A stretch of 64,000 bases of DNA. Origin: Oikopleura dioica. Lineage: Eukaryota; Animalia; Chordata. How positions within the stretch are numbered: position 1 is the first letter of the stretch; every line of letters begins with the position of its first letter. Made by a program: the position numbers and the translations under genes. The notes beneath the pieces are model-generated. The model was not told the origin of the DNA. It was given only the letters and a program-made list of their open reading frames with translations, and did no database searches. This document shows positions 1-64,000 of this stretch, in pieces. Location: the NCBI GenBank assembly GCA_907165135.1, contig OU015569.1, forward strand, positions 5,936,769 through 6,000,768, in the 5' to 3' direction.

Positions 1-1289
1 CAATAAAACAAACCTAGATATGCAGCGTTATAAAAACTTATTAAAAATTCATGTTCCTGGGAGAATATGGCCGGAGAATTGTTGCGGGAAGAGATTCACT
101 TTGTTTTTCTAATTTTAAACTAATGAATAAGAAATGATCTCCACAAACGAGAGCAAATATCTCGTTTTTAACAAGTTCCAATATAACAAGTATTTTTTAT
201 TCGATCGTAGTTTTTTTTTCTTCTCAAAACTGGAGCTCTCAAAAAATATCGCTCTCTCCCTCTCTCTCTTTTTCATTTTTTTCTCTGTCTCTCGTTTGCT
301 TTACGCCTTTTTACAAGCGCGTGTCTGAAATTCAAAATTTGAATCTTCCTCGTTTGCTCTATCGGCTCTTAAACTTTTCCCTCTCTCAAAAAAAAAACGC
401 AAACAGGGCTAGCGACCCAAAAAAAAAACGGTTTTGCTGCAACAGGAGCGGGCAGCCGATCAATCGAGTCGATCGCCACTTGACCAGGAGCCGATCTCTC
501 TTGCCCGCTTCAGCGCGTCCTCCGTCTGCCACATTTCAACCTTCCAATTCCAGTTAAATTAATGAACGCTAAGCGTGATAAACTTTTAGCGAGGCAAAAG
601 TTCAAAAAGGAAATAGATTGGTTTTTTTCGGTCTGGCAGACTGATGAGCTTTTTGAACGCAAATAGTCGCTGCACGGTTCTCTTCCTTGATTCCGAAGAA
701 GGGGCTCTGGTGTATTTTTTTCTTTGGAAAAGTGTCACAATAGTTTTTGGAAAATAAGAATTGTGCCCGATTCGACAGGGTTTGGGCGATCTGGGCTGGA
801 AAGAGCGTGGGCAAGGCGGGATCTCTTGGGAGAGGGCCGTCGACAGAACAATTCTCTTTTTTGATTTCTCAACCGTCATTCGCAGTACGATGCTTTTGAC
901 TTGAATAATGAAACGAATGTGACTCCAAGTCTCAGCAAATCCATTTCGTTTGCTTCGCTACATTTTAAAATGTCTTTCTAGCGAATTTCTTGAACAAATT
1001 CTAGTCCTAACCAGACGATAAATTGTCATCTTCGGTCAGACTATTTAATCGATAAGTTTGTTTTTCTAAATAATCTAATCAATAAGTTGCAACAAGCAAT
1101 TAAATGCGAAAAATGAAAAATGGCCATCAATCAATACGAACTTCTCAAATATTCGACCGACGCAGCTTGATGCGAGCCCCTGCCGCTTATTTTCACACGA
1201 AGGGAAGAAGTCCTTTCTTGGGTATTCCCTTTTAAAACTAGCCATCGTAAAAATATATCACTCAAATAAAATTCCAGATCTGCTCAAAT

Positions 1290-2283
1290 ATGGCGTCATT
1301 TATTTCTGATTTCGCTGGATTATTAAGCAGCGCCGTTTCGCTGGTCATCGGGCAGTAAATTATGATTATAAAAGAATATGCAGGCGGTCGAGGAAGAGCC
1401 ATTATTGAGAAAATGTTGGTCCTAAATGAGAGCTACAACGACCCTTCTTTCTCAGTTACACCAGGTAGAGAGACGAGCAATCAAATGAATGATAGAGTTA
1501 CTTTTTCTTCGAAGACTTCTGATTATCAGTAAACTTTGCTTCAAATAGGAAACGCAGTACCCTTTTCTTCGAACACCCACCCAAATTATGCGATATGCAA
1601 GATCCAGAACGAGCAAGGTTACCACCATGAGTTTGATACTATGAACGCGCTTGCCTGGGTCGAGTGCTTCTTGCCGGTTTTTCTATGGGTTGGGAATTGT
1701 GTTTTCAACGGCGAAGGTGATAGACGATTCAAATTAGCTGGAACAGCGCTCTGTGGACTTCTCTCGCTCATTGCCGGGCCAATGTATTTAACTTGGTTTT
1801 ATCAATGTAAGTTCTGCAAACCTTCATCCACCAATGCTTTTTAAGGCCCACAAATCGGCTCCAATAAGCCAGTAAAGATGCAAAGGTGCTTCAAAGCGCA
1901 CGTATCTCTATGTCTAGGCTGTGTCATTCTAGGCGCGCTCGCTGTTGTCCAGGATCGGAATTAGTTGCAAAAATCTAAATTTCAAAGAAATTCAAAACAT
2001 ATTCCTTGGAAGGTTGTCTTTACGTTCTTAGGTGTGCTGATGTGCGCTGACTGTAAAGCAGGCTTCCGCCTCAAGGCCCTCTTTGGTGCAATCTTCATGT
2101 AAACAAGTAAAACCATAAAAATCATCAACTAACGAATTCAATATTTTCCGTAGTTTGCGCATTGGTCACTTTCATTCCTCTTGGATCCGTCGCTCTCGGC
2201 TGGAAATACGCATTCGGTGATTGTTTAGGAGTCATGGAGTCGGAGACTGTTCTTCTCAACTGCCCAAACAATCTTCCCGTCTA
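1290..2283 (+). CDS. Putative small multi-pass (about 4 TM, PMP22/claudin-like?) membrane protein, multi-exon. Exons are about 1549-1807, 2031-2096 and 2153-2283; a possible first exon 1290-1357 (MASFISDFAGLLSSAVSLVIG) lacks a clean GT donor.
   Basis: The ORF frame ...ALAWVECFLPVFLWVGNC...KLAGTALCGLLSLIAGPMYLTWFYQ ends at a GTAAGT donor (about 1808). It continues after a ttcttag acceptor (CVLMCADCKAGFRLKALFGAIF) and a ttccgtag acceptor (ICALVTFIPLGSVALGWKYAFGDCLGVMESETVLLNCPNNLPV*). The hydrophobic segments look like TM helices. There is no recognisable family motif. Confidence 0.35.
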
Positions 2284-4677
2284 GCCTAGCTGATCATCGA
2301 AGAACGATTCATAATATTCTATTCTATCTGTCGAATGATGTTTCTTTAACTGATGATAAATGAATAAAATACCAACAAGAGCGCATAAAATTTTTAAAAT
2401 TTTAAATGATTTCCTCCGTATTCTTTGTCCCAGTCCACGCGCTTTGGTAGAATTAGAGCGTCGATTACGCCCTCAAAGTGTTACCGCTCATCCGATTATT
2501 CCCGCGTAAGAGTAACAGCTTCTTGGCTTATTGCAAAAATTTAATGAAAGTGCAATAATTCCCACGTTGGAAAATAGAAAAAAGGCGGTTTATGGAACTT
2601 TGTTGTAGAATTTATGAAAGTGCGGTTATTCGCGTTCCTCGAGATTAAATTCGATAATACAACAAGAGATTATGAGCGGCGCGGTTCCCAGTTAAAACGT
2701 ACTTATTACTTTTGAAGACGTTTGAGAAGACGGATCCCCTTCTATTTGGCGAAATCCGATAAGCCCAGTATATCGTTCTTTTCGTTAAACACATTTTCGC
2801 TGCGTCTCCATAGAGATGCGCAAATGTATTTGAACTGGCGTGAGATTCATCAATTTCTCTCTAGCAGCAGAGATAACGATGTTAATTGGCCTCAAGTGTG
2901 AATTATTTTGGAAGGTAACATCAAGTTTCTACTTCGCGTTCATTAATTCAAGTGAACGCTTGTACATTCAAAAAATATTATTTTTCCATCATCTATAATA
3001 TATACTTCTATATTATAGATTCTATAAAATAATTTTAGAATGGTTTCGACATGAAAATTCCACAAAAAGAGGTAATTTTGAATTAAGAATTGGTCGTAAA
3101 TGAAAATCATAAGCAAGCGGAAAAGCTTGGCAATAATAATACTTCTGATTAAGTTTTGCAAAGTTCTTTGACTGTTTTTCCATTTCTTTGGAAAATGAAA
3201 TTCTCTAAGCTTATTAAGTGGTTCTTGTTTTCGGGAGAAACGTTCAAAGCGCTGCGCAGAGAGATCGAGATGCATTTTCAAGTCAAAAGCTTCAGGTGTG
3301 ATTTCAGACCAAGCTCAAACCAGTTACCCGATTATTAAGACTCTACTATTACAACGACGAGGCGCAGGAAATGGCCTAGCAAACATCACCGTTGTTTACG
3401 CTTTGTGTAAACAAAACGAGTAGAAAACAGCAGTCTATCTGCAGGCGCGAATCCATTTGCAAAGCTAATTTTCTGCCGAAACGATGACGACTTAGAAGGT
3501 AATTACTAATTTACTAACTAGCTCATTACCAATCACTAAACTCTGATAAGGCGGTTTTAACTTCTAGTTTTAATTTTAGAAATGATGAAGCTTGTGGAGC
3601 AGCGACGAACGCGACGAAACGCGATAAGAAAGGTAAACATCCAGCCGCGATCAAAAAATTTGCTGTTTTTATTGGTTATCACTTTGTACTGGTAAACGTT
3701 GTTTTCTGTAGCGTGCGCAAAAACCGGCTTGGTTCCATGACCTGCATCTTATAGGTAGACTAATTTTCGGAAAACAGTTTCATTCAGCGTTTGTTCTTCA
3801 GTGAAAGATGCGTATGACATGTTCGATGCTTTCGATTCCTTGGACCAAAGAGATGCCAAAATGAGAGTTTGATTCTGTAATAAAGCGAGAACTGTATCAT
3901 TGAAATTTACGCCCAGCCTTACAGTCACCATCGTGAATGAATAATGAAACAGCTCGAAACAAAGCGGGCAAAAAAACATTTCAAATGCCAAAAATATCGT
4001 GACGATGCCATGTCTTGTCGGCTTACTGCTTGGGTCGATGATTTCTATTTTCATGTTGTAGCTAAGCCAGGCAAGTTTACTCCATGCTTACGCGTCACCC
4101 TTCCAGAAAGATTCGATATTGACGCGAACGTGTTGAATCATCCTAGAAACGTTCACTTCGCTTTTGGGAGGAAGTGACGTCGAAATTGGCACCAAGTGGC
4201 TTGTCCCGACCGGTACTAAAACTACCACATCAGCGGGAGCATAAATAAAAACACGGCAAAAGTGAAACAAGCTTTTTTCGAACGTTCCTCGACAAGTGCT
4301 TGAATTGATCAAAATACAACAAACAGATTTCAACAATAATTTCGTTGTTAGTAATGATAAGGAATCGAGAATTCGTTGCTTAGAAAAAGGAGAAAAGTTC
4401 TAATAAAAATGCAAATGTAACTTCTGATCTGAAATTGATTAGCATGCGAAATCTTAAGGGCTTACACACGAAGAGCCACTTGCTTTTTTGTTGTGACCAT
4501 CTTGCAATAAACAAGGTGAGAGCACTAATAAGAACTTTTTGGTGGAGCAGAAGTAGGTGGCGCGCGGCGGATCACCAAGACCAAGAACGCGCGCAGCGGA
4601 TCTGTCGAGCAACAAATTTTTGGACTTTTTCTTCTCCCTAATCTGAAATAAATATTTTGTAAAAAGAGAAAAGTAAA

Positions 4678-4881
4678 ATGAAGCTTGGGCTGACATTTTT
4701 GGTGCTTTCGGGTTTATCCGATGCTCAGACGAAGAAAAGAGGAGGGAAATTCAAGAAGAACAAACAGCAAAAGGAAGAAGCGGCTAGGCTGAAGAGAGAA
4801 ATAAAAGCGTTTGTTTTGGGTCAATGCGTTACTGTGGCCCCTTCGAAGAGGGTTGACTGTGGGTCTGGGCTTTTGATATAG
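4678..4881 (+). CDS. ORF with a signal-peptide-like N-terminus (MKLGLTFLVLSGLSDA...). It may be the 5' exon of the downstream CCP/serine-protease gene or a separate small secreted protein.
   Basis: A hydrophobic h-region directly follows the Met, then a Lys-rich stretch. It is on the same strand as, and about 0.8 kb upstream of, the first CCP exon. No splice junction could be fixed. Confidence 0.2.
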   Translation: MKLGLTFLVLSGLSDAQTKKRGGKFKKNKQQKEEAARLKREIKAFVLGQCVTVAPSKRVDCGSGLLI

Positions 4882-5704
4882 AAATTGTTTTAGCGAGCAT
4901 CTGATAGGAAATCCGTGATTAACGATTGGCGTTTGTTTGAATTGAAAGCCCTCTAAAGTTATGAAGGTATCTCGATTGATCGGTGCCAAGCTCGAGGCTG
5001 CTGCTGGGACGACGGCGCAGGAAGCAACGTTCCTTGGTGTTTCCACGGCAAAAGGAGCGGTCATGATTTTCCCGTCTAAGTAACAAAATTTTAATCGGTG
5101 GTTGTAGCCTAAACAGAGAACCCTAGAAATTGCTAAATTATTAGAGCGCGTTTTATTTGCAAGGAAACAGAGAATTAACTCGTTCTGCGGGAAATTAGCT
5201 TTCGGAAAAATTGAGATCCAATTACAGTTCAATGGATAACGCTGTCGACTTGGCTCGTTTAGTGCCACAGAAGTCAACGTGTTCTGGAGACGCGAAACAG
5301 GAACTGGGGACGGACGTGAACAACGCACAATTGCGGGATCTATTTCGCAGATTATCTCGTTTCACCGATCATAGATTAGCCATTTTTAATGTTTTTAGGA
5401 TATTTGCAAGCATCGAAATATTCGGAATGTTATATTCTGCGAGGGCCAAAAAGATACTCAACCATTAGTTACTTCTTTTCAGCTAAATTGTGAGAGAGTC
5501 ATTTTCTGGCAACTGTCGTAATGAGTCTGTAATTGAGCGTCCAGCTGCAAATTTAAAAAAGGTTCATCCCAGCTAAAGCGCAAAAACTGCGGCTGGAATC
5601 GAATAACGCCTCAAGAATGCGAATCGATCGGTTGCTGCTTCGACGACTCAGTCCCTCGTGTTCCATGGTGCTCATACAAGCAGCCAGATAAAAACCGACC
5701 AATT

Positions 5705-7868
5705 TCGAAACTTACACCGAAAGTTGCTCCACTCTTTTGCGAGAAGCCGGACGTGGTCGGAAAGACGGGCTACAATTACGCCTGTACAGATGGATTTAGG
5801 CAGGATTCGACGTGCACAATAACCTGCGCTAATGGGCTCTCCGGAATGGGACGAGCGTGGAAGATCACGTGCGAAAGCCCGCAGAGAGGATGGATCGGCG
5901 AGACTCCATCGTGTGACCGTGAGTGTGATTTTCCCTTTCGCGCGGCTCATACTGATTTCAGCCGTGTTCAAACTGCCAAGCAAGACGGAACGCTCAATGT
6001 CTCGCTCTGTGAAAGCCACTCTCAAGCTACAAGCGCTTATTCGCCATAGATACATAACCGGTAATTTCCAATAAAAGCAACATTTGAGCGTTTCTCGTTC
6101 ACGACTTGGTGTTTGGTTAAGAATTGACTTAATAACTTTTTCAGCTTCGAAATGCTACTTCCCGCCATCGCCAGCGAACGGAATCAGAACATGCTCACGA
6201 GTTGCTTCCGTTTTCCCTGGATCTGGTTATGATTATCAGTACGTTTGCACATTTGCATGCGACGAAGGTTATCAGTTACAAGGGGCACAGCAGCGCTCAT
6301 GTCCAAGCAATTTCGGGAATAAAGCATCTTGGACGCACGCTTCTCCTAAATGTGTCAAATATGCTCCTAATACAGGATCAGGCTTCAATTCCATATTTTG
6401 AGAATTACTTGAGATATTTTGTTCGAGAAAAAATTTATTGAAGACAATTCAAGAATCTCGCTGGTTTGAAAAGAATGCTGGATGCCCAGGACTCGAGCGG
6501 CCAGATAGCCGAACGGAGATCAAATGCGAGCCCAGCCCTGTCTTTGGGAAGTTGAATTGCGAGGCTTCTTGTCCCGCGGAGTTCTTACGAGTAGTAGGTG
6601 CTCCTCGCCTTTTCGAGTGCTCCAAGAATCTCAAAGATCCGCGCCCAATTGTGCCAGTCTGTGCATCTGGGTATTGCAGCAAATTCCCGATGCCAGAGAA
6701 TGGGACTGTCAACTGCACGAGATCCGAAATGGACGGCTCGGTTTGTACCGTTTCATGCAACGGCGGATTCAATTTGATCGGCGAAAAACAATACAGATGC
6801 AACAGAGTCAATTGGATGCAGACTTCTAGCAACACAAAAATGGAAAACGAGCCTCAGTGTGTATACGAGGAACTCTTTTCTGAGGGCGAATGTTCACTGC
6901 GGCGCTCTGCCACGACAAGAATTTTTGGCGGGTCGGCAGCATCCGAGAAGGATTTCATGATCACAATTCGATACGGGGAGCATTTCAAATGTGGAGGTGT
7001 CATGATCGCTGATCAGTGGGCTATTACTGCAGCCCACTGCGTGCAAGGTAATAAATTGTCGCTTTTTGAAAAGGAGTTATTACTAATAACTCCCTTTCAA
7101 AGCCTGGTTTTGATTTGAAATCTAGGTGCATTTGGACGTATTCACGTTCACCACGACTCACGAAATTCGAAAGACCTCGGCCCGGAAGTGTCTGTCGAGC
7201 GCATTGTCACTCATCCAAACTTTAATCGGAGATCGCAGCACGATATCGCGCTTATCAAGCTTGTGGAGCCTCTCTCTTCAGCCGACATCGTCTGTCTTCC
7301 TGAGCCGGAGTTCAACCTGCCTAACGGAGAAATTGTACAAGGTCTGTTGGCTACTCGTCAAGAGTGAAAAACTGATTGTATTTGATAATCATTTAATCTA
7401 ATTAAAAATTAAGCGTATGGATACGGAAAAACGTCATCCTCTTCAGGAAGCCATGCGACGGGACTCCAGATGGGCCGAATCGAGTACATTCCGCCGAGCG
7501 AGTGTGGCTTTATTAGAAAACGATTCGACTATGAGAATTTATTCTGCGGAATGTCACCAGCTGACACATGCGACGTAAGACCTATGCAAAGGAGACAGTA
7601 GCGCATTCTCAACCCCAATAAAATTTCTTTGCCACCTCAGCTTGGTTAGCGTTCTAACACACTTTTAGGGCGATTCTGGGGGGCCAGTTCTATTCAGAAG
7701 TGGATCAAGTTTCAAACTCGTCGGCATTGTTTCCTCCGGAATTTGCGAAAGTAAAAATCCAGGTTTGTTTATAAATCATGAGTTAAGTTCCAGAGAAACT
7801 TTAGGATTGTACGTGCGCGTGTCGAAATTCATCCCCTGGATTCACGAGACGATTTTCTCTCAGCAGTA
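5705..7868 (+). CDS. Secreted multi-CCP (sushi) domain trypsin-like serine protease (complement/clotting-factor-like architecture), multi-exon. Hand-derived 3' exons are about 6440-7049, 7125-7351, 7436-7579, 7668-7770 and 7812-7868.
   Basis: Sushi/CCP signatures: CEKP...YACTDGF...CTITCANG...WKITC...PSCD (5740-5910), CYFPPSPANGIRTC...YQYVCTFACDEGYQLQG...SWTHASPKCV (6146-6366), and two more Cys-framed CCP-like units in 6470-6850. The protease domain carries RIFGG...CGGVMIADQWAITAAHC (His of the triad), DIALIKL (Asp), and GDSGGPV...LVGIVSSG (Ser). Donors include GTGAGT and caag|gtaata; acceptors include tctag|, cttcag| and ttttag|. The stop TAA is at 7866-7868. Confidence 0.85.
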
Positions 7869-8060
7869 AATTTGGCTGAAGAGCGATGAACACGACCCTT
7901 TGACCGTCTTTGTAAATTTCTTCTTATTCGTAAAATGATAAATACACGTTTATGCACATAAATCAATTTGTTCTTTTCTTAACGCGGTATTTGTGTTCTG
8001 GGAGCGGCCCTGGTGATTGACCTCGGATTCAGCTCTAGAACGTGTTCAAAAAAAGAGAAA

Positions 8061-10452
8061 ATGAAACTATACTTAGCGCTGTGTGCGCTTTCAGACACTA
8101 TTCTAGCTCAAAGTTGTCCTGGAGGCTACTTTTGTATAGGAGGAACTGCACAGGCTTGTTCGAAAGGTTTTTATAGAGGACCAAATGATCAGCAGAATAA
8201 ATGTCTATTGTGTCCCCCTGGAACTTATTGCCCTAACACAGCCACTGTTTATCCGCTTACGTGAAGGGATGATAAAAACACTCTCTGTAAGATGAGTTTG
8301 ACGAGCTTTGAATCCCACTAAAGTGTCCTGGAGGCTATTACTGCTTCGAGCAAACAATAATTCCGCTTCCCTGTTCAAAGGTTTGATTATCACTTGATCC
8401 AGCTACAAACAAGTGTTTAGGGAAATTATTGTCCGGAAGGATTTTGGAGGGAATTTCCTTGTATCCCTGGAACATATGCAGATCAGGAAATCATGGCATC
8501 GTGCAAGAGCTGCCCTAGAGGAAGCTTTTGCCCCCTCGAAGGTTTGTTTTAAAAGCAAACTAACTTGTCAATTAAAGTTTATCAAAGGACAAGTTAATCC
8601 AGTTCAATGTCAAGCTGGATTTGTGAGCGAGCAAGGGTCAACTTCTTGTTCCAAATGTCCGGACGGTCATAAATGCGCAAATGGAATTGATTCAGGAGTT
8701 TGCCCGGCTGGGGGATTCTGTGATCAGAACGGAAGATATACTTCTTGTCCAGGAAATAGTTTAAATCGTGCTATATCTAGTTCTATTTCATCAAACTTTC
8801 AAACTCTTCAGCGGGAACATACAATCCGAACACGTCTGCAAGTTCTTCTTCTTACTGTATTATTTGTCAAAAAGGGTAAGCATTGTATTAGCCATATATC
8901 ATGAAAAAGGCAGAGAGTAAGCAGAGAATTGAGACGAAAACAACAGTTCCCAAAAGCCACTGAAACTCTGGTTCTAAAATCTCGAAATTTTTATAGTTAG
9001 AAACTCTTGAACCAGTGCCCAAAGCCAGAATTGAAAGAGTCCTTTCATCGGCAAATCGTACATCAAGTTTTCGCTTTCCACGTTTTCAACATATCGGACC
9101 TGTTCTTCGAATGTTTCGTTGAATTCGAACCTTGAAAATGTTGATTTACGCAACGAAAAAACAAACTATAGGGCTAATGCTGGTGTTTCTGGTTGATTGA
9201 CGACCGCTAAGTCTCAACGATAGCCCTCTTCACCTTTGAATCACGTCGCTGAGTGCACCTGTAATGAGTTGTACTCTTTGATATTCTGATTAAATTTGGT
9301 TAAACATGAGTATCTCTCTCTTTTTTGTAACCCTTAGCGGAAAGCTGTAAAACTAAGATCATCATAGTAATGCTTTTTAGATGGGTTGATATCTTCAAAA
9401 TTCGTATGTTCCTCTTAGTTATCAACCCCCACTGGACAGGACAGCGCTTCCCATTTTTTTCTTCTTTCTCTTATTGATTCTACTTGAAAATAATAATGAA
9501 ACTGCTTTCGATATAAAATATTGCGAGTGATGGCACTTTTTCGGGATTTAAATCTGAGCAGGGGCAGTTAACAGTTCGTAGAAACTGTTCCGGGGCCTCA
9601 TAAAGCATTTCCTCAATTGCCCTTTTCTAGTTTCGCTAATTTCAGAACTTACTGCCGAGCTGGCTCAATTTCACCTACTTCATGTCGAGAAGGATCTTAT
9701 CAGCCGAAACTCGGTCAATCGCGATCGTATGCTTGCAAAAACTGTCCAGCTGGCAGTTATTGCCCAAGAAGTGGTTTGGCAAGTGCAATTCCCTGTCCTG
9801 ATGGTTTTGTATGTCCAAGCGGAACAGTAGATCTGGGCCAAGCAAAAAGACAATGCCCAAGAGGATACTTCTGCAGAGGAGGGAGAAAAAAGTCGAAATG
9901 TCCGAAAGGCTCTTATCAGGAACCAGTTTGATAAATTTTCGAGCGAATAAAATACAGATTTTCAAAACTTAATGAAAGGATGAGCAAGCACAAAGTTCCT
10001 GTAAAAACTGCCCAGTCGGGCGTTTTTGTCCGAAAGCATCCGTTGACCCTGTTAGTTGCCCAAAAGGAACGTTTTCGAATTCGTTGAACTTAACGTCGAT
10101 TCATGACTGTCAATGGTGCCCAAAAGGAAAGTACTGTCTCGGACGAGGCTTGAACAAGCCAACTGGGAACTGCCAGCAAGGCTTTTTTTGTCCTGGGAAG
10201 AGTTTTTTACCGTCTAGTAGACTCTGTCCAGGTAACAAGTTAACTTGAGTTTTGGGTTTTTAAATTTTTCTAGCTGGTCATTACTGTCCGACAGGAACAA
10301 AACTACCTATACAGTGTCCGCGAGGAACCTACAACAGGAAAACAGGTGAAAAAAGTATCTCCTCCTGTCTGAAATGCGCTGACGATTTATACTGCAACGA
10401 GCGTGCTCGTGTCCGGCCAACTTACAGGCAGGAGCTTTTAGATTTCAACTAA
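8061..10452 (+). CDS. Secreted cysteine-repeat protein with many GCC2/GCC3 / ephrin-receptor-like (TNFR-type Cys-rich) repeats, multi-exon.
   Basis: An N-terminal signal peptide MKLYLALCALSDTILAQS is followed by iterated C-P-x-G-x-(Y/F)-C and CxxCPxGxY(C) units. Examples are CPGGYFCIGGTAQACSKGFY...CLLCPPGTYCP, KCPDGHKCANG...CPAGGFC, CKNCPAGSYCPRSG...CPDGFVCPSG...CPRGYFCRGG, CKNCPVGRFCP...CQWCPKGKYC...CQQGFFCPG and AGHYCPTGT...CPRGTYN. Exons are separated by short introns. Confidence 0.7.
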
Positions 10453-11129
10453 TTATTGCCTCTTTCTGCGGAAATATTTTCGTGAGATTTCAAAAAGTCC
10501 TGAAAAGTATATGGTCGACGTTCAGAAGAGCAGCAAATTATCCCTTTCCCGAAACATATCCCTGGCCGAATTAGATTTTCACATTTTATTTTTATCGAAG
10601 ACAGGAAATAAATTCAAAATACAAAATGTCTGTCTTCTTTGAGACTCTTTAGTTCACCGGAGGCAGTAGTAGTTGTGTCTTGAGAATGGCGCTACTCTAG
10701 CTCTAGGAAGCCGAATAAAAGGAGATTCCGGAATGAGGCAGAAAAGGTAAACTAGTTTTACATAGATGGTATTGATTCGTTTGTAAAATTGGAGAATCTT
10801 TTGTCCCCCATTTCACTGTCGACATGTAAAGAGATTGAAAGAGATTAACTTGATATAATTAGTGTTGTAGATTTAGGTTAAGGCTGCGTCTAAGCACTCC
10901 AATAAGTGAAGTCCTGGCACTTCCTTAACCTACTGCTACAGCATTCTAATCGACAAAAAAAGAAGATAAATTATCTTCGATAATTTTAAAAACGCGGATT
11001 TCACCGTAGGTTTCGCGAAGAGCGACTCCGCAATAACTCTTAGATTCGCTCTTTGAGAAGCTTATTTTGATTCCCGCCTGTTCGGCATTTGTGAATTATA
11101 GAATTTATTACAGTCAGTATCTATACCAA

Positions 11130-13660
11130 TAGATTTATCTGTTTGCATATAGATCTAGACCATCCCAGAAGTCGCAAGTTTCAGTTTTGAATCCACTTTC
11201 GCTGCGCGTAACCAATCGTTCATTGTTAGGGGTGAGCTCGTTGTATCCAAAGTGCATATACGTATTTCCGTCATTGAAGCTCTTCCATTCTGGCAGATCT
11301 GGGTCAGAATCGTAAATATCCTAAAACTTGCGTTAGTCTGTTTCTTTCTACTCAACATTTTACTTGGATTATTTTCGGGTACCAAGCACCGCTTTGATCG
11401 TTAGGGTCGCCGTTTCGAACAAAATTTCCCCAATATCGATGCATGTATCTTTCCATGAGTTTGTATTCTTTGAATGGCATTGTTCCAAATGGGTTTCCAT
11501 CCGAATCGCACTGCATGAATTCACTATTTTCCGCATTGATCTAATATAATTATTTGTCGTCAAAGCATGTTCCCACAAGAAAGGACTTACATAAGTACAG
11601 TTCAGGCTTTCTTCAGCTTCGAATGTATATTGCAAGTCGGCAGCATGGCAGGAGACGATGTGGCACCTTTTAATGTCAGATCAAACATGAAGTATGGTGA
11701 AATGATGTACCTATCATAGGTTCTGAAACCACCATGTGGAAAATGGGCAAAGTCAATAGGCATTCCAGCACGGAAGTGATATGCGTACAGATTTTTGGCA
11801 TTGTGTTCTTTATAAAACTTGCGCAGTGGGCATGTGAAAACCCAGTCGGTTGCCGGCTCTTCAATGACATCACGATCATCATGTTTTGGGCCTTTTTGCA
11901 GACAGGGCTACACATACTCTTAGTGAAAATGTATTCGATATTGATTTACCGCGTCAGAGATGCCGTTGCAAACTCCTTCAATGAGAGATAGAGCAGGTGC
12001 GCCAGCAACACCCTCGCAAATGCCAAGAGCCCCACAGAGACTATCGATGCATTCCTTTGGATTAAAATCTGATGTTGTATTTCCCCATTTAGGATCATTC
12101 GGATCATAACCTGGTGTGTTACAGATTACGTCGTATCGATCCATAATCTTGTCAAATTTTTCTTGGTCATGAACAATAGCTCGAACTCCAGCAGTTGCCT
12201 CGGCACCGCTGATAGGACTTCCCCAAACAGATCTTACGTATATTTCCGTTTCGTGCTCCACGGACCCAGCCATGATATTGATGTTCTTGTTGTATTTTCC
12301 CTCGACGAGATCCCAAAAGGGCTGTCTGTGCATGATACTATTGTCAACCATGGGCAAAAACTTCATAGCAAGAGTAAAAAGTCGATCGGGATTGACTAAC
12401 TGTGGCATTTGGCGACGAACTCGCATCACAGCATCCTTATCTAGTGCACGAAGACATGCATTTCTATCTTCAGGTGATGTTATCTGATCATTGATGCAGC
12501 CAGCAGTGTCGGCGAATTGCCAAGCTTGCTTTTGTCCTTCCCAATTTTCTTTCATCGGGATCGCGAGGGGATTCGAATGTGATACAACACTATTTATCAT
12601 GTCACTTGAGTGAAGCAAGTGCAAGAGTGTGCTGACCCCGCCTGCTGATTGTCCAAAAATCATGATTTTTTCCGGGTCTCCTCCGAACGCATCAATGTGT
12701 TCCCTGACCCACCGAATCGACTCTTGCTGATCCAAGAATCCCCAATTAGCATTAGTAGTCTCACCCTCTTCTGTCTTCTCCAACGCCATGAAGCCAAAAG
12801 GACCAAGTCTGTAGTTGACGGTAACGACGACCATGTCCATCATTGGCGCCACAAATCTTGCATCGTAAAGTGGATTTCCTCCTGCTCCACCTGCAAAGGC
12901 TCCACCGTGGAACCAAATGGCCACAGGTATTTTACGCCCCTTTTCGAAAGATTCTTTTGAGACGAAAATGTTCAAGAAGAGACAGTCTTCTTTACTGATG
13001 GGAGCGTAGCTGCTATCACCTGTTAAAAGTTCAAAAATAGTTTAACGGAAAAATGAAAATGAATTACACCAATAAACTTAGAAAAATTTTTGAACCCAAC
13101 CTTGTGCACAAAACGGTGCGTAATACCTAGCATTGTGATATCCCCATGTCTTAATGGGGCGCGGGCTTTTCCATCTGTACTCACCCTCTGGCGGTAATGC
13201 GTATGGAATGCCTTTAAATACTATACTATAGTGCTCATTGTTCACAAGTCGTGCTGGATCGCCAAGACCAGGATCGTCGTCACCCTCTTCGAACCAGGTG
13301 TAACCACGAATGTAGCCCCCTTTTGTTAAAATGTCGACAGAGTTCTTCGTTGGCGGAGGAGTCGTTGGAGTTGGAGTCGTTGTTGTTGTTGGAGTAGTCG
13401 TTGTAGTTTGAGTCGTCGTTGAAATTGGCGACGTGGTTGTTGTGGTCTCATCTTTATCGCATGATTCTCTTGTCAAGCCGAATCCGAGACCAAAACCAAG
13501 GCCAGCTATCGTTGTTCCAATGCATAGACCAATGATAAGGTTCTTCCACTAAAACAATTATTATCTCTGCTTTTTTCGTACTTTTGTACTTTTTTCCAGA
13601 ATGATCCCATTTTAGCTCGTCGAGAACTTCTGCTCTTGGCGGACTGACAAAGTCTTTTTG
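11130..13660 (-). CDS. Type-B carboxylesterase / cholinesterase-family protein with an N-terminal transmembrane anchor and a Thr/Pro-rich mucin-like stalk, multi-exon (at least 6 exons).
   Basis: The 351-aa exon 11920-12975 contains WFHGGAFAGGAGG, the oxyanion/nucleophile elbow FGGDPEKIMIFGQSAGG, and DQQESIRWV. The N-terminal esterase exon 13078-13476 (GIPYALPPEGEYRWKSPRP...) is preceded by TTTTTSPISTTTQTTTTTPTTTTTPTPTTPPPT. The upstream exon after a ttttag acceptor at 13548 encodes the hydrophobic LIIGLCIGTTIAGLGFGLGFGL. C-terminal exons about 11700-11900 (NLYAYHFRAGMPIDFAHFPHGGF), 11390-11575 (MERYMHRYWGNFVRNGDPN) and 11130-11330 (CDFWDGL) match the esterase C-terminal consensus. Confidence 0.85.
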
Positions 13661-13851
13661 GAACTGCATGTTCTTCCAGTGCCACGCCCTGATTTTTGAA
13701 CTTTTCATAGAAGGTTATTGCATGAAGATAAATCTCAACCGGACATCGATTCTGCAAATGCTAAGAGATTTTAGGAATGTGTACTCGGTAATGTTTATTG
13801 ACAGTAAAGTAAAAGAATTTACAGTGTTTCTGGCTGTGGCGTCAAAGAGTG

Positions 13852-16738
13852 TATTCAGTCATGAGACTGTGTGTTCGCTCGTGTTCCTCCCATGGAAGAT
13901 TGTCGCAAGTGTCAGGTTTGTTGGAGATGCCATCAACGTAGCCAAGTTGGCCAACGACTTGCATGATCCTATAAATGAGCATAAATTTAAGACAACCATT
14001 TTAAGCATTGTGAAAGTTCAAAGCTACCTGTACTGCTCGGAATTAGTCAAAATCAAGGAAGAAGGTTCCCTCATTGATTCCAAATACTTAGAGACACCCT
14101 TTGAAAGATATCGTTGATGAACTCTATCGGCTTCCAATACGGCCAAGCAGTGTTGTAGTGCCCAACAGCCCCAGTTTGAAACACCGCTGTAATTACAATT
14201 TAAAACATGTCTTTTATAAGAATTCATCACCATGAAAGAAGCCACATGGTGGAAGCGGAAGCAGCAATCATGTCTCCATTGTGAATTGAGCCGATAACTT
14301 CGTCATGCACTTTGCCCATGCCAAGCTCGTTTCCTCCGTCGCCGATAGCGATCGTAGGGATATTGAGGTCCAGCGCGCGGTACCAGAGATCTAAAATACA
14401 GCTAGTTTAACAATAAAATGTTTAACAATAAATAATCAGGCAATATCTACTGCACTGGCATTACCTTCAACTCTATCAATAGAGGCAGTCGGCATGGTTT
14501 CTCCGCTCATTTTGTGGCACTTGCCATCGTCCCCTGCTCCAGCACGTTCGCAGGCGACGAAACAATCAAACTCCCCTTGTTCGAGCAGCTTCATTGTAGT
14601 GTACAAACTCTCGTCCTTTGGAACAAGAATCTCCGGCAGTGGTCTTCGGATCAGGTCCTGCTCCGCCAGTTCATCGAGCAGAATAGTGAACTTGCCTACT
14701 TGCTGCTCATCCAAAAGGAATGTGACCTTTTTACCGAGACGAAGAAGAGTTACACACAATGCTGTTTTTGCGGTTTTAAGACATAGACAATTATTAATTT
14801 AGATAAGAACTTGTGAGAGTCTGACTTAAAAACCAATTTCCTGCTACGCCAATAGGCCCATCATTTTCATACGGGAACTTGCCTGGGTTGCATGGGAAAC
14901 CCGTCGTGATAAGGACAGATTTTGCATGAGAAAGTGCGAGCGAGGCTCCTTGCAGGTCCCCGGGTTGAATTAAATGTTGGATGCCACGAAGTCCAGGATC
15001 TCGGCACATGGCCGCTTCGACCATTTCCATCTTCTCGCTAGACTCGGCGGTCAGAAGTGAATAGTGTCCTTCCATCGGGTTGTATTCCACGACGTTGAGC
15101 TCCACATTTTCTCGGGCAGAGAGACCCTGAACATTATTTTATCGTATGCTTCGCTTATTTCGGTTTTACCTCATCGATAACAAGCATACTGCCCGGGGCG
15201 TGAGTAGCGGCCAACGGAAGTTTTGCAAAGTTTAACGCGCTTCCTGCTGAGACGCCGCAAGCCCAAAAACATGGAACGTCGCCATCTTTCGCGAAAACAG
15301 AATCTCCATAGTCTGGTTCCTCAATATTAGAAATGCCAATTGCTTTTGGCGAGCCTATCCAAATCGGGGCGCCATGGGACTCTGGAATGGGCGAGGTGCA
15401 AGAGGCAGCAAGGGCGAGTTTTTCTTTTGGAATGTATCGCATGGAAACAACCATTGGACCTCCGAATGGACCGCAGGGAGTCATTTCTACATTTGTCCGG
15501 TACATGGAAACATTACGCTTTTGTTCGACGTTACGCACTAGAAATTCTTTGAAAAAAAGATCGATCGGGTTTCATTTTACCTGGGACGCCATTTCGCTGG
15601 AGGGCATATTCAAATCCAAATGAACAGCCGAGAAAAAATGGTCGTAGATTTTCATATCTCGCGGGAGGGAGCAGGTACTTTTGGACGGCGCCACGGGAAC
15701 CATCCGTATACACTTCATAGCCTGGAACATCTGTTCTTGCGTCACAAAAATCCGAAGTAAGGGGCTCTGCGTTGAAATCGCCCTTTTCTTTCGACTTGTG
15801 GAGAAGAGGAAGAGGCCCGGGATTGTTTTCGCAGAACTCGACGAAATCATTGAAATGCTCGTCCGGGATGAAAGCCAAATTGGCCTGCTGATAGCCAGGG
15901 CAGAGGCCAGAAGTTGGTTTGAATTTGAACTGACCGCATCGAACTGCTTGCCGCAGATCTAATATTTTTATAAGATAACATTTTCATGGGGGTCTATTAA
16001 AAAATCGCATAACTAAAATTGATACCTGACGGAGTCTCGAATGACATTCCAGGTCCTGCCTCTGGTTTGAGCCCTACGTCATCGTTTTCTGCTTGCTCTT
16101 CGTCCACCCGTTTGAATTTCTCGTCTTTGTTTACTTTTCTTACCTTGATCGTCATGTCCTCCATATCAACGTACTGCTCTGAGAAGCGGCTTTTCCTCGA
16201 AAAATTCGATGAAATTTTCAGCTCTCGAGTTCCCAAACGCGGGAAACGCCTCATAAAGCTCAACATCAAACAAGCTTGATGGGAGGGGCTCTCTGAAAAA
16301 CAAAACTCGGAATCCACAAAACAATCCGCTAAATTTCAAAAAGAAAAAAAAGCATCGCAAATAGTGAAAATAGCCGTTCCTTCATCGTCGGCCAAGCGGA
16401 TTTCTTGTTGGCTGTTTTGGAACTCGCTCTGGTCGGAAACGTAGAGGTCTGTGGTTGGCTTACAAAACAATTCTAGCGAGAGAGAATTGTCGAAAAATTT
16501 TAGTTCAGAAAATATACTTTTTTATCAAAATATCATCTGTGTATTAATTGAAAATCACGGTATATATAATACGGTATTGATTGACTCCAAATTTGATAAA
16601 GTGATCATCAATGAATGATGTGAATCTAAGCCTTTCTTTTTCGGTACTTTCTCTCTCCTTCAAGGTCTGTGCGATTTGCGCCTTGAGTTCCTCCACAGTC
16701 GGCGCGTTCTCATCCTCAATTTCTTCGATAAAAACCAT
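13852..16738 (-). CDS. Conserved enzyme-like protein, tentatively of the DUF1445/DUF4392 (D-glutamate-cyclase-like) family, multi-exon. The 5' exons above 16320 are uncertain.
   Basis: A consecutive series of minus-strand ORF exons runs 15531-15878, 15155-15538 (VPCFWACGVSAGSALNFAKLPLAATHAPGSMLVIDE), 14794-15105 (GFPCNPGKFPYENDGPIGVAGNWF), 14436-14759 and about 14245-14400 (LDLWYRALDLNIPTIAIGDGGNELGMG). The terminal exon ends ...EYTL* about 13852. They are joined by short introns. The family assignment rests on recalled motif resemblance only. Confidence 0.5.
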
Positions 16739-16980
16739 TTTTCTTTGCCTGGTGTTTTTCGGGTGTTCAAAAAAGTTTGAAATTTTCCCGCTTTTCTAGG
16801 ATGGGACGGTAGGAGTTAACACCCATGCCGCAGCTGATAAAAATTGCATAATGGCCAATCAAGCGTCACTGGGACAGTCAGTACTCACACAGCGGGAAGT
16901 GTACAGTCCCTTGCGCCGACAAGCTTTCCAGTGAGTCATTCCGGGCGCTGCCATTCCTATCGCTTCGATGGAGATTTTTC

Positions 16981-17410
16981 TTTAGGACGATAAAAATATA
17001 TTTCTTGAGAAATTACAAAATAGCGTGTTTTGACCCTTCTTGTTTCAAGCTTTTCGAGTACTATCAGTGCTCAACTATGCTTCATAATATACCAATAGAA
17101 AGCTTAGAGCCTCTTCTAGGGGGATTTGAATTCAAAAAGAGAAATAACGGACCCGAAAAATTATTTTGATACAACTTAGGTACTTAACTTTGACGGTGAT
17201 TAAAGGGTACTTCCGGCTTCATTTGTTAGTTACACAATTTATTTTCTTCTGTTTTCTATTCAAATCCCCCAACAAGAAGCTACAAGCTTTCTTTTGATAT
17301 ATTATGAAGCATAGTTGAGCACTGATAGTACTCGAAAAGCTTGAAACAAGAAGGGTCAAAACACGCTATTTTGTAATTTCTCAGAAAATATATTTTTATC
17401 GTCCTTAGAC
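16981..17410. repeat. Near-perfect long inverted repeat (hairpin/foldback). Arms are about 16981-17132 and 17252-17410 (about 150 bp, over 95% identical) around an about 120-bp spacer.
   Basis: Left arm tttaggacgataaaaatatatttcttgagaaattacaaaatagcgtgttttgacccttcttgtttcaagcttttcgagtactatcagtgctcaactatgcttcataatata... is the reverse complement of 17283-17410. The pairing extends to gggggatttgaat / attcaaatccccc. Confidence 0.85.
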
Positions 17411-17691
17411 CGGGGTTCTCGGCTGAGGCAGGCTGATTGGACGAGCTCGGTTTGAGTTTTTCGAGAAGTCGAAAAAACATCGCTAATTTTTAGTCAGTCG
17501 CAGACATCACAAATTTTGGAATTTGAAGATGAATGTCAAGATGATCAGCGAGAAATACTGTTCTACTGAGGACTCGAAAAGATACTCTTGTAAGAACAAG
17601 AGCGACAAAGAGAGAGAGGGCAGAGCCTGTCAAATGTTTGATGAAGGTGTCTTTATAAAATAAATTTTCGATATTTAGGTTCACGGAAACT

Positions 17692-18440
17692 ATGTACGGC
17701 AAAGAAAGGGAGCCGATCTGTTTTGTGTGCGCTTCAATATTCGACAAGAAACTGCTTGAAAGGGGACGCCACTCATTCGTACCTCCTGTAAAATTCAAAT
17801 GCGCTGGTCGTGATTGCGAAAAGGAACTTACCTTCCGCCAGCTCGTCGACGGACAGTGCTGCCCTGAGACTGCGTTTGTTTTGTCTTTAGGTACCCAGTC
17901 TATGAATTCCTCTCTAATATCCTCTCAAAGAAAGCTCTGCACACGTGAACACCTTATTCCAATGCTTGAAGAATCAAGCCGACAAGTGCAAAAAAGATGT
18001 TCATCGGGCGCGATCCACCTTTGGTCGCACAAAAAAAGTCCTGGAAGAAGCAATACAGGCTCATGAAAAGTCCACACAAAAATTCGAGAAGGCTGAAGCA
18101 GCGTTCAAGACAAAGCAGCAACAAGAAAAAGAATTATTTTCACTCATTTCCAATAGAAACAGAGGTATTTTAAGTCTTAAATTCAGAATAAGAAGTGGAA
18201 ATTAGTCTAACATGCCATTTTTCAGCGATCAAACTGAGTGCAGCGTCCGAGAACGAGCAAAAGCCCGGATGCCAAGTCTGCATGGAAAACTACAACAACG
18301 ACGAACGATTTGAATGTGCTCTTCCGTGTGGCCATCGATCTTGCATGAAGTGCTTGACACATTTGTCAATCACTTGCCGATCACTATGCCCTACTTGCCA
18401 ACAGCCATTCTCAAAGGATCAGATCATCAAGCTCTACTGA
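17692..18440 (+). CDS. RING-finger (C3HC4-type) protein with an N-terminal Cys-rich region and a central Lys/Glu-rich helical segment, 3 exons.
   Basis: Exon 1 (MYGKEREPICFVCASIFDKK...FKCAGRDCEKELTFRQLVDGQCCPE) ends at ttag|gtaccc. The intron 18165-18226 ends in the classic tttttcag. The last exon carries CQVCMENYNNDERFECALPCGHRSCMKCLTHLSITCRSLCPTCQQPF. An AATAAA signal lies at 18495-18500. Confidence 0.75.
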
Positions 18441-18494
18441 ATACAACATCACTTGTCACAAATCACTGTCACTGCGACTTCCCAAGAAAAAATC

Positions 18495-18500
18495 AATAAA
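18495..18500 (+). terminator. Polyadenylation signal AATAAA about 55 nt after the RING-finger gene stop.
   Basis: aatcaataaaagcg downstream of the TGA stop at about 18438-18440. Confidence 0.5.
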
Positions 18501-18553
18501 AGCGTAATCATTACCTCTTTCAACTCTTTTGGCACATTGATATATTCTGCATT

Positions 18554-20136
18554 CATAGGGCTTCCGTATAAAAAAACAAAATTTTAACTGGGCTGACCGA
18601 ATTGTTTGAAACTCGGGGAGGGAATGTATTTTTCAGTGGAGAAAAATTTTCATCATAAAAAAAAAATTTTTATCCACGCACGTGATTGTTAAAATGAGAA
18701 AACTGATTTTCTCGTCTCGTCCCTTGTCGATTTTTTTCATTTTTAGATATGTGAAAGGGCATAGTCAAAAACCTAGATTTCTTAAAAAAAATTTATTGCA
18801 TATGCAATAAAACATCTAAAATAAGATTTTATCTTGATATTAAGATTTTATTGTTTAAAAAAAGTCCTCCGGAGGACTTTTGCTGGAAGAAGCTTTTATG
18901 AAGAAGACATTGAAAAATTAAAAATAATTTAACAAATCAATCGAAAATAATAATGTATATTTATAAAAACATATCAACTCTACTAAAAACTATCATTCGG
19001 GCTGTTACTTCGGGCCGTTTCAGCCCCGTTCCATGATTTTTAAATTTAAGGGCTTGACGGCCCTTCGGGCCGTTTCAGCCCCGTTCCATGATTTTTAAAT
19101 TTAAGGGGCTTGACGGCCCTTCGGGCCGTTTCAGCCCCGTTCCATGATTTTTAAATTTAAGGGGCTTGACGGCCCTTCGGGCCGTTTCAACCCCGTTCCA
19201 TGATTTTTAAATTTAAGGGGCTTGACGGCCCTTCGGGCCGTTTCAGCCCCGTTCCATGATTTTTAAATTTAAGGGCTTGACGGCCCTTCGGGCCGTTTCA
19301 GCCCCGTTCCATGATTTTTAAATTTAAGGGGCTTGACGGCCCTTCGGGCCGTTTCAGCCCCGTTCCATGATTTTTAAATTTAAGGGCTTGACGGCCCTTC
19401 GGGCCGTTTCAGCCCCGTTCCATGATTTTTAAATTTAAGGGCTTGACGGCCCTTCGGGCCGTTTCAACCCCGTTCCATGATTTTTAAATTTAAGGGGCTT
19501 GACGGCCCTTCGGGCCGTTTCAGCCCCGTTCCATGATTTTTAAATTTAAGGGCTTGACGGCCCTTCGGGCCGTTTCAGCCCCGTTCCATGATTTTTAAAT
19601 TTAAGGGGCTTGACAAAGGCCTGGAACTCCGAGTTGATCAATCTCAGTTATGTCCCCAACCCCACCCACACCCATGATTATTAAAATTCAATTTGTCCTT
19701 GTTTATTTGCAAATTATGGTTTTTCCGTTAAATATTGAAATATTATATATTTTTGAAAAATTTAATTCTATGTCTTCTTCTAAAAAGTTTCTTCCAGCAA
19801 AAGTCCTCCGGAGGACTTTTTAACAATAACAAAGTTAATTTTTTACTAAAAATTACTATTTCTGATGATATAAATGGCCAGTCAAAATTTTTTTTATGAA
19901 ATATTATGTTTTTGATGTTTCTCTATAACATATCAAAAAATAAAAAAAATCCACAAGTGACAACGCACAAATGAAAAATCACCATTTTTATTTATATAAT
20001 TTTGATATAAAACATTATTTTCTTTTAATTCTTTTGCCCCTAAAAACTTTTTCTTATATTGATTTATCCCTCCCATAATTATTTAAGGAAACAATGAACG
20101 GAATCAGAAACAATTTTTTTATACGGAAGCCCTATG
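18554..20136. mobile_element. Composite non-autonomous foldback-type element with nested symmetry. It has perfect 23-bp outer TIRs, about 57-bp inner inverted repeats with a palindromic core, and a central 11x tandem satellite. There is no ORF.
   Basis: Outer TIR catagggcttccgtataaaaaaa (18554-18576) is the exact reverse complement of tttttttatacggaagccctatg (20114-20136). The inner arms 18851-18910 and 19770-19826 share the palindrome agtcctccggaggact. An AT-rich interior lacks any coding potential. Confidence 0.7.
19008..19615. repeat. Tandem satellite of 11 copies of a 55-56-bp unit, cttcgggccgtttcagccccgttccatgatttttaaatttaagggcttgacggcc. Each unit carries the hairpin acggccc-ttc-gggccgt.
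   Basis: Direct reading shows 11 head-to-tail copies with only point variants (cagcccc/caacccc; aaggg/aagggg). Confidence 0.95.
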
Positions 20137-21027
20137 CATTCAACAGAGGGCGAACGCCAAATGCGATCATATATTAATATATAACTATATGGGGGAGATC
20201 AATATGTCACCAGTCTTCGGACATATTCGCGCTTCGAAAAGCGCGATCAAGCAGAAGAGACAATGACTTGCAACATGACAATGACAGATAATAAGTATAA
20301 GAGAAAGCGCAGTATGGTCAAGGGCTCATATTAGAATTAAACATAAACTTTAATCGGCTTCAATCGTAAATATGCGTGATAAGATACGGTCGTTTCTGAA
20401 ATCGTCCCTCAACAAGGTAAAATACGGAAGTTTTTCATATTAAAAACCTGTTCATAGATGCATTTCTACGTAAACTCGGAACTCCGGTAAAGGATGAAAT
20501 GCAAATGATTTATGCTAATAACTTTTATGTTATCGAAATGCTGTGCCAAAGGAACTGCTTTCAACCTAAAAGAACATGCCTTTACAAAGAAGAAAGAGTA
20601 TATTTGACTTCACTCCAAAAGAACGCTTCAAAATGCTAAAAGAGGTGCAATTATTTGAATTGACACACAATCGAGTTGCTCCTTAGGTGAATACTGCAGA
20701 AAAACAGAGTGGAGTTGGCTCGGGTAACATCGAAAGCGCCGCGTATCACGATGAGCATGAACTCACAGTGATCTTCTGGGGGCTAGGTACGATAAAACTT
20801 TGCATTTTAAAGCAATGTTCTTTTAGTTCTTTTGCTATTCTGGTCTTTGGAGTGCTACCGTACTCACTTGAAAGCGTGATTCTTCCTTATGTGCTGGCAA
20901 ACAGCACGGCAAATGCTTCTTGATCAAACCTATCAATAAAGTAAAGAAACACAAGAGTCGAGAATCTATTCTTATATATTCATCTTAATTATTCTTTCTG
21001 TGCAGTAAACGAATTCGAGAAGAAAAA

Positions 21028-22830
21028 TCATAAGTTTTTCGCAATAAGACCTTCACTTATTTCAGACTCCTCGTTTTCTTCCTTCTCTTCTTCTCTTTTC
21101 TCGTCGTCTTCAAGAAGATGGGGCTGCTCAAAGTGATCGTCGCCTTTAATTTTCAGATATTCGACTAGAGGGCCGATTGATCCACCTGAATTGAACTCAG
21201 GACAGTTATCGAAGTTTTTCAGTTACCTTGAACAAAGGAAGTAAAAAAGATTATAGCTATACACGTGGTAAGCATTTGATGGATATGAGGCAGGAGGTGA
21301 GGTGGAACAACTTTCGTCAACGAGAAAGCAATGCCACCGCGCAGACCAGAAAGCGACATCACAAACTGATCGTTGTACGGAATTGGCTTGATCCGAAATT
21401 GATTGAGAATCCATGTCAGTCCATAGACTGACATAAAGCGGTACACTGTGACTGCGATAATCGTCACGACAAACAGTCCCGTATTCTTAAAAACGTTTCC
21501 TTGTTGTCTCCGAAATTGACTTTTATCTTACCCAATTGTGCGCAAAGTCGGTCATAAACTCCTGGACACTCGTAAGGCCAAGCATGATGAAGATTATAAT
21601 TTCCGCAGTGTTCGCCATCATCTTGAGACTAAAGACGAAATAAAACAATTATCAATAATTTATTACGCGCTGATCAGAGTGCGTTATTCGCAATTGACCA
21701 CAGACATTGACGAACCTGTATTTAACGACGACATGCGATTCGGCGGACATTTCGCCTTCTGAGCGATCCATCATTACAAAGGCGCAGAAGATTATGCTCA
21801 GAATAGCGCTCAAGTCAAGTAACTCGGCAATAAGATACGCCGTGTAACAATTGATGAAGATGAACATCGGCTCAAGCATTCGAAATTTTTTCGTGGCCTG
21901 TATTCAGAACTTTATTGTCTTGCTTTTTAAGAAACGTTAGATCACCTTGAAGACGAATGAGCCCAAGTATCCGAAAACACAACCCATCAGAGTGCCACCT
22001 CCAGCGACAATGGAGAACTTTATCACAGCTCTCCATAAGTTAACGAAAGTTATCGCGGCATCTCCGATTTCAAGAAAGCTCTCGAAGACTTGATAGAGGA
22101 CAACTGCGACACCATCGTTTAAAATCGACTCGCCGAAGACAGAAATATACAGCACCATGTTCACCTTAAAAAGTAGAGAACAGAGAAAACATATATACGG
22201 ACCGTATAATACGGTAGTTAGTTACCTTAACTTCTTCGAAAACGGCAATAACTGTGACTGGGTCGACTGCAGACATTATTGATCCAAACAAAAGGCACTC
22301 TTTTCAAACGGCTCAGAAAATTAATCTTCCTTTTTAACTAATCTTTCCCCTGAAAATAAACTCCACAGAAAAGCTCTTTTCAACTAAATGTTTTCGGAGA
22401 CCGTTTCCTAAAATACCAAGTGGCTTTGACGCTCCTTCATCAATATCCGGAAATAGTCCCAACAAGTAGCAGCCGTAAATGGTCAACCCAATCGCGAACG
22501 CATTAAACAATGTGCCAACAACTGCGTATGTTAAAATCGTTCCTATATTCTGGAAGAAAGCTTTTTTCGGCATGAAGAATCCGGCATCGAGCATAATGGG
22601 AGGGAGAAGAAACGTGAAAAAGCGTTGCGTGGTGAAGAGATGTTCCGCCAGATGAACCTCATGCACGCAGTAGAACAACTCTCCGGCAATAAGTCTTTAC
22701 TAAGGGTTGTCGATGCTACGAGGCATATAAGAAGGCAACATTCAGGTATTCGTCGAGCGTAGTTGTGAGCGTAGTGGAATGATATTTTGGCCAGTAATGC
22801 TACTGTTATACAGATGCAGACTTTCATAAG
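21028..22830 (-). CDS. Na+/H+ exchanger (SLC9/NHE family), multi-exon. Further 5' exons probably lie up to about 23.4 kb.
   Basis: Hallmark NHE motifs are present: [13 protein letters not shown] (matching HIPESCLLIVVGLL), [62 protein letters not shown] and [12 protein letters not shown]. The C-terminal exon [14 protein letters not shown]...EGLIAKNL* ends about 21028. Confidence 0.85.
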
Positions 22831-24443
22831 GGTACCTTCCTTATCTGGATACTTAAATGCTATTCTTAAGAGTGCGTTAGTTTTCCCATTTTCCTAATAG
22901 CGGATCTTCCACATCCTCCCATTTTAGTTGAACGAGGGGTATCAGTGTCGAATTGATTGCTCTGAGCTCTCTGTTTTTGGTGATTTGGTCAACAAGTCCC
23001 ATGTCTTCTTCGCTTCTGTAGCCTCTAAACAGCTACTTTCTCTATTTCGTAATTTTGAATATGAAAATCGCGGCGAAATGCCAAAATCACTGTGCACGTC
23101 AAAAAGAAAGGAGGGCAGTCGAAGGCAGTTTTTACGGAGTCAGAGCCGTGAAATCCATGTCTGATCCATCACAAGATTAGCTTTAGTACTCTAAACTTAA
23201 GACACCACCGCGATAATGACAATATACGCTTACGATGTTACGCTGCCACCTTTTTCAGTATTCAAAATTTTGATCTGGCTTCTGTTTGTTTACGTTTTAT
23301 TATTTTACGTACTGATAAGCAGTAGAAAAGTACCTGTAGCTCATTTTCGTCTCCACTCTCTTGGTTACTTCGGCGAGCAACTTAAATACTTTCCGGTTGA
23401 AATCGGAACCAGCAAAGCCGATATATCGCTCGCTTGAGTGGGCCCGAAATGGCTTCAACCATTGTCGGACTTTTCAAAAATTAAGAAAATCACGCATCAG
23501 GGAATCAACCGTGGGATCATCACACCTCTTTTCGTACTAATTTACGACTATTTTAGTTACCAAGTCCCAAATCATGATTATTTTTTTGCCAAGAAACAAT
23601 TTTTGGAAATTTCGATATCAAACTTACAGACGCAAGGAAGGTTTCTTCCTATTCTCGAGCTGTCTTCTCTCTGTCTCTTCCGTCGGTGAGAAAAAAGTGC
23701 TTCAATGATCTAATCGGCCAGAAGTAAGTCTGTTTGAGAGAATTCAAAAATAGTTAAAACGCTTAGAATCTTAGCAAAGGATACGATACATGCTCAAGTC
23801 TACTTGCTGATCCTCCAGCTTTTCTTTGCATCGAATTCATCAGCAAAAAGTTCTTTAGTAATAAAATACTAAAGAGAAATTGTTACTTCTTTTCTCTTCT
23901 TTTCCTCTTCTATTCAATCCAAGTTCTCAAAATAGATGAACGGCTTTCCAATTTGATTATTCGAACATTGCGGCTGGCGATAAAATTGGAAAATTAATGG
24001 TGATAATTAAAAGTATTAGAATATTTTTGATGATTGAGCGGAAGAACAAATTGAACCCAATTCAAACTTTTAGCGACGAAAGAATCAAAAAAAGTAAGTC
24101 TGATTTTATTAAATCTTAAGAGAGTATATAAACAGAATGTTATATACGCTGTTCTTGTGTAAATGATGTAATGCCGCTTGAAAGTGAAAGGTATAATTTA
24201 CGGTAGGAGCCCGAAATGCATTGTTTTTGTTTTGGCGTCTCGAGCTGTTCGAAGTAGAGTAAACAAAACCATACAAGTAGAAGCAAGTCGAAATTATTTT
24301 CTTGAAGCGCTTCGAAAGACGCTATTCGCATAATTCTAAGCGGGGTTTAGCATTTGCGACATTTTGGGCTGCGCGGCGGTGGCGCTCACTCTCGCTCAAC
24401 GAACGTGCGCCGACCTCTTCAAGCCAATTCTATTACTTTATTT

Positions 24444-24450
24444 TATATAA
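24444..24450 (+). promoter_or_regulatory. TATA-like box (tatataa) with an upstream CCAAT at 24424-24428, about 80 nt 5' of the Rab23 ATG.
   Basis: ttttatataacc at 24441-24452 and aagccaattc at 24421-24430. Position and spacing relative to the ATG at 24526 are the only support. Confidence 0.3.
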
Positions 24451-24525
24451 CCACCATTGAACCCTTTTTTAAGTCGAGAGAAAGCTCAGAGAGAGAGTTC
24501 CTGAAGAAAAGTGGCAGAGAGGTAG

Positions 24526-26301
24526 ATGAGTATATCGGACGATGAAGTGGCGCTCAAAATAGTCGTCGTTGGAAATGGAGGCGTCGGAAAATCTTCGCTT
24601 ATTCAGGTTTTTATTCTTCGAAATTCATTCTCCACTTCCCTCTTTTAAGATTTATTTTTTACATTAAAGGAGATAACAGAAGTTAATAGACTCTTTTTTT
24701 TCGACCCGAAGTCTGAGTTTCGAAGCTGATAAGAGGAAACTAAATTCAAATGAATTCAGCACGTGTTAAGGGATTGACGCGATTAGAAGCTAAAACTTGA
24801 AATTCTTTTGGCTTTTGCGAAACGCTCCAATTCAGCCAAACGAAATTAATCGAGCCCGGAGAGAGGGATACTGTCACGCTCCCTTTGCTTTTTAAGAATA
24901 TCGCTAAGAGGTCAAGCAAGGCCAAACGAGTGATAAAAATGTTCAGAGATTTGCGACTGGCCTCTTTACGCAAGAATACAAGAAGACCATTGGAGTCGAT
25001 TTCCTCCAGCGGAGCCTTTCTTTGGCCGGCATTTCTATCAATCTGATGCTTTGGGACACCGCCGGACAAGAAGAGTTCCACTCAGTCACGCGGGCCTATT
25101 ATAGAGGCGCTCACGGAGCCGTTATTGTCTACAGGTGAGCGTTAGCGATAAAGTGACAAGCGAAATGCGCGACGGGCTGAAATTTCAGCTCCTTATCAAA
25201 GAACCCATTTATCTGGCTACAGCTGATGTCTGGATTAAAAAACGTCCTTCTCTGCATGACTCAGGAACGACAGGGGACATTTTTCTTTCGAGTAGAACAC
25301 CTTAAACGCTCGATTGTCAAGTGAGCTTAATAAAAGGATCATGACAGATCAGAGGTCTCCGGAAGTGAGCTCTGAGCACACTTGCGCGCTTTGATTGATT
25401 TTCTATTTTTTCTCTTTTTCTCGTAAGAACTGTAGTACGCCTTTAGACTTCGCAGGTGCTAGTTCTAGCACTTGAAAAGCAGACACTTACAAATGATTTC
25501 AGTGCGTCGGATCCGGAGAGTTTCGCAAATGTAGAAGACTGGAAGAAGCGCGTGACAAACGAATGCGGAGAAATACCTATGGACGGGGGATAATTTCAGT
25601 TTTGTTTTTTACCTCGCTTGATTGACATACTGGGGCACGTAAGGGGACCCTTTTCTAAATACTCAGTCAAGTCATGTTACCGGTTGATGTCCGACCAGCT
25701 ACGTGAAAGGGTTAAGCCAAGGACTTAAGGAGGAAGCCGTGTAGATCTAGCTCCGGCTGAGAAACGAAAATATCCCTATTCAAGTGCTCGTACATAACAA
25801 AGTTGACCTCGATGAGCAGCAAGTTCCCAAAACAGCGGGTCAGGTTGGCTTCACCACTATTTCAAATCACTTATACTCTTCTTGTGCATATTCATCTTAT
25901 AATAGCCTTATGCCATCGATAAGCTCCAAAGCAACAGGGCTTATGAGAGCGCTGTGGTGAGGCTAGAAAAAGAACGCGGCGGCGCGACTGCGTCTTCCCT
26001 TCCAAACGACAAGTGTTCTCAAAGATCAAGGCGTCACAGAGGTTTTCAAAAGGTTATCCCGCGCCAACCTCGAGCACATTCTTGGTAAATAGATAATCTT
26101 TTTCTTATTCATGTTTCTTCCTCTCTAAAGGTTGAAATTATTTACCCCTAAGCTGAAGCGCTTCTGGTGATATTTAGACGCTCTAAAAATCAATTTTCAG
26201 CATCGAAAAAGATTTCCGACTTTCGCGACTTAAAAACGGAAGACGACGACCGACCTAGGAAGAAAAGAACATTCTGGAGTTGCTTCAGCTGCTTTCGCTA
26301 A
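24526..26301 (+). CDS. RAB23: Rab23-type small GTPase, at least 6 exons. The exon 3/4 junction is unresolved.
   Basis: Exon 1 is MSISDDEVALKIVVVGNGGVGKSSLIQ|gt. Exon 2 (24946-25133) is RFATGLFTQEYKKTIGVDFLQRSLSLAGISINLMLWDTAGQEEFHSVTRAYYRGAHGAVIVY. Later exons are SDPESFANVEDWKKRV, VLVHNKVDLDEQQVPKT, TTSVLKDQGVTEVFKRLSRANLEHIL|gtaaat, and a Cys-containing C-terminus ...TFWSCFSCFR*. The VVVGNGxVGKSS / YKKTIGVDFL / LMLWDTAGQEEF signatures are diagnostic of Rab23 rather than other Rabs. Confidence 0.85.
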
Positions 26302-27010
26302 TCGCTCACGATCAATTAACCCTACTATACTGCCAACAATCGCTTCAATAATGAAAAATGACATTTTCACCGAATAAACTTAGAAATTTTAAAGCATCAA
26401 TGTGTTTTGAGTTTAAGCAGAGGCGTATTGCAATAAAAGTTTTTAGTAAATAGCTTTATCAGTTATGATTTGACACGGGCAATGTTTTACATTGATAGAT
26501 TCATTCCAGGGAAATTGCGAGGGAAAGAATCTCTCCACTTTGAGCAGGATAAATTTTAATGCCAACAAGACGATATATTCAAAGCTATATCCTTGGTGTC
26601 TTTTTCTGCCTGTGCTGGCCAAAAGAAGACGCCTGAGAAGCTACCTTCTCAGCTGGAGTTTGCAGCCAATGTCTTAGTTATCTGTTACATACTACACTGA
26701 TCGTTATAAAAGATTTAGTATATATTTTTATATGCTCTCGATGCAACAGTAAATATATGAATTAGAAAATTCCCGCCATGTGAAAAGCCAGATTACATTT
26801 GAAGACAGCGCAAAAATCGCGTCAGTTGCCACCTTAGCCAGTGTAAATCTTTGAACCTCCTGGGCTCGGTCTCGTCATATGTTTCCTTGATAAAGCAAGC
26901 ACGCACGGCCCCTTTTGCGCAAGTCACCCTTTTCTCATCAGTAGTGGTCATTTGCTCTTCTTGCACTTGAGTCTTTATCATTTTTTTCGTGAATTGAAGA
27001 GAGCTCGAAA

Positions 27011-30000
27011 ATGCCGCTCGAAAAGACTGGCTCAGCGAAGACGGTGACCGGAAATGTCCGAACGGTCAGGCTCAATACTTACAGAGAGAGAAAATTTGAA
27101 TGCCAAGAATTGGAAAAAGAAAACAACCAACTCTCAAATACGATTGTACAGGTAACTTGACTAGGATTCTGAAGAGTCGTTTATTTGTACCTTCCAGCTG
27201 CAAGACATTATTTGCGCGAAAGATGAGGAGATGAAGATCCTGAGAATGCAGGTTGCGGATCAAGAAATCATAAAGGACAAATTCGATCAGTTGAAAGGAG
27301 AAGTCGTCAAAGTCGGATCAAAGGTACTTTTCGATATCATTTTTTCTTGCTCGGAACTACAAATGGGCTTCAATTAGACATAATTATACATCTTATCGAT
27401 ATCAAGAATGATAAAGTTATATGAATATTTTCTTATTCTCTCTCTCAAACATTTTCTCCAGCTCGAAACTTCATTTACCGAGGAAATCGAACAATCGGAA
27501 ACCATCGAGGTTGTTACAGAAAGAATAGTGCAAGCTGCGCCATCTACTCCCCCTCCTCCACCTTCGCCAGAGATCTTCATTGATTATGATCCGTAAGTCT
27601 ATTTTTCTGAGAATGTTTTGAAATGGGGGAGAAATGTCAAAAAATGCGTGTATAAAAAACGTTGCAAAACTAGACGACCAGATGTGGCATTTGAAGCTGC
27701 AAAAATGGATCGACTGAAGAAGGAAAACGCCTTAATCTTCCAGAATGAAATGCTTCAGACTTCACTAGATCAGGAAGGTGGATTAGATTTTTCCTTCCTT
27801 TGCTTTATGGCAGGATCTATCCATATGAAAAAGGAAATTTTGAAAAACGCGGCGCTTGAAGAACACCTGGTGACGGTGAAGCAACAACTTGCTCACGAGT
27901 TGAAGGAGAAAGAGGGAACAGTTCGTGAACTTCGGCAGTTGAAGCACGAATTAGCAAGTTTGAATGTTAAGCTTTCTGCGGTCGAGCTGAAAAATAGTAA
28001 GTGTTTCGATGATAGCTTGGTTGTTTCGATTTCATTCCATAACTCGAATGAGTGCGATTTAACCCCTCTCCAGTCACTAACAATTTGTAGGTGGAGCGTT
28101 TGGAAAATGTGTCTATCTCATAAAACTGCTGTCAATGTTCACTGCCACATTCGCAAGTCAACTCGTTTCGCTCTGATACTGATACATTCTGCAATCATAA
28201 ACGATTCTTCAAATTGGCCAGTAAGCTTTGAGTTTTAGACGAAGCGAAGAAAGACCTTGACACGCTGAAAATGGCTTCGCAAGTTGAGATCGACCAAATG
28301 AAAGCGGATTTCAACGGAAAAGAAAAAGACTTCAAGGTTTCTGCTGCCCCTAAAGAAAATCTTAACAATTTCAGGACGCGATGAAAAATGCATTGGAGGA
28401 AAACGATAAGCTAAGAGAGCACAACAAAGAACTTATGTCAGATTTGTCTGACGTCCAAGAGCTCATCTCAAATATGTCCGATCAGAACACAAATCAGACA
28501 TTTTTGCAAGAGCGCATCCAGTCGTTGGAAAAAGAAAACAAGATCTGTAAGATGCTCATTGAGAAGAAAAACGAGACCATAGGAAAATTTATAAATAATT
28601 CATATCTTTGTACGAAAAAAAAACATATTCATAAATCATCAAAGCTAGCTTAGAAAAGCAGAAAAGCGGCGACGGAACCTCTGATCTTGCAGCAAAGGTT
28701 GATTCTCTTGATGCAGAGCGAGGCGCATTCGAAGAGCAATCGCAAAAATATAAAGTCGCAATAGGAGCGCAAAAACGATACATTGGTAACAGAATTCGAA
28801 AAAAACGTAAAAATAAGCGAATTTTTAAGATAGCTTAAATGAAGCTATGCGACTTTCTGACGAAACACGACTGAAGCTCAAAGAAGAGGTAACAGTATTT
28901 CTACGCTCTGAGTTATGTAAAATGTAGATTACTGCTCTTCAAAACGAAAAAGTAAAGCTGCATGATCAAGTGAAAGCATTTGTGGAGCTCAGAGCAGCGG
29001 AGCAGAATCAGCGAGTCGCCACGGAAAATTACAAAAAGATCCTCGAAGCTCGGAATGAAGAGACTGATGGTCTGCTTGAGCAGTACAGGAACCAGATGAA
29101 ACGTTTAGATGCCGAACTCGATAACGTTAAGAAGCAGAACGAGGCTAAAGGTGAGTTGTCTACTTATTAAACTATTTGTAATTTTGTTTAAGATAAACTG
29201 AACACATCTTTCAAACGACAAACAGAAACTATGAAGCAGTTACTCAATCAATACGAAATAGATTCCAAGCAAAAGGGCGAAGAAAACAAAGTCCTTTCTG
29301 AAAAATTGAATCGTCTGATCAAAATCAACCAGGATCTAATCGAAAACAAGCCAGCCGAGCCAGTAGAAAAAATTGTAGTCGAGGTTTTATAATTAACCTT
29401 TACAAAAATCAGTAGATTTCTATTAGGGATCGCCAGAAGCTCAAGCTGCTCAGATGAAAATGGAGCTCAGAAATGCAGAACTCGATCGAGATCTTGAGAA
29501 GGCTCGATCCTTGATTAAGAGGCTTACAGATGAAAATAGACTTCAACAGAATCAGGTTTCGAAAGAATTAGTATGCCTGTTCTTAAAAATACATTCAGAT
29601 CGAGAAGTTCCAAGCAAGTTTCCTCAAGATCGACACAGAAAAAATGGAACTGGAAGAGACCGTTCGTGGACTGAAAAAGCGAGTCGACAGTTCCACTTCC
29701 TCACCAGATGTTGAGAAAAAGACCGAAGAGAACTCCGCTATGTCAGCTAAGGTGCACGAAATGAACCAAAAACTCATCAAGCAAATGACACAAATGAATG
29801 AAGCCCTGAATTATTGCCAAAAAGAAAAAGACGAGATTATTGAAAAATCTGAGAAAGTATTTGAATTTTCATTTAGCCTTCGAATTGATTTTCCTTTTAG
29901 TTGATCAAGGTTACTGGGAATATGAAGCAGGAGAACGAGCGTCTCCAGAACCTAGTGATTGAGCTTCAAGAGCAACTTGAAACGAAACTGACGAGCCCCG

Positions 30001-33000
30001 CTGCCCAAGAAAGCCCCAAAGCGCCAGAAGCTGCCAAAGCCAAGCAAGCTCCCAAAAAGAAGAAAAATAACAAGAAATAGGAATCACGCAAAATGACCCA
30101 TTTTTGACATTTCTCCGCCAAAATTTTATTTCTCACGCAAAATGTTTTTCTTGCGCAAATCTTTACTTGAAGTTCCGAACACTGAAATAAACATGCAATT
30201 ATAGAAACGATAGTTCTGAAGGCTCCAATGCAAGCAAATCGACAGAGGAGAAGCTTGAAAAACTTCAAAAGAAGTACCAAATGGAGAAGAAGAGATCTGA
30301 AACGATGCATGACGAGTTCCGAATCTTGAACAGAAAGTATCAACAATCTAAAGATACTCTTGAACAATTCAAAGCAACGGAGCAAAAACTCAACGCGAAA
30401 CTCAAGGTACTTCGGGTCATGTTATTTTTTGACTCAGTTTCCATTCAGGGAGTTTTAGAAGAACAAGATAGGCGAATCGCGGAATCTGCGCAGAGCGAGC
30501 AAGAGAGTGCGACAATGATCAAAGATCTTCAAGAAAGAGTAGCGACATTAGAATGCGCTTCCGACGAAGAACTCAATGAGCGATACACTTCGCTCCAGAA
30601 ACGATATATTGAGTTGGAGTCGAAAGACTTGGACTACACGGAAACCATTGCCACACTGAACAACCAGTTAAACGAGCTGAAAAACGCTCATGAAACCGCG
30701 CTGAAAGAACTTGCGGCACAAGCAAGTAAAGACGAAGAAAGCTCAAATGACGACCATGAAGACTTGCGAATCGCGAAAGTGCACAATGAAGCAACCATCA
30801 AGTCCTTGGAAGCAAAGCTCGAGATTCTTCAAATGGAGAAGAGACGAACATCTACCGATGAAAACTCGAATAGCTCTGCAAATGTACGAGAGGATCAGTA
30901 TGAAAAGGACCTCGCAGAAGCTTTGCGCAAAGTTGATGATCTGTCCATCGAGGTAAAAGAAAAAAAAATGATTAAAAACTTACTCATTTTTAGCTTTTCA
31001 ACAAAAGTCAACAGCTCGATGAGGCCAAATATCAAATCGAGCAGCTAAAACTTTCCCCGGCGAATGAAACTGACAAGGCTGTCGCTGAATTACAACAGAA
31101 ACTTAACCATGTTGAAAAGCAAAAAGCCCAAATCGTTTTATCTGCTGTAAAGAACAGCGATAAATATGCTGCAGAAATCGAAGAATTGAAAGAGAAAATC
31201 TCCGAATTAGAAAAACAAGAGGAAGATCAAGGCAAAAATGTGTCGTCCGAATCCGCTCAGGCGATAGAAGAACTCAAGGAAAGCAACAAGCGATTGTATT
31301 CGGAGCTTGTGGCGTCTGAAACCAGTGAACAAACGCTGCGAAAGGAGATAGAAACTGCAAGAGCAAATGTGTCGAGACTCGAAGTACAGAACTCGACAGT
31401 GCTTGAAGAAGTGAGTCGGCTCAATGACACTCTTGCCGCAGCAGAAACTGAAATCAACAAAATGCGCGATGAAATTTACAGTTTCAAGGTATGATTAAAT
31501 CCATGTAAACTTCTCTGAAGCAAACACTCTCTTAGGACTCACACACTTTATCTTCAAGTGGATCTTCTATCAGCAGCTCACCAGAAGACTTATCAGCAAA
31601 ATACACTAAACTGACATGCATTTACAGAGCAAAACTTGAGGAAATTGTTAAACTAAGCAAAGAGCTCCAAAAGTACGTGCTATTCAATCATAAGTACTCG
31701 TCTATACCGTGATAAAACATTATGTTTTCAGGAAAGAATCTTTGGAGAACGATTTAAAAGTCGCCAACGAAACTATCAACAACAAGGATCAGAGCCTACA
31801 AGATATTCTCTCCAAAAATACAGCATTATCTTCCAAGGTTAAAGTCTTGGAAGAAGACTTAGAAGAAATGAAAAACGAGGTGGACAGAAAGGCGGACGCA
31901 ATAAAGAAAATGAAATCCGGCAAAAACGACAGACAGTGGTCCCAAATGCTGGCTAACAACGGCGTGCCTGAATCGGGTAGAGTTTCTCCTCAACACCATG
32001 TACAACATCACACTGACAACTTTTACGATGAAAACATCGAAAATGAATAAATTGCTGCAACAATCTTTTATGCATTGACGAATGTCTTCTATGATTTCGC
32101 AGTTGAAAGTGGTCAGTAGGAAGTTGAGCTGGTTATTTCGTGTGTCTAAATGAGTTTATAGACTTGTCCTCGTTTTCATCTGATGCTGAGGAGGACTTTG
32201 CAGTTTCGACTCCGAATGTCGCGATGCAGTTGAGAATCAAGGACGACACTATTCGAGAGTTGAGACAGCATCTTGAAGTGAGAACGGCCGAGTTTGAAGC
32301 CTTAGAAGCCAAACTAGCGGATATCAGTCTTAGGAACAGTGTTCAAAATTATCAGTAAACCCAAATTTTCGTAAATGGTAGAGGAGTATTGAATCTGAAT
32401 TAAGAATAAAAAATACATCGGAGGATGAAATTCGAGAGCAATTGTCCAAACTAATGGTGCAAATCAAAGAAGTACGAGATGATAATGATAGACTCGAGCA
32501 AGAAAATCTTGATCTAAAGGTTTAGTAAATTAAAGAAGTTTACAACTTATCTGAAATCAAGGAAGAGTGCAGCAAACTTATGGAAGAGCAGCTAGCCCAA
32601 CCCTCAAGTGTTGAATCAATCCAAAGACAATTAGATGATTTGACAGAGATTGTCGAGGTTTTTGATTTTTTAAATTTTTCATGAAAATATTCATAAGTCA
32701 AAAAATAACGACGAAGAAAAACTGAGGAAAGAATTGGAAGAATTGCGCGCCAGAATTCGAGAGTACGAGGACGCAGAAGAAGTTCGATCAAACTTATTCC
32801 ACGGGTCTCGTGGGAGCTCTCCGTTCTGGGTTCGCACAAAAAATTTAGTTTTAAAAAACGGCAGACAAAGACAATGCCTATCCATAAAAGCCTGACACAC
32901 TTGCCGACTCTTTGGCTGCATTAAACGACGAGAACCATTTCCTTCGAAGAAACCTGTCGAAGTCAGAGCTCGAAATCGAAGAACTAAAGGATCAACTCGA

Positions 33001-33355
33001 AGGAACGATCTCCTCAAGGTATCTTTTCGATAAAATCCATATGCTTTACCCTTTAAATGCATTACAAGAGTCTCTGCCGAAGAGTTCGAAAAACTAAAAT
33101 CTGAATGCCTTGAGCTTCGATACTACAATGATGACCTCGTCACTCAGCTAGCAAAGTTAGAAACTGGCCGGAGTACATCCGACTATGAAGATAAACTAAC
33201 AATTCAGCTAGAAATGATCAACCAAATGAATGAGGAGCTGGAAGTTTTAAAAGGTCGGCCTGCGAGTACTGTATATTCTTGAAAGCTTGTTTTAGATCAA
33301 TTGCACGAAAAAGATCGTAAACTTTCTATTCTACGACGCAGTGCCCGAAAGTAAC
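27011..33355 (+). CDS. Coiled-coil protein spanning about 6.3 kb of genomic sequence (golgin/myosin-tail-like heptad-rich), at least 20 exons. Identity is unassigned.
   Basis: It starts MPLEKTGSAKTVTGNVRTVRLNTYRERKFECQELEKENNQLSNTIVQ|gt. A chain of in-frame short exons encodes E/K/Q/L-rich heptads (e.g. 27840-27995, 28381-28560, 28970-29150, 29454-29575, 30281-30410, 30450-30950, 31186-31490, 31740-32050). A Pro-rich exon ...QAAPSTPPPPPSPEIFIDYDP lies at 27550-27596. The last exons are about 33100-33355. Confidence 0.7.
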
Positions 33356-33426
33356 ATGTTTGTAATAATTACAGTATAGTATATGAATTCCTTTAATCAA
33401 CAAATAAATTTGCGGCTGGTGACTAG

Positions 33427-34068
33427 GGAGGTTTGCAATTAGTCTGGGTACAGACCCAGACTTCGAGCTACAATTGCTAGTCTGGGTCCAGGGCCCAGAC
33501 TTGGTTATATTTTCGTAGTCTGGGTCTCTGGCCCAGAGAAGATCTTTTAACCCGTAGTCTGGGTCCAGGGGCTGGCTGGCGCCTAGTTTCACAAACTTTA
33601 TCAACCCGGTTCAAAATTTCGGGAGAATGGTTCATAATTTCGGTCAGAAAAGTGACTCGAATTGACTGAAGGCGCGGTTGCATAGAAAGTTTAACTTTTA
33701 AAAAAAAGAAAGTTTTAACTTGAGTTTCTCTTCGAAATCAGGCGCGGAGCGCATATTGACCCGTAATTTCTTACTTTGGAAAATTTTGGGAACCGGGTTC
33801 ACACAGATCATGAACTGTGTCCACCCGATCCAGGGCTGATGATCGCGTGAGTCAAAAGAAGGCTATAATGTGAGCACTGTGCCGAAATCCTAGTACAAAC
33901 TACCATCTGAAAGGCTATTTACGGCCCTGGACCCAGACTACGAGTGAAAAGAGCTTCTCTGGTCCCGAGACCCAGACTACGGAAATATAACCAATTCTGG
34001 CCCCTGGACCCAGACTAGCAATTCTTACTCGAAGTCTGGGTCTGTACCCAGACTAATTGCATACTTCC
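33427..34068. mobile_element. MITE-like non-autonomous element (642 bp) with about 140-bp terminal inverted repeats, flanked by a perfect 8-bp direct duplication GTGACTAG.
   Basis: Left arm ggaggtttgcaattagtctgggtacagacccagacttcgag... (33427-33580) is about 90% identical to the reverse complement of 33925-34068. Each arm holds 4 copies of the sub-motif tagtctgggtc. TSD copies are at 33419-33426 and 34069-34076. There is no ORF inside. Confidence 0.75.
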
Positions 34069-34584
34069 GTGACTAGTGTTCTTTGGATTAATTCTTGTCC
34101 TCATTGTTCACGCCGAGCGAAAATGTTAACCTGGCAAAGTATTGGACCCGCTCGTAACCCTGTCGGTATTGAATGGATCAAACGAGCAAATTCAATAAAT
34201 AAAGTGAATGAATGCAAAATGCCATTTATTTGGTTTCTCAAATTTTGTATCAGAAAAAGGCGGAGACATCAAAGAGAAAGCAGGACAAAATGTCCAAAAT
34301 GTAAAAGACACGAAGATAAAAAATATCTGAACGGGTTAATTTAGCGGGGCAGCAATGCCCGGGGAAGAAAATGGCTCACTTAATTTCGCAGATCTTAAAT
34401 TAACTGAGTAGGAGGAAAAGCTCCTCGACTACGAGAAAGTGGAGGCTGCAGTAATATTAAAATAGGGTCAGAAGAATAACTAGCTCATAGAATTGTCTAC
34501 GAGCGAGTTTCTTTAGTCTTAGGGTTAGAAGATCGAGAAGTCAAGTGCTTCACAATGGGCACTGGCATGAACTGCCGTTGCTCT

Positions 34585-35626
34585 TCATAAGCTCATGAAG
34601 ATTGTCTGTTCCTTATTCTCTAATGAGACTTCTTTGCGCACGCCTGAGGCGGTTTGCGATACGATCCGTCCTTGGTAGTGGACTTCGTTCTTGTAGTTGT
34701 GATAATTCGACGATTGGCAATTATTGAATTGCTTTGAGAGCGGCGGGTGTGGTCCGCTGACGGGCAAGGCCGGAAACGTCGAGTTCTCGTCGTAGTAGTT
34801 CATCTGGACGAGCGAAGCTGAGTTGGGCGCCAGCTGCGGCAGTTGAATCCCTTGCGAATGACAAAAGTGCTCCACTTGGTAGCGCAAATGGTCGAGCTGC
34901 TGTCTAAATGCGACTGATTATTTTCTGTCGCTTTATTTTTGTAACACTTTCCGTCTGGATTTGTTACAACAAGCGCTACTTTCAATTAAGCTGTGGCGCG
35001 GGATTATCCTAGCTCACTTAAAATCTCGGAATCCGTCAAAATCACAAAGCCTATTTGGCAACACTCACCTGAGTCTGTAATTTTCGTACTCAAGATCGTG
35101 GTTCTCGTGCTGCAAAACGTTCACCTCGTCTTCCAGAGTGCGCGTCTTGTCAAGTCTTCGTTGTCTGCAGCGTCTGGCTGCTTCTTTATTTCGCTCTCGG
35201 CGCAATTCGCGTTTCGCAAGTTCAATCTCAGACAATTCTGAGTCGGCCCTCCAAATTGATATCAGCATATAAAGCCAGATTTTATTTGTACCTTTTTGCT
35301 TTACGGCCAGGACGAGAATGTTTTTTCAACTTTCTGTTGTTTTGGATCTTAAGCTGAGCGCTTGGGTGTTGCTGTTTGTTCTCATTGGTGTCGGGGGTAT
35401 TCTTATAGTTTTCGAATGAAACGACATCTTTGGGTTGGGGCTGGGTGACTGATTGGGAAGGAGTGATGTACTGGTTGCTAGTAGCCGACAATGGGCTTGT
35501 GGAACCATTTGACTGCATGGAAAGCGTTGAAATAGCGGAGTCCGAAAAGGTGGAGTAAAAGCCAAAGCTGTTCATTTCTGGCGAGCTGGAACAAAACATC
35601 GAATCAGGCGAAAGGTTCTCTACCAT
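34585..35626 (-). CDS. bZIP transcription factor (Fos/ATF3-like basic region plus leucine zipper), 3 exons.
   Basis: Exon 1 (35626-35285) is Ser/Thr/Gln-rich. Exon 2 encodes ADSELSEIELAKRELRRERNKEAARRCRQRRLDKTRTLEDEVNVLQHENHDLEYENYRLR, i.e. the RRERNK.AA.RCR..R basic motif plus a heptad Leu zipper. It is reached through a 43-nt intron (gtacaaat...atttggag). Exon 3 (34925-34585) continues QLDHLRYQVEHF... Confidence 0.85.
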
Positions 35627-37444
35627 GGGTTCAAGATTTGTTGAAAACGAAAAAAAAGAAAAATAAAAGGAAAAACTACTTCCGTCAAAGTTATCTCCCA
35701 GAGGATATACTTGTCAAAACAGCCTTTGCTTACATATTCAAGTTAGGCTACCGTAATTATTCATTATTTTAATTAATTTATTCGGAACATCGGATTTTTT
35801 CCTAGATAATTTTTTCCGATAGAAAACAAAGAAGTATTGACAATCAAGTAAGTTTCGCAAATTTTTTTCAAGTGATATCTCTTTATAAAAGCTGACAACT
35901 CCGTAAAAATCTCTGAACCATTCCTCTGTTTTCAAGCGGTACGACGTCAGTGAATGGTGGACTACAGCTGCCCTCGGAGCATGGTGACGAGCTTGGCGTG
36001 GGGGCGCTGTTGGTGCTGCTTCTGTTGCTGCATGAGCTCGACAAACTTGAACACCTGAGCGAGTCTGCGTCATTTTCAGCGCTGGTGGAGCGATGGTCCG
36101 GCAATTGCATTCGTTTTGAACTCTCTTCTTTCGAAGCCCACAGGTTACCAATCAATTGATCGACCCTGGTTACTTTTCGATTGTATCCTACAAATTCTAG
36201 CGTTACTCAAAAGAACCACTTTGAATGAAAAATCGAGGAAAAACGACTCTTTTTATGAAGATTCTCCCTCTCTTCTACTGGTTTGACATAGAACGTGGGA
36301 ACATGGCAGAAATTATCTTTAGATTGGAAGATAAACCCTCGGCCGGTCTTTATGAAAAAAAATCTGATGGGTCGATAATAGTTCGTATTTTTTAAACGAA
36401 ATTGACGGATCAGCAAATTGTGAAAATTGCTTCACACGCAAGAGACAGAGGCGCTAATTTGCAAGCGTTTCCCGTTAATAATCCTATCGGAAGTCTTCTG
36501 GGCGCAAGAGTTGCAGGGTGCGAGTGGCGGCGCTTCGCTGATCCCTTTGGCGGAAGAGGCGAATCCCTTCAACTATTACTTACCGGTATCCATATTCCCA
36601 TACTCTTCAGCGTTGGAATCGTTGTTTGAATGGGTTTTGAGGCCACGTTCGACGCGCCGCCTTTAAATAGTGCGGCGGTGGTGGCGGTGCCGGACTCTGG
36701 ATTGAACTAGCGCCGCTCGAGCTGGCAACTATCACGTTGATCTGAAATTGGTAATTCTCTTCGACTTTACAGACTTTTGAGTAAAATACGAAGCCCTATT
36801 CATATACCTGTGTGCGCGGCGAGTCGAACGTTGTGGTGATTCCTTGGCGGATGAGGCCGCTTTTATGCGCAACGAGAAAGAGCTGGTGATTCCTCTAATC
36901 ACTGGGCCGACACTGAATTCTAACTCCTGGAGCACGGTGTATGATACCGATAGAGGTGCTTCATCGGACGCAGACGAGGTTGGCTGCAGCAACGCCAGCG
37001 AACACGCCAGGAACACGCGCATTGCGTCGGTGATTCAGGTAGAAAGCGAGCGAGGACGGGCCGCTGTTACGACCGACGATCTTCCGTAAACCAAACACCA
37101 CCACGCGTCCGAATTCCAAGTTTTGTCCACGCGTCGACCCTTAATTAGACGATCAGATGCCACTTAATGGATCGTCCGATGCGCGACGAGGCGCGTGCCG
37201 AAATCTATCCTTATTCCTAAGAAGCACATTACGTCGCAGTCTACATATTCCTCACTTTCCACTCCAAAACAAAAAGCCCAGTGAATAACCCAATAACAAA
37301 TCAAAAGACTAAATTATTGTTCAGTTTATTTCACAGCTTGTTTTACTTAGGAGTCGTCGTAGGACTGTGAAAGCATCAAAACAGAGGCACTTAGTATATG
37401 ATTAGTGTAGTTTTAGAACAGAGATTCCGCTGAGTTTCCTCTAT

Positions 37445-38619
37445 GTTTTCAATTGAAACAATCAAGCGTGCGCGTAAAAACTCTTATTCTGTTATTAGTT
37501 GATACGGTCCTGAATAAACGAATTCATCGACTCCAGCTTGAGAAGGACTTTCTGCGCGAGCTGAAATTTTTCATTTGCTGCCCGAATTTTAGCCAAATTG
37601 AGTTCATCGACCAATTGAGCCATCATAATTCGCGTTTCTTGTGCATTCTCTCGCTTCCACTTCAATTCCAGTTCAGCTAGGCGAGCTACAGATATCTTTT
37701 AGGAGTTATTGTCACTGATCTATTTTTAAGAAACCTGTAGAAAATTCCAGTAAATAAGATAATAAAAGAATCGAGTCTCTTTAATAAGCGTGATGAAAGC
37801 GAAATCGACGAAAAGTCGTTCGTAGCGCCTCAACTCAGTCGAATTAATTGGCAGATTTACGAACTTCGCAACTGACCAGTCTATATTTCTACTAATTACA
37901 AATCTCAATCGAGCATTCTACCTTTTGAATTGAGCAGGCTTGTTTGGTCCTCTTCTTTGATTTCATCTTTTTTCATGCTGAGCTCGATACTTTGAATAAC
38001 CATCAAATCGTTATTGAGACTTTTCTCGAGATCTGCAAGATTTTTCTTGAGAATCTTTTCGATAGACGATTCCTTGGCTACTTTCGTTGGGAAGAGTTTT
38101 CGATGCGTGAAGAAATCGGAGAGTGCGTTTAAATAAGAAATTTTTTTCTCCAAGTCTGAGTTGATAGCAAGTTCTGGGTAGACGCTCTCATCGAGTTGAA
38201 GCAATTCTTTCTCGAAAGAGCGAAATTTTTCTTCGTAATCTAGCAGTTCCAGCGCTTGTTTATCCTACAGCAAAATCAGAATAAAGACTAGACTAGGATT
38301 TGTTACCTGTATCGTTATAGGAAGAACGATGCCATGATTACTTTGCGACCTTGGCCCGTGAACGTAGATCTTTGCGCTGACCTTATCGCAGAAGTCGTCC
38401 CCATCGTCGATGAATATGTCTACCGTATTTATTGATTTGATATCCTTCGTTTTTTCGATCCAGAGCAATTTGGAGCAACTTATCTGTAATTAACTTTTAA
38501 CTTCGGATTCAGCCTTACAGTAAGTCATTGACGACATAATTGAGAATATCTCTGTCTGTTTTGACCAGCACACGCAAAACTTTGTTTCTAATAAGGCAAT
38601 CGAAAATGTAAAAAATCAT
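37445..38619 (-). CDS. Unassigned protein with an N-terminal globular part and a C-terminal coiled coil, 4 exons.
   Basis: MIFYIFDCLIRNKVLRVLVKTDRDILNYVVNDLL|gtaagg. Next is ...INTVDIFIDDGDDFCDKVSAKIYVHGPRSQSNHGIVLPITIQ|gtaaca. Then DKQALELLDYEEKFRSFEKELLQLDESVYPELAINSDLEKK...(37905-38260). The last exon is VARLAELELKWKRENAQETRIMMAQLVDELNLAKIRAANEKFQLAQKVLLKLESMNSFIQDRI...* (about 37445-37690). Canonical splice sites join all exons. Confidence 0.5.
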
Positions 38620-40405
38620 TCTTCTGAGCTGAATACTTTTGGAAAGGAATCTAGTGCAAAGATCTTTTTTCAGAAAATGCTGGCCCAGTGTCAACGGGGG
38701 ATCACCAAAGTTCAGAGATCAGGATTTATACTTTTCCCCCTTATTTACTGCAGTTCTTATAACTTTAAAATCTGAGCGCAAATATGATAGATGCAAATTA
38801 CAGAATCATCTGATGATTTTCACCAAAAATTCGTTTTCAGGAAAGCGACAGTAACTTATTCAATTGGGATCGAAAAAGTACTAGAAAATCGAATGCGAGA
38901 AGCGGAAACAAGGAAAAGAAGGACAGCACTTTTTTGAACGGGCTCCTCATGCAGCTGGAGAGAAGAACTCTCTAAAGAACCACTTGCATTCTACCAACCC
39001 ATTCATCACTCAAAAACAGCACCATGCAGTTATTCCGCTGTCAAATTATAAAACCAAGAAGCTGACGAGAATAAATTAAATTAACAAATCTTATCTTTTG
39101 TCAGCATGAAAATGCGAAGAAGCTGCTTTAATCCCCAATTTGCGCCTTCAGATTGAATACATTGAGATGGCTAATTATGCTCGCCTTTATCTTCAGATTT
39201 CAGTGTATTGAAATGATCCGCTCGAGTCAAGGCCGAAAACTATAGACTTCCCGTCAAAACAAGGTCGTATTGACATCGTCTTCAAGTCCAAGCAACCTAA
39301 TTGACCGAATTTCAATTAAAAACGGTAATCAGCTCTGTCTTCTTTCCGAGTATAAGCCCCATCTCAATTAAAAACAAGTGAACTCATTTTCAAAACAAGT
39401 TTAGAAATTGGTAAATAACAAACATATCTTTAGTTAATCGTCGAATAACGTTGCCAAGTTTTCGATAAGAGTTAGGCTTAGGGTTAGTAAAAATTCTAAA
39501 ACTTGTGCGCTTTGACTGTACAGTACTGTAATTTTAGAGCCTGCCAGTACTTGAATAAGTGACAAAAATATAACTTTTAAAGTAATTATATGAAAATTTA
39601 TGAGCAGTCATAAGACGTTCCATTTTAAACTTCCAAAATCGATCTGGAAAGTAATCTGATTGCAATAAAGCATGGATTGGCAGCAAATTGAAAGAAAGAA
39701 CTCCTATTTGCTCGATCTCGAACGAGTAAAAGTTAAGAAGTAGGAGAGATTATTCCCTTGAGGACTGATAGGTTGGATTAGTCTGATTCTATTTCTGACA
39801 GAAAATAATTAACCACCAAATAATCAGACTCCCCTACTGGACTGACAGGTGCCCGCGCTCGCCACCTCATAGAAAAATCGCTTTTCTTTTTTAACCGCCT
39901 TTGTATCTCAGCCCTCAAATCGCCAATAAGAGATCAAACTAATCGAAAGCACAAATCTAACATTCAGGTGATTGAAAAAGAACTATTTCTTATTGAGGCT
40001 ATTTTGTTTTTGTCAGAATCATCTCTAACAGAGTGACTGACAGACTGACAGTCACTAACTGTAACGTAGACTGCCTTTCAGCATTTATCCACCTAAGTCA
40101 ATAACTCTTGCGGTATTAGCGATCATAATTTATTCATCCCTTGAACAATTTTTTTTATTTTACTGAGAGCTTTCGTTTCTTTATATAAAACAAATGCAGT
40201 AGTTGAGACGTGCCCTGAGCTGTGTCTAGGTCTGGTTGCTCATTGATGTGAGAGTTAAGGCAGAAATCGAAGAGAACCAAATTGAGCCTGGACGAGATCA
40301 TTAGATCAATCAGAAGGGATCAGCGCAAATTCAACCGAAGAGGGCAAATTCTTTCCTAGCGCGTAAATAAAGCATTATCTTTTTTTTTTTGAAGAGGAGG
40401 CAGAA

Positions 40406-40920
40406 ATGGACAAAAGGAACGAGTGCGTTTCCGATTCTGAACTCGACAATTTTGAAGACGGTGAGAACATGATGGGCGAAATTTACACTTTCATTGAAAG
40501 ATTTAGACGGTGAGGACTACCCGATTCCAAGGCCGAGACGGAGCAAGTCTGTTGATTTTTCACCCATCGTTCGAGTTGAAGAAGTCTCACGTTATAAAGT
40601 ACAGTATTTAGAAATGCGAGCGCAGGAGCTGAGACATGATTTATTGTCTACATCTGTTCAGCCTAATTGCAATTTTCTTAGCAACGAGCCTCCAAATGCA
40701 AATATGGAAATATGTCGGAAATTCAAAAGGTTTCGCACGACGATAATAATTTCGATAAACGTAGTTTGAAGCTCGCCATCCGGCTGGAACTGAACGAGTT
40801 CAAGCTCAAGGAAATGAAAGTGCACGATCAAAGCCGCTCAAATACCCTCTTCTACGACATTGGAAAGTACCACACTCGTCTGCGCGATCATTTCTCGCCC
40901 AAAAAGTCCTTTCTCAAATA
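40406..40920 (+). CDS. Small unassigned protein (2-3 exons): MDKRNECVSDSELDNFEDGENMMGEIYTFIER... DLDGEDYPIPRPRRSKSVDFSPIVRVEEVSRYKVQYLEMRAQELRHDLLSTSVQP...
   Basis: An ATG at 40406 lies in a purine-rich context. The ORF 40494-40769 and the overlapping 40712-40921 can be joined by a short intron. There is no recognisable domain. Confidence 0.3.
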
Positions 40921-42442
40921 ATCCTCATTTGCCGCGTTCATTTTTGAGAGCAGTAATTGACTTTCAAATGAATCAAGAAGCTTTTCTTCTTTATAACTTT
41001 CATCAATAAATAAAATTAGGAATATTCAACTAACAAAGTCCCATTTGAACTTGTCCTTCGAAACAAGGTGAATCAATGTGAGAAGAAATTTCCACGTAAA
41101 GAAATGAAATTTTTGGAAATTGATCGATTCGTCGTGCTTCGCAGTGGAATAATTGCTACATGAAAACGCGGTAATAAAAACATATGCTGAATTTGCAAGC
41201 GTTGAGCTTTTTAATTTGTTCATTTCTTCTGAGACAAGTTTAAAAGGTCTTTTCTGAACTAGCAGACGAAATGCCTCGCTAAACGAAATCACGAAAGAAT
41301 AAACCAAAAGAGCCAAATTGACGCGAATCCCTTAACTAAATCTAAATATTTTGACAAAGTTAGATCAAACCGATTTACCTTCTCGGTTTATAATAACTAG
41401 ACTATATAATGAAGTGGATCTGCTTATTCATAGCATATTCCATCTTCTACGGAATATCTTCAAGATGAAGAAGGGCCTCTTTTCAGGAGTTCCACTCACG
41501 CATGGTGGCTTAGAGATTTTTAATTATTTTGAACTCGGTTGTTATTTTAGAACGCGTGTGAATGCTTATTGAAGGAAATATCTGATCTGGCGGTGGAGAA
41601 GTGTTCCTGTCAGCAGGAGCGCGCTCATTGCACAACGTGCGAGCTCAAGTGCACAGAAAATAAATGCGCGCCGGAGCTGGATACTTCCGTGCTTGTCCTC
41701 TTCGACTCGCTGGAAAAAGGAGCTGTCCGCTTTGGCGCCAGCGTTTTCAAATATTTATCGGAATAGGCGAGCTTCTCTAATTGAGATTAATACACTTCAA
41801 AGGAGGACAATAAATCAATTGCGTTAACGAAAAGCGATCCGCTCGAAACGGCTGCATTGACAGTCACGGTCAAAACAAAATGCCAGGACGACATAATCCA
41901 ATTGTCCTCCGATAAGATACGCAGGACAAGTCTAGCCTAGCGACTTCGACACAGAGCCGCCGCAGTCACTTTTGGCGTTAGAGGCAGGGATCCTGCTTGA
42001 CCCTGACACTGGAGCATTCCCTGACGTTTGGTGCATTTTATGACAAAGTCGTTTATTCGAATCGTCGTTATTGCGAATTTAAGGGTGAAGTCAGTTTGAC
42101 AGAAGTGCTCAGTTCATTACTTGTTTTTGGGTATCATCGGCCCAAAACACTAATGAAAAAGATCTTTTTCTAAAGATTTCTCTCTCTTTTAAAATGTTTT
42201 CCCAGTCTCGAAAATGTTTGTGGAAAATTTTCCTAGTGAAGGAGGCGCAAACGTGAACTCGTTAGACCGCAGCGATCGGCAACTCAATAATTCTCAGCAC
42301 GAAGCAACCTTATTCATACAGAGACCTACTGCTAGATAAATAAGGAACTGACTTATAAAAATTTCCAAAGCGACTTCTAATCTTGTTTTTACAGTATAGA
42401 TCACTATAAATCTATCATATCGGATGTACTTAATCGCTTTAA

Positions 42443-42825
42443 GGGGGGGGGGGGGGTCGACGAGAATTTTTTCAGAGGTGATCGTAATTTCGCGTATACA
42501 CATGGTCTGTGTATGAATCTTATATTTTTGGAATCCTCAGATCCTCCTGAATCTGTTGACCCTAAAATCATTCGATAAAAATAAGATTTAGGGGGTGAAA
42601 TTAAGAAAAATGTAAAAAAATGACTATTTTTGGTGCATTTTCGCGAAAATGCCCCTACTTTGACGGCATTTTTGACCGATTTTTTCTGGCCAAAATTTTT
42701 TCTACTTCTCGCCGGTTAATTTTTTCAACCCTTTTCTTTTTGCCAGTAAATTCAGATTTTGCCTATCTGATCAGGTTTTCCCGCATTTTTGGTCACGGAA
42801 ATCCCGATTCTCGTCGACCCCCTCC
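42443..42825. mobile_element. MITE-like 383-bp element bounded by TTAA on both sides. One terminus is a G14 homopolymer, and the TIRs are about 28 bp (...GGGGGTCGACGAGAAT / ATTCTCGTCGACCCCCTCC).
   Basis: The boundaries read TTAA(42439-42442)|GGGGGGGGGGGGGGTCGACGAGAAT ... ATTCTCGTCGACCCCCTCC|TTAA(42826-42829). The interior is AT-rich and non-coding. Confidence 0.6.
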
Positions 42826-43277
42826 TTAAGCGTATTAATAAGTCCCAATATACTTTTTACTTGATAAAAAGTGCCTGGTACTTCCAAAATAACAAGTTCA
42901 TTGACAATGTTTTTCGTCATTTACGATAAATCAATCGAGTTCCATATCTTTAGCGATGGCAAACGAGCATAAGATGAGTTGAGATGCCCTTGAAATGATT
43001 ACGTACGAGAAAATAAATATACGAAACCGAACACTCCCCCGCAATATTACTAATATTATATAATTGGTAATTCAGTTTCACCTGCGATTTAGCGAAAATG
43101 CAATTTCTTAAGAAATAGACGTTCCTGTCATTCCACTTGGCGCTTCGATTAGAGCCGCTGGTGGTGGTGGAGGTGGCGCGCTCTCCCACCTCGATCATAT
43201 AAAAATGCTCGTCCCTCTGGAAAAGGCAACCTGCTAGATACACAGCAGCAAAAGAAAAAAAACAGCCTTTTGAGAAA

Positions 43278-43827
43278 ATGAAAGTTTTTGCCTTCACCGC
43301 CCTTGCCGTTATGGCCCAAGATGAAGTCGACCGAAAGGTTCCCCCACGAACCCCAAGCGACCGAATCGCCCAGCTCAAGCGACATGTTGGTCGATTGATG
43401 GTTGATCACTTTCCTGAATGTGCCAAGGTGAGATAGACTAACTAGAAACTTTGGCTTAACTCTTTCTGCTAGAACTCCGTCTGGGAAGAAAAACTCACCA
43501 AGGTCTTGAGCCGAGCTGAGTCTGCTTTCGAGCGATCTTGCGGATTCTTTGACCCCGATCTTCCACACGGTGGTCCATCCCCAGCTCGACGACGACGACA
43601 AGCTGACGATGATGAGGTGCGATACTCTGAGACCGACGCTATCGCCTCCATCAATGGTAACTTATCTTCATAGTGGCACTTTCAGAGGCAATCTTTAGGC
43701 ATCACCGGAGGCATCCGAAAGTTTGCTGAACGATACATCTCCGAGTGTGGCGGCCAGAAAGCCAACAAGCACATCGTCAACCATGCCAACAAGTGGCGAG
43801 CCAAGTTGACCAGCAAGTTCGAGAATG
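43278..43827 (+). CDS. Small secreted protein (about 140 aa, 3 exons) of unassigned family. AATAAA lies at 43842-43847.
   Basis: MKVFAFTALAVMAQDEVDRKVPP...HFPECAK|gtgaga...ctgctag|NSVWEEKLTKVL...CGFFDPDLPHGG...DAIASING|gtaact...atctttag|ITGGIRKFAERYISECGGQKANKHIVNHANKWRAKLTSKFENGC*. It has a clear signal peptide, four Cys, and two about 45-nt introns. Confidence 0.65.
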
Positions 43828-45845
43828 GTTGCTAAATCACAGCTGTATAAATAAAAATTTCCGACCCTGCGTCATCACGGTTCCAAATAAATATAATTAC
43901 TAAAAAATCAATTTTGTTTTTGTCTCACCTCACGCAATACCAACGCATCAAGTTCCGCATAAGCTCGAAATTCTCACTGATCCATAAAATATTGACAATA
44001 TTTCTGGAGAGAATAGAATGGAAGCAGAGCACTGCCTTAACTATACTAATATGTAAGAGGAACTCGCAGAATAATGATTAACGAGTTTTAGTGGATACGC
44101 CTGTGACTGTATTCTGGAGCTCTTTGACGAGCTAGAAAACAGCGATCTAAACGCGAAACACACTCTATCAGCGACAGAAGAAATAACGCAGCTGGATGGA
44201 GGCTTACCCCGCGATTGTGAGTTCTTTCATGAACGGATCAAACATTTTGAATTAATTTTATGAGTAAACACATTTCATCCTACAAGGCTTTATGCTGCCA
44301 AAAAGAAGAAGAGAGGACGAAAAGACAGGGATTGAAGCTCAGTGTGATTGAAGAGTATATGATGGAAATTTCAGTTAATTATAGGTTCACGTTATTCCTG
44401 TGTTTCGCATATGAAGGCGCTTCTATAGTTAGAAGTCGCGATTTTCCTTTTTCTTCTTCTTGAAGCTAGACATAGACTAACAGTCACTACCGAGTCGGTA
44501 GTACCGACTGACAGTGACAGGGGAAATTTCCGAGACAATTGGGTTAAAATTAACTTTACATGATTTTTCGTTCAAAACCTGCAAAAGAATCATTCCTTAC
44601 AATGGCCCCCAATACGTCATACTCCTCATCGGATTTTCAGGCTCGATACTAGCAAGACAAGTGGACTGCGATAAATTTAGCGTTTAGACTAATTAAAACT
44701 TCTTTATAGAAATATTTTAAACGCAATAAAAGCGTTTTCTGTATAGTTCTGTCGACGGTCATTTCCTCCATAAGAGTGAGCAAATTTTGATAGACCTATT
44801 TCATATTTTTAAAGAAGCGGCGAAATAAAAGAAAACTGGAGGCAGCGATGGAAAACCGAGGCGAGAACAGTACGTATGAACTCGGGTGAACCAAACACAA
44901 TCAAATTAGAAGACGCTCTTGCTGTGAATTAATTCTGTGTAGCCTTGCTTATTACGCTTCCTTGACATTGCCACGTATTTGATTACAGCTTCTATGTTCA
45001 AAATACTTTTAGGCAACAGACCCCGACTATCAGAAGTCGCCATGCGCTTCGACCGATCCTTCGATGAAAACGTCCAATACGGAAATAGCCAACTCACTGC
45101 CGAGAATTAGGCAAGAACTGGAGGCTTATGCAAATCTTTATCACCACCTTAGATGGATTACAAGCGCCTAAAACTCATTTTCTTTCCACTGCATATGTAT
45201 CCTCGTTGTAAGTAATGATTCGGAAACTGTACTTTTATTTCTTTGTGAGATTTATTGAATAAAAAGGGTTCAGCAGTGTAACCGTCAACTTAAGTAGAAG
45301 AAAGTAAAGGAACAAAATTATGGTAGTCTCGAAATGGGAGAGTTAAATTGGACGGATATTCTAGGCAGTATATACAGTCGGATAGAAAGAAAAGTTCCGA
45401 ACGAGATCTTGAATTTGAAGAGAATTAAGTCGGAGGCTTTTCTATCAACATTTCATTGGACATTTTGTTCTTGTACATGAAAAAATTAAAGAACAGAAGA
45501 ATTAATGAATACAAGAAACACAAGTTGACGCTATCAAGAGGGCTGAGGTTAAAAGCATCACATGCCTTGCCTGACGATCTTTTCACCTTCCAGCTGGCAC
45601 TCACGGACGAGTTGTCTTGCGTGTTGAAGGCCACGCTTGAGCCGTTCTTGCGCACTAGAATTTAAATTTAATGAGCAGCATAGTCCACTTATAGCGCGAC
45701 GATGAAATAAAGTCAAATCAATTCGCAACGGTAACCGAGTTTCTCGCCCGTCACTCCGGATTTCGGAGCCGTGTAAAACATCGAACCAGATAGAGTTAAC
45801 ACTGACAAAATCGCAGTTTATATTATTTCTGCAATTTACCTCTTG

Positions 45846-46302
45846 CTGCCCGCGTAAGTCGGCCTGACGTCTTTGCCGAGCTCGTCAATGACTCCAACGA
45901 GATCCTCGAATTTTTCAGTCATGCGCGGTTGATCGATCATCTTTGCCGTTCGCGGCTGCTTTTGCGCCGGTCTTGAGTAAGGCGCATTGCTTTGCTGCTT
46001 CGACTGACGCTTAATTCAATTCAATTTTATGCTACTTGTGGACCATTTTCTTACATATGAAGGGGGTGGGTTGCTCAATGCTTTCATTCGCTCTTTGTAA
46101 GTCGGCTTCGTTTCGGCCATTGCTCGGTAGTTAGCTGCAGCCTGTGCGGCGGCAACTTGCTTTCCGAGCATTTCCAACTTCTTTTGTATTTCTTCGTTCT
46201 GAAAACTTTCATAAAAAAGGACTTTAACTTAGGACTCTACCGTTTGTCGTTGAGCAACTTCCAGGAGCTTCGCCTGCGCTGCTATAATGTCTGGCGGGTT
46301 GT
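45846..46302 (-). CDS. Small (about 110 aa) unassigned protein, 3 exons.
   Basis: MSRNNPPDIIAAQAKLLEVAQRQT|gtagag..(42 nt)..ttttcag|NEEIQKKLEMLGKQVAAAQAAANYRAMAETKPTYKERMKALSNPPPSY|gtaaga...aattaag|RQSKQQSNAPYSRPAQKQPRTAKMIDQPRMTEKFEDLVGVIDELGKDVRPTYAGSKR*. Confidence 0.55.
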
Positions 46303-46533
46303 TTCGGCTCATTCTTAATTTGTCATTTTCAACTCAATTTTAAATATGTTTAGTGTTACAATATATACAGATTTTTTTCTGAAGGAACTGGCAGGGATGT
46401 GAGAGTTATTATTTGATGAACGTTGTTTCAGTGAAAATCGGCAGGGATATAGTGAGTGAATAACTTCTGCGCAAGTCAAAATGAGTGAAATTCTAAAGTA
46501 TAACAACATGAACACGATGTTCGTTGCGAATAT

Positions 46534-48258
46534 TTAAGTTGCTTCAGGGATTTCGTCCAGGGAGGGGAGAAGATCGTCTATAATTGGAGGGCCTTCCAGA
46601 GAGCCTTCTTTATTTTCAATCACTGTGGGCAGATCTTGCTCCATGGCGGAAGAAGCATCATTCTCTTGCGATTCTCCTCCGTTAATTCCCAGATTAGAAA
46701 GGCTTTCTTCAAGAGGGCTCGGAGCCTCTGTTATTCCTGTAGTCCCTCGTTGCAACCCAGGAATTGATACCGACGGATCCTCATTAAAGTCAGCCTCTTT
46801 TTCATACTCGTACTCGGGTTCGGAGTCTATATCAAAGATACCGTCCCATTCGTGGATCATTTCCACCATCAGCTCTTCGTAGAATTCGCATACAAGCTGA
46901 AATAACACGTAATTGAGTGTCATGAACATTTTTTTACCTTCGGACAGTTTTTGCGGCAGTCTTCGCTTTTTACGAAATCAATTATCTTGCTATCTTTCCA
47001 CTCGATTGCAAAGTAAACTGAATAGAAGATGCTTATTAAAATTGTTTTTCTTTTACAGTAGTTTCTAGTGCCTCTCGAGACGCTAAGATAATTCTTACTT
47101 TGGCCGTCGTTGTCTGCAACGCATTCGTGAATTTTGACAGCTTCAAAGCCGCGATTAAAGCCGACTTTCTCTAGATCAGCCCAGGGATCGTCTTCTTTCT
47201 TTTCGTCACCGACGACCTCTTCATCCTCCTCTTTCGCCGCCTTCTTTTTCTCATTCGTCTCAGCGATTTGATCAGTCTGGGGTCCGTCTTGGCTTTCGTC
47301 ATCTGAATTCTGAATGTGCATCGCTTCAAGTGCTTCATCTTCCCACGGTTTCTCCCATTTGATATCTGGGTGCGCCGGATCTATCAGCGGCGCTTTTTTC
47401 GTCTGACGCTCTTTCTTGAGAAAGTTCGGATCGACAGATTCTTCATCCTCCACTTTCTCTTCATTCTCATCGGCTGCTTCTGGCTCATCATTTGCTTCGT
47501 CGACATCGTCGTCTTCGAAAGCCAATTGTTCCAATTTTCCAGGGTTCGAACGTCTGTACTCAGCAACCAAAAGTTGTCCAGGTGTGTCCTGTGGATCTGG
47601 TCTTTCTTCAGCGAGCTCTCCCTTCCTTGAATCAACGAAATTCGATTCTACTCTTTGTGAAGGTTCAATCATTGAAATAGAGGCAAGTATTATTTCCTGA
47701 TTTCTGAATATTGAATCAATCGGAAATGAAGAACCCCGGCTAAATATCATTTCGGCTTGGAGAGCTTCTTCGGCCGTCTCCTCTCGTTTCCGCTTTAGTC
47801 CAACAATCCGTATCGGAGGAATCTTTGGCTCATGGCTTGGTTTTTCTTCCTCTACATTTTCCAGAGGCTCCTGTGGTTTATCTTTGTCTTTATTTCGCCT
47901 CGAGCTTTTCCGACGTTTTTCTTTCGCACTATCTCTCGATTTTTTTCTATTCCTGGACTTTTTCTCCTTTTGTAATTTTATATCAGCGGCATGCTTTTCC
48001 TCGAATTCTCTGATTCTATCCGCGCAGTCTAGGAAGTTAGATTTGAAAAATCTTGCCAGAACCGAAAAAAATTACCTAGATTCTCTTCTGGCTCCCATGT
48101 ATTCTGCTCATCGTCGTAGCCGGCCCATTTTATCAAATACTCGATACCGCCCTGAATAAACGCTAGAACTCCCGAACACTTCCTTCGACACTCACTTGTC
48201 GTTTACGTTTGCCGAGGATCTTCTCGACTTCGAACTCCTCTTCTGATGCCACACTCAT
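46534..48258 (-). CDS. Chromodomain protein with a long acidic (Asp/Glu-rich) C-terminal region, at least 4 exons.
   Basis: Exon 1 is [21 protein letters not shown]|gtgagt. Exon 2 is [25 protein letters not shown]..., a canonical chromo signature (E-x-ILxxR...G.xEYLxKWxGY...NTWEPEENL). The 276-aa and 131-aa ORFs (46920-47750, 46534-46929) are extremely acidic ([26 protein letters not shown]...). Confidence 0.75.
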
Positions 48259-48461
48259 CTAAATCCGCTGCGAATAAATAGACAATTGAACAAAACGCGG
48301 TTTTTTGTACAATACTGTATCTTTATTATTTTGTCATTATAAAGGCAGTTTGAAATCTATTGGAAAAAGATATAGAACAGATGCTGTTGAAAAAAGGTAA
48401 ATGGTAGTGGGACGATAGCTCAGACATTTGAGCATCGGTAGAATTTTGCGAGATCAGAATT

Positions 48462-49881
48462 CGCAGTCGAGGCTGAACTGGTTCTCGACGGAGTCAGGAT
48501 CGGCGTCCAAGTGGGCCATGACGCCAGCGCGGGCGTACTCGGATACTTTCTTCTCGAAGAAGTTGGTTTTGCCCTCCAACGAAATCATCTCCATGAAGTC
48601 GAAAGGATTTTCGACCTTGTAAATCTAAATAAAAAGCAGGTCATCAGCTGTTCCCACTAAACAACGATGGTGTTTTTGGAGCCATCAACAGAAAGCGAGT
48701 TATTATGCCCTTCAAAAACACGAATCGAGATTATTTACCTTTGGGCAGTCGAGCTCGACGAGGAGGCGGTCGGCCACAAATTCGATGTAGGTCTTCATTA
48801 AGTCGCAGTTCATGCCAATCAGGCGAACTGGAAGTGCGTCTACGAGGAACTCCTGCTCGATGCTGACGGCGTCGCGGATGATGGCGATGATCTGCTCTTG
48901 GGAGGGCTTTTGAACGAGGTGCTTGAACATAAGACAGGCGAAGTCAGTGTGCAGACCTAAAACAGCTTGAGAATCGCTTCGATGAAAAATACTCTTACCT
49001 TCGTCGCGGGAGATGAGCTCATTGGAGAAGGTGACTCCAGGCATAAGGCCTCGCTTCTTGAGCCAGAAAATCGCAGCGAAGGAACCGGAGAAAAAGATGC
49101 CCTCGACAGCGGCGAATGCGATGACACGGATGGAGTAGGGGGCATCGGCTCCAATCCACTTCAAAGCCCAGTCAGCCTTCTTCTTGATGGCAGGCATCGT
49201 CTCGATCGCGTTGAAAAGACCCATCTTTTCTTTTGTGTCCGTGACCAAGTTTTCAATCAGCTTGGCGTACATTTCTGAGTGGATGTTCTCCATCATTATC
49301 TAGTTAGCGAGTGTCAGAGAGTTTAAACTGTTATTCAGAAGTACCTGGAAGCCATAGAAAGCCCGGGCCTCGGGGATTTGGACTTCGGACATGAACCTGT
49401 CGACAAGGTTTTCGTTGACGATTCCGTCGCTGGCGGCGAAGAAGGCGAGCACGTGCTTGATGAAATACTGCTCTTCTTTTTTGAGTTTTCGCCAGTCATC
49501 CATGTCGCGGCCAAGGTCGACTTCCTCCGTCGTCCAGAAAGATGCCAGTGCTTTTTTGTACATCCGCCAGATATCTGAATTTATCGATCGCCATCGCGCT
49601 CAAAAACGAATGTACTCACCGTGATATTCGATAGGGAAAATGACGAATCGTGAGGCGTTTTCCTTGAGAAGCGGCTCCATTTGAGGGTCGAAGGAAGCCA
49701 AATCGTCGACCAAAACGGGCTGTTGCTGCTGTTTGTCGAGGGCAAGGCCAGTAGAACCAGTCTTGGGTTGATCCATCGACTTGGCGATGTCGACCTTGGC
49801 GAAGGAAGAAGTCATCTTCGTCAAATCGTTCTTGGTCAGCTCACCAAAGGGTTGGGAGTTCTCCTTCTCGACTGGCGGCAT
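48462..49881 (-). CDS. RRM2: Ribonucleotide reductase small subunit (R2), 4 exons.
   Basis: N-terminal exon 49600-49881 (...[15 protein letters not shown]). Exon 49300-49563 ([48 protein letters not shown]...EARAFYGFQ). Exon 48712-49296 ([11 protein letters not shown]...[30 protein letters not shown]...[15 protein letters not shown]). The C-terminal exon ends ...[16 protein letters not shown] at about 48462. The iron-ligand and tyrosyl-radical region matches the R2 consensus. Confidence 0.92.
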
Positions 49882-50029
49882 GGTTGCTTGAGTTAGACAG
49901 CTGGAAGTTGCGTCGAAAAAAGTAGAAAAGAGTCTTATCTATACGCGGACCTTTATTGATCTGATCTGTTTTTGACTCTCGGCTCAAAATGAAAACTTTT
50001 CGTCTCGGGGATCTAGAAACGATCGCCCT

Positions 50030-50115
50030 CCTGGGCAGGAGCGCGCGCGGCGCAAATCTTCCGCGCGCGAGCGCCGTCCTCGTTCCTGATTGGACGCCGC
50101 GCGCGCGACAACGAA
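50030..50115 (-). promoter_or_regulatory. Putative cell-cycle (G1/S) promoter module upstream of the RNR small-subunit gene. It has an NF-Y CCAAT box (GTCCAATCAG in gene orientation) flanked by GCGC-rich E2F-like elements.
   Basis: Plus strand ...gcgcgcgcggcgcaaatcttccgcgcgcgagcgccgtcctcgttcctgattggacgccgcgcgcgcgac. ATTGG reverse-complements to CCAAT within the YRRCCAATCAG consensus. TTCCGCGC and GCGCAAA are one-off E2F matches. It lies about 150-230 nt 5' of the ATG at 49881. Confidence 0.35.
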
Positions 50116-52160
50116 TTCGAATATTCCAGATTCTTTGTTGCGCAAAAATGGTAATAACTCCGCAATACCCGGTAATGTCCGTCATTTTTTTGGCTAGCAA
50201 AGTTATAAGATGCTGCTTCATCAGCTGCTATTGACCTTTGTAACGGATTTTACAATTTGACCATCTCTTTTTTGGAGTCTTCTTGTCATTCAACTTGCTG
50301 GATGGAATCCAAGCTCAACTCTTACCGTATATTCTTCTGACACAAGTGCACAATCAGTATACACCCTCACCAAAGCTTCCCCTTGACGTCTTCCATGGTG
50401 CCTGCAAGTATTGAAATACGAAGATCTACTCGTCCAGAAAGGGCCTTACGGTAAGGCCCTTACCAACAGCTCTAGACTCTAGAGTCTAGACAAACCTCTC
50501 AAGGGATGATTTTCCCACGATCTTGGTGGGAAAAAGTCTATTGACAGATTGTTCTATTATACAAGAATACATCCCTCCCTAAAGCTTCAAGATCGAAAAT
50601 GCAATTTACTAAGACTTGAATATCCGATTACGTAGTACCCGAGATAACTCAACTTCATCAGCTCCTCAAATTGCCTGGATTCTATGACTTAGATTCTAAG
50701 CCTTAGAATGAACCCTGCTGAAATGCTTTTCTTGCCCTGCATAAATGAACATATCACCAAAGGCTTCTTCCAAATAAGTCATAAAATCATTTTTATAAGA
50801 AAGAGTCTTTTCGAACCGATGATCAAATGTATTGAAAATACTATTGTCGATCACATGTTAACGGAGAAACAAAAGCAGCTGCAAACACGAATAATTATTT
50901 AACAATTGATAAAAAAGAAGAGAAACGGAGAAAACCTCTCGAAACGCGTACGGGGGCTCTTTGTTCAAGGGAAGGTTTTGTTGTTGTAAGTGTAGTTGTA
51001 TCAATTTATCATCTGTTTCAGAAGGAAAGGTAGAAATGAGATTAAAATAGCTGGTAATGCCACCGTGTTTGTGGTTCAATTTTATTTGTATTTTTTGGAA
51101 TTTTCTCGGCTTGAAAGAGATGTACGTGAAGAGGGTTACGAAAGATGGATGGGTTGAACTTGGGGCTTTACAGGGCGATACAATACGGGAGAGCGCCCGC
51201 GCACGGTGGAAAATAAGAAGAGTGCGAAAGCAAACGCCCCCGTAAAAGAAAAAATCACAAGTACACGCCTTTTTAGAATAAAAAAGTTAACGCTCTCTAT
51301 GTATTCAACGGCTTCATGAGACGCCAGAGTCGCGAAATGAAGGGGCGCAAGTCTGGGACCTGATAATGAAGTGGCCAGGCTGGGTAGTGCTTGTAAACTA
51401 CAGTAAGAAGCGATAGCAGCATTTATCCGTGAACCAGCGACCCCTGGCAGAAATACATGCAAGGGCTGAAAACATAGAAGAGTATAGAAGCCAGTGTCCT
51501 GATTCTGATATAATCAAGGAGAAATAAATTTACGTTTGATTACCATTTTCCTGGGCGACTAGCTCATAGAAATTGAAAAATGAAAATGGTGACGGGGCGG
51601 GAACAGGGCAAAATAGAGGAAATAAATTGGATATCTTTATTTGGATGATCGTGAATTTCATTTCATGCGTTTTTTTTAATTGAATTTACGGTTATTTGCT
51701 TAACGGTTCGATTGGATTAGAAGAATTTGAACTTTTTTTTAACCTGACTAGGGCACTGGAGTGGAATAGAGTGTGCCTGAATCTGGCAAGGCCCAAGGAT
51801 AACGGGCTGAAGTGCGGGACGAGTACACCAGCGCGAAGGTGTAATAGTGAAAAGAAAAAAAAACAACATAGTAATATAGACTTACAGGAAAAAGAATTTA
51901 AGTTAGATTGAAGGTCCCTAAGACATGTATCCGAATAAATTAAGAATTAGACGGCGTTCGGCGGTGGGGTTGATTCGGCCCCGCAACTGAACGCGCTGTT
52001 CACAGGTAATTTTTTTTCATTGTTGATAAATTTGAGATTTAAAATACTTAGAATTTGAAGAGCTATAATTTGACATTGGTTGAAATTGTAACTAGAGGGT
52101 CAATTCTTTAATGAAATTGATGCGTCTCTTCTCACATAGAACAAGAAGCGGGGCATTGTC

Positions 52161-52887
<727 letters not shown>

Positions 52888-53169
52888 TTGACGAGCTGCT
52901 TTTGTTTTTGAAGAGGTTCGTTTAGACCACTGGCCACCGGTTGATTACGACTCAAACAGAAACAAGCACTTCACGAGAGTGACGCCTGCGCGTGTTGATT
53001 CTAAACGCGAAACGACGGTTAGAGCACAATCAACCTGTGAAAAACTGATCAAAAGTTTCCTCGAAAACAGGTTTTTGTTGCGCAGTATTTTTTAGAACCC
53101 AGCACGATTTTTATTGATCCAATCAACATGACGAAAGGATTTAGGGTCAATTCATCATTCGTTCTCAAT

Positions 53170-53800
53170 CAGCGGGCGCTAGTTCGTTTACTTCTTTCTT
53201 CGCAACTTGCCGAGCTCAGCCTTGACGATTCGGTTGCGGGCCTGCTTCAATCGCATGAGCTTGAATCGGTCGAAGTCGGTCAAGTTAGCTCGGATGTTCT
53301 TTCGGGCAATTCCCTTGGCCAAGTCAGTCTCGGCGAACTTGTTGGCGATATCGGCGGCGGCGAAAGCCTGAAAAGAATCAATTATCGGAAAAGAGAAAAA
53401 GAACGCTTACCTTCTTGACAGTGCCGGGTCGGGCGCCAACGTTGATCTTGACGGAAAGGTCGGTGATTTGGATGGCCTTGACAGAGACGGTGTATCGGTT
53501 GAGGTTTCCGTCGTCGACGAGAAGTCTAAAGTGAAAAGTCAGAAATGCCGGCTTTATAAACCTATTCACCGGTTGAGGTCGATAACGTTGGTGATGGCGC
53601 AGGCCTTCTTGAGGGATGGGACGTAGACGACACCGCCGATCTGGACGAATTCAGTGAAGACCATACTGAGTGATTTTAGGTCACGATTCACAAACGTCTG
53701 AAAAGCAAGAGAGTCAGCAAGGATCAGAATAGGTTTCGGCTTGTTTTTTGGTTCGCGGATGAAAACGGCGCGAATGTGAAGTGATTGAACGTGCATGGGT
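53170..53800 (-). CDS. Small basic protein (ribosomal-protein-like composition), 3 exons, family not assigned.
   Basis: Exons 53566-53796 (...KPKPILILADSLAFQTFVNRDLKSLSMVFTEFVQIGGVVYVPSLKKACAITNVIDLNR), 53378-53569 (LLVDDGNLNRYTVSVKAIQITDLSVKINVGARPGTVKK) and about 53170-53380 after a ttttcag acceptor (AFAAADIANKFAETDLAKGIARKNIRANLTDFDRFKLMRLKQARNRIVKAELGKLRRKK*). The antisense 96-aa ORF is low-complexity. Confidence 0.5.
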
Positions 53801-54008
53801 CAGAAGAAGAAAGGTTCAGGTCAGTCCTCTTTGAAATAAAAGAGTCAGTTAAAATAAAGAATAGAATTGGGAGTTTGGAATACTGTACATGTTGATCCTT
53901 GGAATGAAGCTCGATAGGAACGAAAAAAGATCTTGATCAACTTTTTTGATCATTTTTGAGCATAAACATGTTTTTTTACGATTTCTTGAAGATTGCAGCT
54001 TCAGGAGC

Positions 54009-55059
54009 CAAATCGCTTTTTGGCCTCGGCCTCAGGACGCGCTCTGTTCAGCACCTAAATGAATGTTACTCAGGGAAAATATTTCAGACTCGTTACCTTT
54101 AGGAAGTCGCTAGTTTTGTTTCTCATTCTTGAATTAATGTATGCTTTGCTACATTTGATATGGTAGTGAAGGTAATTGCGGAAGGTATGAATAAGATCTG
54201 AATTAAAAACGGAAATGAGCAACGGGATGACTACAGGGATATTCTCACCTATCGTTTTGTCGCGAGTTCCATCAGCAAAGTGACGGGGCAAAAGGACGAA
54301 AGTGATGTAGCCGACATCTTCTCCGGATCTAGCGTCTGTTCCACGCAGCTCAGATGGTGGCTCTTTTGTCGAAAACAGAACCTTACAGCGAATTATGAGA
54401 AACGCGTTCAAAATATTTTTTTTACCTGTGGGGCGGTTGCTGAAGCTCTTCTCCCTTCTTTAAACTCTTGGAGGAAGACGCCACCAACAACAATGTCGTC
54501 CTTTTCTCTGAAAGTGGTGGAGAAGATCACGGTAACGCGATCGGACTTTGCCTCAACGTAGACGCTCTCGCCCTCTCTGAAATGAATAACGGCGCGTTGA
54601 ATTTGACTCCCGCTGGCCTGAAACAGAACTTGTGAACTTTTCAGTGTTGATTTCGTGCAAGGCTACCTGGGCTTGAAAATATTTCTCAAAAACGGCTGCG
54701 AAGCAGTTTCGCTTCAGCCGAGCAGCGTCTCGCGCCAACTGCTCGTAATTCTCTGGGATCGCCGAGAGCGGAAAGGCCAGGACGATGCGTTTGCCAACGC
54801 TTTGGAGAAATTGCCCGTAGACTTCCTTTAGTTTATCGGTGGCACCGTGCTTCTCGAGTTGGTCGAAGAAGGCGATTTCAAGCGCCAGCTCAAGTCGATC
54901 ACGATTGCTCCCATCTGGCGAGTAAAGATGATAGATACAGCCGTCGAAGTCGACGATGCGCGCGTTCACGTGATCGAACTTGCCTTTTTCACGCCCCGAC
55001 TTGAAGTGGTTGGTGAGCGCGTCGAACACGCCACGGTTTTCGACTTCGAGCAGAATCAT
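54009..55059 (-). CDS. ARPC2: Arp2/3 complex subunit 2 (ARPC2 / p34-Arc), about 4 exons.
   Basis: [20 protein letters not shown]...[13 protein letters not shown]...[15 protein letters not shown] (54553-55059). The middle exons are about 54420-54590. The C-terminal exon (54070-54411) contains [14 protein letters not shown]...[34 protein letters not shown]. The final exon is ...[17 protein letters not shown] (about 54009-54075). It is collinear with ARPC2. Confidence 0.9.
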
Positions 55060-55162
55060 TTGCTGAAGAGACTGGAGTTAAAAATAAAAATCGATGATTG
55101 GCGATGTTGGATCAAAGGGCAGTCAGTAGTCGAAGAAAAAGACTTGAGAGTGGAACTCTTAT

Positions 55163-56254
55163 TTGTCGGGAAAATCCTTGAGCCCCTGAATGTGCGTGTT
55201 TTGAGTTTTCACCACTCGATTGTTTTTCCTCTTCTTGCGTTTTACTGAAGTAGGAACCTAAAACGAAAAAATGTATGGAAAAAGAATGAGAGAAAAGTTC
55301 GTACCTTCCGAACACCAGGATCGTCGGCGAAAGTGATTCCCTGTTGCGCAAGATATTCAGCGATTTTCTCTTCGTCAACAGATTCGACAGTAATTGAGCG
55401 CCAGAGCTTCTGGAAGGTTTCGTCCATTTCTATTTCCAAACTTCTGTCATTGAAGAAAATCACAGTCTAGGCAGTATGAATCAATTTTTGCACTTTTTTT
55501 CTTTCGACGAATGTAGTCTTCTGTATTTTAGTTAGCTGCTTACCTTCTTATCGGGGCGATTGTGTAGATGAATATTCTTCTTTTCGCTGTGGTATTTGAG
55601 GATCTTGTCTGCCTTGGGGAGACTTTCTTGTACCATTTCTTTGGTGACGCCACCAAGTCCATCATGGTAATGCCGCTCGAGAAACTGGAGAAACGACTTC
55701 TTGTCTCTGATGCCCTCAATTGACGGCTTGTAGACGTATTTGACGACGTCGCCGGGAATTTGACGCAGCTTGGGATTCTTGGGCAGCGCGTCTTCAAGGC
55801 CCATGCGCGCTGCGTTCGCTGAGCAAGTCAGTTCAGTTCTAGTGTTCCGGCTTGCGCATTTTACCTACACACTGTGGTCGTCGAGTTGCACTCCTCGAGC
55901 ACTTCGTCGAGACTCAAGGGCAGCAGCTCGTTCTGCAAGTGGCGATTCTTCATGTGAGTGACGATTTTGTGGATCAAATGGAAGTTCTTAACCGGTACGA
56001 CTTTCCCGCGTGACTTGCTACTTCCTTCGAGACGGGGTCGCTTTGATGCTGGCTGAGATCTAGAAGGAAGAGTATTCACACTACGTTCGGATCTATTTCT
56101 TTATCAGTTAATTATTCAGTTCTATAATCATTTGGGAACTCTCTAAGTGATAACTTGAAATACGATTCATGTCCATGACTCACTTGTTTTCAATAACAGG
56201 AACATTCTGAGCTCGTTTCAGGAAAGCCTCTCTCTGCTTCAGTAAATCGGACAT
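55163..56254 (-). CDS. GTF2E2: General transcription factor IIE beta subunit (TFIIE-beta), about 5 exons.
   Basis: MSDLLKQREAFLKRAQNVPVIENK|gtgag (56254-56183). ...KNFHLIHKIVTHMKNRHLQNELLPLSLDEVLEE (55861-56079). LQFLERHYHDGLGGV...KILKYHSEKK (55532-55804). [44 protein letters not shown] (55242-55463). A basic tail VKRKKRKNNRVVKTQNTHIQGLKDFPDK* follows. It is collinear with human TFIIE-beta. Confidence 0.85.
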
Positions 56255-57619
56255 TCCTCTTCCTCTTTCTTTTTATCTATTTATAGGAATTTTCTTCTTT
56301 CAGGCCAAAATTGGATTTTTTCTTTACGAGCGAACTCTTCGTTTTTTCAGTAGTTTCTTCTGGGAATCTCTCCGTTTATTCGAAAAAGAAAAAAATGAAT
56401 GTTGAGTGTGAAGATATGGGATAGTTCTTTTGGTGTTGGCGGAGACGGAGCCACGTGTGCTGGCGCGACAACTGGTCACTTGGTGGTGGAGCAGAGACGC
56501 GAGTAGACGAGAGCTCTCGTGCTCGACGAAACTGTTTTGCGGCGGCGGGCTCTGGGCAACATGAACGGGCGCAGGGCCAATCGGCCTTCTCCATTTCCAG
56601 CGTGGGCGTAAGATCTTTCCACGCTCCACGGAGAACGGCGCATAAACGCGCCCCGCGCAAGGAGGAATCTCTTCAATCACAAATCCAAAGCGCATTCACC
56701 AGCCACTCGACTAATCACGCCCTCAAGGTCAAGTCTGTCCTCTACCCATGCAGTTCTCCTTCCAAAGGGGCGTTTTTTCAAGGCTGGATGAACTTTTTTT
56801 TAAGTAACCTTTTATCAAGATCGAACCAAACCGAAACTTTTCCACCGTGTCTTGAAATTATTGCTTTGAAATTCAATATTTCCATTGTATTTTAAAGACA
56901 AATCAATATATTTAGTTGCTGTGCTCAAGAGAAATTGCTTCCCATGCTGAGAGAAAAGATCTAGAATTAGTAACACTCACTTATCTCAATTGAACTTGCA
57001 ATTCTTTCTCTCCCTGAAAAGAAAAAATCTGCGTTGATAGTCTGCTTGCATGTCATGCAAATTCAGAATTTACAGTGCTTTCCCTTCAGCTTAGTCACTA
57101 TCTAATTAATTTCTGAGTAAATACGTCTGTCTCTCTTTATAAAATACCCAGCATATTCAGAAATGCCAATCGCGGTAATTGTCCGCTTTTGAAGTTTATC
57201 ACTCAAGTTAAAAACAAGGAAAAAGTACCACGTTTTCATATTTTCTGCCTGAGTGTTTCTTCCTTGATATCAATCAACGAATTCAAATTCAAAAAATGTG
57301 AGTTGCAATTTTTGAGGTGATCTATCCGAGATCCGTCCGTTTTTCTTTCGGATTGTCGTGAATGATTTAATATTTATCCTTTATTAGTAGTATGAACAGA
57401 GAAAGAACATTAGGAGAAGGATTGGTAGCTTTTCATTTTGAGGGGATGTAGAAATGAAGATGCCTCTGTCGAAAAAGGCTGATTTGAAAGTTGAAAATGG
57501 GGAATTTTTATTTCGAAATGACTTTTCGGCTGGAAATGCATGGAGATCGTTACAATAACAGTAGACGAGAATAGAAACAACGTGAATGAGTATAAAAGCG
57601 AGCAAGAAAAGGGGACTGG

Positions 57620-59493
57620 TTAGAATCCAAAGTCGCGATCTTGGAGAACAGCCGGAGCAATCATGGTCCAAGTGTAGAGCAAAACGCACACCCAGGCGGA
57701 ACACATTTTTACCCACACGGGAGCCCATCCGGCGATGACAAGCGGATTATTGTCCTAAAACAGCGTAGAAAACTGTACTATCAAGTTAGTTCAGTCTTAC
57801 CTTGCTGGCTTCCGCGGCTTGAGAGATATTGAACCAGTAAGTCAATGTCATCATAATGTAAAGAGTTCCAAGGGAAAACATGAAGTGCAGATAGCTTAAA
57901 ATTTGACCCTGTTAAACCCTGCTCATGGCCATTTTAAAACCTATAGCTGTATTGAGTAGCGTCTTCTTCGTCGTCCCAGGTTCCGCCTTCAGGATCGCTT
58001 TGATCTGTCATTACAACTGTGTCCGCTTCAGCGGGTTTTCCAGAGCCTTAAGAATTTTTAGAATTTCGCAAGACTTTCGCAAAAGCCGATAATGATAATC
58101 TGGGAAGTGAAATAATTTGTGAAAATGAATCTGTGAGTGTTAAATTGTCGCGTAAATTGGCAAGCATATTTCAAGAAAAGCATGCAAAACGGGTTACCTT
58201 CATTCAGTCTTTCGTAAGTTGCTAAGTTCACGGTGAAGCTTGATTAATCTCAGTGGTACAAGACAAATTTCATAAAAATTTGAAAATCACCGATTCAATA
58301 CCTGCGGAGGAATTGGTAAGGGAGGACCAGAGGACTGCCAAGAAGAAAAGAATCAAGCCAACGATAGATTGGGCGTTAAATCCAGTTATTCCTAGGAGCG
58401 AAAGATAAAAAACGAGGACTGAATTGAATAAGAATGCCTTGAGTCGGATCAGTGTTTGGGTCTGGCTGGCCGCCATCAGTAATGTTGAGGATGCTGGCGA
58501 TGCTTGGATTGCAATCGAGCTCGGGCGAATTCGACATCGAAGACCAAGTCAAGAACATAACGTAAGCAGAAACAACTGCAGACTGGAGGAGTCCAGATGC
58601 CGGGTTATGCTCCTGTACCTAAACTCTCGTGTTAACGAAGTTCTTGACAAACGGACTCATACCTTGGGAAGGATCGAAACGACAGAAATTATAAAGCAAA
58701 GGATCATATTAAAGCTGATGAAGAATTTGTGTAGGCTGCAGGAGTTTGTTGTCTCCGTAAAGTTGCCACCGTAAAAGTAAAAGAGATATCCAATGGCGAC
58801 ACTTGTCAGGACGAAGATCGAGAATGTAGCAAAAATGAGCCCTGCGAACCAACATTTTTGGTCGCGCTCGTCGTCGGCATCTTCCATGTTCTGCACTGCC
58901 CAGGCGTTGATTCGATACGCAAAATCAATGAAGAGCACCAGTTGAATCAAAATAAAGGCCAATCCGCCGATGAGTCCAAACACGTACATGACCTGATCGA
59001 ATGGCTCGGATGGGATAAAGAAGGCGGCGGTGATAAAAGCTGCGAGAATAAGAAACTTGATTCCCCAAAAACCATTTTGAATTCCAGAGCGAGGATCCTT
59101 CGAGCTTCGTGTGCCCAGCATCAAAATCATGAAGAGCCAAAAGAAGCAGCACATTCCGAAGCAGACTCGGTAAGCGGCCTCGAATCCGACGAGTCGAGTA
59201 CAGTCAATCGCGCCATCGCCAGTTGTCTGCGTGCCAATAAGACTGTCGAGTTGGGCTGTGACGTCAGAAATTCCATCATTGCGGGTGCCCTTGCAGAGCA
59301 TGGGAACTTTTCGGAGCGCGTCTTCTAGTCCATTTGTGCACATAATCATCGCAAGAATACTTCCGAGGAGCATAAAAAGCGCATACATCAGTCGCGCACT
59401 CGTTGAGTTTTTGCATGATGGACATGCAGAACAAAGACACGAAGCTGCTTGGCCCGTTACACAACAGGCGAGCGATCCCAGTCCGAGACACAT
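57620..59493 (-). CDS. SERINC: Serine incorporator (SERINC/TDE1/TMS1 family) multi-pass membrane protein, at least 5 exons.
   Basis: The 278-aa exon 58657-59493 ([27 protein letters not shown]...[17 protein letters not shown]...[17 protein letters not shown]...[19 protein letters not shown]) is collinear with SERINC N-terminal halves. Later exons are ...[27 protein letters not shown] (58376-58558), [41 protein letters not shown] (58270-58476), ...[22 protein letters not shown] (about 57950-58040), [21 protein letters not shown] (about 57800-57895) and ...[39 protein letters not shown] (57620-57750). Confidence 0.9.
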
Positions 59494-59536
59494 TCTCTAA
59501 AAATGAAAATCTTGGTTGCGCAATTTTTCATTTGAA

Positions 59537-60334
59537 TCAGGAATCAGCGTCTTTTGTAGAAGATTTTTGGTCCTCAAAGTCGGATAAACAAAAAGGAGGC
59601 CCATGGCCTGGAAAAATCAAATCAGGCTTGGCATGTTGCTGAATGAAGAGACGCGAGGCTCGCGAGAGCGCCGGTTCTTCAGAGAGAGATTCATAGAATG
59701 ATTCATCATCTTTTTCATCCCAGAGGTCACCAACAAACGCAAATTTTGAGTAGCGTTCGTTGCGAAATATCAAATCGCCGGTGATAATGAGACTGCAGCA
59801 GCCACCAGTGTGTCCGGGCGTTGTTATGTATTCCAGAGAGACATCTTCATTTTCGAATTTCAGAAGACAGGCTCCTATTTGCTTGTCTGACGGAAGTAGA
59901 CGAGGGCTACGGAAACGCTCCTTTATACTTGTATCCCGGCCAACGCTTATCACAGCTATAAAAATCCAAAATCAATATAAAAACATGCATTACCTGATGG
60001 AAACAGATTCAAGTTTCCCACGTGATCAGAGTGTCCGTGGGAGCAGAATACGGCGTCGATGGCACTTATGTTCTTCTCTGATAGTTCTAGGCAAAACTCA
60101 TCCGCTAGCTATCCTTTTTTTGACTTTACTTTCAGTAATTGTATCTCTTTCATGCGCCGCCCCACAATCAAAGAGAACATTTTGCACTGGAGAAATTTCG
60201 GGCTTCTGCTTTTCGAACTCGAAAGTCTCATTGACGGCATTTCTCAGCGAAATCAAACATACAGTGCAGCGTGCATGAAAAACAGAGTTAATTTCTCGAG
60301 CGTAGCCTTCTTGAATCAACGTCACTTCCGCCAT
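59537..60334 (-). CDS. MBLAC1: Metallo-beta-lactamase fold protein (MBLAC1-like), about 3 exons.
   Basis: MAEVTLIQEGYARE...NVLFDCG (start 60334; an in-frame upstream Met at 60418 is also possible). ...LELSEKNISAIDAVFCSHGHSDHVGNLNLFPS| (HxHxDH zinc motif, about 59995-60090). The 59537-59953 exon carries ...TTPGHTGGCCSLII...FPGHGPPF... The stop TGA is at 59537-59539. Confidence 0.8.
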
Positions 60335-60469
60335 TCTGGAAATGAAAAAAATATTAACTTGGTGGGTCAGAAATTCATTTTCTATTAGGAAAATCTGGGG
60401 CTCGGAAGTTAGGATCATGCAGGTCCATATTTAGTTCTTCAGCAGACATATCGCCTTGTCTTCTGTCTA

Positions 60470-62528
60470 ACGGCTTCTTTGCATCACGTGCTGCTTTAAT
60501 TTCGGCCATTTTCGCTCTAAAATCGAATCAGCTGAAGGATTGCAACTGAGGTTCTTACCTAGCTTTTTGCTTAATCCTTTCTTTTTGTTTCCTGCCCGTG
60601 TTTTTAATTTCATTTTCTGGAGCTGTTCTGGTCGGGTGCTTCTTATCGTATCTGGCGAGTTCTTGAGCTTCGAACTTTGCCATTTGCTCAATCTCCTTTT
60701 TCACAAGCGCCGATGTCTATAAATCCAATTATGCATAAAAACAAGGCTTTCGCTCGAACCTTGAAAAGATGCCCCTGATTGGGGCCTAGAAGACGGCCGA
60801 CTCTTTCGAATTGGTCACCGTCCATGCCACTAAAAGAGTCTTCTGCATCTTCGTAAAAACGATTTTCAAGAGGAATTCCAAGACGGTTTAATATTTTTGA
60901 AGAAATCTGAGGAATAGCAGGTTGCAGAAGAATAGCAGAAACACGTAGAAGCTCATAACATGCATGAATAGCTTCAGTAAAAGAGTTTTAGATTCTGCTT
61001 TATCTAATAACTATGCTCTACCTGAATCTTTCTGCATGCGTTCACTTTTTATATCTCTATCCAATTTAAAAATCTTTTCGTTTGTCATGAATTGAAGTCC
61101 TTCTTCAACAGCTCGAATGACGCAGTTCATTGCACTTGGAAGCTGTCCTTGGTCGACAAATTTCGCGTACACTTCTGGCAACTCTTGAACAGTTTCGATG
61201 AGATATTTTTCGCCGTCGGGGCGATCTAACAGCGAGTCAGGGAAAAGAGTCGGATATGCTCCACTAGGGTTGAGATTCTTCGAAGTGGTTCTTGAGAGAA
61301 GATTCGCGATTTTATTTGCCAAGTCGCTATCAGACTGAATTCTGAGTAGCTCGTCCTGAAAGTCCACGTTCTTGAGGGTAGCATGTTTGAGACAGAACCA
61401 ACGAACAGCGTCACTTTGATTTCCGACTAATTCGAGCAGCTCCTTTGGAGTGACAAAGTTGTCCAGACTTTTGGACATTTTCATTCCATTTCGCGTCCAA
61501 TGACCATGAACGAAGACTTTCTTGGGCAGAGGAAGATCCGCAGCCAGAAGCATCGCTGGCCAATAAATACAGTGGAATCGAGCGATATCGATCCCGAGAA
61601 CTTGAAGTTGCGGCGGCCAGAAATCGAGAGCGTTTTCATGTCTTGCGTAGCCAGCTGCGGTCAAGTAGTTGATTAACGCCTCGAACCAAACGTACATTGT
61701 ATGATTTGGATCATCAGGAACAGCAACGCCCCATGGAACTCTCTTTCTCGGCCTAGAAATAGAAAGACTGGTGTTGCCAGTATTTCTTCGCTCCTTCAGC
61801 TCATCGATTAAAACTTTAGCAACATCTGGGGTAACAGCTTTTTCTATCCATGCTTCTATTTCGCTTAAAAATGGCTCAAAATCGAAGATATAGTTTTCTT
61901 CAGAAATCCATTCTAGTTGATGGCCGTTTACGCTACTAAAGTGTTTGCCGTCCTTTTCTACTATTTCTTTATTTCCGACAAATGATTCATCTGGTGTCGA
62001 ATACCATCCTTCGTAATTCTTAATTCTTATATGACCCTTCGATCTTAGCCGGCTCCACAGCTTCTGGGCGGCCTCGTGATGCTCAGGATTTGTCGTTCTC
62101 ATGTAAATTGCATCGTCGAGGGAGGCAACAGAAATGGAGAATTTTTTAAACGTTCTTCTATACAAGTCGGAGATGTTATTGACGAGCAGCTCTGGGTGAT
62201 CGTAGCCCTGTTGTGCAGCTGAGCGAATGATCTTTTGACCGTGTTCATCAGTCCCGATGGAGAATTTACTAGGGACATCGTTTATCTTATTCCAACGGTG
62301 GTAAAAGTCCCCAATTACACTAGAGTGAATATGACCAATGTGGGGAGTAGACGTCGCGTAATAAATGGGACAGGTAACAAAATTGGTCTGCTTGTTTAAT
62401 ATGCGTACGCCATGCGTTTTTCTCAGGTCACCACGAGAGGCGGAAGAAGTCTGCAATGATCCTAGATATCGATAGCTGAGTATTTGCGACTTCGGTCTGA
62501 GTCCGATCATGCTAAACAATCTAATCAT
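60470..62528 (-). CDS. MARS2: Methionyl-tRNA synthetase, organellar (mitochondrial) short type, about 3 exons.
   Basis: The 505-aa first exon begins with a presequence-like N-terminus (MIRLFSMIGLRPKSQILSYRYLGSLQTSSASRGDLRK). It carries the class-I HIGH motif (YYATSTPHIGHIHSS) and KMSKS. Downstream exons are about 60730-60900 (...IPQISSKILNRLGIPLENRFYEDAEDSF...) and about 60470-60700 (Lys-rich tail). Confidence 0.9.
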
Positions 62529-62842
62529 CAGTGAGGATATTTAATTTAGTGATTGCATTTCTCTAAGTCACATGGTTGGTCTTCACAGAGAAGAAATATT
62601 TTTGAGGGAGTAACAGGGGAGAAGTTAGACGGACGAAGACTTCAAAATAAGATGAAATATTGCCATAAATGCTATTTCGATAAGCAGGCAATTAATAATA
62701 ACAAAGACAGTGAAGTTATGTTTTATATAAGGCCCTGAGCAGTCCAGAGCAGTCCAGAAACATATAAAAGATGGTAAAGGGTTCTGGCGAAGAAGAAAAT
62801 TATACTAGTTGGAGGCTCTTGGCACTCAGAAAATTTCAACAT

Positions 62843-64000
62843 CTTCAGGAGCATCGAGATCCTTGTAGCTGGCGACTGGGCGATTGGTATACGAGTCACG
62901 GCGATCCGGCTATGATTCAGTTAGCAAGAGGGATGGATCAGTGATCATTGATTTTACACCAGAAGATAAAAGACACCATTTCTGCACCGCGTAGAAAACT
63001 AACTCTGAGCTACTGATTCTCAAATATGAGACCACCGCACCGCGCTCACCACGGTTAAAACTTACATGCTCGTGCGATTGGTGATGTTGACTGGTGTTGT
63101 TGTAGTTGTTCTGTCTTACCTGGTGATGTCTCATCGGCATGTGGCCGGGTGGCATGTGTCCTGGTGGTGGTCGGAACGGCTGAATAGTTTGCACTGGATC
63201 ATTGGGCCTCTTTGGATCAGCCAAGTACCGGTTGAAGAATTTCACCTCTGAATAAAATGTGAACAACAAAAAATCAATAAAGAACAATACCGTTGCGGAC
63301 CGCTTCGACTTTTTCGGCGTGTTTGATAAGAATATGCTTCTTCACAAACTCCGGGCCTTTGAACTTTTTGCCTGAAAGTGGGCAAAGATATTTTTCTGGG
63401 CCGAGCTGTTGGGTATTTGCTTCAATGAACTTCTTGATTTCTTCCTCTTCGTCTTTCATTCCTAGCTTTTTGATTTCCTCTTCATCTAGTTTTGTGCCTT
63501 CTGTGAGCATTCCGTTGCACTTCTCGAGGAACTTCTTTACGTAATCATTCATTTCGAAAGGCATGATAGGATTGCTGAAAGACGTTTAACAAACAATCAG
63601 ATATGTAGAAAGTCACCTTGGGGGCTCGCCTCGAACATGAATAATTCCGCAACGATTTGGCATCTCGTCTTCGTTTCGATATTCAGAGTGATTGTAGTAA
63701 TCAACTGAATGAACGAGGCGGAGATACAGAGTGAGAATGTCAGCGATTTGCGCCAATTTTTTGTCGTAGTTGAGATGGATCTCATCAGCGTTCTTTGGGT
63801 CATCTTCTACCGGGTTCTTCTCAAGATAATCTTCCGTCTTGAGGATGACCGGATTTGGCTTGAATTTTGGTAAGATTGAGCGAGTTGGCTCCGGATCTTA
63901 CTTGTTTGCCCGTGTACAGCTCGTATTTCTCGTCGAATTTCTTGATAAGCGACATGAGGTTGAGAATGTCCGCCTTCATGATGGTGTTGTGATTAGCCAG
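62843..64000 (-). CDS. SRRT: SRRT/ARS2 (Serrate RNA effector molecule) C-terminal half. It is partial, and the 5' end lies beyond the window.
   Basis: ...[37 protein letters not shown] (about 63590-63800). [16 protein letters not shown]...[33 protein letters not shown] (63274-63564). ...[15 protein letters not shown]...[11 protein letters not shown]... (62910-63250). The terminal exon ends ...[19 protein letters not shown] at about 62843. It is collinear with the ARS2 C-terminal ZnF region. Confidence 0.85.

Follow-up and report, generated by a model that had tools for sequence, protein, structure and literature searches.

A probable non-autonomous hAT-like DNA transposon with an internal hairpin array in Oikopleura dioica

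The window analysed here, a 64-kb stretch of DNA from the X-specific region of Oikopleura dioica OKI2018_I69 (Okinawa lineage; assembly described in PMC8008620), contains few long open reading frames (ORFs), which are exon-like fragments of metazoan genes. These genes include trypsin, carboxylesterase, the ribonucleotide reductase small chain, Serinc and mitochondrial methionyl-tRNA synthetase, the last represented by a 505-aa ORF with 100% identity to Oidioi.mRNA.OKI2018_I69.XSR.g15001 of Oikopleura dioica. A non-coding element of 1,579 bp with 36% G+C, bounded by a direct duplication and by terminal inverted repeats (TIRs), occupies positions 18556-20134. Upstream of it lies a RING-finger exon (+ strand) with its end at 18440, followed by an AATAAA at 18495-18500; downstream lie Na+/H+ exchanger exons of the - strand, which start at about 22160 and reach at least to 21031. 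The element thus lies between two genes whose 3' ends converge. Its insertion point lies about 50 bp beyond the AATAAA of the RING-finger gene, in a short intergenic spacer where the insertion is probably neutral. The window contains two further elements with TIRs and target-site duplications, which shows that elements of this type are common in this DNA.

Inspection of the element boundaries reveals a perfect 8-bp direct repeat, TGCATTCA, at 18548-18555 and 20135-20142, with one copy abutting each end. This target-site duplication is exactly 8 bp long and cannot be extended by one base on either side. Directly inside it lie two perfect TIRs of 21 bp, the left one, TAGGGCTTCCGTATAAAAAAA, at 18556-18576 (+ strand) and its perfect complement at 20114-20134 (- strand). 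The junctions read ...ttc TGCATTCA / TAGGGCTTCCG ... CGGAAGCCCTA / TGCATTCA acag..., giving the termini TAGGG...CCCTA, of which TAGGG fits the consensus YARNG. An earlier note on this DNA had described perfect outer TIRs of 23 bp and no clear target-site duplication, the flanks being partly palindromic. The 23-bp match itself survives re-extraction of the exact coordinates, with CATAGGGCTTCCGTATAAAAAAA at 18554-18576 and its exact reverse complement at 20114-20136, and these two are its only matches in the 64-kb window at up to 3 mismatches (0 expected from shuffles). However, with TG as its first and CA as its last two bases, the octamer TGCATTCA prolongs the inverted repeat; the outer 2 bp (CA/TG) therefore belong to the duplication, the TIR proper measures 21 bp, and the same coincidence accounts for the palindromic look of the flanks.

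A scan of the window for 8-bp direct repeats abutting inverted termini that match at 12 or more of 14 positions returned three matches: the element at 18556-20134, an unrelated element at 33427-34068 and an internal-palindrome artefact. Five shuffled windows scanned in the same way gave 0, 1, 0, 0 and 0 matches.

The two sides of the element form long arms, defined by global alignment of the left side with the reverse complement of the right side. The left arm (18556-18910, 355 bp, 28% G+C, + strand) and the right arm (19770-20134, 365 bp, - strand) are degenerate inverted copies of each other, as also indicated by the predicted fold and by an inverted-similarity test. Their identity is ~59% across the full global alignment, ranging from 48 to 92% between blocks (~60-65% alike overall), and no tandem subrepeats are found within either arm. 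The termini are perfect, ~57 bp around a palindrome are ~92% kept and the stretch 18720-18800 is ~78% kept, while the remaining arm sequence shows 48-68% identity with indels. The inner ~57-bp block and a 16-bp palindrome in both arms had been pointed out in the earlier note, and both are present where it placed them. The 16 bp form the centre of a longer, 22-bp perfect palindrome, AAAAGTCCTCCGGAGGACTTTT, located at 18860-18881, in the centre of the best-kept inner block (~18851-18910), and again at 19799-19820; a repeat search of the 64-kb window returned no copies besides these two. Each copy is predicted to fold into a hairpin with a 9-bp stem (-8.1 kcal/mol). Perfect termini together with an inner block that is ~92% kept are what one would expect of ends constrained by transposase recognition.

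The core between the arms comprises a left unique part (18911-19007, 97 bp, AT-rich), a tandem array (19008-19614, 607 bp, + strand) and a right unique part (19615-19769, 155 bp). The two unique parts show no significant inverted similarity to each other (z = 0.9). The array stands out in composition, with 51% G+C versus 27-28% on either side. Tandem Repeats Finder (score 1165) assigns it a 56-bp period and 10.9 copies, at 98% matches, in agreement with the 11-copy array of 55-56-bp units that had been placed between the inner arms. Eleven monomer starts are recognised, with monomers of 55/56 bp and the last one shortened to 52 bp.

Each monomer is composed of a 34-nt GC-rich hairpin, GGGGCTTGACGGCCCTTCGGGCCGTTTCAGCCCC, which spans the monomer junction, and a 22-nt AT-rich spacer. 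The hairpin is imperfect (GGGGC-TTG-ACGGCCC-TTC-GGGCCGT-TTCA-GCCCC), and a monomer dimer folds at -31.3 kcal/mol (z = -6.1). Only two sites vary among the 11 monomers, a G/A in TTTCA(G/A)CCCC and a GGG versus GGGG; the latter is a homopolymer-length difference in a Nanopore-based assembly and may in part be a sequencing artefact. Positions 19149-19337 and 19426-19614, five monomers apart, are 98% identical, pointing to array growth by duplication of multi-monomer (five-monomer) blocks. The right unique part additionally contains CCCATGATTATTAAAATTCAA, a degenerate echo of CCATGATTTTTAAATTTAA in the AT-rich half of the monomer.

Coding capacity is absent. The longest ORF within the element is 57 aa; a comparison of four ORFs, 42-57 aa in length, with Pfam gave no match up to E = 1, and a HMMER search with the 57-aa ORF against 1.84 billion representative proteins yielded no homologue. 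The element is therefore non-autonomous, as the earlier note had held. An exact protein look-up of two of the ORFs, through which copies could surface as spurious gene calls, gave no match, and the 64-kb window contains no transposase ORF.

Searches for further copies were made at several levels. The TIR (at up to 3 mismatches), the monomer and the palindrome have no second copy in the 64-kb window, and a word-size-7 BLASTN with the full element as query gave no match to the masked window. Viral contigs contain 0 matches to the TIR and 0 to the monomer, and bacterial and archaeal genomes contain 0 matches to the monomer hairpin. Metagenome contigs yielded 36 matches to the 17-mer TAGGGCTTCCGTATAAA, which have nothing in common beyond the 17-mer plus a few A/T bases and lack an inverted partner; their number is about that expected by chance for a 17-mer in a collection of that size. 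Five metagenome contigs of assembly JAAUYG01 represent an unrelated repeat, since what they have in common lies at the opposite side of the match. The element sequence is accordingly unmatched in the viral, prokaryotic and metagenome collections searched, and the TIR, monomer and palindrome were not found in this context in the searchable literature. An orthologous empty site was sought through the flanking genes. The protein collection contains no relative of the RING-finger exon, and for the Na+/H+ exchanger the sole match named O. dioica (presumably OdB3) is a partial protein from a contig of 2 kb, by which the orthologous spacer could not be located. The OdB3 region that contains the methionyl-tRNA synthetase gene, which lies 41 kb from the element, shows no similarity to it. 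Mobility of a family is putative, as the window and the searched non-eukaryotic collections contain a single copy. Indirect support for it comes from the exact insertion scar, the two neighbouring elements, a recent burst of DNA transposons reported for O. dioica (PMC4350176) and the large unclassified fraction of the Okinawa assembly, in which 44% of predicted repeats lack a class (PMC8008620).

We regard the element at 18556-20134 as a cut-and-paste (class II) DNA transposon that is non-autonomous and probably belongs to the hAT superfamily. This assignment draws on the 8-bp duplication, the TAGGG terminus with its YARNG fit and the short TIRs, whose 21 bp fall within the hAT range of about 10-25 bp. 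There are also reservations. hAT elements have a weak target preference for nTnnnnAn, which TGCATTCA does not fit, and short repeated subterminal motifs of the Ac/Hermes kind were not found, a k-mer count over the arms returning only k-mers of the 22-bp palindrome; such motifs are, however, not universal among hAT elements. The 8-bp duplication and the YARNG terminus are both stated as hAT features in PMC3014272.

The main alternative, a non-autonomous TIR transposon of another superfamily, appears unlikely but deserves weight. It could be an 8-bp-duplicating element (P, Merlin or Mutator-like) or belong to a family that duplicates 6 or 4 bp. Formally, the duplication may be read as 8, 6 or 4 bp long, because the ends of TGCATTCA, TG and CA, are self-complementary: a 6-bp duplication (GCATTC, with true ends ATAGGG) is about as parsimonious as one of 8 bp, whereas a 4-bp duplication (CATT, with true ends CATAGGG) is less parsimonious, since it would require a coincidence of 1/256 versus ~1/16 for either of the longer readings. 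Elements of the P superfamily, whose transposase partner has a THAP domain, also make duplications of 8 bp (7-8 bp), classically with 31-bp TIRs rather than the 21 bp seen here, and Merlin ends start with GG; both properties would count against these two superfamilies. YARNG is also given as the P-superfamily terminal consensus (PMC2820524), and the element at 33427-34068 shows that another 8-bp-duplicating kind, with ends other than YARNG, exists in this genome. The failure to find hAT-like subterminal repeats in the arms is also in line with another superfamily. Set against this, the direct repeat measures exactly 8 bp at its longest, and taking it at face value leaves the terminus TAGGG, a clean match to YARNG, which favours hAT.

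The hAT assignment is also in keeping with known non-autonomous hAT elements and hAT-derived MITEs, which likewise combine an 8-bp duplication, YARNG, short perfect TIRs, an AT-rich body without an ORF and a gene-adjacent position; 32 such non-autonomous families are described in Anolis (PMC3014272), and Mar in Drosophila is a further example (cited in PMC9659126). The O. dioica element is larger than a typical MITE, 607 of its 1,579 bp being array. MITEs in the strict sense measure below roughly 800 bp and are dispersed in many genomic copies; the element would still be about 1,030 bp long with a single monomer and has one copy in the 64-kb window. Although its TIRs, its duplication and its lack of an ORF all agree with a MITE, 'non-autonomous element' is the better description.

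An internal hairpin-forming array places the element in the known 'satellite inside a transposon' situation, in line with what the earlier note had suggested. Transposons with internal arrays that may seed satellites are well documented, including Xmix/Xstir, miDNA4, lepidopteran MITEs, pearl-type elements, DINE-TR1 and Tetris (PMC9659126). Among these, Xenopus Xmix/Xstir and miDNA4, the lepidopteran (GTCY)n MITEs and the bivalve pearl-type elements likewise hold an array inside a TIR-bounded element. Their monomers are highly homogeneous, as are those described here, and transposition can spread the repeat. The O. dioica element differs from them in its host, an appendicularian tunicate, in its unrelated sequence, in an apparently different superfamily (miDNA4 is listed as Tc1/mariner in PMC9659126) and in a monomer that is known from within the element alone and not as free satellite arrays.

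A central tandem repeat, flanking subterminal inverted repeats and GC-rich hairpins are also shared with Drosophila DINE-TR1 and oyster Cg_HINE, which are Helentron/Helitron-derived and DINE-1-like. Rolling-circle elements of this kind produce no duplication and have no perfect TIRs, whereas the O. dioica element has both; Helitron-type ends are asymmetric, with a 3' hairpin. The perfect 8-bp duplication and the perfect 21-bp TIRs thus rule out a Helitron/Helentron of the DINE-1/HINE type.

A resemblance to foldback elements was drawn in the earlier note, which read the locus as a composite of foldback type in which two independent levels of inverted repeats surround the array. In such a composite an inner, palindrome-bounded satellite unit would be nested inside an older element. 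The element can indeed fold back on itself. As single-stranded DNA it reaches -327 kcal/mol, compared with -136 +/- 7 for shuffles, and in the minimum-energy fold the left side (18556-19007) contributes 242 positions paired to the right side, among them all 21 at the terminus. The inner block, conserved far above its surroundings, takes part in this pairing, with 18859-18897 opposite 19821-19783 and 18900-18910 opposite 19780-19770. Both properties would suit a composite. However, the inverted similarity extends without interruption from the termini to about 18910 and 19770. Between the TIR and the inner block it attains a local score of 77, compared with 23 +/- 3.4 for shuffles (z = 15.7), and the direct-orientation control of the same stretch gives z = -0.2. 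No boundary of a nested insertion is therefore apparent, and the arms constitute one continuous degenerate inverted repeat with two well-kept blocks rather than two independent pairs. The sole direct repeat flanking the inner unit is the palindrome centre itself, an artefact.

Membership in the foldback family is likewise contradicted by the architecture of the arms. Drosophila FB and Tetris (foldback; PMC9659126) share with the element long inverted arms, a strong foldback potential and an association with satellite birth. In those elements the arms, which consist of tandem subrepeats, are long and nearly identical, and they give rise to the satellite; in the O. dioica element, by contrast, the arms are non-repetitive and only ~60% alike, and the array is central. 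A classic foldback (FB) element is thereby ruled out, and a foldback or nested composite origin in general is extremely unlikely. The idea that the locus is no mobile element at all, and that a minisatellite within an inverted duplication, or else a structured locus with a function (a small-RNA source, an insulator, or a replication or recombination element), has flanks that match by chance, draws on the single copy seen in the window and in the searched collections, on the strongly structured array and on a weak resemblance to a microRNA precursor model (mir-3836, 31 bits, E = 0.003), yet is hardly credible, because an exact 8-bp repeat abutting exact 21-bp inverted termini is a specific scar of transposase insertion that local duplication would not be expected to leave, because the Rfam scan of the element gave sub-threshold matches only, the one to mir-3836 falling far under the 100-bit gathering score of that family, and because neighbouring elements with TIRs and duplications indicate that the process operates in this genome.

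The preferred reading, a non-autonomous and probably hAT-like transposon, suggests the following course of events. A transposase encoded elsewhere in the genome would bind the 21-bp TIRs and probably the conserved subterminal sequences as well; hAT transposases possess a BED finger, an RNase-H-like core and a hAT dimerisation domain. Such an enzyme would excise the element and insert it with staggered cuts 8 bp apart, the repair of which would yield the TGCATTCA duplication. Since both the duplication and the TIRs are perfect, the insertion appears young. The array may have originated from a 55/56-bp segment of the element's own core that contained a strong GC-rich hairpin, and this segment would have multiplied through replication slippage or unequal exchange, with at least one duplication of five monomers along the way. 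The array would then be a passenger, moved whenever the element moves. A host function is unnecessary to explain any part of the element.

As an ordinary selfish mobile element, it leaves current views unchanged, and it is of low to moderate biological interest unless its family turns out to be active and linked to genome-rearrangement breakpoints. O. dioica has the smallest genome of any free-living animal, and to our knowledge few of its DNA transposons have been characterised. A cleanly delimited, apparently young hAT-like element provides a seed, in the form of its TIR, its duplication length and its monomer, for classifying unclassified repeats and for finding an active transposase. The same seed allows one to ask whether transposon-borne hairpin arrays coincide with the rearrangement breakpoints of the cryptic species. 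We consider it very unlikely that a currently active, lineage-specific hAT-type family is spreading hairpin minisatellites through the very compact genome of Okinawan O. dioica. If it were so, cruciform-prone arrays and long inverted arms could be fragile or recombinogenic and add to the extreme genome scrambling between O. dioica lineages, for which cut-and-paste transposons and interspersed repeats have been raised as possible contributors (Plessy et al. 2024; PMC11067885).

The second element recovered in the window scan, at 33427-34068, is flanked by an unambiguous 8-bp duplication and has the ends GGAGG/GGAAG. Its organisation is nearer to the foldback design than that of the element at 18556-20134.

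Two further elements, both bounded by terminal inverted repeats and a flanking duplication, are present in the window. The larger, 642 bp in length (33427-34068) and unrelated to the main element, is enclosed by a perfect, unambiguous 8-bp duplication, GTGACTAG, at 33419-33426 and 34069-34076. Its 144-nt terminal inverted repeats (91% identity) are composed of ~38-bp tandem subrepeats, each containing the palindrome TAGTCTGGGTCCAGGGCCCAGACT, an arrangement closer to the foldback design than that of the main element at 18556-20134. The termini, GGAGGTTTGC and GGAAGTATGC, do not match YARNG; a Merlin-like affiliation is no more than a guess.

The smaller element, 420 bp in length (16985-17404), lies ~1.1 kb upstream of the main element, ahead of the RING-finger gene. 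Its terminal inverted repeats span ~150 nt at 93% identity, with ends beginning GGACGATAAAAATA, and are flanked on either side by a TTA duplication (16982-16984 and 17405-17407), a signature that assigns it, as a putative member, to the PIF/Harbinger (Tourist-like) MITEs.

The RING-finger gene itself (17692-18440, + strand) is multi-exonic, carries a zf-RING_2/C3HC4 match with an E value of about 1e-5, and terminates 115 bp from the start of the main element. A collection of 5.8 billion proteins contains no relative of the gene's last exon, even from the annotation of the source genome itself; the gene may therefore be unannotated or very fast-evolving.

Five metagenome contigs containing the 17-mer used in the search for other copies (L005, L009, L023, L027, and L036), all from assembly JAAUYG01, share TTCTTCCTATGTCCCTT followed by TAGGGCTTCCGTATAAA and diverge beyond. 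This shared stretch is the end of a different repeated element, in which the 17-mer occurs by coincidence. Because its orientation relative to the repeat boundary is opposite, the JAAUYG01 repeat is no relative of the main element, and the five contigs were rejected as such.

The main element (18556-20134) was not found in public environmental data. Within the same data, a 332-residue Na+/H+ exchanger fragment (P0121) on a 1,114 bp JGI contig shares 91% identity with the exons of the exchanger gene downstream of the main element; close relatives of the O. dioica lineage represented by the Okinawa window are therefore present there.

Between assemblies, the genes for mitochondrial methionyl-tRNA synthetase and Serinc adjoin one another both in the Okinawa window (58657-62528, - strand) and in the Bergen OdB3 scaffold FN653079.1 (L037, 10001-15522). 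Gene order is thus retained locally, despite the reported genome scrambling between lineages. The OdB3 synthetase proteins share 82-86% identity with the window ORF.

Strong AT skew, coinciding with A-rich coding strands, is present in two segments of the window: +0.22 to +0.30 across 28001-32000, at a long coiled-coil gene (+ strand), and -0.25 across 46001-48000, at an acidic Glu/Asp/Lys-rich gene (- strand).

Follow-up and report, generated by a model that had tools for sequence, protein, structure and literature searches.

Introduction

Elements of the Merlin superfamily carry terminal inverted repeats (TIRs) of 24-462 bp, share a conserved terminal 5'-GG in all families, and generate target-site duplications (TSDs) of 8-9 bp (PMC8101967). 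In the tunicate Ciona intestinalis, Merlin1_CI and the MITE Merlin1m_CI have 155-bp TIRs (PMC8101967, supplementary file 147, Repbase table). Three non-autonomous families of Caenorhabditis briggsae are listed in the same source: the TIR of MERLIN2_CB is 168 bp long and carries tandem repeats at nt 9-143, that of MERLIN5_CB is 135 bp long, and in MERLIN8_CB a tandem repeat with a period of 38 and 2.9 copies occupies nt 14-122 (PMC8101967, supplementary file 147).

A design of long, tandem-repeat TIRs combined with 8-9-bp TSDs is equally typical of Aedes MULEs, and the TIRs of the Aedes aegypti MULEs mostly carry subterminal tandem repeats (PMC5225508). TSDs of MULEs range from 8 to 11 bp (PMC6446971) and measure 8-9 bp in all 14 families of A. 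aegypti (PMC5225508). Muta1, classed as a type 2 foldback element, has 145-bp TIRs built from a terminal motif and nine tandem repeats, and both Muta1 and Muta5 are accompanied by hundreds of short derivatives that share the TIRs only (PMC5225508). The ends of hAT elements are of another kind, with TIRs of 10-25 bp (PMC8961557); subterminal repeats, some of them quasi-palindromic, are used by hAT transposases (PMC10368747), and targets of the Ac clade follow the pattern nTnnnnAn (PMC10368747, PMC8961557).

Here we analyze an inverted-repeat segment within 64,000 nucleotides of Oikopleura dioica DNA, a stretch that we refer to as a whole as the window. The O. dioica genome is among the most compact and transposon-poor in animals, and thousands of rearrangements separate its cryptic species. 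A preliminary description of this DNA had assigned the segment to the MITEs and had read its flanking duplication as a hAT-like signature. We examine both assignments by considering the anatomy of the segment, its orthologous locus in a second lineage, and the described superfamilies to which it may be compared.

Results

The window belongs to the X-specific region of the Okinawa O. dioica assembly OKI2018_I69, as indicated by a 505-aa open reading frame (61011-62528, minus strand) that matches the model of the mitochondrial methionyl-tRNA synthetase, Oidioi.mRNA.OKI2018_I69.XSR.g15001, at 100% identity. The segment was said to lie between the convergent 3' ends of a coiled-coil gene and a bZIP gene, and the stop codons and strands of both genes agree with this. 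The multi-exon coiled-coil gene is on the plus strand and ends with a TAA at 33352-33354; by homology with the Bergen lineage, its C-terminal frame reads ...MNEELEVLK, then DQLHEKDRKLSILRRSARK and the stop, after a 42-nt GT-AG intron at 33254-33295. The bZIP gene is on the minus strand with its stop at 34585-34587. The original spacer between the two poly(A) signals was approximately 180 bp, and the target 8-mer starts 10 nt past the AATAAA that belongs to the coiled-coil gene. Coordinates of the features are collected in Table 1.

Table 1. Features of the element and its immediate surroundings (positions in the window).
Feature	Position	Strand	Description
AATAAA of coiled-coil gene	33403-33408	+	Bergen equivalent kept, CAAATAAATTTGCGGCT
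Left TSD copy, GTGACTAG	33419-33426	.	Exact, directly outside left arm
Left terminal inverted repeat	33427-33570	+	144 nt; inverted-repeat search, BLAST, gap-free alignment
Terminal motif, left tip, GGAGGTTTGCAAT	33427-33439	+	13 nt
Left-arm tandem sub-repeats	33440-33570	+	Tandem Repeats Finder: period 38, 2.6 copies
Central non-coding region	33571-33924	.	354 bp, 43% GC
Weak inner inverted repeat inside centre	33588-33612 / 33790-33814		Repeat search
Right terminal inverted repeat	33925-34068	-	144 nt; 13-nt tip and four units
Right TSD copy, GTGACTAG	34069-34076	.	Exact, directly outside right arm
AATAAA of bZIP gene	34225-34230	-	About 150 nt from right end of element

Direct reading of the sequence and the repeat search delimit an element of 642 bp (33427-34068) that consists of two arms and a 354-nt centre. 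In a gap-free alignment the arms are 91% complementary, with 13 mismatches and 0 gaps, and BLAST of one arm against the other gives E = 9e-54. With arms of this length and similarity and no transposase gene, the element conforms to its first characterization as a MITE with TIRs of about 140 bp that are about 90% identical. Both arms share a layout in which a 13-nt tip is followed by tandem units from arm position 14 onward. The right tip, read as its reverse complement, is GGAAGTATGCAAT (13 nt); GG opens both tips, and the termini are GGAGG and GGAAG.

Units of the left arm start at 33440, 33478, 33516, and 33555, a spacing of 38, 38, and 39 nt, and the motifs of the right arm start at arm positions 14, 52, 90, and 129. 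All units begin with TAGTCTGGGT(C/A). For the first three units of the left arm, this sequence makes up the leading half of an imperfect palindrome, such as AGTCTGGGT-ACAG-ACCCAGACT; in unit 1 the palindrome takes the form AGTCTGGGT-N4-ACCCAGACT. The 11-mer TAGTCTGGGTC, previously counted as four copies, occurs in each arm as three exact copies and one copy with a single mismatch (TAGTCTGGGTA); thus, the count of four is correct provided that the imperfect copy is included. When one mismatch or fewer is allowed, the whole window contains 12 occurrences of the 11-mer compared with 0.41 expected, and 10 of the 12 are inside the element. Furthermore, the 44 motif positions are free of all 13 arm-to-arm mismatches (p = 0.007). 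Such a pattern is expected if functional constraint on the ends acts on the motifs, and on the basis of this invariance between the arms we regard the repeated unit motifs as candidate transposase-binding sites.

Beyond the two flanking copies of GTGACTAG the bases differ, which limits the direct repeat to exactly 8 bp. Given the base composition of the window, an 8-of-8 match at these fixed positions would occur by chance with a probability of 1.9e-5. The perfect 8-bp TSD that had been proposed is upheld both by the exact copies on either side of the element and by a single 8-mer at the orthologous position in Bergen.

We reached the Bergen locus, on scaffold FN653079.1 of assembly GCA_000209535.1, by using the reconstructed bZIP protein as a query, which retrieved its orthologue at 74% identity. 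There the bZIP gene is likewise convergent with a gene, here of 1177 aa. To the left of the element, BLASTN of the Okinawa sequence against the Bergen scaffold aligned window positions 32888-33244 and 33294-33424; to the right, it aligned 34118-35700, with just about 30 nt of Bergen sequence between the flanking matches. The Bergen junction reads ...CAAATAAATTTGCGGCTC TTGACTCG TTTTGCTAAATTCGCG... (in shorter form, CAAATAAATTTGCGGCTC-TTGACTCG-TTTTGCTAAATTC), and the Okinawa junction reads ...CAAATAAATTTGCGGCTG GTGACTAG (642-bp element) GTGACTAG TGTTCTTTGGATTAATTC... (shorter form of the right flank, TGTTCTTTGGATT). The element is absent from Bergen, and the single 8-mer TTGACTCG is the same as GTGACTAG at 6 of 8 positions. 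An empty-site allele in another strain, which the preliminary description had named as a way of checking its proposal, thus exists in Bergen O. dioica, where the 8-mer is present once and without the element. With this empty site, the segment is established as an insertion, one that duplicated exactly 8 bp of its target.

In regard to coding capacity, the longest open reading frame in the element has 92 aa, and there are no Pfam matches. A protein database search with this 92-aa frame, which spans the left arm, returned no match. The central 354 bp, previously described as about 350 bp without an open reading frame, has short frames only, again with no Pfam match. No poly(A) hexamer (AATAAA or ATTAAA) is present on either strand of the element; the two neighboring genes have their own poly(A) signals beyond its ends, and these signals are conserved in Bergen. 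Among Rfam families, examined at gathering thresholds as well as by E-value, none came near its threshold, the best match scoring 21 bits where 77 are needed. The weak miRNA-like matches are below threshold, with E = 0.14-0.63 and about 20 bits compared with the 70-77 needed.

A single copy of the element is present in the 64-kb window, and we found neither a relative nor the AGTCTGGGT motif in 55 kb of Bergen DNA. We also scanned metagenome, prokaryote, and viral collections for a three-unit pattern, in which AGTCTGGGT followed by N27-32 occurs three times. The scan returned 85 metagenome, 15 prokaryote, and 0 viral loci, none of which resembles the element by BLAST; we rejected them as unrelated tandem repeats.

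A second element in the same window, 13 kb away at 18556-20134, is a canonical hAT-type non-autonomous element. Its termini are TAGGG, its 21-bp TIR (TAGGGCTTCCGTATAAAAAAA) is perfect, and so is its 8-bp TSD (TGCATTCA).

Discussion

Our results make it almost certain that the 642-bp segment is a non-autonomous class II cut-and-paste MITE that inserted in the Okinawa lineage after its split from Bergen. In this event, a cut staggered by 8 bp at the target GTGACTAG and the subsequent filling of the gaps gave rise to the second copy of the 8-mer. Several features of a MITE are found together at this locus: TIRs, a flanking TSD, an empty site in a relative, and a small size without a transposase gene. 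The polarity of the event, a gain in Okinawa and not a loss in Bergen, follows from the logic of the TSD in a comparison of two lineages without an outgroup. When we sought an outgroup among metagenomic bZIP homologues, we found two contigs with about 54% bZIP identity, the DNA of which has diverged too far for alignment. We count one point against this explanation, namely that a MITE is defined by a family of copies, and the 64-kb window holds one copy and the 55 kb of Bergen DNA none.

Which transposase mobilized the element is a more difficult matter, and here we compared its anatomy with the descriptions of superfamilies. No transposase, from whichever superfamily, was linked to the ends of the element, which counts against each assignment. 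By balancing prior abundance against anatomical likelihoods, we assign roughly half of the weight to Merlin, about a fifth to MULEs, slightly less than that to hAT, and about a tenth to anything else. On this anatomical comparison, a transposase of the Merlin superfamily is about an even prospect and is more likely than one of the hAT superfamily. The element has an 8-bp TSD, a 5'-GG at both ends, and a 144-nt TIR with internal tandem repeats, all of which are within the range described for Merlin. It is like the Merlin MITEs in its GG ends, 8-bp TSD, TIR length, size of about 600 bp, and occurrence in a tunicate. The likeness to MERLIN8_CB extends to the arm itself, with a repeat that also begins at nt 14 and has the same period of 38, in 2.6 copies here. 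The element differs from the Merlin MITEs in its palindrome-opening units, none of which are described in the Merlin Repbase table. We know of no DDE_Tnp_IS1595 transposase from Oikopleura. We also count against Merlin that the supplement of the Merlin survey lists Ciona and Boltenia while an Oikopleura protein is absent from it (PMC8101967).

If the Merlin assignment is correct, a Merlin-type transposase, an IS1595/IS1016-related DDE enzyme supplied in trans, would recognize the 13-nt tips, which begin with GG, as the places to cleave. As accessory sites, the same enzyme would bind the four TAGTCTGGGT(C) half-palindromes that recur at regular intervals in each arm. We further suggest, tentatively and with less confidence than in the superfamily assignment itself, that a Merlin-type family transposed in O. 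dioica once the Okinawa and Bergen cryptic species had split and that the superfamily is new to larvaceans. The claim of novelty in larvaceans depends on the Merlin survey, which is without an Oikopleura Merlin protein (PMC8101967).

Alternatively, the element may be a non-autonomous MULE of the type 2 foldback kind, in which a MULE transposase would bind the tandem repeats within the TIR. MULEs typically have TIRs longer than 100 bp, as do 12 of the 14 families of A. aegypti, together with TSDs of 8-10 bp (PMC5225508), and the MULE Spectre combines 74-bp TIRs with an 8-bp TSD (PMC6446971). The 144-nt TIR, the tandem units, and the 8-bp TSD, which is the lower bound of the 8-11 bp range, are all consistent with this explanation. 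Muta1 and Muta5 of A. aegypti in particular are similar in their 145-151-bp TIRs, in a short terminal motif followed by spaced subterminal repeats, and in TSDs of 8-9 bp. However, these two elements belong to an insect host and have repeats of 12-15 bp separated by spacers of 3-4 bp compared with units of 38 nt here, a period that also exceeds the 9-15-bp repeats of the Aedes MULEs as a group. In addition, the usual TSD of MULEs is 9-10 bp, and MULEs are very rare in chordates, with one sequence reported from Ciona savignyi (PMC6446971). We consider a MULE origin unlikely.

A hAT origin, as first proposed for this element, is in our judgment slightly less probable still. Under this explanation, a hAT transposase would cut its target with an 8-bp stagger and bind the repeated subterminal motifs through a BED-type domain. 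The element is like Hermes and Ac ends, and like the neighboring element at 18556-20134, in having an 8-bp TSD and repeated subterminal motifs, and its one target site is compatible with nTnnnnAn. The neighboring element also indicates that hAT activity exists in this genome. Nevertheless, the fit of GTGACTAG to the Ac-clade pattern, with T at position 2 and A at position 7, has a probability of about 9% by chance at a single site. An 8-bp TSD had been taken as the hallmark of hAT integration, yet it is not exclusive to that superfamily and is also found in Merlin, MULE, and P elements. The terminal consensus of hAT elements is reportedly YARNG, that is, (T/C)A(A/G)NG, of the TAG or CAG type. 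The termini GGAGG and GGAAG are without the A at position 2 of this consensus, and the ends have nothing in common with those of the hAT-type element at 18556-20134. Moving the left boundary outward by 3 nt to begin at TAGGG was considered and rejected, as it yields no symmetric right end and loses the flanking duplication. Furthermore, the TIRs of hAT elements are 10-25 bp long (PMC8961557), whereas those of this element are 144 nt long and start with GG. The description of a hAT-like signature is thus probably mistaken.

Two other known systems share part of this anatomy. P elements have an 8-bp TSD and 31-bp TIRs starting with CATGATG; the length of their TSD fits the element, but their termini and TIR length do not. 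The Foldback (FB) elements of Drosophila have long inverted arms of tandem sub-repeats and little or no coding capacity, with TSDs of 9 bp and arms that are variable and much longer than the 144-nt arms here. Finally, it is highly improbable that the segment is something other than a transposon, whether an inverted duplication formed in place, a fold-back artefact of Nanopore assembly, or a gene for a hairpin RNA or miRNA. In favor of such readings, the Okinawa assembly is Nanopore-based (PMC8008620), and the segment has a very stable predicted hairpin and weak miRNA-like Rfam matches below threshold. Against them, a fold-back artefact would show neither a unique centre of 354 bp nor 9% divergence between its arms nor a TSD, no Rfam family reached its threshold, and the precise 8-bp duplication together with the clean empty site in Bergen excludes a local inverted duplication, an assembly artefact, and an ancient hairpin gene alike.

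For the Okinawa genome, libraries were built with MITE-Hunter and RepeatModeler, and 44% of the predicted repeats were unclassified (PMC8008620). The element is not described in the Okinawa and multi-lineage genome papers of O. dioica, which mention the MITE-Hunter libraries and the 44% of unclassified repeats. Because such libraries exist and so large a fraction is unclassified, the element has probably been masked in the tracks of the Okinawa authors and yet left uncharacterized.

The stakes of a single insertion are modest. A dated, lineage-specific insertion shows that elements of the cut-and-paste type were still moving after the lineages had separated. In this case the landing site was a spacer of about 180 bp between convergent genes, no more than about 10 nt from a poly(A) signal. 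Identifying the right family, be it Merlin, MULE, or hAT, would help in sorting the large unclassified repeat fraction of Okinawa. If a Merlin-type family is indeed present, it could explain part of the 44% of Okinawa repeats that are unclassified, and its copies would offer dated markers of the extreme scrambling of the genome between lineages, for which they may also have been breakpoint substrates.

In regard to a role for the host, terminator and small-RNA functions had been suggested for the element. Both suggestions are without support, given that it contains no poly(A) hexamer, matches no Rfam family, and is flanked by neighbors whose own signals are external to it. Nothing that we found indicates a host function for this copy, and it is an ordinary transposon copy for which a Merlin-like origin is the best fit and the hAT label is probably wrong. 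The predicted fold of the segment is that of a very stable hairpin, at -345 kcal/mol with z = -30. A read-through transcript of either neighboring gene would carry this hairpin, the stem of which would measure about 144 bp, and one may speculate that such RNA could in principle supply an RNAi pathway.

Synteny and the convergent gene pair

ORFs of the Okinawa window encode bZIP, coiled-coil, MetRS, Serinc and Arp2/3 p34 proteins, and all five have annotated genes on a single 219-kb Bergen scaffold, FN653079.1. The window and this scaffold are therefore at least partly syntenic, in spite of the genome scrambling reported between the lineages.

Just right of the 642-bp MITE that separates the convergent coiled-coil and bZIP genes, a block of about 114 nt (34168-34281) is the same in Okinawa and Bergen O. 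dioica but for one position, whereas identity in the adjoining coding sequence is only about 71-80%. The block contains AATAAATAAA on one strand and AATAAA on the other, and it may be a bidirectional poly(A)/3'-UTR module common to the two genes. It matches no Rfam family and shows no significant fold, and no likeness to it was found in L089 and L090, two metagenomic contigs with more distant bZIP homologues.

Features of the window, with positions and strands
Feature	Positions	Strand	Remarks
Second long-armed MITE	16986-17403		418 bp; 16983-17406 with flanks
hAT-type non-autonomous element, canonical	18556-20134		1579 bp; 18548-20142 with TSDs
AATAAATAAA	34194-34203	+	inside block 34168-34281
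AATAAA	34225-34230	-	inside block 34168-34281
bZIP gene	34585-35626	-	

Gene models in the two lineages

The final coding part of the Okinawa coiled-coil gene includes a 42-nt GT-AG segment (33254-33295) that is lacking from its Bergen orthologue, where the frame is uninterrupted at that site (...EELEELKDQLHVKDRQLSILRKSGRK*). The segment is probably an intron gained or lost in one lineage; if it were left unspliced, the Okinawa protein would stop early, at a TGA at 33280-33282. In the Bergen annotation the corresponding 1177-aa convergent gene ends at 11971 of L086, the locus on FN653079.1 that also holds the bZIP orthologue. Coding-level likeness to the Okinawa gene runs on to about 11545, where there is an in-frame TAG, and the Bergen gene model probably misses its last exon or exons.

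No entry of the protein database matches the Okinawa bZIP gene at 100%, the top match being the Bergen orthologue at 74%. Since the Okinawa MetRS model, unlike the bZIP gene, is present there, bZIP may be missing from the OKI2018_I69 annotation or modelled differently in it.

Other transposable elements in the window

The second MITE in the table has arms of about 152 nt that are 93% complementary, with termini GGACG...CGTCC. TTA flanks it on either side, a PIF/Harbinger-type (Tourist-like) TWA duplication of 3 bp. Because this MITE is long-armed too, more than one MITE family of this genome has long TIRs.

The hAT-type element is bounded by a perfect TIR of 21 bp, TAGGGCTTCCGTATAAAAAAA, and its 8-bp TSD, TGCATTCA, is perfect as well, with copies at 18548-55 and 20135-42. 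Within it lie a 55-56-bp minisatellite of about 11 copies (19008-19614) and a 107-nt inner inverted repeat.

Follow-up and report, generated by a model that had tools for sequence, protein, structure and literature searches.

A TTAA-flanked MITE of Oikopleura dioica with variable G tracts at its ends, probably of Kolobok type

The 383-bp element at positions 42443-42825, which is bordered by TTAA on each side, is one of several copies of a non-autonomous cut-and-paste transposon, a real but ordinary relic, and the TTAA-specific MITE family to which it belongs is almost certainly real and present in several copies. Judged from the ends alone, we consider this family to be probably a TTAA-inserting Oikopleura MITE of the Kolobok superfamily (T2-MITE type). 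Throughout, positions are those of the window, by which we mean the whole 64,000-nt stretch of DNA that was analysed.

The window is DNA of a larvacean tunicate and belongs to the X-specific region (XSR) of the Okinawa O. dioica assembly OKI2018_I69. A 505-aa open reading frame (ORF) at 61011-62528 on the minus strand is the mitochondrial methionyl-tRNA synthetase, with 100% identity to an XSR protein of this assembly, and the matches that rank next, with 86% and 82% identity, are also O. dioica proteins. For the assembly, Nanopore reads were put through Canu and three passes of Racon, followed by Pilon polishing, and its authors describe homopolymers as hard to resolve (PMC8008620). The element sits in a 1.1-kb non-coding gap between two plus-strand ORFs, for which neither a domain search nor a search with a chimeric query of the flanking ORFs found homologues. 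The ORFs that bound the gap, and the nearest exons with domain support, are the following:

Ends at 42173, plus strand: left-bounding ORF, with no homology support
43278, plus strand: right-bounding ORF with a signal-peptide-like start, with no homology support
45561-46015, minus strand: CDK2AP-like exon(s), nearest with domain support (domain match)
46923-48202, minus strand: HP1-like exon(s), nearest with domain support (domain match)

The Bergen locus L125 (GCA_000209535.1, FN653079.1) is colinear with the window from 51 to 64 kb and leaves about 9 kb between its end and the MITE site; none of the window proteins compared with their Bergen counterparts is identical.

The original prediction of a TTAA-bounded element that opens with a run of 14 G residues is borne out by the letters themselves, with the limit that the exact length of the run is uncertain in a Nanopore-based assembly. 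This run is the sole one of ten or more G in the window. The element is made up as follows:

42439-42442, no strand: left TTAA target-site duplication (read directly; the same tetranucleotide adjoins 8/8 readable family termini)
42443-42456, plus strand: G14 homopolymer, outermost part of the left TIR (read directly; length uncertain, Nanopore assembly)
42449-42467, plus strand: left TIR as aligned to the right arm, GGGGGGGGTCGACGAGAAT (inverted-repeat search and alignment)
42457-42467, plus strand: 11-nt core of the left TIR, TCGACGAGAAT (read directly)
42468-42806, no strand: non-coding interior, 339 bp (80-85% identity to four metagenome copies, with frame-breaking indels)
42516-42588, no strand: internal imperfect inverted repeat with 19-nt arms, 84% complementary (inverted-repeat search; part of the predicted single-strand fold)
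42635-42652, no strand: internal perfect palindrome, 18 nt, GCATTTTCGCGAAAATGC (inverted-repeat search and alignment)
42807-42825, minus strand: right TIR, ATTCTCGTCGACCCCCTCC, with reverse complement GGAGGGGGTCGACGAGAAT (inverted-repeat search, alignment and terminus comparison)
42826-42829, no strand: right TTAA target-site duplication (read directly, and terminus comparison)

The two TIR arms are 19 nt long and 339 nt apart, match at 18 of the 19 positions (95% complementary) and follow the pattern GG[G/A]GGGGGTCGACGAGAAT. Six extra G residues distinguish the left arm from the right and bring it to 25 nt if they are counted; the alignment ends at GAGAAT, with no match further inward, so that the TIR falls short of the approximately 28 bp first proposed. 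The central 16 nt of the internal palindrome, CATTTTCGCGAAAATG, are kept in four of the five copies described below, two of which (L129 and L131) deviate solely at the final base; in a further copy (L132) the palindrome is degraded.

The element has no coding capacity: its ORF-like stretches match no Pfam family, and indels of 1, 2 and 7 nt between copies break any reading frame. Rfam and tRNA scans of the element likewise returned no match, and its matches in the protein database are exclusively unnamed short ORF calls on its other copies. The interior had been described as AT-rich and non-coding; the second half of this description holds and the first is overstated (the GC content is 39.9% for the element versus 42.0% for the window).

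The further copies were found with phmmer, by comparing the 103-codon stop-to-stop stretch at positions 42407-42715 of the minus strand with 1.84 billion representative proteins. Apart from one repetitive noise match, this search returned P0121 (2e-25), P0122, P0123 and P0125, all of them short unnamed ORF calls, which lie on four marine-metagenome contigs in ENA (L129 to L132; 689-908 bp); two of these belong to an assembly of the Tara Oceans project PRJEB4352, and the remaining two to other assemblies. At the nucleotide level the four contigs are 80-84% identical to the window element over 319-372 bp, and the mean column identity in the five-way alignment (A1) is 80%. A word-index protein search with the six-frame translation joined with X gave no match; we regard this null result as a false negative, because the copies did emerge when one ORF-like stretch was used in the exhaustive HMMER scan. 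In metagenome DNA the two-arm TIR pattern had 0 matches, and the 16-mer TIR had at least 120, all of which were rejected as chance. Searches of the viral and prokaryotic genome collections returned either nothing or four single 16-mer matches, assumed to be chance, and the 64-kb window contains no second copy, whole or partial. The family is thus known from five copies at five loci, four on metagenome contigs and one in the OKI2018_I69 window. The flanks of the four metagenome copies have no match among the Oikopleura sequences at hand; the obvious candidate for their host would be a plankton animal such as Oikopleura.

Three of the copies are complete (383 bp in the window, 380 bp in L129 and 377 bp in L131), and the other two, L130 and L132, run off the end of their contigs and retain one terminus apiece. 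At every one of the eight readable termini the element adjoins TTAA, and the 12 bases beyond each TTAA differ every time; the copies thus occupy distinct insertion sites that share one duplicated tetranucleotide. The original prediction had taken TTAA to be both the target and the duplicated site, and had made this depend on other copies existing and being flanked in the same way; four more copies are now in hand, and the proposal stands. So does the designation as a MITE, for which we find a small, uniform size of about 380 bp (below the limit of about 800 bp), TIRs, a flanking target-site duplication and no coding capacity. Two of the copies, L129 and L131, come from different assemblies and have unrelated flanks, and they are 98.8% identical (337/341); such near-identity at separate loci indicates recent transposition in their host.

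All eight termini open with GG, and the ends read 5'-GG...CC-3'. The terminal tracts are G14, GGAGGGGG (the right arm in the window), G10, G7, GGTGGGG, G7, GGGAAGGGGG and GGGGGAGG, with lengths of 7, 7, 7, 8, 8, 10, 10 and 14 nt, and some of them are broken by A or T. Tract length differs from arm to arm as well as from copy to copy, the latter having been anticipated in the original prediction. As for the TIR core, TCGACGAGAAT occurs in both arms of the window element and also in L130, L129 and L131 each have TGGTCAATATT in both arms, and L132 has TCGTCAATATC. The first two of these cores differ at five positions and the differences are mirrored in both arms, as expected if one protein reads both ends.

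Movement of such an element would require a transposase of the DDE/DDD type, encoded elsewhere and acting in trans, that binds the 11-nt core of each TIR and cuts at the TTAA/G junctions, thereby excising the element. Reinsertion at a new TTAA would then proceed by 4-nt staggered cuts, and gap repair would leave the flanking pair of TTAA. The G tract would be the slippage-prone part of the TIR, its length drifting after insertion by replication slippage, both between arms and between copies. This scheme, for which we infer the identity of the transposase as well as the chemistry of cutting, follows what is established for cut-and-paste DDE/DDD transposons.

We compared the inverted repeat and its flanks with chance expectation within the window. 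Exactly two occurrences of the 16-mer GGGGGTCGACGAGAAT, in inverted orientation, are present in the 64 kb, for an expectation of 0.27 even when up to three mismatches are allowed. For perfect inverted repeats of at least 16 nt within 2 kb, Markov resampling gives an expectation of 0.05 per window. The tetranucleotide TTAA is found at 329 of the 64,000 positions (0.5%), and the probability of two TTAA flanks by chance is about 3e-5. Outside TTAA the flanks are not significantly palindromic (166 of 2,000 shuffles and 37 of the 329 control TTAA sites equal their score), and the inverted repeat therefore ends at TTAA. True ends farther out, at the TTAA of 42430 and 42838, were considered and rejected; the palindromicity of the flanks is not significant, and in the other copies it is the inner TTAA that marks the boundary. 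Also rejected as further elements were the TTAA pairs 18855/19823 and 18840/19838, which a longer inverted repeat encloses and which do not represent duplications.

These figures bear on the possibility that the structure is not mobile at all and that its inverted repeat arose by chance or serves a structural role, as in a regulatory hairpin or the gene for a structured RNA, a reading to which we give practically no credence. It could draw on the short 19-nt arms of the window copy and on the single strand of the element folding better than shuffles (z = -4.5), but it has to contend with five copies that have identical boundaries and unrelated flanks, with the absence of matches in the Rfam and tRNA scans, and with a chance expectation that is already about 0.05 per window before TTAA flanks are required.

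A second TTAA element of O. dioica was found in the Bergen locus L125, where an intron of Serinc contains a 660-bp element at L125:14342-15001 with the structure TTAA/GGGATC-C10-GTT...AAC-G7-GATCCC/TTAA. The orthologous Okinawa intron (window positions about 58047-58193, minus strand) is without this element. When the element and one TTAA are removed, the Bergen intron is 123 nt long and can be aligned over its whole length with the Okinawa intron of 146 nt, which makes the Bergen element a clean indel of 664 bp specific to one lineage; it is also present on the allelic Bergen scaffold, as far as a gap in the sequence. Like the window family, the Bergen element has TTAA on both sides, starts with GGG, ends with CCC, is non-coding (about 38% GC) and carries in its TIR a homopolymer of unequal length in the two arms (C10 versus C7). 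It differs from the window family in its length (660 bp versus about 380 bp), in its TIR core (GGGATCC...) and in its interior, which has no similarity to that of the window element, and it therefore represents a separate family. Taken together, all 10 termini (eight from the window family, two from the Bergen element) have the form 5'-GG...CC-3'. The Bergen assembly is one that we take to be Sanger-based, in which case homopolymer-bearing TIRs would not be a mere Nanopore artefact.

With these termini in hand, the duplication itself can be considered. From a single copy, a TTAA duplication is inseparable from a true duplication of TA (Tc1/mariner, with the element reading A-GGG...CCC-T) or of TWA (PIF/Harbinger), in which the full TTAA would be a coincidence arising from palindromicity; TTAA contains TA and overlaps TAA and TTA, and the commonest animal MITEs are, in the literature cited on them, those of Tc1/mariner. 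Across the family this reading becomes very improbable. A TA duplication would require a chance recurrence of the outer T and A at each of the eight ends, at about 0.3 per base, and for TWA the flanking triplets are TAA and TTA, which are not direct repeats unless the ends of the element are made asymmetric. What we observe is neither the TA of Stowaway-like Tc1/mariner elements nor the TWA of Tourist-like PIF/Harbinger elements but the full TTAA, invariant at 8/8 termini, and the Bergen element likewise shows the full TTAA.

The superfamily was judged by comparing the ends with published signatures. Kolobok is set apart from piggyBac by the combination of a TTAA duplication with 5'-RR...YY-3' termini (PMC9587614; PMC6004289), and the family described here shows both, the duplication at 8/8 termini and the RR...YY ends. 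The sequence TTAA+AGGRR is found in both the T2-MITEs and the full-length XKol elements of Xenopus, one instance being AGGGGAACTATC (PMC6004289). Likened by its ends, our family agrees with the Kolobok T2-MITEs of Xenopus (for example, Xmix) in the TTAA target and its duplication, in an RR 5' end and a YY 3' end, in G-rich first bases (AGGRR, AGGGG... in Xenopus), in a size of a few hundred base pairs and in the lack of coding capacity. Insect Kolobok MITEs have a mean length of about 386 bp. Two differences are seen: the outermost 7-14 nt here consist almost entirely of G, in a tract that varies in length, and the Oikopleura family starts with GG where Xenopus Kolobok ends begin with AG, an observation that counts against Kolobok. 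In the searchable literature there was no report of Kolobok in Oikopleura, and Pfam has no model for the Kolobok catalytic domain.

The original prediction had called the target signature piggyBac-like. Our family does share with piggyBac and its MITEs the obligate TTAA duplication, short TIRs and G/C-rich ends; the order of bases at the ends is what differs. In a survey of 157 piggyBac-like elements the TIR starts with C[C/A/T][C/A/T], the first C being highly conserved, and deletion of a terminal G abolishes excision (PMC5381638). The ends of piggyBac are thus 5'-C[C/A/T][C/A/T]...G-3', whereas every end here is 5'-GG...CC-3', and all eight family termini, as well as both termini of the Bergen element, start with G. 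A piggyBac-superfamily MITE with atypical ends would call for a divergent Oikopleura transposase that recognises 5'-GG...CC-3' instead of 5'-CC...GG-3'. We hold this to be rather unlikely, while noting that TTAA is present at 8/8 termini, that one O. dioica TE annotation has a class spelled out as 'PiggyBac-like element' in a figure legend (PMC5240408), and that O. dioica has been described as containing distant piggyBac ORFs devoid of introns (PMC3902484), a report that counts against Kolobok as well. The label piggyBac-like would, on the terminal bases, be better replaced by Kolobok-type ends; the doubt that had been attached to it at the outset, because of the inverted GGG...CCC order, was justified by the published piggyBac and Kolobok end signatures.

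Superfamilies other than these two also make 4-bp duplications, Sola among them. The family could therefore belong to another or an undescribed superfamily of this kind with a preference for TTAA (for example, one of Sola type or a larvacean-specific lineage), an assignment that we regard as doubtful. The family is known by its ends alone, 44% of the repeats of OKI2018_I69 are unclassified (PMC8008620), and a homopolymer-bearing TIR is not described for the Xenopus Kolobok elements (PMC6004289), all of which leave room for it; however, TTAA together with RR...YY already fits a described superfamily (PMC9587614), and no observation demands a new one. Kolobok remains the assignment that we prefer.

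The analysis adds to the poorly classified repeats of O. dioica a new family of a known type, with a consensus structure, a target-site duplication and TIR variants. TTAA-targeting elements with Kolobok-type ends are present in marine-plankton DNA, most likely that of larvaceans, and have moved recently. For annotation more generally, a TTAA duplication should not by itself be taken as piggyBac, and it is the terminal dinucleotides that discriminate piggyBac from Kolobok. The window family and the Bergen element may, as a speculative and in our estimate improbable extension, mark a larvacean lineage of TTAA transposons whose transposase would tolerate a homopolymer of variable length, 7-14 nt, between the cleavage site and the TIR core. 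If so, this lineage would be either an undescribed clade of Kolobok or a relative of piggyBac with inverted terminal specificity, and its activity would be recent, in a genome considered to contain few DNA transposons. The variable G tract at the cleaved end is in itself a small oddity of mechanism, and it is likely to cause errors in assembly.

Four true relatives of the window MITE, all of them copies on metagenome contigs, were recovered when a single ORF of the element served as the query in an exhaustive HMMER scan. Long X-joined chimeric queries gave no match in a word-indexed protein search; such negatives are unreliable, because HMMER with one ORF of the same element detected relatives. 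The copy on L131 (a marine-metagenome contig) is probably intronic, given that an apparent exon end (...ATCCGAG|GTAAAG; region L131:20-230) lies about 30 nt upstream of it.

A Serinc intron of Bergen O. dioica (scaffold FN653079.1) holds a 660-bp TTAA-flanked element (L125:14338-15005), with ends GGGATC-C10 and G7-GATCCC. The orthologous Okinawa intron (approximately window 58047-58193, minus strand) is without this element, leaving a clean 664-bp indel. The Bergen element belongs to a family separate from the window MITE, with which it has the TTAA and GG...CC signature in common.

Gene order around this intron (compared over window 51300-64000, the Bergen locus L125, and L127) is MetRS, Serinc, ARPC2 (P34-Arc), L14e and E2 in both the Okinawa XSR and Bergen FN653079.1. 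The same order is kept on a 49-kb ENA metagenome contig (ERZ27294030 k119_1539181), which is from a more distant Oikopleura-like genome and whose exons have nucleotide identities of 65-83%.

The following further repeat-bounded structures are present in the window and the Bergen locus:

Window 16984-17405: foldback-like element, 422 bp; 154-nt arms, 93% complementary, spaced by 114 nt.
Window 18548-20142: 1.6-kb structure; 29-nt inverted repeat (93% complementary) at its boundaries, 107-nt arms inside.
Window 33427-34068: inverted-repeat element, 642 bp; 144-nt arms, 91% complementary.
L125:4484-5521: Bergen O. dioica element, 1,038 bp; perfect 17-nt TIR, CAGGGTGGCAATTTCGG.

No obvious target-site duplication was found at the foldback-like element. 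The 1.6-kb structure contains a 56-bp tandem array (10.9 copies, 98% identity, at 19008-19614); the TTAA pairs in its arms are mirror images inside the repeat, and were therefore rejected as duplications. The arms of the 642-bp element are composed of repeats of about 38 bp, and because a perfect 8-bp direct repeat, GTGACTAG, stands at both flanks, the element appears to be a MITE-like insertion that duplicated 8 bp (a hAT-like length) and is of a superfamily other than that of the window MITE. At the 1,038-bp Bergen element the flanking 8-bp pair, GAAGGCAT and GGAGGCAT, matches at 7/8 positions; together with the TIR this is a hAT-like signature.

Follow-up and report, generated by a model that had tools for sequence, protein, structure and literature searches.

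Two minus-strand gene clusters of Oikopleura dioica very probably form operons resolved by spliced-leader trans-splicing

Why do the minus-strand genes at positions 54009-62528 of this window (the whole stretch of 64,000 nucleotides analysed here) follow each other with so little DNA between them? A preliminary description, made from the letters alone, had proposed trans-spliced polycistronic units of the nematode SL1/SL2 kind. The window comes from the Okinawa assembly OKI2018_I69 of Oikopleura dioica (X-specific region), a MetRS exon being 100% identical to NCBI CAG5097262.1. We built intron/exon models on the minus strand in such a way that the translation shows no internal stops, and took the gene identities from Pfam, which matched Lactamase_B, Serinc, TFIIE_beta, P34-Arc, Ribosomal_L14e, UQ_con, Ribonuc_red_sm and Chromo plus Chromo_shadow on these models (Table 1). 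The cis-introns of the genes are about 45 nt long, and the ARPC2 model matches the transcript-derived P0146 at 100% identity over 290 aa.

Table 1. Genes and spacers of the minus-strand block (a slash follows the AG of each acceptor)
Feature	Positions	Strand	Remarks
ARS2/SRRT gene, 3' part	62826-64000, continuing beyond the window edge	-	stop TGA 62828-62826; aligns collinearly with ARS2 in RNA contig L005
ARS2-MetRS spacer, 315 nt	62511-62825	-	acceptor AG 62513-62512, 1 nt 5' of annotated MetRS ATG
Mitochondrial-type methionyl-tRNA synthetase (MetRS), 4 exons, 666 aa	60375-62510	-	exact translation = CAG5097262.1 (Oidioi.mRNA.OKI2018_I69.XSR.g15001)
MetRS-MBL spacer, 40 nt	60335-60374	-	acceptor tttcatTTCCAG/a (TTTCCAG/A-ATG), AG 60337-60336
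MBLAC1-like metallo-beta-lactamase-fold gene (MBL), 3 exons, 238 aa	59537-60334	-	ATG 60334, stop TGA 59539-59537; Pfam Lactamase_B E=5e-11, HGHSDH motif
MBL-SERINC spacer, 43 nt	59494-59536	-	acceptor cattTTTAG/aga, AG 59498-59497
SERINC gene, 6-7 exons, one GC-AG intron	57620-59493	-	Pfam Serinc E=1e-134
Inter-operon spacer, 1365 nt	56255-57619	-	SERINC 3' UTR AATAAA 57512-57507; CpG/GC-rich block 56720-56450; purine-rich leader
TFIIE-beta gene, 5 exons, 265 aa	55159-56254	-	stop TAA 55161-55159; Pfam TFIIE_beta + TFA2 winged helix 2
TFIIE-beta-ARPC2 spacer, 99 nt	55060-55158	-	acceptor ctcTTCAG/caa, AG 55064-55063
ARPC2 (Arp2/3 p34) gene, 5 exons, 290 aa	54001-55059	-	ATG 55059; Pfam P34-Arc E=3e-83
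ARPC2-RPL14 spacer, 336 nt	53665-54000	-	acceptor cttgcTTTTCAG/a, AG 53699-53698, 33 nt 5' of RPL14 ATG
Ribosomal protein L14e (RPL14) gene	53188-53664	-	Pfam; AATAAA downstream at 53115
RNR2, then HP1-like chromo/chromoshadow gene	46534-49881	-	Pfam; 195-nt spacer between

Most of the spacing first described was found again on rereading: the 43-nt gap before the SERINC ATG with its acceptor, the gap of about 100 nt before ARPC2 (99 nt) with the acceptor as given, and the gap of about 200 nt between RNR2 and the chromodomain gene (195 nt). The end of MetRS, placed at about 60470 and hence about 135 nt from MBL, was wrong. The model which reproduces CAG5097262.1 exactly has a fourth exon at 60516-60375 ending with TGA 60377-60375, and this C-terminal exon is backed by an uninterrupted 667-aa ORF in a transcript contig (L005); therefore the MetRS-MBL gap is 40 nt. 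The TAG at about 60470 is out of frame and was rejected as the MetRS stop. At the other end of the gene, the annotated start (62510) has the acceptor gattgTTTAG/c just 5' of it; an in-frame ATG at 62528 sits 5' of this acceptor. The 24-nt SERINC exon at 58221-58198 is doubtful, the Norway-type mRNA L007 being without it.

We scored the acceptors with a weight matrix trained on 33 cis-intron acceptors of these genes, taking the best score at most 7 nt 5' of each ATG, with every one of the window's 1876 ATG triplets as the background for an empirical P. The candidates 5' of MBL (score 7.1, P=0.013), SERINC (8.5, P=0.005) and ARPC2 (8.5, P=0.005) score like true cis acceptors, so that the acceptor-type sites noticed directly 5' of downstream ATGs exceed chance in each case. 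MetRS scores 6.7 (P=0.017) and the ARPC2-RPL14 acceptor is strong (7.4), while the same scan found no acceptor-like site within 7 nt of the ATG for TFIIE-beta, UBE2D and RNR2. Between 30 nt 5' of the stop and the following ATG, neither AATAAA nor ATTAAA occurs after MetRS, MBL, TFIIE-beta or ARPC2, in keeping with the earlier remark that the 43-nt gap has no AATAAA; one or the other is found after SERINC, RPL14, UBE2D and RNR2.

The comparison loci were those of Norwegian O. dioica (L004, L001) and of a more distant appendicularian (L002, about 59% aa identity). All of them keep the gene order and orientation, and by Pfam the gene immediately 5' of MetRS is ARS2 both in Norway and in the distant appendicularian. 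In each of the three lineages, acceptors lie 0-7 nt 5' of the ATGs of MBL, SERINC and ARPC2; the remainder of the spacers has diverged. The MetRS-MBL spacer recurs without change in three Okinawa-type metagenome contigs from the wild; its Norwegian counterpart measures 28 nt and keeps TTTCCAG/A-ATG, and the MBL-SERINC spacer is 32 nt there, with gcttttCAG/ATG. The MetRS acceptor is kept as gtttttCAG/c-ATG in Norway and in L005, and the ARPC2-RPL14 acceptor is kept in Norway together with the 5' UTR beyond it.

The transcript data are public contigs, and those that show polycistronic RNA were assembled from short reads of environmental samples. Overlapping RNAs might in principle be fused during assembly; this would need reads across the unprocessed acceptor. 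Leaders were found in orthologous mRNAs exactly at the sites predicted for SERINC and ARPC2. In the SERINC orthologue (L007, JGI Ga0314680_10059806), whose body matches Norway at 99.6-100% identity and has lost five introns, the last 29 nt of the spliced leader (SL) are joined to the ATG at the genomic AG. The ARPC2 orthologue L009 carries all 40 nt of the SL, separated from the ATG by 7 nt, and four contigs from as many other runs (L010-L013) have the same junction, which makes five contigs. No SL-MBL junction was found among the transcript contigs, nor any SL junction of the Okinawan lineage, the sole Okinawa-type RNA (L008) being without trans-splicing.

Polycistronic RNAs were found as well. 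Two contigs from two runs (L005, L006) hold ARS2, a 425-nt spacer, the MetRS ORF, a 28-nt spacer and MBL in one RNA, with 10 of 11 introns removed and both spacers retained. A contig 100% identical to L002 (L014) joins TFIIE-beta, a 103-nt spacer and ARPC2 with all introns removed, and a cis-spliced dicistronic RNA of a third species (L015) retains a TFIIE-beta-ARPC2 spacer of about 95 nt. The read-through suspected at two junctions was hence seen in orthologues at the TFIIE-beta-ARPC2 spacer, and the MBL-SERINC junction is in none of the polycistronic contigs. The Okinawa-type ARPC2 RNA has lost all four introns at the modelled junctions, still has its acceptor unprocessed and starts within the spacer, 36 nt past the TFIIE-beta stop; by itself it does not prove co-transcription with TFIIE-beta. 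Past the ARPC2 stop it extends 246 nt and L014 extends 938 nt, ending about 100 nt from the RPL14 ATG.

We concluded that positions 54009-62528 hold two operons and not one unit, because the 1365-nt spacer between SERINC and TFIIE-beta contains both an AATAAA and a block rich in CpG and is without an acceptor (none was found by the matrix scan within 7 nt, in the purine-rich leader 5' of the TFIIE-beta ATG). This spacer is long elsewhere too (1016 nt in Norway, 783 nt in L002). The block, with a GC content of 0.59 against 0.42 for the window, is judging by its composition likely to be the promoter of operon B. Operon A consists of MetRS, MBL and SERINC, its last cistron, with ARS2 as a likely upstream cistron; operon B consists of TFIIE-beta, its first cistron, and ARPC2, and probably continues to RPL14, the ARPC2-RPL14 spacer being its probable third junction. 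RNR2 and the HP1-like chromodomain gene may plausibly form a further operon, as the sequence suggests: the gap is 195 nt, and an acceptor ggaTTTAG/ATG (AG 48260-48259, score 5.8, P=0.026) adjoins the ATG of the second gene. Against this, RNR2 is followed by an AATAAA of its own, at 48327.

RNA polymerase II would start 5' of each first cistron, probably within 56720-56450 for operon B and 5' of ARS2, outside the window, for operon A. All cistrons would be read through into one pre-mRNA, as seen in the orthologues, from which the cis-introns are removed, as the contigs attest. The single 40-nt SL, ACTCATCCCATTTTTGAGTCCGATTTCGATTGTCTAACAG (sequence from PMC6883708), coming presumably from SL RNA genes at other genomic loci, would be trans-spliced to the unpaired pyrimidine tract and AG, 0-7 nt 5' of each downstream ATG; this was observed for the SERINC and ARPC2 orthologues and would hold for MetRS, MBL, RPL14 and the Okinawan lineage itself. 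Each message would thus receive a capped leader and hardly any further 5' UTR. The upstream messages would get their 3' ends within the spacers of 40-99 nt with no canonical AAUAAA, which agrees with reports on Oikopleura operons, and the last cistrons would end at ordinary AATAAA signals.

A similar arrangement could come from independent, tightly packed units, each with its own promoter inside the upstream gene, a short outron and monocistronic SL trans-splicing, as in many O. dioica genes. Monocistronic genes do get the same SL (PMC7986045), and the Okinawa-type RNA starts inside a spacer. Moreover, 693 internal promoters have been mapped inside annotated O. dioica operons (PMC6389100), so that part of the transcription probably starts independently too. 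As an account of the whole block it seems to us improbable, since cis-spliced RNAs span spacers and both coding flanks (ARS2-MetRS-MBL in two runs, TFIIE-beta-ARPC2 in two species), spacers of 28-43 nt are too short for a promoter outside coding sequence, and the upstream cistrons are without AATAAA.

We give very little credence to the idea that the motifs are chance pyrimidine-rich sequence, start-codon context or cis 5' UTR introns, and the spacing mere genome compaction. In its favour are the extreme compactness of the genome, its T-richness 5' of genes, and an AG within 7 nt of about 42% of ATGs taken at random; against it, the sites match true cis acceptors in score, are kept across the three lineages despite divergence of the spacers, are missing at the first-cistron or monocistronic neighbours TFIIE-beta and UBE2D, and carry in mRNAs an SL and not a cis exon. 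The strict nematode type, with SL1 on the first gene and SL2 downstream via a U-rich element in a region of about 100 nt after an AAUAAA-directed 3' end, is resembled in the short same-strand gaps, the TTTYAG acceptors and the introns of about 45 nt, and is nevertheless refuted, its probability being practically negligible: the host is a chordate, the SERINC and ARPC2 orthologues bear the one known SL, the spacers are not preceded by AATAAA, and the Rfam SL1/SL2 models have no match in the window. The split into SL1 and SL2 is inapplicable because O. dioica, a tunicate, uses one 40-nt SL for monocistronic and operonic genes (PMC7986045, PMC1488885). Of the preliminary reading, trans-spliced polycistronic units stand and their nematode type does not. 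Hence, the tight packing very probably reflects operons A and B resolved by SL trans-splicing, because orthologues show the SL at the predicted acceptors as well as cis-spliced polycistronic RNAs.

Such operons are already known in O. dioica, reportedly since the work of Ganot and colleagues in 2004, and are said to have been treated also by Denoeud and colleagues in 2010 and Danks and colleagues in 2015. About 1,765 operons, called at <=60 bp, hold 27% of the genes, and a single SL serves mono- and polycistronic genes (PMC7986045); the operons of OKI2018_I69 have been annotated (Plessy et al. 2024, PMC11067885). According to the passage of PMC1488885 which cites Ganot 2004, intercistronic regions in Oikopleura measure 23-30 nt and upstream cistrons are without AATAAA; the unpaired AG is mostly followed by A (PMC6389100). 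The present block shares with these operons the organism, the single 40-nt SL, same-strand genes, spacers of tens of nt, the unpaired AG (often then A) just 5' of the ATG, upstream cistrons without AATAAA and a housekeeping gene content including a ribosomal protein gene. Nothing differs in kind; the 99-, 315- and 336-nt junctions exceed the classical <=60-nt rule, which we counted against the operon reading, and lie within the later cut-offs of <=413/500 nt (PMC7986045, PMC11067885). The block is collinear across lineages, whereas operons in general are reported to be poorly conserved. With the SL2-type operons of C. elegans it has in common a polycistronic pre-mRNA, trans-splicing of downstream cistrons at a TTTCAG-like acceptor near the ATG and functionally unrelated housekeeping genes, but here there is no specialised SL2 and no AAUAAA before the spacer, the SL is unrelated, the phylum is another, and most spacers fall short of the roughly 100 nt usual in C. 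elegans. The operons of Ciona intestinalis (Satou et al. 2006/2008) likewise belong to a tunicate, in which one SL serves mono- and polycistronic genes alike and upstream cistrons usually have no AATAAA; these operons mostly have zero intercistronic DNA and a 16-nt SL, whereas the spacers here are 40-99 nt and the SL 40 nt.

The minus strand of the window carries two operons resolved by the 40-nt spliced leader (SL): operon A, (ARS2)-MetRS-MBL-SERINC, where MBL stands for the MBLAC1-like gene of the metallo-beta-lactamase fold, which terminates at the SERINC AATAAA, and operon B, TFIIE-beta-ARPC2, which probably extends to RPL14. The gene models all lie on the minus strand, translate without internal stops and have identities backed by Pfam. 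The 505 aa of the long first MetRS exon (62528-61014, minus strand) are 100% identical to CAG5097262.1, that is Oidioi.mRNA.OKI2018_I69.XSR.g15001 (Oikopleura dioica, NCBI), and our four-exon MetRS model is exactly this 666-aa protein. Hence, the window belongs to the X-specific region of OKI2018_I69, the assembly of Okinawan O. dioica, and the animal is a tunicate and not a nematode. The ARPC2 model is matched by a transcript-derived protein at 100% identity across 290 aa.

Genes modelled in the window, with the best acceptor-type site at most 7 nt 5' of the ATG
Gene	Coordinates	Strand	Best acceptor score	Empirical P	Remark
ARS2 (3' part)	...64000 to 62826	minus
MetRS	62510-60375	minus	6.7	0.017	ATG 62510; model = CAG5097262.1
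MBLAC1-like (MBL)	60334-59537	minus	7.1	0.013
SERINC	59493-57620	minus	8.5	0.005
TFIIE-beta	56254-55159	minus
ARPC2	55059-54001	minus	8.5	0.005
RPL14	53664-53188	minus
UBE2D	52887-52161	minus
RNR2	49881-48454	minus
HP1-like chromo/chromoshadow gene	48258-46534	minus	5.8	0.026
CDK2AP-like gene	starts 46312	minus

The 33 modelled introns measure 38-151 nt, most of them about 45 nt, and 32 are GT-AG while one is GC-AG; these sizes and boundaries agree with the published description of the O. dioica genome (PMC4122922). The GC-AG boundary is that of SERINC intron 2 (58437-58392, minus, caag/GCattc...cctAG/g), the sole non-GT donor among the modelled introns. Non-canonical introns are a known trait of O. 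dioica. One can also notice that a 24-nt in-frame SERINC mini-exon (58221-58198, minus, ATYERLNE) is missing in a Norway-type SERINC mRNA, L007, where ...NSSA is joined straight to GSGKP...; the mini-exon may be used alternatively, may be specific to a lineage or may not be an exon. Unrelated to the operons, the stretch 27600-32100 is strongly A-rich on the plus strand (AT skew +0.2 to +0.3), and its plus-strand ORFs encode glutamate/lysine-rich, coiled-coil-like protein segments.

Both ends of MetRS had to be corrected. The preliminary description had placed its stop at about 60470, leaving about 135 nt before the MBL ATG. The TAG found there is not in frame; the coding sequence continues in another exon, 60516-60375, whose TGA lies at 60377-60375, so that the gap is in fact 40 nt and closes in its own acceptor, TTTCCAG/a-ATG (here and below, a slash marks the end of the acceptor). 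This C-terminal exon is confirmed in a related lineage, by a spliced transcript. A start at ATG 62528 was rejected, as a conserved acceptor sits between this ATG and ATG 62510. For comparison we used the orthologous loci of Norwegian O. dioica, L004 (FN653079.1) and L001 (FN655248.1), and a metagenome contig, L002, from an appendicularian whose MetRS is about 59% identical. The Norwegian GenBank models (L001 4624-5534; L004 10001-12140) mis-handle the MetRS 3' end as well: the protein stops short at 568 or 479 aa, and the last exon has become a 121-aa gene of its own (L004) or falls inside the range called as MBL (L001). The true end is shown by the 667-aa ORF of a transcript contig, L005. Looking up the exact Okinawan MetRS protein returned no contig on record. 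The practical use of our analysis lies in these corrections of the MetRS start and 3' end and in the location of the limits of both operons.

The other two spacers singled out in the preliminary description proved to be correct in coordinates and sequence: 43 nt separate MBL from SERINC (cattTTTAG/aga-ATG) and 99 nt separate TFIIE-beta from ARPC2 (ctcTTCAG/caa-ATG). O. dioica operons are called by a distance of <=60 nt (Denoeud 2010; PMC7986045) versus <=500 nt (Plessy 2024; PMC11067885). The 40- and 43-nt gaps fall within both rules, the gaps of 99, 315 and 336 nt within the <=500-nt rule only, and the 1365 nt from SERINC to TFIIE-beta exceed both. The reported absence of AATAAA from the MBL-SERINC gap was confirmed by a scan for AATAAA/ATTAAA that began 30 nt ahead of the stop and ended at the following ATG; neither signal was found for MetRS, MBL, TFIIE-beta or ARPC2. 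Signals of this type are present after SERINC (57512), RPL14 (53115), UBE2D (52112) and RNR2 (48327).

We scored acceptors with a position-weight matrix built from 33 cis acceptors, true acceptors having a median leave-one-out score of 5.5. The best site at most 7 nt 5' of each ATG was compared with those of every ATG triplet in the window (1876), which gives empirical P values that are approximate because the matrix is small and drawn from the same region. The acceptor-type sites noticed earlier before the SERINC and ARPC2 ATGs are beyond chance at this approximate level (see the table), while the matrix found no comparable acceptor within 7 nt of the ATG of TFIIE-beta, UBE2D or RNR2. RPL14 has a strong acceptor (score 7.4) 33 nt 5' of its ATG, the distance being 0-7 nt for the other trans-spliced genes here; past this acceptor, its 5' UTR (53697-53665, minus) keeps acgtttgtgaRtcgtgacctaaaat between Okinawa and Norway. 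That the MBL acceptor might close a cis-intron opening at the GT of ccaaGTtaat was rejected: this intron would measure 23 nt, whereas the shortest of the 33 modelled introns has 38 nt. An A directly follows the unpaired AG at MBL, SERINC and RPL14, and unpaired AG usually precedes A (PMC6389100). The predicted SL junctions (first base after AG, minus) are 62511, 60335, 59496, 55062, 53697 and 48258, each to be joined to the SL 3' end ...GATTGTCTAACAG.

The published O. dioica SL is ACTCATCCCATTTTTGAGTCCGATTTCGATTGTCTAACAG (PMC6883708). A scan of JGI metagenome and metatranscriptome contigs, requiring the conserved SERINC start at most 10 nt after the 3' end of the SL, yielded one contig, L007 (Ga0314680_10059806), which starts with TTTTGAGTCCGATTTCGATTGTCTAACAG joined to ATGTGTCTCGG. 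Its body, from which five introns have been spliced out, matches the Norwegian locus at 99.6-100% identity, and its leader is not encoded at that locus. The junction lies exactly at the AG of gcttttCAG/ATG, which is orthologous to window 59498-59497. Five independent transcript contigs (L009-L013) of a 93%-identical lineage have the SL 7 nt before the ARPC2 ATG, and in one of them, L009, the 40-nt leader is complete. The leader expected at the two acceptors is thus found in orthologues, at AGs corresponding to window 59497 and 55063; SL junctions were seen for the SERINC and ARPC2 orthologues only, in non-Okinawan RNA. A search of SLOPPR supplements by Norwegian gene coordinates gave no match. 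Over the whole length of the window, Rfam (gathering thresholds) and ARAGORN gave no match, so it contains no SL RNA, 5S or tRNA gene; no 12-mer of the SL occurs in it either.

Polycistronic RNA was found in the same kind of public environmental assemblies. Two Logan contigs from two runs, L005 and L006, about 90% identical to Norway, contain in order ARS2, a 425-nt spacer, an unbroken MetRS ORF of 667 aa, a 28-nt spacer and MBL, with 10 of 11 introns removed. In L005 (3779-4160) MBL intron 1 is kept, MBL intron 2 and every MetRS and ARS2 intron being spliced out; either the order of splicing or an isoform that retains the intron may account for this. Another contig, L014, links TFIIE-beta to ARPC2 across a 103-nt spacer and continues for 938 nt beyond ARPC2, has all introns removed and is 100% identical to L002; the same TFIIE-beta-ARPC2 layout is found in a third species (L015). 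Finally, an Okinawa-type ARPC2 RNA (L008, 97-100% identity to the window, four of four introns removed) spans window 55123, 5' of the unprocessed acceptor, to 53755, 246 nt beyond the ARPC2 stop. Spliced polycistronic RNA keeps spacers of 300-430 nt. These contigs are assembled from short reads, and are strong evidence though not single-molecule. Of the read-through predicted across two spacers, that between TFIIE-beta and ARPC2 is therefore seen in related species (L014, L015); no RNA spanning MBL-SERINC was found, the search for MBL homologues having returned genomic metagenome contigs only, without transcripts and hence with neither an SL-MBL junction nor an MBL-SERINC polycistronic RNA. 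Orthologues provide direct evidence in support of the reading as polycistronic units resolved by the SL, and the case is a worked example in which both SL junctions and polycistronic precursors are confirmed from public assemblies of environmental transcripts.

The 1365-nt spacer between the two operons contains a CpG/GC-rich block upstream of TFIIE-beta (56720-56450; GC 0.59, CpG observed/expected 1.17) and a purine-rich leader without an acceptor. A similar block lies upstream of RNR2 (50140-50030; GC 0.63, CpG observed/expected 1.81). Since the ATGs of TFIIE-beta and RNR2 lack a trans-splice acceptor, both blocks are likely promoters of first cistrons, the one before TFIIE-beta being a candidate for the single promoter expected ahead of operon B. 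The HP1-like gene may form a further operon with RNR2. UBE2D looks monocistronic. No acceptor precedes its ATG, and Norway has the identical 23-nt element upstream of it. This element, ATCAACCGGTGGCCAGTGGTCTA (52945-52923, minus, about 35 nt 5' of the ATG), stands in a flanking spacer which has diverged; as UBE2D has no acceptor, it may belong to a promoter or to the 5' UTR. Within the 2.3-kb ORF-poor UBE2D-RNR2 spacer, three overlapping TCTAGA (gtctagactctagagtctagagc) occur at 50471-50490. TCTAGA is reported as a male-specific core promoter element in O. dioica (PMC6389100), and the SERINC acceptor in L002 reads TCTAGA/ATG.

MetRS, MBL, SERINC, TFIIE-beta, ARPC2, RPL14 and UBE2D have one order and orientation in L004, L001 and L002, and at least the block from ARS2 to UBE2D (window 52161-64000) is collinear between Okinawa, Norway and the appendicularian of about 59% identity. 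In L002 and L004 the block also takes in a sulfatase and a JAB-domain gene further upstream. The Norwegian gaps from MetRS through UBE2D are, in order, 28, 32, 1016, 157, 288 and 415 nt. A pyrimidine tract and AG are found 0-7 nt 5' of the MBL, SERINC and ARPC2 ATGs in all three lineages, the remaining spacer having diverged, and the acceptor 1 nt 5' of the MetRS ATG is likewise conserved; no such acceptor precedes TFIIE-beta (Okinawa, Norway) or UBE2D. In wild Okinawa-type metagenome contigs the spacers are identical. O. dioica genomes are reported to be extremely scrambled, without regard to operons (PMC11067885), and collinearity across cryptic O. dioica species and a distant appendicularian is mildly notable against the reported poor conservation of operons. 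Tentatively, and leaning rather against it ourselves, we suggest that some operons, including ones with intercistronic regions of 300-430 nt, are under purifying selection as units, with collinearity and acceptors held beyond luck. If this is true, the <=60-nt rule under-calls operon extent; with its deep conservation, the block would lend itself to asking whether any O. dioica operons are maintained by selection.

The preliminary description had proposed units of the nematode SL1/SL2 type. What stands of this is that the units are polycistronic and resolved by an SL; the SL1/SL2 framing does not, as the animal is a tunicate with a single SL. Nematode operons use a specialised SL2 downstream, whereas the SERINC and ARPC2 orthologues carry the general O. 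dioica SL. Nematode operons also have an AAUAAA-directed 3' end before a spacer of about 100 nt; here no AATAAA/ATTAAA is found, and the spacers measure 40 and 43 nt. In Ciona-type operons the poly(A) site abuts the acceptor without intercistronic DNA, unlike the 40-99 nt between stop and ATG here; even the tightest Norwegian junctions have 28-32 nt. The SL-resolved operon of O. dioica agrees in species, short same-strand gaps, SL at an unpaired AG and polycistronic RNA. PMC1488885, citing Ganot 2004, describes upstream cistrons of Oikopleura operons without AATAAA, as are MetRS, MBL, TFIIE-beta and ARPC2, and intercistronic regions first given as 23-30 nt. One SL serves monocistronic and operonic genes (PMC7986045; a single SL also in PMC1488885), and about 1,765 operons are called genome-wide with a cut-off of <=60 nt (PMC7986045). 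The <=500-nt rule, with which the assembly's authors annotate operons (PMC11067885), would take in all the junctions discussed save SERINC to TFIIE-beta, and the gene pairs would be called automatically under the distance rules already used on OKI2018_I69. The phenomenon is already known, and its interest is therefore low: the window offers a clean instance, which adds little, of the mechanism established in O. dioica, described there in 2004 and annotated genome-wide since 2010.
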